From NCBI GenBank assembly GCA_043746305.1, contig JAYTRG010000023.1:1-29384 (forward strand): a stretch of DNA of 29,384 bases, in the 5' to 3' direction. The stretch comes from Candidatus Parcubacteria bacterium. Lineage in GTDB: Bacteria; Patescibacteriota; Minisyncoccia; Phycocordibacterales; UBA2100. The first letter of the stretch is position 1. Each line of letters begins with the position of its first letter. The notes beneath the pieces were generated by a model. The model made no database searches. It worked only from the letters and a program-made list of their open reading frames with translations, and had not been told where the DNA came from. Below, in pieces: positions 1-29,384 of the stretch. A program made the position numbers and the translations under genes.

Positions 1-736
1 AAAGTTGTTTGTAAAAAAGCCGGCATATTGCGCCCCGCCACTGGTATTTTGCGCTGTCGCATAAAATACTCCGCCATCGCTATTAAAAAGTACGTCGCCA
101 AAAAGCGGCGACGACAATTGTGCTGGGGGCGACGTTGCAGTAACGATTGCAAAATTTGCTACCTACGGAGAACTAGTAAGAGGAGGTTGGACAGTTTGAC
201 CTGCAGGAAACAGCGCAGAATTTAACGACGTAATAACCGATGGAGTGGCTTGCAAAGCGGGCGCGTTCGTCGAACTGAGCGACTGCGAAATCGGCACGCT
301 GCCCGATAAAACACTAACAAGTGGCGTAGTTTGCGCACCTCGAATGATCTGATTTGCGACGGAAGGTTGAATCATGCCCGTAGGGGAAGATGTGTACCAG
401 CCGCCAGATTTGGAACCTCCTGAAGAGAGCAGCGTCGAGAGGAAGAGCGTCCTCCCGGTAACGACAGCAATTTGCCCCACTGTTACAATAGAATCCTAAA
501 TTGCATCTATGCTCGAAAGAATCCCCGGATCTGTTGCAACACAGGTATTACTGGTGCACACACCTGCAATCGGTATTGGAACACCAGCTACTAAGCATGG
601 GAATGGCCTGCCCGTCGAGTGACGGTCGGTACACACCATGTCTGATTCAATACAAATGTTCGCTTGTGCATACGCAGCGTACGGAAGTGCGCAAAAAAAG
701 CAGGGGGACAAACAAGAGTATTCGCAAACGCCGCAT
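1..736 (-). pseudogene. Disrupted Cys-rich, Ser/Thr-rich secreted protein gene (one frameshift and two in-frame TAG stops), truncated by the window edge
   Basis: ATG at 736 gives MRRLRILLFVPLLF. Removing one base from the A7 run at 693-699 joins it to ...CALPYAAYAQA, forming a classic signal peptide. Track ORFs 496..744 and 163..480 are in the same frame, separated by TAG at 496-498, and the frame stays open for 54 more codons after TAG at 163-165. Confidence 0.6.
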
Positions 737-755
737 ATTGACAAAATCCTACCAT

Positions 756-1388
756 TTATATTGAGAGAGTGAATTGCTCGAGTGCGTACTCGAGCTCCAC
801 TCCCCTACGCCTTGCTTCGTGCGGGAGCTCGGTAAGCGTGACGATGTACTTCCTCGCTCGCTCAGCATCTTTCGTGGTACGCGACTGTAACAGCAGTTGC
901 TTCGCCCCCCAAAATAATACGCCATGAATCGCCTCGGCGGTATTCCCTTGCGCAAGCTCCGCTTGATACGAAATCCACATGTTCTTTTTATCTTTTGTGC
1001 GCAAATGATTCACAAGCAAAAAAACACTCGGTTGCACCTTGGCTTTTTTTGGTAACTCAAATACGCTCACGTGTGCGGAAATTTTTTCAATGCGTTTTTT
1101 AGTAACGGCATCGAGCTTTTCTTCATACATAAGATACGAATCGTCCGAGGTCGCTAAGTGCTCGAGAGATCCGAGTAGCACGGCCCACGACTCTTCATTG
1201 CAAAAAACACTATCAAAAATCACTGTTCTTTTCTCGAGAAATAACCCACCGCCAGCAACAACCGCCGACATATCAGCAAGGGCCGAAGCATCAGTGATTC
1301 GGATGATATCCCCCCCTTTTTTTTCGGCGGCTGCGCTGAGAGCAAGATGGGCCTTTTTTCTATCGGTACCTAAAAAAAGTTCGATCAT
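756..1388 (-). CDS. holA: DNA polymerase III delta subunit-like protein (reduced HolA)
   Basis: 210 aa with an N-terminal MIELFLG-D strand, a GGGLF motif and a helical C-terminus (LVNHL...AIHGVLFW). Its start overlaps the polA stop. Family assigned from pattern recall. Confidence 0.6.
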   Translation of the reverse strand: MIELFLGTDRKKAHLALSAAAEKKGGDIIRITDASALADMSAVVAGGGLFLEKRTVIFDSVFCNEESWAVLLGSLEHLATSDDSYLMYEEKLDAVTKKRIEKISAHVSVFELPKKAKVQPSVFLLVNHLRTKDKKNMWISYQAELAQGNTAEAIHGVLFWGAKQLLLQSRTTKDAERARKYIVTLTELPHEARRRGVELEYALEQFTLSI

Positions 1389-3766
1389 ACGCGCGTAATC
1401 TTTTTGGTCTGTCCCCAGTTTGGGCCAATCGAGATTTCTGCCGTAATCGGCACTCCCGAGAGCGCCTTTTGATCGACGACCGACTCCATTGAATGGCAGA
1501 TTGCGCGTGAAATTTCTTCTGCATATTTTTCGTCAACCTCGTAGACAAGCTCGTCATGCACCTGCATGACGAGCTGCGCATTTGCTCGCCACTCGTTTTT
1601 TTCGATCACATGATCGGCTTTTACCATGGCCAATTTTATGATGTCTGCTTGCGTACCTTGAATAGGGGCGTTTACCGCCATACGTTCAGCAGCTGCACGC
1701 ATCTGCGGCAGAGGTGACTGCAATGCGGCAAAATAACGCCGCCGACCAAAAAGTGTCTCGGTGTAGCCACATTTGGCCGCAGAGAGCTTGGTGTCTTCTA
1801 CATACTGCGCAAGCCCTGCATATTTTTTAAAGTACTGATCTAAGTATGCCGATGCCTCTTCTCGCGAGACGCCGCTGCCAAGATTTTCCTTGAGCGCATT
1901 CACGCCCATGCCGTATAGAATGCCAAAGTTGATAACCTTTGCGCGACGGCGCATTTCCTTATCTACCTGCTCGCGCGGAACGCCGAATACCTCGGACGCA
2001 ACCGCCGCATGCACATCCTCGCCATTCATAAATACCTCAATCAGCTTTTTGTCGCCGGAAAGTCCGGCTGCGATGCGAAGCTCTATCTGCGAGTAGTCGA
2101 GGGCTGCGATGCATCTGCCGACAGGCGCAGCAAACGCCTCACGAATACGTCTTCCGTTTTCTGTAGCTACGGGTATATTTTGAAGATTGGGATTTTGGCT
2201 CGACATGCGCCCTGTGGTGGTTCCTGCCTGCACAAACTCGGCGTGCAATCTACTCGCACTATCTACGAGTGCTGGCAGTTTTTCAATGTACGTCCCCAAA
2301 AGTTTTTGGAGTTCCCTGTACGAAAGCACCTCGTCGATAATCGGATGCTCATTACTGAACTTTACCAACTCCTCCTCGCGTGTAGTGCGCGCGCCGCTTG
2401 CTGTTTTCTTTTGCCGCACACTACTGCCGATATGGAGTTCGTCATACAGTACTTCCGCAAGCTGCTTGGGCGAGTTGATATTAAATTCATGCCCGGCCGC
2501 GCGATATACGCCCCTCGAGAGCGTCTCAAGACGCATGCTGTATTCTTTGCCAAGCGATCGAATGCGCGGCACATCTAGAAAAACTCCTGCCGCATTCATC
2601 CTCTCCACAACTGGAATAAGTGGTTTTTCTATTTTCTCGTATACCCCCAAAAGGTTTGGTGTCTCCCGAAGTTGCGCAAAAACTTTTTCTCTCGCAGCGG
2701 CAAATTGCTCGGATGCACCGGCGCGAAGTACATCGTCAAGAGTTGGGTTCGAAGTGTCACTTCTAAGTAACCATAGTGCTATAGAAGTTTCGCGCAAGTC
2801 TCTCTGGTCTATCTTTTCTTCTGATGCCTGCGGTTCACCTGTCATTCCGGAAGCTGCGTGTACGCGATTTTTGAGCGTCCGAAACTCCAAATTCTCACAC
2901 AGCTCCCCAACCGCTTCCCCGTGATCCCCCATGCGCCAAGTAGTGTCAGGCACCGCAAAGACAATCGGCGCCTCCGTATGAATAGTTGCCAGATCTTTTG
3001 AAAGATACGCTTGCTCCTTTTGGTCCTTGAGGAGCTGCACGATACGAGGTTTAATTCCCGCCTTCTGAAAGGCCGCCTCGTTGCTTGCAAGCACTGCATA
3101 TATTTCATCGAGAGAGCCGAACGCTTGGATGAGTTCGGTCGCGGTTTTTTCGCCTATACCGCGCACCCCGGGAATATTATCCGAGGGGTCGCCGCGAAGC
3201 GCTTTGTAATCAATGACGCGCTCAGGGCCAAAGCCATATCTCTCGTTAACCGCGCCCTCGTCGTACAGCACGGTGTCCGAGATCCCCTTTCGCATCGTAT
3301 ACACCAAGACCTTGGGGGAAACCAGCTGCAGCGTGTCCATATCGCCGGTTGCGATGATGGTACGAATGTCATCCCGTTTTTTAAGCGCTTGCACAATTGA
3401 GCCGATCATATCGTCGGCCTCAAAACCAGGCGCCGCATAAAGTGGTATGCCGAAAGCCTCGTACACGATAGGCGCGCGCTTCAGCTGTGCAATCAGGGCG
3501 GGGTCGGCCGCCATGCGTGTTGCCTTATATGCCTCAAACTTATCGTGACGGTGCGTTTTCCCTGGCAAGTCGCGCGTGGCAATAAGATAATCTGGCTTCA
3601 GCTCTTGAGCCAACTTTAAAATCGTAGAGACAAGACCGTACAAGGCGCCGGTCGGCTCACCCTTACTTGAGGCAAGCTCGGGGAGCGCGTGGTACGCGCG
3701 ATGCAAAATAGCATGCGTGTCGAGCAACACGAGTCGTTTTTGTTTTGTATCCGTTGCCTTACTCAT
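1385..3766 (-). CDS. polA: DNA polymerase I (5'-3' nuclease plus family A polymerase; 3'-5' exonuclease region largely deleted)
   Basis: Motifs LLDTHAILHRAYHA, FEADD, TGDMD, GDPSDNIPGVRGIGEKTA, TGRMSSQNPNLQNIP, DYSQIELR, AKVINFGILYG and QVHDELV. Start placed at MSKATD (3766), overlapping the tsaE stop. Confidence 0.97.
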   Translation of the reverse strand: MSKATDTKQKRLVLLDTHAILHRAYHALPELASSKGEPTGALYGLVSTILKLAQELKPDYLIATRDLPGKTHRHDKFEAYKATRMAADPALIAQLKRAPIVYEAFGIPLYAAPGFEADDMIGSIVQALKKRDDIRTIIATGDMDTLQLVSPKVLVYTMRKGISDTVLYDEGAVNERYGFGPERVIDYKALRGDPSDNIPGVRGIGEKTATELIQAFGSLDEIYAVLASNEAAFQKAGIKPRIVQLLKDQKEQAYLSKDLATIHTEAPIVFAVPDTTWRMGDHGEAVGELCENLEFRTLKNRVHAASGMTGEPQASEEKIDQRDLRETSIALWLLRSDTSNPTLDDVLRAGASEQFAAAREKVFAQLRETPNLLGVYEKIEKPLIPVVERMNAAGVFLDVPRIRSLGKEYSMRLETLSRGVYRAAGHEFNINSPKQLAEVLYDELHIGSSVRQKKTASGARTTREEELVKFSNEHPIIDEVLSYRELQKLLGTYIEKLPALVDSASRLHAEFVQAGTTTGRMSSQNPNLQNIPVATENGRRIREAFAAPVGRCIAALDYSQIELRIAAGLSGDKKLIEVFMNGEDVHAAVASEVFGVPREQVDKEMRRRAKVINFGILYGMGVNALKENLGSGVSREEASAYLDQYFKKYAGLAQYVEDTKLSAAKCGYTETLFGRRRYFAALQSPLPQMRAAAERMAVNAPIQGTQADIIKLAMVKADHVIEKNEWRANAQLVMQVHDELVYEVDEKYAEEISRAICHSMESVVDQKALSGVPITAEISIGPNWGQTKKITRV

Positions 3767-4193
3767 ACCACAGTGTCCTAGCTTCATCCTCCTCAATTGA
3801 AATAGCAATGCGGTGCGCATACACCGGAATAGCTCCTTCTATCTTTTCTGGCCACTCAACCACAACAAGATTGCCGCTATCGGCAACTAATTCGTCCCAC
3901 CCAAGATGCTGCAATTCTCCTGCGCTCTTGAGACGATACGCGTCAATATGCACAAGCCTCTGCCATGATTGGCCTTGCAGCGCATACACTTTTTGAATAA
4001 CAAACGTTGGGCTATTCACCGTCTCCTCTACACCTAGCTCATGTGCAAGCGCTTGCGTAAACGTGGTTTTTCCCGCGCCGAGCTGGCCCGAAAGAGCAAG
4101 CACGGTGGCATGCGGCTCTTTTGCTTTCTCCGCAATAAAACCCGCGGCAAAACTCTGCATCACCTCTACGCTTTCAATCTTCACTCGCTCCAT
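3759..4193 (-). CDS. tsaE: tRNA threonylcarbamoyladenosine biosynthesis ATPase TsaE
   Basis: LSGQLGAGKTTF P-loop, VNSPTFVI, HIDAYRL and VVVEWPE; 144 aa. Confidence 0.95.
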   Translation of the reverse strand: MERVKIESVEVMQSFAAGFIAEKAKEPHATVLALSGQLGAGKTTFTQALAHELGVEETVNSPTFVIQKVYALQGQSWQRLVHIDAYRLKSAGELQHLGWDELVADSGNLVVVEWPEKIEGAIPVYAHRIAISIEEDEARTLWYE

Positions 4194-4229
4194 AGCGCCA
4201 TTCTACTCGCCTTGCGATACAATAACAGC

Positions 4230-5924
<1,695 letters not shown>

Positions 5925-6029
5925 CTAGAATGGTAGGCTCTGCTCTCTTTCACAATGTTCGATTGTTGGAAGTCTATTTGAATTACACCGCAGGTCTTGT
6001 ACTACCTAAATAGTGTTCACGCTTCAAAT

Positions 6030-6560
6030 TTATTGTTTTTTGTAGAGAGCTCCCCAACTTTGATTCTCCTGAGCGGAGATGCGCACAAGCCCAGCTTTTT
6101 CAAAATCTTTTAGGTTATGTACCCCCCAGACACCATTCAAATACAGCACGCCACCTATTTTTAAGACCCGTGCTATTTCCAAAAGCATTGCGGCTTGATC
6201 TTGATCATACACGTTCGCATCAAAAACTGCATTGGAAAGAACGAGATCGAAAAGAGCATCTCCGAATGGTAATTGTTCAATTCTCGCGCCGATCAATCTT
6301 TTTTCTTCGCCACGAGGTCGCGCGTCAACGCCAACAGAATTGATTCCCGCAGCACGCATCTCTTGTAACAGTAGGCCCAAGCCGCTGCCTACCTCAAGGA
6401 CATGGGCGCGCTTGCCAATAGAAAGGCCATGCTCATGCAATATATGCTTTATGAGCTTCAGCGACGCCTTGGCTGCTTCGGGGTTTTTTATACCCTCCTC
6501 CCAAGTACGAACGTGCTCTATAGATGCTTTCCTAACTTCGCCACGAAACCGTTCGGACAT
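6030..6560 (-). CDS. Class I SAM-dependent methyltransferase
   Basis: VLEVGSGLG motif I, VGVD, and LPFGDALFDLVLS. Start likely at MSERF (6560); the track's upstream extension runs through the inverted-repeat region. Confidence 0.85.
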   Translation of the reverse strand: MSERFRGEVRKASIEHVRTWEEGIKNPEAAKASLKLIKHILHEHGLSIGKRAHVLEVGSGLGLLLQEMRAAGINSVGVDARPRGEEKRLIGARIEQLPFGDALFDLVLSNAVFDANVYDQDQAAMLLEIARVLKIGGVLYLNGVWGVHNLKDFEKAGLVRISAQENQSWGALYKKQ

Positions 6561-6667
6561 TGCGACAATGTTACACCACAAAACCGCATTGCGAAGCGGC
6601 ATGCGGGTGGTAGATTTGAGGGAGATGGGAGTGAAGTCGAAGAAAAACGCTTCGATTCCACGCAATG

Positions 6668-6795
6668 TAAAGAGGTGCACACGTTCGGGCGATGCTTTTG
6701 TAGGAAAAGTTGCAGCTGGATGCTAAGGATAGAGGGGGCCAAAACTTCCTCGTCCTCGAAAAAACCGCCATCGCCCGAAGCTATGCGCCTCTTTA
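6668..6795. ncRNA. Candidate long-hairpin structured RNA (6S-like architecture)
   Basis: 27-nt imperfect inverted repeat 6668-6694 / 6769-6795 with 23 of 27 matches, including a perfect 11-bp TTCGGGCGATG/CATCGCCCGAA. An inner AGGAAAAGTT/AACTTCCT stem is separated from it by unpaired strands. Confidence 0.4.
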
Positions 6796-6829
6796 AATGA
6801 AAAAGCGCTCAAGGCGCTTATCTAAAGGA

Positions 6830-6857
6830 ATACTAGCATATAAAAACATTTTGTCAA
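6830..6857 (-). promoter_or_regulatory. Sigma70-type promoter pointing into the hairpin region
   Basis: Minus strand TTGACA-N16-TAGTAT, with TG upstream of the -10 (extended -10). Confidence 0.55.
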
Positions 6858-6922
6858 GCACCTCCGTCAATACCTCGCGAGCCTCCACTCCCCTCTCTTG
6901 AGCGCAGTGCAGCCTCCACGCT

Positions 6923-7930
6923 ATGTCCGAAGAACAAAAAATAAAGGAGAAGAGCCCCAAATCGCTCGACCAAGCGCTTCGTCCTGCCCTTTGGGATGAG
7001 TATGTAGGGCAGCAAGGAATTAAGCACAATCTGCGGATACTCCTTACAGCTGCAAAAGGGCGTAATCACCAACCAGAACACGTACTTTTATATGGCCCGC
7101 CAGGCCTCGGCAAAACCACGCTTGCACATCTCATGAGCCGAGAAATCGGCGCCAACTTGCGCACCACATCAGGCCCTGCAATAGAGCGTGTGGGCGATCT
7201 TGCGTCAATTCTCACCAATCTTGCGCCGGGCGACATTCTCTTTATAGACGAAATCCACCGTCTCAATCGCACCATCGAGGAAATTCTCTACCCTGCCATG
7301 GAAGCCGGCGTGCTTGACATTGTAATAGGCAAAGGTCCGGCTGCCCGCACCGTACAGCTCGAACTCCCTGCCTTTACGCTTATTGCCGCCACCACGCGTA
7401 TCTCAATGCTCTCCGCGCCGCTGAGAAGCCGTTTTTCGGGTGGTGTATTTCGCCTCCAATACTACACAATAGAAGAAATCGCAAAAATTCTTGGGCGCTC
7501 CGCAAAAATTCTTGATATCCACGTAGACAAAGAAAGCCTCATGGAGATTGCCCAGCGATCGCGCGCTACGCCGCGCACCGCCAATTACCTCTTAAAGCGA
7601 TGTCGCGACTACGCCGAGGTTTCGGGAGAACCACTCAATGTAAAGACGGTTAGAAAAGCACTGGCCTTACTTGAGGTAGATGAAATAGGGCTCAACCAAA
7701 TTGACCGCGATATCATTGCCACCATCGTAGAAAAATACCAGGGCGGACCCGTTGGGCTCAAAACCATTGCCGCAGCTCTTTCCGAAGAAGAAGGCACAAT
7801 AGAAGAAGTGCACGAGCCCTATCTCCTTCAAATAGGTCTCATCGAACGCACTCCTCGCGGCCGCACGGTGACCAATAAAGGATACGAACACATCGGCGCA
7901 GAACGGCCAGGGCAGCAAAAACTCATATAA
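6923..7930 (+). CDS. ruvB: Holliday junction branch migration helicase RuvB
   Basis: LRPALWDEYVGQ, YGPPGLGKTTLA, FIDEIHRL, LYPAME and EPYLLQIGLIERTPRGR. Confidence 0.98.
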   Translation: MSEEQKIKEKSPKSLDQALRPALWDEYVGQQGIKHNLRILLTAAKGRNHQPEHVLLYGPPGLGKTTLAHLMSREIGANLRTTSGPAIERVGDLASILTNLAPGDILFIDEIHRLNRTIEEILYPAMEAGVLDIVIGKGPAARTVQLELPAFTLIAATTRISMLSAPLRSRFSGGVFRLQYYTIEEIAKILGRSAKILDIHVDKESLMEIAQRSRATPRTANYLLKRCRDYAEVSGEPLNVKTVRKALALLEVDEIGLNQIDRDIIATIVEKYQGGPVGLKTIAAALSEEEGTIEEVHEPYLLQIGLIERTPRGRTVTNKGYEHIGAERPGQQKLI

Positions 7931-8008
7931 ACACGCAACCTCTCGCGAGGGCGAGATTGCGTGTTCGGCTTCAAAGGTAAGCGTGAGATCGGATAAATTT
8001 GTGCACAA

Positions 8009-8473
8009 CTATTTATGCATCTCAGGGCATCCAGCAGGGCCCATTTTGCACATATAGGCTCCGCAACGCATACATTCCCCGCTCCAGAGCGAAAAGCGGC
8101 CGCTTCCAAGGGACATGATTCCAAACGACATAAGCATGAGGAAAATCTCAAACTCATGCGGCTTGTATAGCCCGTGACCAAAACCAGTGAGGAATATTGC
8201 AACAATCATCTCAACACCGAAAAGTAAGCCAAAGAGGCGCGGTAAAATTCCCAAAATAAGCGCCAACCCGCCAAGCACCTCAAGGTACCCGATAAAGATC
8301 CCGGTCGCGCTGGGAAGTCCGAATCCAACAAACATTTGCTCCACGGGACCAAGGTTCGTTACCTTTCCCCATCCGTGCATCAAAAACACCAACCCAACAC
8401 CAAGGCGAATAAGAAAAAGCCCGAGCGAACGGTGGCCCAAATTAAAACTCCACGAATTAATTAGCTTCTGCAT
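8009..8473 (-). CDS. DoxX family membrane protein
   Basis: LIRLGVGLVFLMHGWGKV, EVLGGLALILG and LGSGRFSL; four hydrophobic segments. Confidence 0.88.
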   Translation of the reverse strand: MQKLINSWSFNLGHRSLGLFLIRLGVGLVFLMHGWGKVTNLGPVEQMFVGFGLPSATGIFIGYLEVLGGLALILGILPRLFGLLFGVEMIVAIFLTGFGHGLYKPHEFEIFLMLMSFGIMSLGSGRFSLWSGECMRCGAYMCKMGPAGCPEMHK

Positions 8474-8590
8474 ACATATCTATATTATTACTATCTCGCC
8501 AGTATAACGACAATACTGAAAAACTTATACACAGGAGCACGTACTAAATTGGGTGCAAAGACGCACATACAATAGGTGGGACGCACGGCG

Positions 8591-8624
8591 ACACAAAAAC
8601 CTCCCCAAAGGGAGGTTTTTGTGT
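8591..8624. terminator. Bidirectional intrinsic terminator-like hairpin
   Basis: Perfect 15-bp stem ACACAAAAACCTCCC / GGGAGGTTTTTGTGT with a 4-nt loop; the A and T tracts give a U-run on either strand. Confidence 0.8.
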
Positions 8625-8865
8625 TTCGGCGATTTCAGGTCTCCGGTGAGCGCGCCCGCGCAGATCAATACGATCTCCCCGCTTGGACGGGAAAAGAGGC
8701 GCTAGCATCCTCATTTCTCATCCGCTCATCCCGCCGCTCCTGGCCGACAACTCCCGCGGCGTCCTTCTACCTAAGGTAGAAACAGGCCCTCGGAGGTGGA
8801 AGTAACTCGGGGCTTTCGCCCCTCGCCTTCGCTTCCGTCTGACGCACGGACAATGCATCAGTACT
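8591..8865 (-). ncRNA. Candidate structured ncRNA B (about 270 nt), family not recognised
   Basis: No credible ORF. Bounded by a promoter-like element (8869-8895) and the terminator. Hairpins at 8839-8861 (8 bp, with a G-U pair only on the minus strand), 8809-8822 (GGGGC-GAAA-GCCCC, GNRA loop on minus), 8765-8781 and 8662-8676. Confidence 0.5.
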
Positions 8866-8868
8866 GCG

Positions 8869-8895
8869 AGTATATACCGCTCTAAATGATGTCAA
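8869..8895 (-). promoter_or_regulatory. Sigma70-type promoter candidate for RNA B
   Basis: Minus strand TTGACA-N15-TATACT; the spacer is short. Confidence 0.45.
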
Positions 8896-8985
8896 ATTGC
8901 AGGAAAAAGCTTGTTTTGGGGACTTGTCTTGGGATATCTTTGGGTTTCTCGTATGAGAACTACTGCACAAGTATAGGGAAAAGTA

Positions 8986-8994
8986 TGTGGATAA
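8986..8994. promoter_or_regulatory. Perfect DnaA-box sequence outside oriC
   Basis: TGTGGATAA, the reverse complement of TTATCCACA. Confidence 0.4.
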
Positions 8995-9002
8995 CAAAAA
9001 TT

Positions 9003-9040
9003 AAAAAAGGACCCACGACTCCTGCTCCACGGAGTCGGTC
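9003..9040 (-). terminator. Intrinsic terminator closing candidate RNA A
   Basis: Minus strand GACC-GACTCC-(8-nt loop)-GGAGTC-GTG-GGTC-C-TTTTTT. Confidence 0.65.
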
Positions 9041-9357
9041 TGGAAGATGCTGTCTATAAGCTTTTCCGCTACAGCCCCAAACGCCAAACGATTTCGCATA
9101 AATGTGAAGACCGGCGGTGAGTTTCCTAAGCGTCCTCTAATGCTTAGGGGGAAACTCACCGGCCAGTTTTGCCACTATGAGGGAGCGTTTCCCTCAGTTG
9201 GCGGTGGATTCGGCGGCCCGGGCGACGCCCGTCGGGGGCGCCTGATGCGCTGTGGTGGCCGCAAGCGGCCCGTCGTAGACTGACATCTCAGTATCCTTCG
9301 TAGACCATGTCCGTCCGACAACCAGAAAGATCATGTCCATATTTAGACTAGCACACC
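9003..9357 (-). ncRNA. Candidate structured ncRNA A (about 350 nt), family not recognised
   Basis: GC-rich with no credible ORF. Perfect 12-bp stem 9115-9126 / 9150-9161, plus stems at 9171-9202, 9226-9240 and 9257-9270 (G-CUUG-C tetraloop on minus). TATAAT on minus at 9365-9370 and a U-tailed terminator at the end. Confidence 0.55.
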
Positions 9358-9419
9358 CTTCCCTATTATAAAAAGCATGTCTGGAATAAGCGGGCAATGG
9401 GTTTATAATTCCCCTACCT

Positions 9420-9950
9420 ATGTCCGGACACAACAAATGGGCGCAGATCAAACGACAAAAGGGAGCGGCGGACGCCGCCAAGAGCAAGCTCTGGGGCAAG
9501 TTGGGCAAGCGCATCGCTGTCGAGAGTAAACTTGCAAAAGGCGACGTGAGCGCGGCAAGCCTAAGAAGCGCCATTGACCTCGCCAAGAAAGCCAACATGC
9601 CTAAAGACACAATCGACCGCGCGATTCAAAAAGGAACAGCGGCGGACAGCGCAGAACTCGAGTCGATCACCTACGAGGCATACGGCCCTGGCGGCGCGGC
9701 AATCATCATTGAAACGGTTACCGACAATCGCAATCGTACTGCGCAAGAAATAAAGCACCTGCTCTCTGTTAACGGCCTCGCTCTCGCCTCACCCGGCTCG
9801 GCGCTCTGGGCATTCGAGAAAACAGCCGAAGGATACGATTCTAAAAACGAAATCCCTCTCTCCGAAGAAGACAGCGCAAAGCTAATGGGGATAATGGAGG
9901 CGATAGATTCACACGACGATGTTGAAAACGTCTCCACCAACGCTGCTTAA
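9420..9950 (+). CDS. yebC: YebC/PmpR family protein, short form
   Basis: MSGHNKWAQIK, YEAYGPGG, TDNRNRT and DDVENV; only 176 aa. Confidence 0.95.
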   Translation: MSGHNKWAQIKRQKGAADAAKSKLWGKLGKRIAVESKLAKGDVSAASLRSAIDLAKKANMPKDTIDRAIQKGTAADSAELESITYEAYGPGGAAIIIETVTDNRNRTAQEIKHLLSVNGLALASPGSALWAFEKTAEGYDSKNEIPLSEEDSAKLMGIMEAIDSHDDVENVSTNAA

Positions 9951-9983
9951 ATAGCGAATCGTACGGGGTGCGATAATGAATAA

Positions 9984-10469
9984 ATGAAAGTGCTCGCAAT
10001 AGATCCCGGTTACGGCAGGTGTGGCGTTGCCGTACTTGAGAAAACAGCTAGCGGGGAGCGGCTTATTCTCTCAGACTGCATTGAAACAATGTCTGGCGAT
10101 GTTTTCACCGAACGCCTCGCAGCAGTAGCGCAACACTGCATCGAGCTTATCGAGCGAGAACGTCCCGATTGTATGGCGCTTGAAAAACTTTACTTCAGCA
10201 AAAATCAAAAGACCGCTATGCGCGTAGCGGAAGTGCGTGGCGCTCTCCTACAAATTGCTACCAGCCGCGATTTGCCTGTTTTTGAATACGGGCCGAGCGA
10301 AATTAAAAGTGCAGTAGCGGGAAGTGGCAGAGCCGACAAAAAACAAGTGGCCGCAATGGTACGGCTCTTGGTGCGCGTCGACAAACACATTGAATACGAC
10401 GACGAGTACGATGCAATAGCGCTTGGCCTTACGCATTTAGCGCGTCATAAATTGCACGTGGTTTCTTAA
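9984..10469 (+). CDS. ruvC: Crossover junction endodeoxyribonuclease RuvC
   Basis: LAIDPGYGRCG, ALEKLYF, VAEVRG, GSGRADKKQV and DDEYDAIA; lies directly downstream of yebC. Confidence 0.95.
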   Translation: MKVLAIDPGYGRCGVAVLEKTASGERLILSDCIETMSGDVFTERLAAVAQHCIELIERERPDCMALEKLYFSKNQKTAMRVAEVRGALLQIATSRDLPVFEYGPSEIKSAVAGSGRADKKQVAAMVRLLVRVDKHIEYDDEYDAIALGLTHLARHKLHVVS

Positions 10470-10550
10470 AAAATGCTGCGCAATAGCATTACGTAAAATC
10501 ACAGCGCTTTCTCGCAGAACAGGTACAAAAGCGCTACACTTACAACCATT

Positions 10551-12986
10551 ATGAAGCGTCCTCATGTTCGCTCTCGAAAAATAACATTGCCTCGCATTCC
10601 CCATTGGCTTACGGTTGGCATGCTCGGCGCGGTGGCCATGCTTCTGTTCATACTCGGCGGAATTATTATTTGGGCTGCGGTTATGCCTATCCCCGCAATA
10701 AATGATTTTGAAAATCGCCAAGTTGCGCAGTCGACAAAAATATACGACCGCACTGGCAACGTTGTGCTCTACGATGTACACGGTGCAGTGCGCCGCACTT
10801 CGGTACTCCTTGATCAAATATCGCCCATGATACAAGACGCAACGGTTTCTATAGAAGACGATACCTTTTGGCAAAATTCTGGTTTTAGGCCGCTCTCTTT
10901 TTTGCGCGCTATGTTCGTGGATATTTTTGCCGGACAATACGCGCAGGGAGGCTCTACCATTACACAACAAGTGGTAAAAAATACTCTTCTAACACAGTCG
11001 AAAACAATACCGCGAAAAATTGAAGAAATAATTTTGGCATTGCGCCTTACGAGGTCGTATTCCAAAGACCAAATTTTGAGCGCGTACCTCAACGAGGTGC
11101 CGTATGGAGGCACTATATACGGCGTAGAGGAAGCGAGTCAGCACTACTTTGGAGTAAGTTCTCATGATGTTGATATCGCAGAGGCCGCGTATCTGGCCGC
11201 GCTCCCCCAGGCACCTACCTATCTCTCGCCCTATGGCAACCATCGCTCCGATTTAGACGCGCGCAAAGATCTCGTGCTCTCCAAAATGAAAAACTTGGGT
11301 TACATTACCGCCGACCAATACAACAGCGCCAAGGCCGAAACAGTCACGTTTAAAACCGAGGTCACGGCGGGAATTAAGGCTCCCCATTTCGTATTTTACG
11401 TTCTTGAGTATCTTGAGAAAAAGTATGGAGTTGACGCGGTGGAGCAAGGCGGCATGCGCGTCATAACATCACTTGATTACGACCTGCAGCAAAAAATGGA
11501 GAGTGTTGTTTCAAATCATGCGCCTGATATGCTCAAAAACTTTAATGCGCACAATGAAGCGATGGTCGCCATTGATCCCAAAACGGGGCAAATTTTGGCA
11601 ATGATGGGGTCTCCCGACTATTTCAACGACAGTATCCAAGGAAAATTCAACGATGCCCTTGCGTTGCGCCAGCCTGGCTCTTCATTTAAACCTTTTGTAT
11701 ACGCAACGGCGTTTGAAAAAGGCTACACACCCGGCACTGTCGTCTTTGATCTCAAGACGCAATTTTCAACCGCGTGCTCGCCACAAGATGTCGCTAACAA
11801 CACCCCTCCTTGCTATTCTGCGCAGAACTACGATCAGCAATTCGTAGGTCCTATTACACTGCGCGATGCCATTGCACAATCACGCAATATTCCGTCACTA
11901 AAGACGCTCTACGTGGCAGGTATTCCAGACTCGATAAAAACTGCACAAGATTTGGGCATTACATCACTTGGCGATCCGTCGCTGTACGGCCTCACGCTAG
12001 TCCTAGGAGGCGGCGAGGTTTCGCTTCTCGAGGAAACGGGGGCATATGGCGTATTTGCCAACGACGGCGTCAAAAACCCAACAACAGGAATCTTGCAAGT
12101 TATTGATAAAAACGGTTCTGTGCTTGAGCAATACAGCCCGCAACCAATACGAGTCCTCGACCCGCAAATTGCGCGGCAGATAAGTTCTGTACTCTCAGAC
12201 GACACGGCGCGGGCACCGGACTTTGGCGTACATGGGCCGCTTTGGTTTGATGGCGCGGACGTAGCTGATAAAACAGGGACCACAAACGACTCGCGAGATG
12301 CATGGATCTTGGGCTACACACCCTCAATTGCCGTAGGTGCCTGGGCAGGAAACAATAATAACTCGCCGATGGTAAAAAATATCGCTGCATTTATCGTAAC
12401 GCCCATGTGGCACGATTTTATGGCATATGCCATCCAAAAATACCCGGCCGACAACTTCCCTCCACCGGCGCCAGACCCAGCATTCGATTCCCTTCCGCCT
12501 GTACTAAAAGGTAACTGGAACACCGATCCTTCAAAAGGAGTACATGACTTATTGTATTGGGTACAAAAAAGTAACCCGCGAGCAGGCCCTCCCGCCAACC
12601 CATGGTCCGACCCGCAAATGGCATATTGGGACTACCCTGTGCAGCTATGGGTCGCAGCACAAGGTAGCGGCGCGGCGAGCGCCCCCGCTCTGCAGGGAGT
12701 GGCAACTACAGATCAATACGCACCATCGTTTGAAATAACATCCCCTGTCTCTGGCGTAACTATCTCGGGTGATTTGCCAATAGATGCGTCCGTTGGGATT
12801 CCGAGTCAATCAACTGTCGCAAGTGTTACTTATATATTCAATGGTGTTACAGCTGGTGTAGTTACTACCCCACCTTATAATCTCCGTTTCTCGCCACATT
12901 CGCGCGGCCCATCCATTCTTCAAGTAATATTCCATCTACAAGATGGATCATCCGCGCAATCCTCTGTCTCATTTACACTGCAATAA
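10551..12986 (+). CDS. Class A penicillin-binding protein (transglycosylase-transpeptidase) with a C-terminal Pro-rich linker and Ig-like extension
   Basis: N-terminal TM helix. Glycosyltransferase motifs EDDTF, GGSTITQQVVKN and RKIEE. Transpeptidase motifs SSFK, SRN and KTG. Confidence 0.95.
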   Translation: MKRPHVRSRKITLPRIPHWLTVGMLGAVAMLLFILGGIIIWAAVMPIPAINDFENRQVAQSTKIYDRTGNVVLYDVHGAVRRTSVLLDQISPMIQDATVSIEDDTFWQNSGFRPLSFLRAMFVDIFAGQYAQGGSTITQQVVKNTLLTQSKTIPRKIEEIILALRLTRSYSKDQILSAYLNEVPYGGTIYGVEEASQHYFGVSSHDVDIAEAAYLAALPQAPTYLSPYGNHRSDLDARKDLVLSKMKNLGYITADQYNSAKAETVTFKTEVTAGIKAPHFVFYVLEYLEKKYGVDAVEQGGMRVITSLDYDLQQKMESVVSNHAPDMLKNFNAHNEAMVAIDPKTGQILAMMGSPDYFNDSIQGKFNDALALRQPGSSFKPFVYATAFEKGYTPGTVVFDLKTQFSTACSPQDVANNTPPCYSAQNYDQQFVGPITLRDAIAQSRNIPSLKTLYVAGIPDSIKTAQDLGITSLGDPSLYGLTLVLGGGEVSLLEETGAYGVFANDGVKNPTTGILQVIDKNGSVLEQYSPQPIRVLDPQIARQISSVLSDDTARAPDFGVHGPLWFDGADVADKTGTTNDSRDAWILGYTPSIAVGAWAGNNNNSPMVKNIAAFIVTPMWHDFMAYAIQKYPADNFPPPAPDPAFDSLPPVLKGNWNTDPSKGVHDLLYWVQKSNPRAGPPANPWSDPQMAYWDYPVQLWVAAQGSGAASAPALQGVATTDQYAPSFEITSPVSGVTISGDLPIDASVGIPSQSTVASVTYIFNGVTAGVVTTPPYNLRFSPHSRGPSILQVIFHLQDGSSAQSSVSFTLQ

Positions 12987-13014
12987 AACCACCTTACAGC
13001 AAGTGCCTCGCCCA

Positions 13015-14115
13015 TCAACGATTAAGCGGCATCACAAGGTACATAAACGTGGAGTCTGAAATACCCCTGATCACGAGAGGTTTTCCAGGCCCCGCAAACG
13101 AAAGGGTTACAGAATCCGACTGTATGGTCGACAAGCAATCCGCCAAATAGCCGATATGAAAATTAATATCAAGATCTTCCCCGGAAAGCGCCGCGTCCAA
13201 TGAATCAGACATTTCGCCTACTTCCCCTGAGCGCGCAGTCACTGAAAAAATCTTCTTCTTTGGGTATATATGCAGTCCAACACTTTGATCTACACCCGCA
13301 AATACCTTGGCCTTGCGCATAATTTCAGTCAAATCACTTTTTAAAATCACAGCTTCAGTACTGGCTTTTTTTGGAATAATTTCCTTGTAATTAGGAAATG
13401 TTCCATCGGTCACCCGTGAAATAAACATGGTTGTTGGACTTAAAACCGCGCACTGTGTTTCATCTAATTCCAGGGTAACCTCCTCTGCCGGCTCTTTATC
13501 AAGAACAAACATCATCTCTTGCGCGTGTTTTAGTGGAATAAGTACTTCCACTGAGTCTTTCTTTGCAGCGTTGACTATTTTTTTTTCTGCCAAACGAAAC
13601 GAGTCTGTCGCCACGGCGGTCAGCGCCCCATCCTCAATCAAGAGGTATACACTACCGAGCTCTGGTCGAATCATGGAGGGGGACGTTGCATACACAACCG
13701 AAGCAAGGGCATGTAGGAGCTGTTTGCGTGAAATCAAAAAACCCCCGTCTCCAGAAGTGCGCGGTAACGCAGGAAACTCTTCGTGAGAAACGGTTTTAAG
13801 TGTATTTTTTGAACCGCTCGATTCAATCAACAAAATTCCCTCACTACACTCAAGCGACACTGTTTCTCCTCTACTCGTTCGCAGGACTTCACGCAACGTA
13901 CTTGCTGAAACAGCCACAATACCCGGCTCCTCAATATGAGCAGGGACAGTCACTTCTATACCAGCCTCTAGGTTTGTTGACCGTATGACGAGTGATTTTT
14001 TCGTTGCTTCAAGTAAAAGGCAGGCGAGTACGGGGAGCGACTCTTTTTTTCCAACAAGACGCTCGGTTAAAAAAATAGCCCGCAACAAATGCTCCTTAGT
14101 TGTACCCAGCTTCAT
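13015..14115 (-). CDS. dnaN: DNA polymerase III beta sliding clamp
   Basis: STNLE, VATDSFRLA, FPNYKEIIP and YLVMPL; 366 aa; downstream of dnaA. Confidence 0.97.
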   Translation of the reverse strand: MKLGTTKEHLLRAIFLTERLVGKKESLPVLACLLLEATKKSLVIRSTNLEAGIEVTVPAHIEEPGIVAVSASTLREVLRTSRGETVSLECSEGILLIESSGSKNTLKTVSHEEFPALPRTSGDGGFLISRKQLLHALASVVYATSPSMIRPELGSVYLLIEDGALTAVATDSFRLAEKKIVNAAKKDSVEVLIPLKHAQEMMFVLDKEPAEEVTLELDETQCAVLSPTTMFISRVTDGTFPNYKEIIPKKASTEAVILKSDLTEIMRKAKVFAGVDQSVGLHIYPKKKIFSVTARSGEVGEMSDSLDAALSGEDLDINFHIGYLADCLSTIQSDSVTLSFAGPGKPLVIRGISDSTFMYLVMPLNR

Positions 14116-14328
14116 AGAATGTTTCTATTTAATATATTATTACTATTAGTGTTGTGGATTCTGTGGATAATAACGTTTAGAGGCGTAAGATATGGACGGC
14201 ACCATGTCTTTGTAATGTGAATTACTTTTGTTTTATCTTGAACATCCTGTTTATAGTAGAGTTTATTAGCAATAACTGTTGATAAGCGAGTTGTTGTTCG
14301 CGTTTCCATCACAGTATATCCACAGGTA
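14116..14328. other. Replication origin oriC (dnaA-dnaN intergenic region)
   Basis: Perfect TGTGGATAA at 14162-14170 next to degenerate TGTGGATTC at 14153-14161. Further near-boxes TGTTGATAA (14277-14285) and ATATCCACA (14316-14324). The adjacent AT-rich tract reads TAA TAG TAA TAA TAT on minus (14134-14148), resembling DnaA-trios. Confidence 0.8.
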
Positions 14329-15675
14329 TTATGCATGTATTAGTGCCCGAATGTGTTCAATCTCTTGTTCGAGTGTGTTGTTTGTTTTAATTTCTTCTTT
14401 TATTTTTTCACACGAGTGAATAACGGTGGTATGGTCTCTGCCTCCGAGTTTTTCGCCAATAGAAGGATACGACACGTTGAATTCCTCACGGAGGATATAC
14501 ATGATTATCTGACGCGGCCGCACCACCTCTTTTTTTCTGGTTTTTTCGTATATAGTTTTTTCAGATATCTCATAATACTGTGCTATTCGGCGCACCACCT
14601 CGTCGACAGAAACCCCGCGACCAGGTTTTACATTATGTTTAATGAGCGCCTTGACGTCCTGAAGTGTTAATATCCTACCTTTCAGCTGAGATCGGCAGAT
14701 AATCATATTGAGAATTCCCTCGAGTTCTCGTATGTTACCGCGCACGTTTTCCGCGATGTACGTAGTAATTTCTGTGGGAAGTGAAAAACCATGCTGCTCT
14801 GTCTTGGCTTTTATGATAGCTGTGCGCGACTCGATGTCTGGCTCGGGGATTTCGGCAATCATACCTGCCTGAAAACGCCCCTTGAGACGATCTTCGAAGC
14901 CAGGGAGAAGCATCGGATGTTTGTCGGAAGAAAACACTATTTGCTTGTTGCTATCGTGAAGTGCATTGAATAAATGAAAGAGTTCCTCTTGGGTTTTTTC
15001 TGTATTCGCAATAAATTGGATGTCGTCCATAATCAATACATCGTATTGGCGGTACTGGTCTTTGAAGTTGTTTGCGCGACCCGATTTAACCGCGTTTATG
15101 TAGTCAACCGCGAAGCGCTCAGAAGTAACGTATAAAACTTTTATTCCGGGACGAGTTTTTTTGAAATAATTCCCTATTGCCTGTATAAGGTGTGTTTTTC
15201 CTCGTCCTGTGCTGCCGTAAATAAAGAGCGGGTTATAAATAAGACCAGGACGGTCAACGAGCGCGCGAGCTGCTGCGTGCGCCAACTGGTTAAATGGCCC
15301 GACTACAAATGTTTCAAAACTGTAGCGTGGGTTTAGATTATCTCGTTTGTCTATATATAAACCAGAGAGATCGATAGGAGTAGTTTCCGGAACGGTTTCT
15401 CGTCGGGCCGGCTTCCTGTCGCTGGTGGGGTTTCGGTGAATGGAATATTCTACCGACCTAATAGATGAGTCGAGTGTTCGCAGTGCCTTAAGGATGAGCT
15501 TGTGATGCTTCTCCATCAGCCACTCTTTTACGATTTTTGATGGTACAGCCACTTGCACTGCTCCGCCGTCTCGGCTCAGTACGTCGGTATTACGAAACCA
15601 AGTGCGAAACGATGCCTGCGACGTACCAAGCTCTATTTGTACGAGCGCATTTTGCCATAATTCTCTGTTGGTCAT
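14329..15675 (-). CDS. dnaA: Chromosomal replication initiator DnaA
   Basis: YNPLFIYGSTGRGKTHL, DVLIMDDIQF, NIRELEG and IGEKLGGRDHTTVIHS. Confidence 0.99.
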   Translation of the reverse strand: MTNRELWQNALVQIELGTSQASFRTWFRNTDVLSRDGGAVQVAVPSKIVKEWLMEKHHKLILKALRTLDSSIRSVEYSIHRNPTSDRKPARRETVPETTPIDLSGLYIDKRDNLNPRYSFETFVVGPFNQLAHAAARALVDRPGLIYNPLFIYGSTGRGKTHLIQAIGNYFKKTRPGIKVLYVTSERFAVDYINAVKSGRANNFKDQYRQYDVLIMDDIQFIANTEKTQEELFHLFNALHDSNKQIVFSSDKHPMLLPGFEDRLKGRFQAGMIAEIPEPDIESRTAIIKAKTEQHGFSLPTEITTYIAENVRGNIRELEGILNMIICRSQLKGRILTLQDVKALIKHNVKPGRGVSVDEVVRRIAQYYEISEKTIYEKTRKKEVVRPRQIIMYILREEFNVSYPSIGEKLGGRDHTTVIHSCEKIKEEIKTNNTLEQEIEHIRALIHA

Positions 15676-15830
15676 ACAGGGTTGGTATATGTTCTCGCAT
15701 TATACGCGGCTGTATCTGTTGTGAAAGCGTCCAAAATATAACCTGTTTTTCTAATGGTGTGGATAGCCTGGGGATATCTTTTTCAATTCGTTTTTAATTG
15801 TTACCAGACTCATGACTTAGCGCATAAAGG

Positions 15831-15859
15831 TTGAAATGTAACTAATCATAGCGTATTAT
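15831..15859 (+). promoter_or_regulatory. Sigma70 promoter of rpmH
   Basis: TTGAAA-N17-TATTAT, followed 6 nt later by the rpmH ATG. Confidence 0.65.
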
Positions 15860-15865
15860 ATGTGC

Positions 15866-16000
15866 ATGAAGAGAACGTATCAGCCAAAAAAACTGAAAAG
15901 GGTGCGTACGCACGGTTTTTTGGCGCGCACAGCAACTACGAGCGGTAAGGCGGTACTCGCTCGCCGACGCAGAAAAGGTCGGGCAAAGCTAGCCCTTTAG
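15866..16000 (+). CDS. rpmH: 50S ribosomal protein L34 (absent from the ORF track)
   Basis: Manual translation gives [44 protein letters not shown], at the canonical position between dnaA and rnpA. Confidence 0.97.
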
Positions 16001-16001
16001 A

Positions 16002-16319
16002 ATGCCAGCAGCGCACAGAATTGAAAGAAGCGCATTTCGCACAGCCTCTGCTCGAAGAGTGCATAGTACAAATATTTCGCTCTCAATAGCAAAAAACATA
16101 AATAATAAGCCATTATTTGGCTGTGTTGTATCAAAAAAAATTGCGGCAAGGGCAACGGATCGTAACGCGCTCAAGCGCCGCTGTCGCGAGGCCTTTCGGC
16201 CGGAACTCGCATGGATAGGCGCCTGGAGTATTGTTGTGTATCCAAAAAAAAACGCGCTTACAATTCCCTTTTCAGAATTTAAACACGAGGTCAAAGCTGT
16301 ACTTGCGCGTTGTTTTTAG
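16002..16319 (+). CDS. rnpA: Ribonuclease P protein component
   Basis: FGCVVSKKIAARATDRNALKRRCRE (RNR motif); follows rpmH. Confidence 0.9.
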   Translation: MPAAHRIERSAFRTASARRVHSTNISLSIAKNINNKPLFGCVVSKKIAARATDRNALKRRCREAFRPELAWIGAWSIVVYPKKNALTIPFSEFKHEVKAVLARCF

Positions 16320-16396
16320 ACGGGGGAACAGTCACCGCTGGCGAGTAATTGGCGCACCTTCTATGTCTTTTTTAGACCGCGGGTTACAATCTCGGA

Positions 16397-17125
16397 ATGT
16401 TTGGCGCTATTGTCGGATTTTTTCATACGGTAATTTACGTACCGCTCTATAATGCACTCATCTTTTTCATCGGGCATTTGCCTGGGCATGACGTGGGGTT
16501 TGCGGTAATTATCCTTACCATTATTGTCCGCATCATCCTCTACCCAGTCTCGAGACGCGCCGTGGAATCTCAGCTTGCCATGAAGAAGGTAGGGCCTGAG
16601 GTAGAGGAGCTTAAAAAGAAGTATAAAGACGATAAAACTAAGCAACATGAGGCTATTATGAAGCTCTATAAAGAGCGAAACGTCTCAATTTCGGCGGGGT
16701 TTTGGCTCTTATTGGTGCAAATTCCTATACTATTCTCGCTCTACTATATGTTTGCAAGAAGTGGATTGCCTCAGGTTGACTCTGCGATACTATATCCTTT
16801 TGTGCACGCTCCCGACGGTGTCAACATGCTGTTTTTGGGGTTTGTGAACATGGCGGCTCATCAAAACATTATTCTTGCTGCGCTTGTCGCCCTTTCTCAG
16901 TACCTCTACACCCGCCTTTCTATGGGTAAACGCCAGGACGACTCCCCTGTCGAGGCATCTCTATCAAAAGACATGGCTCGCAGTTTCGATTTGCAGGCTC
17001 GCTATATGATGCCGCTTATGTTTGGCGTGATAGCGTATATTCTTCCCGCAGCGGCACCCTTGTATTACCTTACGGCCAATGCCTTTATGATAGGTCAGGA
17101 ATTAGTGAGCGGCCGGCGCTTTTGA
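16397..17125 (+). CDS. yidC: Membrane protein insertase YidC (short form)
   Basis: GFAVIILTIIVRIILYP, MKLYKE and LLVQIPILFSLY; conserved gene position. Confidence 0.93.
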   Translation: MFGAIVGFFHTVIYVPLYNALIFFIGHLPGHDVGFAVIILTIIVRIILYPVSRRAVESQLAMKKVGPEVEELKKKYKDDKTKQHEAIMKLYKERNVSISAGFWLLLVQIPILFSLYYMFARSGLPQVDSAILYPFVHAPDGVNMLFLGFVNMAAHQNIILAALVALSQYLYTRLSMGKRQDDSPVEASLSKDMARSFDLQARYMMPLMFGVIAYILPAAAPLYYLTANAFMIGQELVSGRRF

Positions 17126-17155
17126 GAAAAGGAGATGGAGGAGTATAGTGCCTCC

Positions 17156-17626
17156 ATGAATGACATTCAACATATCATTGAAGATTTTCTCGTTTCTATG
17201 GGTTATCAAGCGTCCGTGTCGGTGACGGAAGTGGGGGGACAGACTATTTTCGCAATCGGAGGCGCCACAAATACACGCGACTTAATTGGTATGCATGGGG
17301 ACACTATCCATGCGATTGACCATTTGGTAAAAAAGATTGCAGAGAAGAAGCTTTTTTCGGCTCAAGATGAAGGTGGCAGGCAAGACACGCCGCTCTTTTT
17401 AGTTGACGTTGACGAATACCGAACGCGTCAGATTAAAGATTTGCAGCAAAAGGCAAAGATGATGGCTGAGCGAGCTCGTAGCTTTCAGTATGATGTTGAA
17501 CTTACGCCTATGAGCGCCTACGAGCGCCTCATCATCCATACGGTGCTTCAAAGTGAGCCAAATGTAACCACCGAATCTCAGGGAGAGGGACGCAATCGTC
17601 GCGTTGTAATCAAGTACGCCGCGTAA
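17156..17626 (+). CDS. jag: Jag/KhpB-like KH-R3H RNA-binding protein lacking the Jag N-terminal domain
   Basis: LIGMHGDTI (KH-like), MSAYERLIIH (R3H) and GEGRNRRVVI. Start is 17156, or alternatively 17135. Confidence 0.85.
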   Translation: MNDIQHIIEDFLVSMGYQASVSVTEVGGQTIFAIGGATNTRDLIGMHGDTIHAIDHLVKKIAEKKLFSAQDEGGRQDTPLFLVDVDEYRTRQIKDLQQKAKMMAERARSFQYDVELTPMSAYERLIIHTVLQSEPNVTTESQGEGRNRRVVIKYAA

Positions 17627-17634
17627 TCGAGCGG

Positions 17635-18078
17635 TTAAATTCCGGTTGGTGCGCAGGCAGCTGTGCCGTTGCCGGTGAAGTCTTGGAATATGCGAGAAAG
17701 GTCGAGGATGCAGGGGTTAATTTGATATAAAATCAACCAAACCCCAAAAAGGAGAAGAAGTCCAAGAATTACATTTTGAAGTATTTCTTTCGCTTGTTGT
17801 TTTTTGTCCCAAGCATCGCCGCCTTGATACAAAAAACCCGCCTGAACCAATTTTATTACTGCGAGAAACGCACCAATCGATATTGCGATGGTCATGAGGC
17901 CATTTAACGTGCCTCCAAAAGAGCCTGCTTGAGTATTCTGGTATAGATTTTGAATGGGTGATTTGTTGTAAATCGAGTTATCAAGCGGAACGAACGGCGT
18001 TGCCGTTGCCGCAAAAACTACGAGCGGCAGCGTATAGAGTAAGGTGCTTAGAGTGACAAAAAGATGCCGAAGCTTCAT
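17635..18078 (-). CDS. Pilin-like protein (VirB2/TrbC-like, CPR T4SS-pilin type)
   Basis: Signal peptide ending VFA, two hydrophobic helices around GFLYQGGDAWDKKQQAKEILQNVILG, and LILYQINP. Start at MKLRH (18078). Confidence 0.7.
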   Translation of the reverse strand: MKLRHLFVTLSTLLYTLPLVVFAATATPFVPLDNSIYNKSPIQNLYQNTQAGSFGGTLNGLMTIAISIGAFLAVIKLVQAGFLYQGGDAWDKKQQAKEILQNVILGLLLLFGVWLILYQINPCILDLSRIFQDFTGNGTAACAPTGI

Positions 18079-18085
18079 GTGTATA

Positions 18086-19315
18086 TTATTGCACGATACG
18101 AAGTACCCAGAGCGAGAGGTCATTTCCGTTTGTAAAGGCAAGATAATTGCCCGAAGGGTCTACCAATGGGTCATGTACATCAAATGGGATCGTGGGCGTA
18201 TACAAAACCTCTGTTGTGCCATCTTTAATGTTCACCTGCCACCACACGTCGTTGCTGTGGTAGACGCCCCGGTACCAGTCGTCAAGAAACCCGCTAGAGG
18301 GAATGGTTTGAGGCACGGCACAGTATGCGATCAGTGTTTTCCCCGGAGCCCAAGCGCATTTTTCCGCGATGGTTGAAAGTGGCAGCTTGATGGGTTGTCC
18401 CGTGCCTATTTTTGCGTACAGTGACACTTGTCCGCCGTCCGAGCCGCTGAAGAGTAGTGCGGAATTTGTGGAATTCGGAAGTATTTGCAAGCCGAGAACG
18501 GGACCAATTAGTAGTGAACGAGAGCCACTTTGTGATACGGCATACGCATACCCAGGAATCCCGTCGCTCGGACTTTCGAGTATGATAGGGGTGCCGCCCG
18601 CCAAAAAACTTCTCCAGCTCCCGATCGTGGATATAAACACTTGTTTAGGGTTTGCGCCTCGGAGCGTTGAGAGTACGCCCTCTGTCTTGTTTCCGGATGT
18701 TACGGTGTAGAAAATTTTGGGATTTTTTAAAGTTGCGTCAATCGCGATAGATCGAATATTGTTGGGAAGCAGCGGGCCGCTTAAGGCGCCGGGGAACGTA
18801 CTGGTACTTTCTGGTGTTGCAAAGACGCCAAGAAGCGTTGTTATCGTGTCGCTATCAATTGTACGCAATAGCACTATACCTGGGTTTTGCGAAAACAGCG
18901 CCTCGTACGTTTTTGGGACGAGAGTATTAGTGATCCTGAGTATTGTTTCATTCGCGGTGTCTGCGTCAAAGACGTTGCCACTCGCTCGCTCCACAAAGTA
19001 GAGGTTAGTGGTAGACGCTACGTTACTTGCAGTGAAAGCAAACCCAGCTACGGGGCCGAGTGAGGCTCGCCAGAGGCGTTTCTGGGCGTGAGGGGGATTT
19101 TGTTGCGAGCTTGTTGATGTGCTAACCGTGACGCTACTGGGGAGGGGGCCGCCAGAGACACTGGTAGTAAGGAGGGTTTGCACCGAACCTGAGGTTGTGT
19201 TCGGTGCACTGGCTCCGTGAGAGCGTTGGTACAGATAGTAGCTCGCTCCTCCACCAAGCGCCGCCATGGCGATAACCATGATTGCGTACTTCAATAGGCG
19301 AATCGTTTTCTCCAT
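18086..19315 (-). CDS. Membrane-anchored exported protein with a predicted beta-propeller
   Basis: N-terminal TM helix, Ser/Thr linker, then repeated short beta-strands (LYFVERASGNVF, EKCAWAPG, YLAFTNGNDLSLWVL). Start at MEKTI (19315). Confidence 0.7.
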   Translation of the reverse strand: MEKTIRLLKYAIMVIAMAALGGGASYYLYQRSHGASAPNTTSGSVQTLLTTSVSGGPLPSSVTVSTSTSSQQNPPHAQKRLWRASLGPVAGFAFTASNVASTTNLYFVERASGNVFDADTANETILRITNTLVPKTYEALFSQNPGIVLLRTIDSDTITTLLGVFATPESTSTFPGALSGPLLPNNIRSIAIDATLKNPKIFYTVTSGNKTEGVLSTLRGANPKQVFISTIGSWRSFLAGGTPIILESPSDGIPGYAYAVSQSGSRSLLIGPVLGLQILPNSTNSALLFSGSDGGQVSLYAKIGTGQPIKLPLSTIAEKCAWAPGKTLIAYCAVPQTIPSSGFLDDWYRGVYHSNDVWWQVNIKDGTTEVLYTPTIPFDVHDPLVDPSGNYLAFTNGNDLSLWVLRIVQ

Positions 19316-19319
19316 ATTA

Positions 19320-20375
19320 TTACTGCGAATGAAACGCGCTGGTTTGTGGCGCAGGGCTCGCGAGAGGTGAAGCAAAACTGTCTCCTGATTGTCCAAAGCT
19401 CATTGTCCATGCACCGTCAGCGCTGAGAAGTGGATCGATGGAAGATCTTAGATGAAGAGAGAAGTTTGTAGGGCCGGTGATACCATTCGCATTCATGGTA
19501 ATTTCGCTGCTTGAGGAAGCCGCTGATGCAACAAGCGAGCCGTTTACATACCAGACGTAATTAAGGCTTGGACTATCCGGGCTTTTGGCCGCAACAAAGT
19601 ATGGAATTGCGGCAAACGTGGCCTCGGTGTCTGGAAGACTGCCTCTGCTTTGGACTGCATTGTAATATTCAATACCAAAGAGCGGGTGATCAAGGTATAG
19701 CGTTACCCCTGGGTCGTGGGCGGGTACAACAATAGAGTTGCTTGCGACACTAGTGCCGTCTGCGGTGCTCACTTGAACCGAGATTGTACTTGCGCCAAAA
19801 AGGGGCGGCGGACCGAGGATAATGGTTGATTTCCCTATGCCGGAGAGCGAGCCTTGAACGTTCCCATCTTGCGTCCACGTATACACGAGCGTGTTCGCGG
19901 CCATTTCTCCGCTCGTTCCGATAAAGTGCGGGACTGCTTCCACGCGAATTGATGTCGCGGACGAAGCGAGCGAGCGTCCTTTGTAAAATGGCGGCGCATA
20001 CGAAGCTGCATCGTAGAGCAAGTCTACCGTTTGAGGCGTGAGTACAAGCGTTGCATTTGATTGTTGTCCGCTCGCTAAGATGATTGCTTCCACACTGGTG
20101 CTTTCCCCCGCGTTTCCGGTTGTGATAGTTATCTGCGTTTTTCCGACGCCTTCTTGCTGCGTTTGCCCATTTAGTGTCCATGTAATATCGGCGCTCGAGA
20201 GATTGAGTAGCGCACTGGTGACAGTGAGAGACACCTTCTGGTTCGGTCCTGGGTGAGCCGGGTTCGCGGTAATGGTTATGTCGGTGCCTGTGTTCGACAA
20301 ATAAAACTGGGCCGCTGCTGCAAACGGAATGAGAGCACATGCGGCGGCGATAATAACTGGCGCAAATCGCATCAT
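19320..20375 (-). CDS. Secreted beta-sandwich (Ig/PKD-like repeat) protein
   Basis: Signal peptide ending AAAA-Q, and three repeats of a W-x-x-[ND]G strand motif (ITWTLNG, YTWTQDG, YVWYVNG). Confidence 0.7.
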   Translation of the reverse strand: MMRFAPVIIAAACALIPFAAAAQFYLSNTGTDITITANPAHPGPNQKVSLTVTSALLNLSSADITWTLNGQTQQEGVGKTQITITTGNAGESTSVEAIILASGQQSNATLVLTPQTVDLLYDAASYAPPFYKGRSLASSATSIRVEAVPHFIGTSGEMAANTLVYTWTQDGNVQGSLSGIGKSTIILGPPPLFGASTISVQVSTADGTSVASNSIVVPAHDPGVTLYLDHPLFGIEYYNAVQSRGSLPDTEATFAAIPYFVAAKSPDSPSLNYVWYVNGSLVASAASSSSEITMNANGITGPTNFSLHLRSSIDPLLSADGAWTMSFGQSGDSFASPLASPAPQTSAFHSQ

Positions 20376-22369
20376 ACGATGGGAGCATTAATCTCCGGCG
20401 GAATAGGTTTTGCTAATATGCGGGGAAAGTCAGGCGTTTGCATCTCGAGGATTGCGGCCCGCCGTACGCTCTCAGGAATTACCGTGCTGACAGGCCCCGC
20501 TTTAGAAGTGATGCTTGGGTCGCGTGGAGCAAGAGGTACGGGTGGCGGGGCTTCTGCAAGAGCGAGATCGTCCTTTGCCTTCCGTGCGGCGAGAATTTGC
20601 GACGGGTCGGAAGTGATAATTTGATCTTCGGTATACGAGGCGATTACCTTGAGTGTCACGTGCTTGAGACCCGCAAAAAATATCCCCTCCCCGACATCAC
20701 TCTCCAGTAAGAGATATTTTTCCTCGTCCGAAAGTTTAAATGTTTGTTGCACTAAGTCGACCGAGGTAGGCGACTGGCGAAGAAGCAATTGTATTGAGGA
20801 GTTGGTAATCATCGGAACGCCGTAGGGAGAGTTTAGAAAGTCGGAGACGTCTTGCGTAATGGTGGAGACGCCGAGAAAATATTTTCGACCTCGCTTAATA
20901 ATACCAAATAGGAAGCTCGCAGTATCGTCGCTGCGCATCATCCACCATGCCTCGTCGATGACGAGGAGGCGCTTGCGAAGCTCTTTCCGCACCATGTTCC
21001 AAATATGGTGCGTAATAATATACATAGCAACCGGTTTAAGGTCGTCTTCCATATCGCGCACGGAAAATACAACCAGTTTTTTGTTCATGTCCACATTTGT
21101 GGGCCGGTTTATAAATCCGCTCCAGGTGCCCTTGGTGTATTTAGAAAGTCGCTGCACCAAGCTTCCCGAGCCTTCCATGCCCGAGAGCACCAGTTCAAAG
21201 TCAGAGAGGAGCGGCGGCTCTATGGCGGCAAAGTTAGAGTCCGTGGTGATGTCCTTGAGTGCGTACGTTTCGGTAATAGCTTTGTCAATGACCGCGTCCT
21301 CCTCTGGGGTGAGACCCCCCAGCATAATGCGGAAAAGCCCGACAAGCGCGATGATGTTGTTTCGCAAAATATCCGCGGGATTTTCGTCTTCGCGCGGCAC
21401 TGGAAGGTCAAAGGGGTTTATGTGGTGTTCGGAGGAAAGTGAAATGTTGAAGTACCTGCCGCCCACTGTTTCCGCAAGAAATTCATACTCGCGCTCCGGG
21501 TCGATGACTATAACTTCCACGTCGAACATGAGGGAGCGCAATATTTCGAGCTTGGTGGTATAGCTTTTGCCGCTTCCCGATTTGGCAAAGGTTACAGAAT
21601 TGTAGTTCTCGAGCGAGAATCGGTCGAAGAGAATGAGCGAGGAGTTGTGGCGGTTGATGCCGTAGAGAATTCCGCGGTCACTCGTGAGGTCGAACGAAAT
21701 AAATGGGAAAATTGACGAAAGCGGGGCGGAATTGAGCTTAGTGTGCACTTCGAGTTCATCGTTGGCGAGCGGTAATATAGAGCGGAACCCCTGCTCTTGT
21801 TGGAAGAGCGCCGGTCGTATATACACGAGGCGGCTTTCGAGTGCGCTGCGTACTTCAGTTTCAGTTTTGTCTAATTCTTCCCGCGTGGTTCCGTAGATGG
21901 TGAGATAGAGTCCCACGTCGAACACGCGCTCTTGCGCTTGCTGCAATGAATCACGCAAGTGCTCGAGGTCGGAGTAGGCAGTATCGAGCTGCGGGTCGCG
22001 TACCATGCCTTTTTGTTCGCGAGTGGAAATTTGGCTTTGCACCTCGGCAACTTTTTTCTGGAATTTACGCAGCATCTCATTGGTGTCCAAGGGGTGGATG
22101 AATAGTGAAATGTCGAGCACTTTGTCCATGTTGATAATCGGCGCAAACCAGCCGGTGGTTAGAAACCGAGGATACGATATGACAAAGAATGTGCGCGCTA
22201 TTTTCTCGCCGAGATCGAGTTCTTTCGAGTTGATTTTGAGTGCATGCGGGGCGATTACATCTTGCAGATCGAGAACCCCGGCGCGATAGATTTCGTTCGG
22301 TAAAACCGGAAGCACCTCGGCGTTTTTGTCATCTTTTTTGCCAAATGGTAGGTAGTCTAAGAGAGACAT
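20372..22369 (-). CDS. VirB4/TraE-like type IV secretion ATPase
   Basis: Walker A AKSGSGKS, IVIDPEREY, Walker B LVIDEAW, GRKY...ITQ and NSSIQLLLRQ; Pro-rich C-terminal tail. Confidence 0.88.
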   Translation of the reverse strand: MSLLDYLPFGKKDDKNAEVLPVLPNEIYRAGVLDLQDVIAPHALKINSKELDLGEKIARTFFVISYPRFLTTGWFAPIINMDKVLDISLFIHPLDTNEMLRKFQKKVAEVQSQISTREQKGMVRDPQLDTAYSDLEHLRDSLQQAQERVFDVGLYLTIYGTTREELDKTETEVRSALESRLVYIRPALFQQEQGFRSILPLANDELEVHTKLNSAPLSSIFPFISFDLTSDRGILYGINRHNSSLILFDRFSLENYNSVTFAKSGSGKSYTTKLEILRSLMFDVEVIVIDPEREYEFLAETVGGRYFNISLSSEHHINPFDLPVPREDENPADILRNNIIALVGLFRIMLGGLTPEEDAVIDKAITETYALKDITTDSNFAAIEPPLLSDFELVLSGMEGSGSLVQRLSKYTKGTWSGFINRPTNVDMNKKLVVFSVRDMEDDLKPVAMYIITHHIWNMVRKELRKRLLVIDEAWWMMRSDDTASFLFGIIKRGRKYFLGVSTITQDVSDFLNSPYGVPMITNSSIQLLLRQSPTSVDLVQQTFKLSDEEKYLLLESDVGEGIFFAGLKHVTLKVIASYTEDQIITSDPSQILAARKAKDDLALAEAPPPVPLAPRDPSITSKAGPVSTVIPESVRRAAILEMQTPDFPRILAKPIPPEINAPIV

Positions 22370-22444
22370 GTACTTAGTGTATAGCTATGAGCGGTTAGCG
22401 ACTAGTGGAAAAACTGCGTGTATGTGAAAAGAAAAACCGCGTCT

Positions 22445-23104
22445 CTAATATTGGTTGCTGAGTGGCATCGGCTTACCCTCTTCTCCAGGGTTGAACATTT
22501 TGTACAGAAGCTCGATAACTTCTTCGGTGCCGAGCTGCACGGTGCGCACGCCTGTCCGTATGAGCCCTTGTTGCACTATGGAGACGCGCTGCTCGAGCTG
22601 GCTCACGGCCTCCTCAAAACTGGTGTCATTCACGCCCTCGTCTTTTGCTTTGCCAAACGGTAAAAAAGAACGTACGGGATTTTTGCCCTTTGACATAAGG
22701 GGTGCAGAAAACGGCACGACAACAAAAAAGTTTTTTGTCATTATGCTTGCTGCTTCGGTAAAACTTTTAACAAACTCTATGTACTCGCGGATTTGGATAC
22801 GCATCAAGTCGTTGAGCTGCTCCTTGTAAGCGACCTCAAGCGTGGCAATGTAAGGACGGATGTCGAGCATGCGCGATTGAATGAGAATTTGGGTCGTAAA
22901 GTCGAGCGAGTTGAGGTAATTTTGGAATTGTACGATGAAAGCGGTCTGTTCGTCCTCGCTTTTAAGCGCAAAGTTGATACTTGAGGCCAAGAGAATCGCG
23001 CGCATTGAGCCGTCTTTCAGCATCACGACACCGTCGCGCACCTCCGAAATAGGCACAAAGTCCTGTGTCGAGCGCGAATTTTTTGCTTGGGACGCTTGGG
23101 GCAT
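22445..23104 (-). CDS. VirB4-associated cytoplasmic protein (TrsD/TraC-like, resembling a separately encoded VirB4 N-terminal region)
   Basis: STQDFVPISEVRDGVVMLKDGS, SSINFALKSEDEQ, IQILIQSR-like segment and KNFFVVVP; lies between the PrgI-like gene and the ATPase. Confidence 0.55.
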   Translation of the reverse strand: MPQASQAKNSRSTQDFVPISEVRDGVVMLKDGSMRAILLASSINFALKSEDEQTAFIVQFQNYLNSLDFTTQILIQSRMLDIRPYIATLEVAYKEQLNDLMRIQIREYIEFVKSFTEAASIMTKNFFVVVPFSAPLMSKGKNPVRSFLPFGKAKDEGVNDTSFEEAVSQLEQRVSIVQQGLIRTGVRTVQLGTEEVIELLYKMFNPGEEGKPMPLSNQY

Positions 23105-23166
23105 ACGTTAGAGAAAATGTCTGTGCATGATTATTGTAACGTACAATTTTTAGATGAGCTGAATTG

Positions 23167-23661
23167 CTATCGGCGGGGCGCCATATTGCGCATGGTGGTA
23201 ATGGGTGCAATTACTCCCCCGCCCTGCGCCCGCTCGTCTTCGGATGCAAACCCGCCTGCGATACGTTCTTTAATATCGAGCGACCATGCAAGCTCGTGCA
23301 AACGGCTATCGGATAGCTTGGGAATATATACCTCCGACTTTGCGGGAGCAATTTGCGTTTTTGCGGCTGCTTTTATGCGTTTGCGCTCGTTGTTCCATAA
23401 ATAAAGCTTTGGGTGGAGTACAAAATAAAATCCATGTTCAATTGCGATAATAAACGGACGGCCATTGTATTCGAGAAACGCAAGTGCGGCCGCAAGACCT
23501 ACCGTGCCAGCAATTAAGGGGAGCGCAAGATAGATGGGCAGTATGCGATAGAGTATGTACGACGTACCTGCTCCCCCGCCCATAAACACGAACTGCTTAA
23601 AGGTAAACGGCCCAAAAATCTTGTCCTCAACCTCGATGAACTGCGGAATTTGGAATTGCAT
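23167..23661 (-). CDS. PrgI family (VirB3-like) membrane protein
   Basis: MQFQIPQFIEVEDKIFGPFTFKQF, followed by two TM helices and a YNGRPF motif. Confidence 0.8.
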   Translation of the reverse strand: MQFQIPQFIEVEDKIFGPFTFKQFVFMGGGAGTSYILYRILPIYLALPLIAGTVGLAAALAFLEYNGRPFIIAIEHGFYFVLHPKLYLWNNERKRIKAAAKTQIAPAKSEVYIPKLSDSRLHELAWSLDIKERIAGGFASEDERAQGGGVIAPITTMRNMAPRR

Positions 23662-23681
23662 TGTGTTGTAAGTATAACGCG

Positions 23682-24188
23682 TTAGGCGATTTGTTCTCGA
23701 TAGGGATCGCTCTCGCCGCTCTTTCGCTCATGGCTAGGCTGATTTGAAACGTACTCTTCTGAAAGTGGTGTGCGAATAGCTTTTCCCTCTGGCGGTGGTG
23801 GCGGCGGAGTCCCTGGCGGCACAGGCGCAGTGTTCTGCACCTGTGCGCCCAACGATTCTGCAGTGTTGTGCACAAGCTCAAGGCGGATGGGAGCAAAGAC
23901 AATGCGCGACACATCATCGGCAAGCGCTATTGCCACCTCGTGTTCTACTCCTACCTGTTTTTCTATGTTTGCCGCTAACTGCTCTATAGGCTGCATGCCA
24001 AGTAAGGCAAACATAACTTCGTTTTCGAGCATGGCCCACTGGTCAAAATGGAGCTGGTGCTTTGCTGAGAGTTCGCGCATGTGCGCCTCAACATCGGCCG
24101 AGAGAATAGCATCTTGCACAACCTTAGGAAGCTGCGCAAATCGCGCGGCGAGCTGTGACTGTATATCAATATTTGTGTCTGAACTCAT
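23682..24188 (-). CDS. Hypothetical helical protein with a Pro-rich linker and DPYRE C-terminus
   Basis: 168-aa ORF tightly packed in the cluster; LPKVVQDAI...HQLHFDQ...LLG; no signal peptide. Confidence 0.7.
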   Translation of the reverse strand: MSSDTNIDIQSQLAARFAQLPKVVQDAILSADVEAHMRELSAKHQLHFDQWAMLENEVMFALLGMQPIEQLAANIEKQVGVEHEVAIALADDVSRIVFAPIRLELVHNTAESLGAQVQNTAPVPPGTPPPPPPEGKAIRTPLSEEYVSNQPSHERKSGESDPYREQIA

Positions 24189-24192
24189 AGAA

Positions 24193-26793
24193 TTATGGAA
24201 TTTTATTCCCTGTATTACCAGATGTGCCGCCGAGATCTACCGGTTTGAATGTTGCATTAACGCTTTGATTGCTGGGAGGAGCTGGTGCTTGGAATGGGAC
24301 ATTGGCATCTTTGGGTGCAGAATTAGAGCGTTCGTTTACGTTGTCTGGATTTTGCAGAGCGTTAGATGATTGAAGGTTCAGCACCGCGTTGCGGATGTTC
24401 AAAGTAACTCTTTCTTGCCCTTGCAGATTTGCTTGCTGTTTTCTAAACGCATCAACGAGTTCGCCAAAGTTCGCCGAAGGTGTGTTTGCAATTATGTTGG
24501 CGGGCTGCGCTGCGTTTGGTATTTGAGGAGAAACAGGCACGTCAATTGCAATTTTTAACTGAGCTATTTTTTCTTTGGCTTTTAGAATACCGGGATCTTT
24601 CGACTCCCATTCCATGGCCTTGGCATGCGCCTCGTCTATGCGGTGGCGCGCGGCGCTCATTTCTGAGGAAGATGATGCTATTCGCTTTTCAACCGCAGTT
24701 ACTTGATCTTTGCTCAGACCGCTACCGCCCATTGTAGCTTGAATAATCTCCTTAATTTCATCATTGTTCATTGCCCGTCCTGCGCTTGCTGCGGCATCTG
24801 TATGTGGTTCAAGCGCGTCGCGGAGCGATTGCGGATTTATCTGCACTGGCTTTCCCGCCTCGTCTGACGCGTGTTTTTCGAGTATTGTGGCCATCTGCTG
24901 GATACCTTGCTGGAAACTTTGTTGTGTCTCTGCGTACCCAGCATTCTTGGAAGCCAATTGCTCTTTCGCCGCGTTCAGTTCCTTATGCGACTCTTTCAGC
25001 GAAAGCCCACTTTGCGTAGAAGCAGCCGCAGTAGATGTCGTTGCTGAACCGCCTCCAAAGACTTCGCGCTGAATCGCGCCACCTATTTTTTGTTCGAGAC
25101 CTGCATTGGGCAATATCGCGCCTCTCGCGATATTGGCGCGATTGCTAAAGTACCTGCCCTGCGCGCCCAAGCGTTCTGCGCCACCCTGCGCAGTGTTCGC
25201 CTCTTTCGTATACCCAGCTTTGCGCAAGTCATCTGCTTGGCTTGCCGCTTTGTCACTTGCGCTAAAGTTCCCTCGCGCCTTCACCTCATTACGCGCAGCG
25301 CTCGACTCCGCCATATTGGATCGTAAGCGAAGTGCCAAGGGGTTTCCTGTAGCCACTGCCACTCCCACTCGCCCAGCCGCCATTGCGGCCGAGGCAATGG
25401 AACCAAGCGCCCCCGAGCCCGGCATGGAGGAGGCGATTTTGGAAGCGATTTTAAACGAGGCGAACAGGAGGCCGGAGATGACGATAAAGTTGAATATCGA
25501 GCCCCATGCGCCAGAGAACGCGGAGCCCGGAGTTAAAGCTGGGGAGGCCGCCAAGGTTGGGTCGAAAAATGCGCTTAAAGCAATTTGGCCGCGTTGCGGT
25601 GAAATGGCATTTGTAAGCCTGAGGGACACAAGCAGAAATAGCATGAGGAGCGGAGCAAAAATAGCGGCATTTAAGAGCGCTTTCCACCATGCGCTGAAGC
25701 CAAATTTACCGCCAGAAAGTTGCGGAACCAGGAACGTGGCAAATGCGCCTGCTGAGGTAAACATCAGCACAAGAAATAAAATTCCTCGGACGATAATTAA
25801 GTAACTCCCATAGAGAAGAATGACAGCAATCCACGTGAGCATCATTCCGCCAAACAAACCATAAAATAAACCAGTCCATCCGCTGCCGCTTGCATCTGCG
25901 ACGTTGGCCGTGAGACTGCCAACATGCCATATGCTCGTGATGCCCATTGGGGCAAGAAAGGCACTGGCGATATCAAATTTTGTCTGGCCGGTCGTGGGGT
26001 CGGTAGAGGTAATTTTTGGATCGGCCGCCGCAGCGTAAAACTGATATGCGGTAAAGTTTGAAAAATCAATAACCATTTTGGTAAAGAGCAGACTAAAATT
26101 GAGCAACACCGCTATAATGAGCACATTGGCTATAAGGCGCTTTTGCCCAAATTCGCGGAGGCCCAAAATAAGACTGATGGAAATAAATACGAATGAGCCA
26201 ATAATCACAATATTTGCAAGATCACGAAATACGGTCCAACCGAGGGTGATTGCGCTTGAGATGGGTGTGCCGGCTCCAACCCACGATCCAAAGCCAATGA
26301 CAACGTTCCAAATCAAGAGATCAAATATATAGCCGGCGAGTCTCAAAAAAGCCGCACCAAGAAAGAGGAATAACGAACCTATTGCAGCAAGGAGCGGTCT
26401 CCAAATACAAGCACTAAAATCAAATGTCACAAATGCCAAAACACCGCAACTGCCAGACGAGTTAAGTGGGTGATCAGTTGCTGTCGTGTTCCCTTGTTGG
26501 TCATTCATTATTTGTATTGAGCCAAGGCGACTTGGTACTATTGATGCACCGCCCCCGGTTTGTGTAGTTCCATCGGCATTCACAAATGTGATGAGAGTCC
26601 CTCCGTTACCGTCCGAATATGAACATGCGTACGACGCATTCTCGTGCCCTGTCCAACTAACAGAGTTGCTGCCTTGGAGAGTCAATGTTCCTCCAGATGG
26701 ACATGACGCAGCATTAGCCTGATTTGTAGAGGGAACAAAAATAAAACCTAGTGCGAGAGCAAAAAAAGAGATGCTTATCAGTGCATTTTTCAT
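24193..26793 (-). CDS. VirB6/TrbL-like polytopic membrane protein with a long C-terminal soluble region
   Basis: Signal-like N-terminus, about 7-8 hydrophobic segments, GWTVFRDLANI and LLNFSLLFTKMVIDFSN. Start at MKNAL (26793), 2 nt after the upstream TGA. Confidence 0.7.
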   Translation of the reverse strand: MKNALISISFFALALGFIFVPSTNQANAASCPSGGTLTLQGSNSVSWTGHENASYACSYSDGNGGTLITFVNADGTTQTGGGASIVPSRLGSIQIMNDQQGNTTATDHPLNSSGSCGVLAFVTFDFSACIWRPLLAAIGSLFLFLGAAFLRLAGYIFDLLIWNVVIGFGSWVGAGTPISSAITLGWTVFRDLANIVIIGSFVFISISLILGLREFGQKRLIANVLIIAVLLNFSLLFTKMVIDFSNFTAYQFYAAAADPKITSTDPTTGQTKFDIASAFLAPMGITSIWHVGSLTANVADASGSGWTGLFYGLFGGMMLTWIAVILLYGSYLIIVRGILFLVLMFTSAGAFATFLVPQLSGGKFGFSAWWKALLNAAIFAPLLMLFLLVSLRLTNAISPQRGQIALSAFFDPTLAASPALTPGSAFSGAWGSIFNFIVISGLLFASFKIASKIASSMPGSGALGSIASAAMAAGRVGVAVATGNPLALRLRSNMAESSAARNEVKARGNFSASDKAASQADDLRKAGYTKEANTAQGGAERLGAQGRYFSNRANIARGAILPNAGLEQKIGGAIQREVFGGGSATTSTAAASTQSGLSLKESHKELNAAKEQLASKNAGYAETQQSFQQGIQQMATILEKHASDEAGKPVQINPQSLRDALEPHTDAAASAGRAMNNDEIKEIIQATMGGSGLSKDQVTAVEKRIASSSSEMSAARHRIDEAHAKAMEWESKDPGILKAKEKIAQLKIAIDVPVSPQIPNAAQPANIIANTPSANFGELVDAFRKQQANLQGQERVTLNIRNAVLNLQSSNALQNPDNVNERSNSAPKDANVPFQAPAPPSNQSVNATFKPVDLGGTSGNTGNKIP

Positions 26794-26795
26794 AC

Positions 26796-28517
26796 TCAAT
26801 GTGTCCAAGCGCTCGTCCAGTTGGTAAGAGTTTGCTGCTGCGCGGCCGAAGGAGTGCTTCCAGAGGAAGTCGGCACATTGCACCAGCCTGCGCCTGAAGA
26901 GGGGTCACCATTCCAGCCTATCGTTCCTTTGCCCCCGTTTGTATCGTTGCCTGCCCAGCCCTGAATGGTGGTAAGCACGACGCCTGTTTGCTGCCCGGCA
27001 ATTGCAGCCTGCACCTGGGTGAGTTCGTCTTGTGCCTGAGTGATGTTTGCCTGCACATGAAGAACGGGCGGGTTGGCATTGATGATGGTGTTGAGTTGCG
27101 AAAGGCCTAGGTTTTGTTTTGCTGAGTCAGCGCTTTGGAGCTCCGCGGCGAGGATGTTGAGTGTGGCAAGGTTTTGGTTTGAGACGTCGATGCGGCTTGC
27201 GAGTGCTTGTGCGAGCGCGGCAAAGTTGGAAGAAGTAATGACCGCGCTAGAAAAGGCGGTGGAGGTGGCTATGGTGAGCGTTGCGCCGCTCTTGCTGGTG
27301 CATTGCGCACCTCCGCTCGGGGTAGAAGTAACCGCGCCTGTGCATACATTTTGCGTTATGAGCGTCCAGCAGGTGCTCTCGGCTCCGCGCAGTTGCACAA
27401 TGGCGCTGCTTATCGTACTCGCCATCTGCTGCTGCAAGCCGTTGTACTGCTGCTCCCATTTGATGATTTGGTACAGATTGGTAAGACCGGTGCTTATAGC
27501 GCTGCTGGCAAGTGAATTTTGCTGCTGTTGCACGGCATTGCCTATGTACTGTTGCACGCCCGCGACCGAGGAGGGGCCAGAGAGGAGGTACGAGCCAATA
27601 CCAGTAAAGAATTGTCCCACCATTTGTCCTATGTCGTTTGCGTTTTCGAGCTGCCTAAAGCCGGATGTCATAGCTTGAGTTGCCACGGCATTGAGGAGTA
27701 TGCCGGGCACCACCACATTGCCGTTAGTATCTTGGGCGTCGTAAATTCCATTGTTCCAGTTGAGCCTGTTGAGCCATTCGCTCTCTGCGGCACCAATGTT
27801 GTTGTTCACTTGATTTTGCGCAATAGCGTATGCCTGATAGGGGTTACATGCTGGATACTGCACGAATGCGCCGAGCGCGCCGAGCACATCGGTAGTTTGG
27901 CCGTCGAGAGCGCTTTCTAGATTTGCATAGGGGCAGGCGAGTGCGTCTTGCGGAGCACGCGTGGTGGCGTAGTAATTTCGCAAAACCGCGGTCTGTACTT
28001 GTGATTGAAAAGCAGGGTTTATTGTCTGAAAAAGTCCGCTATTTACGGTGTTATTTACTGCTGTGTCTGCCACTTTTTGTTGGTCGTTGCCATAATTAAC
28101 CACCCAGTACGGATTTCCATTGCGGCCGCTTGAAAGTTGGCTGTACTCCTGTTGCACGTAGGCAACCGTCACCGCCTGTTTTTGCTGGTTTGCGAGTTCC
28201 TGCAGGACGCACGTTTTATAGGTGAGAGTTCCCGTGTTGAGCTCGACTGCAGAATCTGATACGGGAACGTACGTACCGCCAAGGGCGGAAGCGGATGCAA
28301 TGGAAGACGCTCCCGGTGCAGAACAGCTAAAGATGCCTCCGTTCCCTGGGGTTGAGGTTACCTGGGATGCTGGCGCGTTTGAGGCAAGTGTGCATGGAGT
28401 CATTGACCCGTCTGTTGAAAATCCAGCGCTTGAACAGGTTTGTGCCCGCGCGTGAAAAGGAAAAACTGCGTACAGAGAAAAGGCAAGGAGAATTGGTATG
28501 TAGCGGCGCGTATTCAT
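26796..28517 (-). CDS. Secreted Cys-containing, Gln/Asn/Ser/Thr-rich protein of unknown function
   Basis: Signal peptide ending HARA-Q, 10 Cys residues and helical Gln-rich segments; 573 aa. Confidence 0.75.
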   Translation of the reverse strand: MNTRRYIPILLAFSLYAVFPFHARAQTCSSAGFSTDGSMTPCTLASNAPASQVTSTPGNGGIFSCSAPGASSIASASALGGTYVPVSDSAVELNTGTLTYKTCVLQELANQQKQAVTVAYVQQEYSQLSSGRNGNPYWVVNYGNDQQKVADTAVNNTVNSGLFQTINPAFQSQVQTAVLRNYYATTRAPQDALACPYANLESALDGQTTDVLGALGAFVQYPACNPYQAYAIAQNQVNNNIGAAESEWLNRLNWNNGIYDAQDTNGNVVVPGILLNAVATQAMTSGFRQLENANDIGQMVGQFFTGIGSYLLSGPSSVAGVQQYIGNAVQQQQNSLASSAISTGLTNLYQIIKWEQQYNGLQQQMASTISSAIVQLRGAESTCWTLITQNVCTGAVTSTPSGGAQCTSKSGATLTIATSTAFSSAVITSSNFAALAQALASRIDVSNQNLATLNILAAELQSADSAKQNLGLSQLNTIINANPPVLHVQANITQAQDELTQVQAAIAGQQTGVVLTTIQGWAGNDTNGGKGTIGWNGDPSSGAGWCNVPTSSGSTPSAAQQQTLTNWTSAWTH

Positions 28518-29335
28518 GATTGTTTGTGATGAGCATAGTAGAGCGCGAGTGAATTGAAGGAGGAAACCATCGCGCCTTCGGCGTCATTGTATGAGCGCAA
28601 AAGCGTCACTGTTGTTATCGGGTCGTTCGCGTTGTCTACGAGCGCCTGAAGCGTGGAGCTAAACTGCCCCATGGCGTTTAAAATGGCAAGGTGATATGGA
28701 ACTGCATCTTGCGGCACTTGTACGGCGGCGGCGGCGGCGGTCGAGGAGTTGTAGGTAGTGATAATGGAATTCAATTGATTAAGATAGACAGGATTTTTGT
28801 TCGCGGAATATTTTGCAAACACCGCGATTTCCAAATCTTTTATACCTATCATGGGTGCAAGCGCTTGTTTGAGTGCAGCGCGGTATGCGAGCATGCCAGC
28901 GTATGATGTGTCGCTCGAAGTATGAAGGTTTGATACCGTGTATTGTTTGTACGGAACGAGAACCGATACGGCTCTGGCAAGCTGTTGGGCGGCTTGCCCT
29001 GCCGCCTCTGGTGAATAGGTGCCGCTGGCCTTCATCTGCTGGTATTGCTGCACGAGTTGGCCAACAATTTCTGGCCCTACTTGTGCAATGTCGCTTGTGG
29101 CGATGGCGGCACTTTCTGTTACGGGAGAGATGTTCGCAATGTTGCCACTACCTACCTGCGCCGTGATCGCGCTTTGCGGAACACTTACATATTCTTGGCG
29201 TGAGGCATTCACTATTCCATAAAAGATAACAGCGAGGAGTATTGCAACGCAAACTGAGGCGGTTGCGAGCAAAGGAATCGAAAGGGCACGCTGGTGTACA
29301 CCAGAAAAACCGCTGCTTGTGTCGCGCGTTTCCAC
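28514..29335 (-). CDS. Single-TM anchored helical protein of unknown function
   Basis: Hydrophobic helix at about residues 20-42 followed by an amphipathic helical domain; its stop overlaps the next gene's start (ATGA). Confidence 0.75.
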   Translation of the reverse strand: METRDTSSGFSGVHQRALSIPLLATASVCVAILLAVIFYGIVNASRQEYVSVPQSAITAQVGSGNIANISPVTESAAIATSDIAQVGPEIVGQLVQQYQQMKASGTYSPEAAGQAAQQLARAVSVLVPYKQYTVSNLHTSSDTSYAGMLAYRAALKQALAPMIGIKDLEIAVFAKYSANKNPVYLNQLNSIITTYNSSTAAAAAVQVPQDAVPYHLAILNAMGQFSSTLQALVDNANDPITTVTLLRSYNDAEGAMVSSFNSLALYYAHHKQS

Positions 29336-29384
29336 AAACGTATTGTAGCACCGTTACAAAGTGGAAAAATCGTTCACGTGCTCG

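What the first reader, a model, noticed from the sequence alone, without database searches (positions are those of the whole stretch)
8591..8865. Candidate novel ncRNA B with its own promoter and terminator
This stretch of about 270 nt has no plausible protein and is a self-contained minus-strand unit from TTGACA/TATACT to a perfect 15-bp terminator. It has at least four hairpins, a GNRA tetraloop nested in a GGAAG/CTTCC stem, and a G-U pair that works only on the minus strand. Extensive non-coding structure is unexpected in a streamlined genome. I found no hallmark of RNase P, SRP, tmRNA or common riboswitches.
Basis: partly seen in the sequence, partly recalled or inferred. Interest (0 to 1): 0.7.

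Follow-up and report, generated by a model that had tools for sequence, protein, structure and literature searches.

The report
New structured RNA gene with DnaA boxes
This stretch is a real non-coding RNA gene of about 270 bases with a knotted fold, found so far only in one genus of ultra-small Paceibacterota bacteria; it matches no described RNA family, and binding sites for the replication initiator DnaA sit in front of its promoter.

Summary
Window 8865-8591 (minus strand) is a stand-alone RNA gene with a promoter (TTGACA, 15 nt, TATACT) and a perfect 15-bp terminator.

- **Relatives:** a pattern search and a covariance model found it in about 70 of 116 species genomes of the same Paceibacterota genus. 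It was found in none of 149 genomes from other families of the order, and screened viral contigs gave no true match.
- **Structure:** a 28-sequence alignment supports 11 helices, including a pseudoknot and a long-range helix. 89% of cells pair, against about 38% in slid controls, and 38 of 56 pairs show compensatory changes.
- **Not coding:** no ORF is conserved.
- **No known family:** neither the window nor 20 relatives match any Rfam 15 family.
- **Housekeeping RNAs excluded:** it is not RNase P RNA or tmRNA, which lie elsewhere. It is not SRP RNA, because the lineage lacks Ffh and FtsY. It is not a leader, because the next gene is usually convergent ruvB.
- **New context:** phased DnaA boxes precede the promoter in nearly all loci, about 60-fold over background, and another follows the terminator.
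- **Accessory:** several near-complete congeners have ruvB directly abutting yebC with no RNA.

The function is unknown. My best guess is a DnaA-controlled, trans-acting structured RNA. The scan had flagged this same stretch before, but only as part of a two-RNA island.

The parts
8917..8994 (-). Array of DnaA-box-like 9-mers upstream of the promoter. One is perfect (TTATCCACA, 8994-8986); the others are degenerate (for example GATATCCCA 8938-8930 and AAGTCCCCA 8925-8917).
   Evidence: In 28 related loci there are 52 boxes with at most 1 mismatch on the RNA-sense strand at -150 to -40, where 0.87 are expected. None lie on the antisense strand, and they are phased about 12 nt apart.
8869..8895 (-). 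Promoter: -35 TTGACA (8895-8890), 15-nt spacer, -10 TATACT (8874-8869).
   Evidence: The same -35/-10 pair with a 15-nt spacer recurs in at least 6 relatives; the other loci carry other promoter-like hexamers.
8591..8865 (-). The RNA itself, about 270 nt. The 5' end is inferred from the -10 box and the 3' end from the terminator.
   Evidence: covariance model R1: 74 bits, E = 2e-21 at 8731-8862.
8839..8861 (-). P1 hairpin (8861-8853 with 8847-8839), which has conserved U-G and G-U wobble pairs.
   Evidence: helix 1: 98.8% of cells paired; pair 14:36 alternates between CG and UA.
8798..8836 (-). P2 (GGAAG 8836-8832 with CUUCC 8802-8798), tipped by a GNRA-capped hairpin (GAAA loop; tip at 8820-8809).
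   Evidence: helices 2-4: every pair shows compensatory changes. Relatives carry GAAA, GCAA, GGAA or GUAA loops.
8750..8796 (-). P3 (8796-8791 with 8755-8750), enclosing the variable hairpin P3a (8782-8765).
   Evidence: helix 5: 98.2% paired; pair 101:143 is CG in 11 sequences, UA in 11 and GC in 3.
8732..8761 (-). Pseudoknot helix: CGCCGC (8761-8756) pairs with GCGGCG (8737-8732), crossing both P3 and P4.
   Evidence: helix 7: 91% paired; 4 of 6 pairs show compensatory changes.
8626..8747 (-). Long-range helix P4 (UCGGCCA 8747-8741 with UCGCCGA 8632-8626), which closes the 3' domain.
   Evidence: helix 8: 96% paired; pair 157:311 is CG in 12 sequences, GC in 7 and UA in 6.
8642..8730 (-). 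3' domain: an irregular long hairpin (P5, P6) with a lineage-specific insertion. Its apical loop (GGGAGAUCGUAUUGAUC, 8679-8663) is conserved.
   Evidence: helices 9 and 10. The loop consensus GGAGAUCGUAUCAAG is near-invariant across relatives. A paralogous 'mini' form lacks this whole domain.
8591..8624 (-). Intrinsic terminator: a perfect 15-bp stem with A and U tracts on both sides, so it can act in both directions.
   Evidence: helix 11: all 7 pairs show compensatory changes. All 28 loci have one.
8564..8589 (-). Conserved motif after the terminator: a second copy of CCGUGCGUC (the 3' strand of P1), followed 8-14 nt later by (C/T)ATTGTA or TATAGTA.
   Evidence: It is present in about 24 of 28 loci at a constant distance from the downstream DnaA box. 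Its role is unexplained.
8525..8533 (+). DnaA box downstream of the RNA (TTATACACA). It is inverted in this window, whereas relatives carry it in the sense orientation.
   Evidence: 27 sense-strand boxes lie within 110 nt after the terminator in 28 loci, where 0.87 are expected.

Best explanation
This is an independently transcribed, highly structured non-coding RNA of a family not yet described. It is restricted to one Paceibacterota genus and is accessory within that genus.

**Shown**
- It has its own promoter and a bidirectional terminator.
- Its fold has 11 covarying helices: a 5' hairpin with conserved wobble pairs, a GNRA-capped arm, a core in which P3, a pseudoknot helix and a long-range helix P4 interlock, and a 3' arm ending in a near-invariant 15-nt loop.
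- A phased array of DnaA boxes lies about 20-80 nt upstream of the -35 hexamer, with another box after the terminator.

**Inferred**
- DnaA occupancy of the array sets how much of the RNA is made. The non-optimal 15-nt promoter spacer fits a factor-dependent promoter.
- The RNA level would therefore report replication-initiation or replication-stress status.
- The folded RNA then acts in trans, most likely by binding a protein or small ligand through its knotted core and conserved loop, rather than by simple antisense pairing.

The partner and the output are unknown.

**Confidence:** about 0.9 that this is a genuine new structured ncRNA gene, and about 0.35 for the DnaA-controlled, trans-acting mechanism. 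The single figure given is a blend of the two.
For: - **Gene anatomy:**
- **Relatives:** first by DNA search and nhmmer. Then 28 of 116 genus genomes by pattern and 70 of 116 by covariance model.
- **Structure:** 89.2% of cells paired against 36-47% in slid controls, 38 of 56 pairs with compensatory changes, and 0 of 500 shuffles reaching the observed value.
- **Not a leader:** the downstream gene is convergent in G006. In 14 loci it is ruvB; in 8 of them its reading frame ends 78-86 nt past the terminator.
- **DnaA boxes:** 52 observed against 0.87 expected upstream, strand-specific and phased at 12 nt. The same consensus box occurs between dnaA and dnaN in the window.
- **Boxes belong to the RNA:** the array stays next to the RNA promoter when a large gene lies between it and yebC (G078), and it is repeated before the second copy in a tandem locus.
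- **Strand:** conserved wobble pairs, and better pairing in sense than in antisense.
Against:
- DnaA binding is inferred from sequence only, and a box count within one genome does not stand out from shuffles.
- No partner, ligand or target was identified.
- The RNA is missing from about 40% of genomes of the genus, including near-complete ones where ruvB abuts yebC. Any role is therefore dispensable or lineage-specific.
- The conserved post-terminator repeat is not explained by this model.
Confidence: 0.5

Rival explanations
1. It is the RNA of a small selfish or mobile cassette that inserted at the ruvB 3' end. Candidates are an RNA antitoxin, a defence RNA or the relic of a replicon. The direct repeats of TACCGTGCG would mark the insertion or recombination sites.
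For: - The module is present or absent at a single junction: ruvB abuts yebC in G079 and G084.
- Other genes occupy this site in other genomes: DoxX in the window and a large gene in G078.
- A direct repeat flanks the RNA body.
- Several genomes carry tandem duplicates.
Against: - No recombinase or toxin gene accompanies it.
- Nearly all copies sit at the same syntenic site rather than scattered through the genome.
- The screened viral contigs gave no true match.
- One copy of the repeat is the covarying 3' strand of helix P1, so it is RNA structure and not just a target duplication.
Confidence: 0.15
2. The locus is primarily a DNA element for replication control: a second origin, or a DnaA-titrating site of the datA or DARS type. 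Transcription through it would serve the DNA function, as origin-proximal transcription or a preprimer RNA does in some replicons.
For: - DnaA boxes lie in one orientation on both sides of the unit.
- The locus lies 5.5-8 kb from dnaA-dnaN in the window and in the closed genome G078.
- There is a weak, sub-threshold Rfam resemblance to plasmid RNAI, which rests on the terminator only.
Against: - Compensatory changes in 38 pairs show selection on the RNA fold itself.
- Every copy ends in a strong terminator, which argues against a run-on primer.
- The module is absent from about 40% of congeners, so it cannot be the essential origin.
- GC skew does not place an origin here.
Confidence: 0.1
3. 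It is a very divergent form of a known housekeeping RNA (6S, SRP, tmRNA or RNase P) or of a described riboswitch or ribozyme that the Rfam models fail to recognise.
For: - Neither 6S nor SRP RNA was found in the genome by Rfam models.
- Sequences from this radiation are often too divergent for standard models.
Against: - RNase P RNA is on another contig.
- tmRNA is elsewhere in relatives.
- The whole order lacks SRP54-type GTPases. Loss of ffh and ffs in Parcubacteria is published (PMC4508563).
- The covariation-supported fold is not the 6S rod with a central bubble.
- The RNA is accessory.
- It is not followed by a co-directional gene, as a riboswitch would be.
Confidence: 0.07
4. It acts in cis as an antisense or collision element between ruvB and yebC-ruvC. 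Its convergent transcription and shared terminator would uncouple or tune expression of the Holliday-junction genes, and the repeat next to the terminator would give extra pairing with the ruvB 3' UTR.
For: - The position between ruvB and yebC is conserved, on the opposite strand.
- The terminator is bidirectional.
- The complement of the post-terminator repeat on the ruvB transcript would pair with the P1 3' strand.
Against: - A 250-nt knotted fold with conserved loops is far more than this role needs.
- The module keeps all its parts where ruvB is no longer the neighbour, as in the window with DoxX and in G006.
Confidence: 0.1

Closest known systems
Orphan large structured bacterial ncRNAs (raiA, OLE, ROOL, GOLLD and HEARO-type classes in Rfam)
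   Same: It is a stand-alone, intergenic RNA of a few hundred nucleotides. It has many covarying helices, pseudoknots and GNRA loops, and its taxonomic range is narrow. It was found by comparative analysis before any function was known.
   Different: It shares no sequence or structure with any of them in Rfam 15. It is shorter than most of them, it is confined to one Paceibacterota genus, and DnaA boxes bracket it. That the named classes belong to this category is my own knowledge, not a test made here.
CcnA of Caulobacter crescentus (cell-cycle ncRNA encoded in the origin; PMC8959179)
   Same: Both are ncRNA genes embedded among binding sites of a replication or cell-cycle master regulator, which suggests expression tied to the replication cycle.
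   Different: CcnA is 182 nt, is controlled by CtrA, lies inside the essential origin and acts by pairing with the ctrA and gcrA mRNAs. This RNA has no similarity to it, carries DnaA boxes rather than CtrA boxes, is dispensable in many congeners, and has a fold that argues against a simple pairing RNA.
6S RNA
   Same: Both are abundant-type stand-alone RNAs with their own promoter and terminator, and no 6S RNA was detected in this genome.
   Different: 6S RNA is a long imperfect duplex with a central bubble. This fold is multi-branched with a pseudoknot, and RF00013 gives no match.
DnaA-regulated promoters with box clusters (for example the dnaA and sda promoters of Bacillus subtilis; from my own knowledge)
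   Same: Several DnaA boxes in one orientation lie directly upstream of a sigma-70-type promoter.
   Different: Those promoters drive protein genes, whereas this one drives a structured RNA. Binding and the direction of regulation were not tested here.

Membership tests
Any Rfam 15 family (4227 models) | Covariance-model score at or above the family's gathering threshold | tested here: not met
   There were no matches at gathering score in the window. At E up to 10, only terminator-driven sub-threshold hits appeared. Twenty relatives searched at E up to 0.1 gave only an RNAI-like hit on a terminator.
SRP RNA (4.5S / large bacterial SRP) | Helix 8 motif recognised by RF00169 or RF01854, plus a partner Ffh protein | tested here: not met
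   RF00169 matched 0 of 116 genus genomes and RF01854 matched 0 of 5. The Ffh M domain and the SRP54 GTPase were absent in 5 genomes and across 80 families of the order. Their loss is published (PMC4508563).
tmRNA | tRNA-like domain plus a tag reading frame | tested here: not met
   ARAGORN finds none in the window. RF00023 matches other loci in relatives that also carry this RNA, for example G006 contig 31.
RNase P RNA | Match to RF00010 with its P4 core | tested here: not met
   The genome's RNase P RNA is on contig 57 (125 bits).
6S RNA | Rod-like duplex with a large central bubble; RF00013 | tested here: not met
   RF00013 gave no match. The covariation-supported fold is branched and knotted.
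Riboswitch / cis-regulatory leader | Lies in the 5' UTR of a co-directional gene, with an expression platform that competes with the aptamer | tested here: not met
   The downstream gene is convergent in G006 and is ruvB in 14 loci. Only in the window does a co-directional gene (DoxX) follow, 118 nt past a perfect terminator.
Small protein gene | A conserved open reading frame | tested here: not met
   The frame from the shared AUG ends after 12-79 codons, with unrelated sequence beyond residue 7.
Stand-alone bacterial ncRNA gene (generic) | Own promoter, intrinsic terminator and conserved secondary structure | tested here: met
   Promoter-like hexamers are present across loci and a terminator is found in all 28. 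Covariation is shown. Transcription itself was not observed.
DnaA regulon member | Cluster of DnaA boxes (TTATNCACA) at the promoter, bound by DnaA | tested here: inconclusive
   The sequence criterion is met: 52 boxes observed against 0.87 expected, strand-specific and phased. Binding and regulatory effect cannot be tested with these tools.
Chromosomal origin (oriC) | Essential; present in every genome; DnaA boxes plus an unwinding element; supported by skew or marker frequency | tested here: not met
   The module is absent from about 40% of congeners, including genomes where ruvB abuts yebC. GC skew in the closed genome G078 does not point here.

The most novel reading that the evidence does not exclude
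The RNA is a new functional class, a ligand- or protein-sensing (or catalytic) knotted RNA. DnaA would gate its synthesis, and it would feed back on replication initiation or on the replication-stress response in ultra-small, host-dependent bacteria. That would make it an RNA arm of the DnaA regulon.
Probability: 0.12. Interest if true: 0.85.

Novelty: new variant of a known kind. Interest (0 to 1): 0.62.

Why it matters
Bacteria of the Candidate Phyla Radiation have tiny genomes with little non-coding DNA, and almost nothing is known about their regulatory RNAs. This is a well-supported new RNA family whose knotted fold has the complexity usually seen in ribozymes, riboswitch aptamers or ribonucleoprotein scaffolds. 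Its promoter carries a conserved array of sites for the replication initiator.

If DnaA control is real, this would be a rare case of a structured RNA wired to the replication cycle, in organisms that cannot yet be studied genetically.

The family also gives a ready alignment and covariance model for an Rfam entry, and it is a defined target for metatranscriptomics and structure work. Its restriction to part of one genus limits its general reach.

Tried and rejected
- **Collection scans with a bad pattern:** I scanned genome contigs and metagenome contigs with an 18-mer from the RNA. The pattern was GC-rich and hit hundreds of unrelated high-GC genomes, so both scans were effectively wasted. 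nhmmer screening of those loci recovered only the G006 record.
- **DNA similarity search across the genus:** this found only one relative. The family evolves too fast for it; a pattern and a covariance model were needed.
- **SRP RNA idea:** I pursued it because no SRP RNA was detected, and rejected it because the lineage has no Ffh or FtsY.
- **GC skew and per-genome DnaA-box clustering in closed genome G078:** both were uninformative.
- **Viral contigs:** the pattern gave 120 or more chance hits. Of the 80 loci screened with the model, only one weak match remained, and it lies in what looks like coding sequence.
- **Neighbouring 'RNA A' (window about 8995-9420):** it has no homolog in about 60 related loci or in G078.
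- **Pairing of the 5' AUCGAUG with a 3' CAUCGAU segment:** considered and dropped, because it does not covary.
- **Post-terminator motif as a promoter:** I examined it on both strands and found no consistent -35 spacing.
- **Literature searches:** none found a description of this RNA.

Full report
**What is at the coordinates**

On the minus strand the window carries a promoter, a structured body and a terminator.
- The promoter is TTGACA (8895-8890), a 15-nt spacer and TATACT (8874-8869).
- The terminator is a perfect 15-bp hairpin with a UUUG loop and flanking A and U tracts (8624-8591).
- The promoter scan did not list the site because it accepts only 16-18 nt spacers.
- The RNA strand folds to -130 kcal/mol, z = -4.6 against dinucleotide shuffles. 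The opposite strand is almost as stable, so energy does not settle the strand.
- The flanking genes are DoxX (8473-8009, same strand), RuvB (6923-7930, +), a short YebC (9420-9950, +) and RuvC.
- dnaN and dnaA lie at 13.0-15.7 kb.

**Known families**

- Rfam 15 gives no match at gathering score in the whole window. At E up to 10 it gives only sub-threshold hits that rest on the terminator.
- ARAGORN finds nothing.
- The window is a whole contig of a 568-kb, 77%-complete genome.
- RNase P RNA is on another contig of that genome.
- tmRNA is found elsewhere in relatives that also carry this RNA.
- No SRP RNA is found in any of 116 genomes of the genus. That is explained by loss of the whole pathway: no Ffh M domain and no SRP54-type GTPase in five genomes, nor across 80 families of the order. 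This loss was already published for Parcubacteria (PMC4508563).

**Relatives**

- DNA search found one full-length relative at 69% identity, in a record titled Candidatus Paceibacterota. nhmmer added two more.
- A pattern built from two conserved blocks then hit 28 of 116 genomes of the genus, with almost no hits to the reversed control.
- A covariance model of the 5' half (R1) matched 70 of 116 genomes, and 45 of 82 high-quality ones. Scores were 54-132 bits apart from one partial 47.5-bit match.
- The same model matched none of 149 genomes from other families of the order. In the ten other genera of the family it gave one marginal hit in 35 genomes.
- Eighty of the viral contigs hit by the pattern were screened with the model, and none gave a true match.
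- Twenty family members searched against Rfam at E up to 0.1 gave nothing.

**Structure**

I aligned 28 full-length copies (A3) and tested a structure taken from RNAalifold, per-sequence folds and inspection.
- 89.2% of 1560 cells pair, against 36-47% when the partners are slid by 1-3 columns.
- 38 of 56 pairs show compensatory double changes.
- None of 500 shuffles reaches any of the five observed measures.

The helices are:
- **P1:** a 9-bp 5' hairpin with conserved U-G and G-U pairs.
- **P2:** carries a GNRA-capped tip.
- **P3:** UUCCY pairs with RGGAA and encloses a variable hairpin.
- **Pseudoknot helix:** its 5' strand abuts the 3' strand of P3, and its 3' strand follows the 5' strand of P4.
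- **P4:** a long-range helix (UCGGNNA with UNNCCGA).
- **P5-P6:** a long irregular 3' arm ending in a near-invariant loop, GGAGAUCGUAUCAAG.
- **Terminator:** every pair covaries.

Pairing is 89.2% on this strand and 78.8% on the complement, with 210 G-U cells. No reading frame is conserved.

The window's copy is a divergent member (74 bits) with an extra branch in the 3' arm. In genomes with two tandem copies, the one second copy read in full (G064) is a 'mini' form, in which P4 encloses only 17 nt.

**Context**

- The RNA is not a leader. In G006 the next gene is convergent.
- In 14 loci the convergent gene is ruvB. In 8 of them its reading frame ends 78-86 nt beyond the terminator, so the terminator probably serves both genes.
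- In 18 loci yebC diverges upstream.
- The closed genome G078 shows the same neighbourhood, with dnaN-dnaA about 8 kb away.
- The module is accessory. Among five model-negative, near-complete genomes, two have ruvB followed directly by yebC (29-60 nt apart), and three carry unrelated genes at that site.
That fits this junction being an insertion hot spot. I only partly tested the idea.

**DnaA boxes**

- Reading the flanks of the 28 loci showed runs of TTATCCACA-like 9-mers just upstream of the promoter.
- I counted boxes with at most one mismatch to TTATNCACA. There are 52 on the RNA-sense strand between -150 and -40, and none on the other strand. The rest of the loci predicts 0.87.
- The boxes fall at -114, -102, -90 and -78, which is a 12-nt phase.
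- A further 27 lie within 110 nt after the terminator.
- The array stays with the RNA promoter when a large gene separates it from yebC, and it recurs before the second copy in a tandem locus.
- The same consensus box occurs between dnaA and dnaN in the window, so the organism's DnaA presumably reads the canonical site.
- Counting box clusters within a single genome is not significant. The evidence is the conservation of position across loci.

**Unexplained**

Directly after the terminator, about 24 of 28 loci repeat the sequence of the P1 loop and 3' strand (TACCGTGCG). A short motif (ATTGTA or TATAGTA) follows 8-14 nt later, and the downstream DnaA box sits at a constant distance of about 60 nt. 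I found no consistent promoter geometry on either strand and no covariation that assigns it a partner.

**Interpretation**

Shown:
- It is a genuine, independently terminated, structure-constrained RNA gene of a family absent from Rfam.
- It is confined to part of one genus.
- It is bracketed by conserved DnaA boxes.

Inferred:
- DnaA controls its synthesis.
- It acts in trans through its knotted core and conserved loop.

The closest functional precedent for an ncRNA set among replication-regulator sites is CcnA of Caulobacter (PMC8959179). CcnA shares no sequence or fold with this RNA and works by mRNA pairing.

Rivals:
- **Cassette or selfish-element RNA:** the presence/absence pattern, the repeats and the tandem copies speak for it. 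The fixed genomic site and the lack of any recombinase speak against it.
- **DNA-level replication-control locus:** covariation, the terminator and dispensability speak against it.
- **Divergent known RNA:** the tests above speak against it.
- **Cis-antisense element for ruvB and yebC:** the fold is over-engineered for that role, and the module is intact where ruvB is not the neighbour.

**Verdict**

The finding is a new RNA family with an unusual promoter context. Its function is open, and its interest is moderate to high for RNA biology of the Candidate Phyla Radiation, tempered by its narrow distribution.

Noticed in passing
It has no homolog in about 60 related loci or in the closed genome G078, so unlike RNA B it is private to this genome.
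   Followed up: partly
whole genome G000 and 80 families of its order: No SRP54-type GTPase (Ffh or FtsY), no Ffh M domain and no SRP RNA were detected. This agrees with the published absence of ffh and ffs in Parcubacteria (PMC4508563). YidC is present at window 16397-17125.
   Followed up: yes
window 9420-9950 (+): YebC is only 176 aa and covers just the first third of the C-terminal Pfam domain. The same short form matches over residues 1-175 in relatives, and earlier notes of this scan mention it too.
   Followed up: partly
window 7930-8590, and the ruvB-yebC junction in relatives (L382-L386, G078): The gap between ruvB and yebC is a variable site. It is empty in G079 and G084 (29-60 nt). 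It holds DoxX plus the RNA module in the window, a roughly 600-aa Gly/Ser-rich protein gene plus the module in G078, and an unidentified ORF in G029.
   Followed up: partly
window 14115-14329 and 15676-15800: DnaA boxes lie between dnaN and dnaA: a perfect TTATCCACA at 14162-14170, plus boxes at 14277 and 14316. One more lies upstream of dnaA at 15758. This is the likely chromosomal origin region. The GC and AT skews in the window follow the coding strand, so they do not help to place the origin.
   Followed up: partly
L308 (G064) 1129-1640; also G081, G122, G127, G128, G137: Several congeners carry two tandem copies of the RNA 370-480 nt apart. The pair read in full (G064) has DnaA boxes, a promoter-like stretch and a terminator for each copy. 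Its second copy is a shorter paralog lacking the whole P5-P6 arm.
   Followed up: partly
relatives, just upstream of the RNA promoter (for example L272, L293): A short palindrome (CCCC, 5-6 nt, GGGG) overlaps the promoter-proximal DnaA-box-like site in many loci. Its meaning is unknown.
   Followed up: no

What the first reader, a model, noticed from the sequence alone, without database searches (positions are those of the whole stretch)
17635..29335. Chromosomal T4SS-like cluster beside the origin with no mobility genes
Ten co-directional genes, mostly with gaps under 21 nt or overlaps (largest 75 nt), encode pilin-like, VirB4-like, PrgI-like and VirB6-like proteins. No relaxase, VirD4 coupling protein, integrase or att-like repeat is visible, and the cluster abuts the core jag gene. 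T4SS-like loci related to monoderm conjugation machinery are known in Patescibacteria, so the core is not new, but its function is unresolved. Host attachment, DNA uptake or effector delivery are plausible alternatives to conjugation.
Basis: partly seen in the sequence, partly recalled or inferred. Interest (0 to 1): 0.7.

Follow-up and report, generated by a model that had tools for sequence, protein, structure and literature searches.

The report
Known Patescibacteria chromosomal type IV secretion operon
This is the relaxase-free type IV secretion and pilus gene cluster that ultra-small Paceibacteria (Patescibacteria/CPR) keep fixed in their chromosome next to the replication origin; it is real and probably vital to them, but papers from 2023 and 2025 already describe it, so the finding is a correct rediscovery.

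Summary
Ten tightly packed minus-strand genes (17635-29335) encode a split VirB4 ATPase (a TrsD-like N part plus a CD1110-type C part), PrgI/VirB3, an extended VirB6/TrbL protein, a VirB2-like pilin and five lineage-specific proteins, four of them exported or membrane-anchored. The cluster converges on jag, 8 nt from its stop.

It is not an ICE. The cluster and its place beside jag-yidC-rnpA | dnaA-dnaN recur in most of 80 related species. VirB4 was found in 292 of 301 sampled genomes of the class and is more conserved than DnaA. Beyond the right edge (a contig end) lie a paralogous membrane protein, a small secreted protein and ksgA. No relaxase was found in this genome or in 100 high-quality relatives. 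The only tyrosine recombinase is Xer-type. There are no att-like repeats and no tRNA.

One correction: two soluble VirD4-like ATPases exist elsewhere in the genome, and they are core genes of the class.

All of this (FATA-like origin, missing relaxase, pilin, position beside dnaA) is published (PMC12102498), as is essentiality in a Saccharibacterium (PMC10633639). This scan has already noted the same system in at least 483 other genomes.

The cargo is still unknown. I favour uptake of host macromolecules (about 45%) over effector export (about 30%).

The parts
28514..29335 (-). First cluster gene in the window: a 273-aa single-pass membrane protein (one TM segment at residues 20-38) with an extracytoplasmic domain. 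No family is assigned. Relatives and contig C51 carry a paralogue just upstream.
   Evidence: ORF. TM segment from the hydropathy scan. tblastn found orthologues in 23 of 80 loci. No Pfam, NCBIfam or PDB-profile match. Upstream paralogues of 293-312 aa in L004 and L008 and on C51.
29342..29350 (-). Extended -10-like promoter element (TGnTACAAT) ending 6 nt before the GTG start of the 273-aa gene. This is a consensus match only.
   Evidence: Upstream sequence read. Not tested further. Relatives have one more cluster gene upstream on the same strand, so this need not be the only promoter.
26796..28517 (-). Secreted 573-aa protein with a signal peptide, mostly long alpha-helices plus a small beta insert. 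Function unknown.
   Evidence: AlphaFold2 mean pLDDT 67, above 84 for residues 340-520. No Foldseek PDB match at E<=0.001. No Pfam or PDB-profile match. The nearest ESM Atlas clusters are all unnamed Minisyncoccota proteins.
24193..26793 (-). Extended VirB6/TrbL-family polytopic membrane protein, 866 aa from the ATG at 26793. It has a signal/TM segment, about six TM segments within residues 134-454, and a hydrophilic, coiled-coil-like C-terminal part of about 400 aa.
   Evidence: 8 of 45 orthologues match Pfam TrbL PF04610, best E 6.5e-7. ESM Atlas feature neighbours carry TrbL_3, TrbL_4 or TrbL. TM scan. The window protein has no HMM hit of its own, and its family profile finds no solved VirB6.
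23682..24188 (-). Small soluble 168-aa protein: a conserved N-terminal domain of about 105 aa, a Pro-rich linker and an invariant C-terminal D-P-Y-R-E motif. Function unknown, presumably cytoplasmic.
   Evidence: Orthologues in 50 of 80 loci. Invariant columns in alignment A6. No TM segment. No Pfam or PDB match.
23167..23661 (-). PrgI/VirB3-like small membrane protein, which anchors VirB4 to the membrane in known systems.
   Evidence: PF12666 PrgI, 38.2 bits against a cut-off of 27. Hydrophobic stretch at residues 36-63. Present in 77 of 80 related loci at 40-67% identity.
22445..23104 (-). TrsD-like protein, the separately encoded N-terminal domain of VirB4.
   Evidence: It aligns to the N-terminal 100-230 positions of the VirB4 models NF045975 (E 5.9e-11), NF045971 and TIGR00929, and to TrsD NF041427 (E 4.4e-7). 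All are below the curated cut-offs. It is a separate ORF in 78 of 80 relatives, median identity 60%.
20372..22369 (-). VirB4 ATPase, C-terminal motor part (665 aa), with Walker A GSGKS at 21563-21577 and Walker B VIDEAW at 20945-20962.
   Evidence: NF045971 'VirB4-like conjugal transfer ATPase, CD1110 family', 365.8 bits against a cut-off of 325; PF19044, 85 bits. Motifs located. Found in 292 of 301 class genomes. 74-91% identical in 80 species.
19320..20375 (-). Secreted 351-aa protein made of three tandem Ig-like repeats, with invariant Trp residues at 66, 167 and 275.
   Evidence: Signal peptide. Invariant columns spaced about 100-108 residues apart. The family profile matches an Ig-like domain of phage T4 Hoc, E 4e-4. 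Present in 78 of 80 loci. The fold itself was not predicted here.
18086..19315 (-). Membrane-anchored 409-aa protein (from the ATG at 19315): an N-terminal TM helix, a Ser/Thr-rich disordered stalk and an extracytoplasmic seven-bladed beta-propeller.
   Evidence: AlphaFold2 mean pLDDT 89.3, pTM 0.79. Foldseek gives 846 PDB matches at E<=0.001, all generic propellers (WD40 type, Lp49, lyases), so no specific function follows. Present in 69 of 80 loci.
17635..18078 (-). VirB2/TrbC-like T4SS pilin, 147 aa from the ATG at 18078: a signal peptide, two hydrophobic helices, an invariant I-N-P motif and a short tail containing Cys.
   Evidence: PF18895, 24.8 bits (cut-off 26.6) for the window protein. 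24 of 26 orthologues match PF18895 (best E 2.4e-10) and 4 match TrbC PF04956. Alignment A3. TM scan.
13015..17626 (.). Core chromosomal context: dnaN 13015-14115 (-), dnaA 14329-15675 (-), rpmH 15866-16000 (+), rnpA 16002-16319 (+), yidC 16397-17125 (+), jag 17135-17626 (+). The cumulative GC-skew minimum is at about 13-14 kb, and DnaA-box-like sites lie at 14162-14324 and 15758.
   Evidence: The same neighbours in the same order and orientation flank the cluster in most of the 80 related loci.

Best explanation
The locus is the Paceibacteria form of the chromosomal 'Patescibacteria-clade' type IV secretion system. This machine descends from monoderm (MPF-FATA type) conjugation systems. It has lost its link to a relaxase and to mobility, and is inherited vertically as a core gene set beside oriC. 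I put that identity at about 0.95.

Shown by sequence: the cluster has a membrane translocon made of VirB4 (split into a TrsD-like N part and a motor part with intact Walker motifs), PrgI/VirB3 and an extended VirB6. It also has a VirB2-like pilin, which ordinary Gram-positive systems lack. Five conserved lineage-specific proteins complete it: a single-pass membrane protein, a secreted helical protein, a small soluble protein, a secreted triple-Ig protein and a membrane-tethered beta-propeller.

Inferred: VirB4 energises assembly of a pilus or channel that reaches a host cell. The exported Ig, propeller and helical proteins would form or decorate the extracellular part, standing in for the missing VirB8, VirB1 and adhesin subunits.

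Most likely use, inferred and unproven: moving host-derived macromolecules, above all nucleic acids, into the epibiont. I give this about 0.45. Effector export into the host is the main alternative. The confidence of 0.5 below refers to the whole statement, including the direction of transport.
For: Identity:
- VirB4 passes the CD1110 (FATA-type) equivalog cut-off, and PrgI passes Pfam's.
- VirB6 and pilin membership hold at the level of the orthologue families.

Fixed and vertical:
- VirB4 is 74-91% identical in 80 species, and the whole cluster sits in the same order next to jag/yidC/rnpA | dnaA/dnaN (yidC on 65 and dnaA on 58 of the 80 loci).
- VirB4 was found in 292 of 301 evenly drawn class genomes (272 of 278 high-quality ones, 216 of 221 genera), mostly as a single copy.
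- In the same even sample VirB4 is 57-76% identical to the window's copy, against 37-52% for DnaA.
- On 55 loci the mean pairwise distance is 0.195 for VirB4, 0.40 for DnaA and 0.56 for DnaN. VirB4 distances track DnaA distances (Spearman 0.73) as well as housekeeping genes track each other (0.61-0.72).

Not conjugative:
- Five relaxase Pfams are absent from this genome, and four of them are absent from 100 of 100 high-quality class genomes.
- The only tyrosine recombinase is Xer-type, among housekeeping genes.
- The right flank carries ksgA.

Function, from the literature:
- The homologous cluster is essential for epibiotic growth of Southlakia epibionticum, whereas comEC is dispensable (PMC10633639; PMC12857230).
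- Import of DNA or other host macromolecules has been proposed (PMC12102498; PMC11665869).
- A cultivated Microgenomatia parasite takes up host RNA and shows tubular structures that may be T4SS pili (bioRxiv 10.64898/2026.06.21.733656).
Against: - Nothing in the sequence shows the direction of transport or the cargo.
- All functional evidence comes from other classes (Saccharimonadia, Microgenomatia). No Paceibacteria has been tested.
- This genome has ComEC and a PilB-type ATPase, so a separate DNA-uptake route exists.
- It also keeps purD, so its dependence on imported nucleotides is not established.
- Two T4CP-like ATPases are universal in the class. They could couple substrates for export. 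The Southlakia homologue is reported as non-essential.
- No VirB8-like or VirB1-like subunit was recognised, so the proposed roles of the accessory proteins are guesses.
- The genome is only 77% complete.
Confidence: 0.5

Rival explanations
1. The same machine works outward: it injects proteins (effectors, toxins or hydrolases) into or onto the host cell to open it up or reprogramme it, as the bacteria-killing Xanthomonas T4SS or the Streptococcus suis 89K system do.
For: Wang et al. 2023 suggest that the Southlakia system 'may instead export proteins' because they recognised no relaxase or coupling protein. Export is the usual direction for T4SSs. Two VirD4-like ATPases, the usual substrate receptors, are core genes of the class.
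Against: No candidate effector or immunity gene is recognisable in or next to the cluster. The T4CP-like genes are unlinked, lack the N-terminal membrane anchor, and the Southlakia homologue is reported non-essential while the T4SS is essential.
Confidence: 0.3
2. The system is mainly a pilus-assembly machine. The VirB2-like filament and the exported Ig and propeller proteins serve attachment to the host, with no substrate passing through the channel.
For: A pilin is present and conserved. Four of the five unassigned proteins are exported or surface-tethered with adhesin-like folds: Ig repeats and a beta-propeller on a Ser/Thr stalk.
Against: These bacteria already have type IV pili for adhesion, with a PilB-type ATPase at 4041-5924 (PMC12857230). 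VirB6 is a channel component and is retained, with a large extra domain. VirB4 being more conserved than DnaA fits a central physiological role better than it fits one adhesin among several.
Confidence: 0.1
3. It is a relaxase-independent DNA exchange system between cells of the same lineage, like the Ced import system of Sulfolobales or mycobacterial distributive transfer, serving recombination and repair in tiny genomes.
For: VirB4 gives partial matches to the archaeal DNA-import ATPases CedB (E 1.6e-10) and CedD. The locus sits among replication and repair genes (dnaA, dnaN, ruvABC, polA). In class ABY1, T4SS loci co-occur with comF, recG and radA.
Against: The CedB and CedD matches cover only the shared P-loop core and lie far below the cut-offs. 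Essentiality for growth on a host in Southlakia is not expected of a recombination aid.
Confidence: 0.08
4. It is an integrative conjugative element, or the decayed remnant of one, whose relaxase, coupling protein and integrase lie beyond the contig end.
For: The cluster runs into a contig end. The genes are of conjugation ancestry. The MAG is 77% complete.
Against: The same cluster sits at the same chromosomal site in most of 80 species and in 97% of the sampled class. The right flank holds a paralogous membrane protein, a small secreted protein and ksgA in relatives and on this genome's C51. No relaxase was found, no mobile-element integrase, and no att-like repeats or tRNA. G+C content is like the rest of the genome. 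All ten genes are intact, and VirB4 is under stronger constraint than DnaA.
Confidence: 0.02

Closest known systems
Patescibacteria-clade T4SS, Paceibacteria arrangement (Quinonero-Coronel et al. 2025, Microb Genom, PMC12102498)
   Same: It has the same component set: VirB4, TrsD, PrgI/VirB3, VirB6 and a VirB2-like pilin of PF18895. It also lacks a relaxase, has T4CP homologues encoded far from virB4, and has the same neighbours (dnaA, dnaN, rnpA, rpmH, ksgA).
   Different: Nothing essential differs. This work adds several points for this lineage: the five conserved unassigned genes (with a 7-bladed propeller, three Ig-like repeats and a helical secreted protein), VirB4 more conserved than DnaA, two soluble T4CP-like paralogues in 100 of 100 genomes, and transcription of the operon towards the origin.
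T4SS of Southlakia epibionticum ML1 (SEML1_0006-0019; Wang et al. 2023, Cell, PMC10633639)
   Same: It is a Gram-positive-like T4SS with pilin genes inside the cluster and no recognisable relaxase. It is the only member of this clade tested genetically, and it is essential for epibiotic growth.
   Different: It belongs to a different class (Saccharimonadia). It has an array of six divergent pilins where this locus has one, and peptidase and lysozyme genes downstream of virB4 where this locus has an Ig-repeat and a propeller gene. Essentiality in Paceibacteria is untested.
MPF-FATA conjugation systems of monoderms (pCF10 Prg/Pcf, pIP501 Tra, pGO1 Trs, CTn2 of C. difficile)
   Same: The VirB4 is of CD1110 type, the TrsD-like N-domain is a separate gene as in pGO1 and pIP501, and PrgI/VirB3 and a VirB6-family protein are present.
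   Different: This locus has no relaxase or oriT, no linked membrane-anchored T4CP, and no recognisable VirB1-type hydrolase, VirB8-like protein or PrgB-type adhesin. It has a VirB2-like pilin, which those systems lack. It is chromosomal, universal in its class and immobile.
ComB DNA-uptake T4SS of Helicobacter pylori, and the Ced system of Sulfolobales
   Same: Both are precedents for VirB4-driven machines that import DNA without a relaxase. This is a resemblance in how the system may work, not a claim of membership.
   Different: ComB is a diderm VirB2-10-type system. Ced is archaeal and has different membrane parts. Only the ATPase core is shared. No functional evidence exists for this locus.

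Membership tests
Patescibacteria-clade chromosomal T4SS (PMC12102498) | VirB4 ATPase of the MPF-FATA-related type | tested here: met
   NF045971 (CD1110 family), 365.8 bits against a cut-off of 325; Walker A and B intact.
Patescibacteria-clade chromosomal T4SS (PMC12102498) | VirB4 falls in the monophyletic Patescibacteria clade of the VirB4 tree | not tested
   No tree with outgroup MPF classes was built. Indirect support only: 57-91% identity to single-copy orthologues across the class.
Patescibacteria-clade chromosomal T4SS (PMC12102498) | Separate TrsD-like protein (VirB4 N-domain) next to virB4 | tested here: met
   22445-23104 aligns to the N-terminal part of the VirB4 models (E 5.9e-11) and to TrsD (E 4.4e-7), below the curated cut-offs. 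It is a separate ORF in 78 of 80 relatives.
Patescibacteria-clade chromosomal T4SS (PMC12102498) | PrgI/VirB3 homologue near virB4 | tested here: met
   PF12666, 38.2 bits against a cut-off of 27.
Patescibacteria-clade chromosomal T4SS (PMC12102498) | VirB6/TrbL-family polytopic membrane protein near virB4 | tested here: met
   Met through orthologues: 8 of 45 hit PF04610, best E 6.5e-7, and the Atlas neighbours carry TrbL_3/4. The window protein alone gives no hit.
Patescibacteria-clade chromosomal T4SS (PMC12102498) | VirB2-like pilin (PF18895/PF04956) near virB4 | tested here: met
   The window protein scores 24.8 bits against a cut-off of 26.6. 24 of 26 orthologues hit PF18895 and 4 hit TrbC.
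Patescibacteria-clade chromosomal T4SS (PMC12102498) | No relaxase associated with the system | tested here: met
   PF03432, PF01076, PF02486, PF03389 and PF08751 were not found in this genome, which is 77% complete. The first four are 0 of 100 in high-quality class genomes. The MOBC, MOBM and MOBH families were not searched.
Patescibacteria-clade chromosomal T4SS (PMC12102498) | Chromosomal position beside dnaA/dnaN/rnpA/rpmH/ksgA (Paceibacteria arrangement) | tested here: met
   Window gene order; the same order in most of 80 loci; ksgA on the far side.
Patescibacteria-clade chromosomal T4SS (PMC12102498) | Required for host-dependent growth | not testable with these tools
   Shown only for S. 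epibionticum. No RNA data exist for this organism.
Integrative conjugative element (ICE) | Relaxase and oriT | tested here: not met
   No relaxase of five Pfam families in the genome. oriT was not searched for.
Integrative conjugative element (ICE) | Integrase and flanking att repeats, often at a tRNA gene | tested here: not met
   The only Phage_integrase-family gene is Xer-type, on C45 between a HAD phosphatase gene and xth. No direct repeats beyond chance 16-19-mers and no tRNA in the window. The right end of the cluster lies beyond the contig, so that flank could be judged only through relatives and C51.
Integrative conjugative element (ICE) | Linked, membrane-anchored VirD4-type coupling protein | tested here: not met
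   Two T4CP-like ATPases pass Pfam cut-offs (TrwB_AAD_bind 34 bits, T4SS-DNA_transf 31 bits, TraG-D_C 25 and 28.5 bits). They lie on other contigs among housekeeping genes and show no N-terminal TM segment.
Integrative conjugative element (ICE) | Patchy distribution and variable insertion sites among relatives | tested here: not met
   Found in 292 of 301 class genomes, at the same locus in most of 80 species; VirB4 distances track DnaA distances.
MPF-FATA conjugative T4SS of monoderms | VirB1-type cell-wall hydrolase and VirB8-like (NTF2-fold) subunit in the cluster | tested here: inconclusive
   None of the five unassigned proteins matches such families by Pfam, NCBIfam or PDB profile. Two were folded and are a helical protein and a propeller. 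The 273-aa, 168-aa and 351-aa proteins were not folded.
MPF-FATA conjugative T4SS of monoderms | No VirB2-type pilin (adhesin-mediated contact instead) | tested here: not met
   A VirB2-like pilin gene ends the cluster. This is the known departure of the Patescibacteria systems.

The most novel reading that the evidence does not exclude
The five conserved, unassigned genes (single-pass 273-aa protein and its upstream paralogue, secreted helical 573-aa protein, small soluble 168-aa protein, triple-Ig protein, stalked 7-bladed propeller) may be true structural subunits. Together with a VirB2-like pilus they would give Paceibacteria an architecturally new, monoderm, pilus-bearing T4SS subclass. 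Its motor is held under tighter constraint than DnaA because it would be the main feeding channel, importing host nucleic acids. The evidence here does not exclude this, but it shows only conservation and predicted folds.
Probability: 0.3. Interest if true: 0.65.

Novelty: already known. Interest (0 to 1): 0.22.

Why it matters
The system itself matters. It is near-universal in a huge uncultured bacterial radiation, it is essential in the one species tested, and its cargo is unknown. It is the leading candidate for how these genome-reduced epibionts draw macromolecules from their hosts.

This window adds no new kind of thing, however. It is a typical Paceibacteria copy of a published system.

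Modest additions from this work:
- VirB4 is about twice as conserved as DnaA across the class.
- Two soluble VirD4-like ATPases are core genes.
- A fixed set of exported Ig, propeller and helical partners gives concrete targets for structural and genetic work.

Tried and rejected
- ICE reading: rejected (see rivals).
- Search for RNA evidence: no RNA holder listed. Only two DNA (sediment metagenome) runs of one study hold the stretch, and they may be its source.
- Laying those runs: one 11,024-nt public contig covers the window's end and continues 4,158 nt beyond it, but its letters cannot be read here.
- Joining C51 to C23: there is no sequence overlap between the contig ends, so the join rests on synteny only.
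- VirB6 family profile against solved structures: only coiled-coil noise from the C-terminal part, and no VirB6 or TrwI match.
- 573-aa protein: Pfam, PDB profile, ESM Atlas and Foldseek all uninformative. The pdb_via_wide library was not available.
- 168-aa and 273-aa proteins: no PDB-profile match.
- Promoter and terminator scan of the cluster: counts no higher than in shuffles, so nothing can be read from it.
- DnaA-box count in the whole window: not above chance (8 against 4.8 expected). The origin call therefore rests on gene order and GC skew.
- Not done: a VirB4 tree with outgroups, searches for MOBC/MOBM/MOBH relaxases, and a genome-wide search for VirB1-like hydrolases.

Full report
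**What is there.** The window is one whole contig (C23, 29,384 bp) of a 568-kb, 80-contig metagenome-assembled genome. The genome is estimated 77% complete with 0.7% contamination. Related contigs are labelled Candidatus Kaiserbacteria, Parcubacteria or Paceibacterota.

Ten minus-strand ORFs fill 17635-29335. With the most plausible starts (ATG at 26793, 19315 and 18078 instead of the longest GTG/TTG extensions) the junctions are 4-nt overlaps or gaps of 2-20 nt. Two gaps are larger: 62 nt and 75 nt, on either side of the TrsD-like gene. The last gene's stop (17635) lies 8 nt from the stop of the convergent jag gene (17626).

To the left lie yidC, rnpA, rpmH (15866-16000), dnaA and dnaN. Cumulative GC skew reaches its minimum at about 13-14 kb. 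The description 'beside the origin' is therefore sound.

**Identity of the genes.**
- 20372-22369 passes NCBIfam's equivalog cut-off for the CD1110 family of VirB4-like conjugal ATPases (365.8 against 325 bits), aligning to model positions 185-732. It has intact Walker A (GSGKS) and Walker B (VIDEAW) motifs.
- The missing N-terminal part is the neighbouring 219-aa gene. It aligns to the first 100-230 positions of several VirB4 models and to TrsD. VirB4 is thus split, as in pGO1 and pIP501.
- 23167-23661 is a PrgI/VirB3 protein (38.2 against 27 bits).
- The 866-aa polytopic protein has no hit of its own. However, 8 of 45 orthologues match Pfam TrbL/VirB6 (best E 6.5e-7), and its language-model neighbours carry TrbL_3/TrbL_4. 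It is an 'extended VirB6' with a hydrophilic tail of about 400 aa.
- The pilin scores 24.8 bits against PF18895 (cut-off 26.6). 24 of 26 orthologues match that family and 4 match TrbC/VirB2. The alignment shows the expected signal peptide, a two-helix hairpin and an invariant INP motif.

**The five unassigned genes.** All are conserved across the class.
- The 409-aa protein folds with high confidence (pLDDT 89, pTM 0.79) into a TM helix, a disordered Ser/Thr stalk and a seven-bladed beta-propeller. Its structural matches are generic.
- The 351-aa secreted protein has three repeats marked by invariant Trp residues about 100-108 residues apart. One repeat matches an Ig-like domain of phage T4 Hoc (E 4e-4).
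- The 573-aa secreted protein is predicted to be mostly long helices (pLDDT 67) and has no match in the PDB.
- The 273-aa single-pass membrane protein and the 168-aa soluble protein (invariant C-terminal DPYRE) match nothing.
- No VirB8-like or VirB1-like subunit was recognised.

**Is it mobile?** No.
1. VirB4 relatives at 74-91% identity occur in at least 579 stretches of the species-level genome collection. In the 80 best loci the whole cluster recurs in the same order. Its flanks are jag, yidC and rnpA on the opposite strand, then dnaA and dnaN (yidC on 65 and dnaA on 58 of the 80 loci; many of the rest are cut by contig ends).
2. In an evenly drawn sample of the class, VirB4 was found in 292 of 301 genomes, 272 of 278 high-quality ones and 216 of 221 genera, nearly always once.
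3. VirB4 is more conserved than the replication initiator. It is 57-76% identical to the window's copy, against 37-52% for DnaA in the same kind of sample. On 55 shared loci the mean pairwise distances are 0.195 (VirB4), 0.40 (DnaA), 0.56 (DnaN) and 0.57 (YidC). VirB4 distances correlate with DnaA distances (Spearman 0.73) as well as housekeeping genes correlate with each other. The 80 loci were chosen by VirB4 similarity, which inflates the first comparison. The even class sample does not have that bias.
4. In relatives the next genes are a 293-312-aa paralogue of the 273-aa protein, a small secreted protein on the other strand, ksgA and a UvrD-like helicase. In this genome the 2.3-kb contig C51 carries exactly ksgA, the small protein and the start of the paralogue, running off its end. 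The two contig ends do not overlap, so the join is inferred from synteny. A public-run contig does continue 4.2 kb past the window's end.
5. Five relaxase Pfams are absent from this genome, and four of them are absent from 100 of 100 high-quality class genomes. The only tyrosine recombinase is Xer-type, among housekeeping genes. There are no att-like repeats and no tRNA, and G+C content is unremarkable.

**A correction.** The genome does encode VirD4-like ATPases. One is at C3:172-2091 (639 aa; TrwB_AAD_bind, T4SS-DNA_transf and TraG-D_C all above Pfam cut-offs). The other is at C5:3362-6202 (946 aa; TraG-D_C), a paralogue 41% identical to the first. Neither has an N-terminal membrane segment. 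Both sit among housekeeping genes. Relatives of them occur in 100 of 100 high-quality class genomes, usually as two copies.

**What is known.** Quinonero-Coronel et al. 2025 (PMC12102498) surveyed thousands of Patescibacteria genomes. They describe:
- a monophyletic VirB4 clade related to MPF-FATA;
- TrsD, PrgI/VirB3, VirB6 and VirB2-like pilins near virB4;
- T4CP homologues, mostly far from virB4;
- relaxases in only 103 genomes;
- for Paceibacteria, virB4 next to dnaA, dnaN, rnpA, rpmH and ksgA.

Wang et al. 2023 (PMC10633639) showed by Tn-seq that the homologous cluster of Southlakia epibionticum, pilins included, is essential for epibiotic growth. According to later accounts comEC is dispensable and the T4CP homologue was not essential. 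A 2025 review lists these systems as a new T4SS group (PMC12857230). This scan has already noted the same system in at least 483 other genomes, with the same verdict. The finding is therefore a correct rediscovery.

**How it most likely works.**

Shown: the locus encodes a complete inner translocon (VirB4 with TrsD, VirB3 and VirB6) and a pilin. It is vertically inherited under strong constraint, and it has no conjugative processing genes.

Inferred: VirB4 drives assembly of a pilus or channel across the monoderm envelope towards a host cell. The exported Ig, propeller and helical proteins would build or decorate the outer part.

The direction of transport and the cargo cannot be read from the sequence. 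My estimates are:
- import of host macromolecules, above all nucleic acids: about 0.45;
- effector export: about 0.30;
- adhesion only: about 0.10;
- Ced-like DNA exchange: about 0.08;
- conjugation or ICE: about 0.02.

The case for import rests on essentiality in Southlakia despite a dispensable ComEC, the non-essential T4CP there, the published import proposals, and a 2026 preprint showing host-RNA uptake and possible T4SS pili in a cultivated Microgenomatia parasite.

Against import: this genome has ComEC and purD, and all the functional data come from other classes.

**Side observation.** Judged by GC skew, the operon is transcribed towards the origin, that is, head-on to replication. This orientation is the same in all related loci. 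That sits a little awkwardly with the published idea that the origin-proximal position serves high expression through gene dosage. I did not test this further.

Noticed in passing
window 17635-29335 relative to the skew minimum at about 13-14 kb: The whole T4SS operon lies on the lagging strand. It is transcribed towards oriC and converges on jag with 8 nt between the stops. The same relative orientation holds in all related loci. This is unusual for a strongly conserved, presumably much-used operon, and it fits poorly with a simple gene-dosage explanation for its position.
   Followed up: partly
G000 C3:172-2091 (L085) and C5:3362-6202 (L084): Two VirD4/TraD-like ATPases without an N-terminal membrane anchor, 41% identical to each other, sit among housekeeping genes: an LTD-PKD surface protein gene and an epimerase gene beside one, purD and ndk beside the other. 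Relatives occur in 100 of 100 high-quality class genomes, usually in two size classes (about 600 aa and about 820 aa). Their role is unknown.
   Followed up: partly
L032:485-1744 (contig JBBTSH010000006.1): In one related genome a T4CP-like gene lies only about 1.5 kb upstream of PrgI, on the opposite strand, where the VirB6-like and 168-aa genes normally sit. This is either a rare linkage of T4CP and virB4 or a rearrangement or misassembly.
   Followed up: no
window 29342-29350, and upstream of the starts at 23661, 24188 and 18078: -10-like hexamers lie a few nt before several start codons in the cluster; TGnTACAAT ends 6 nt before the GTG of the 273-aa gene.
   Followed up: no
window 4041-5924 (+); G000 C1:26345-27151: A PilB/T2SSE-type ATPase with an MshEN domain (type IV pilus motor) lies in the window, and ComEC lies elsewhere in the genome. 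A separate pilus and competence route therefore coexists with the T4SS.
   Followed up: partly
G000 C51:1-2342 and window 29384: The assembly breaks inside the gene upstream of the cluster, leaving an estimated gap of about 140 nt between C51 and C23. A public-run contig of 11,024 nt spans this end and runs 4,158 nt beyond it, so the break is an artefact of this assembly.
   Followed up: partly
L004:1227-1538 (-), L008:1424-1765 (-), G000 C51:1202-1441 (-): A small (103-113 aa) secreted protein with a conserved FPFGGQ motif is always encoded between ksgA and the first T4SS-cluster gene, on the opposite strand. It has no assigned function and may belong to the system.
   Followed up: no
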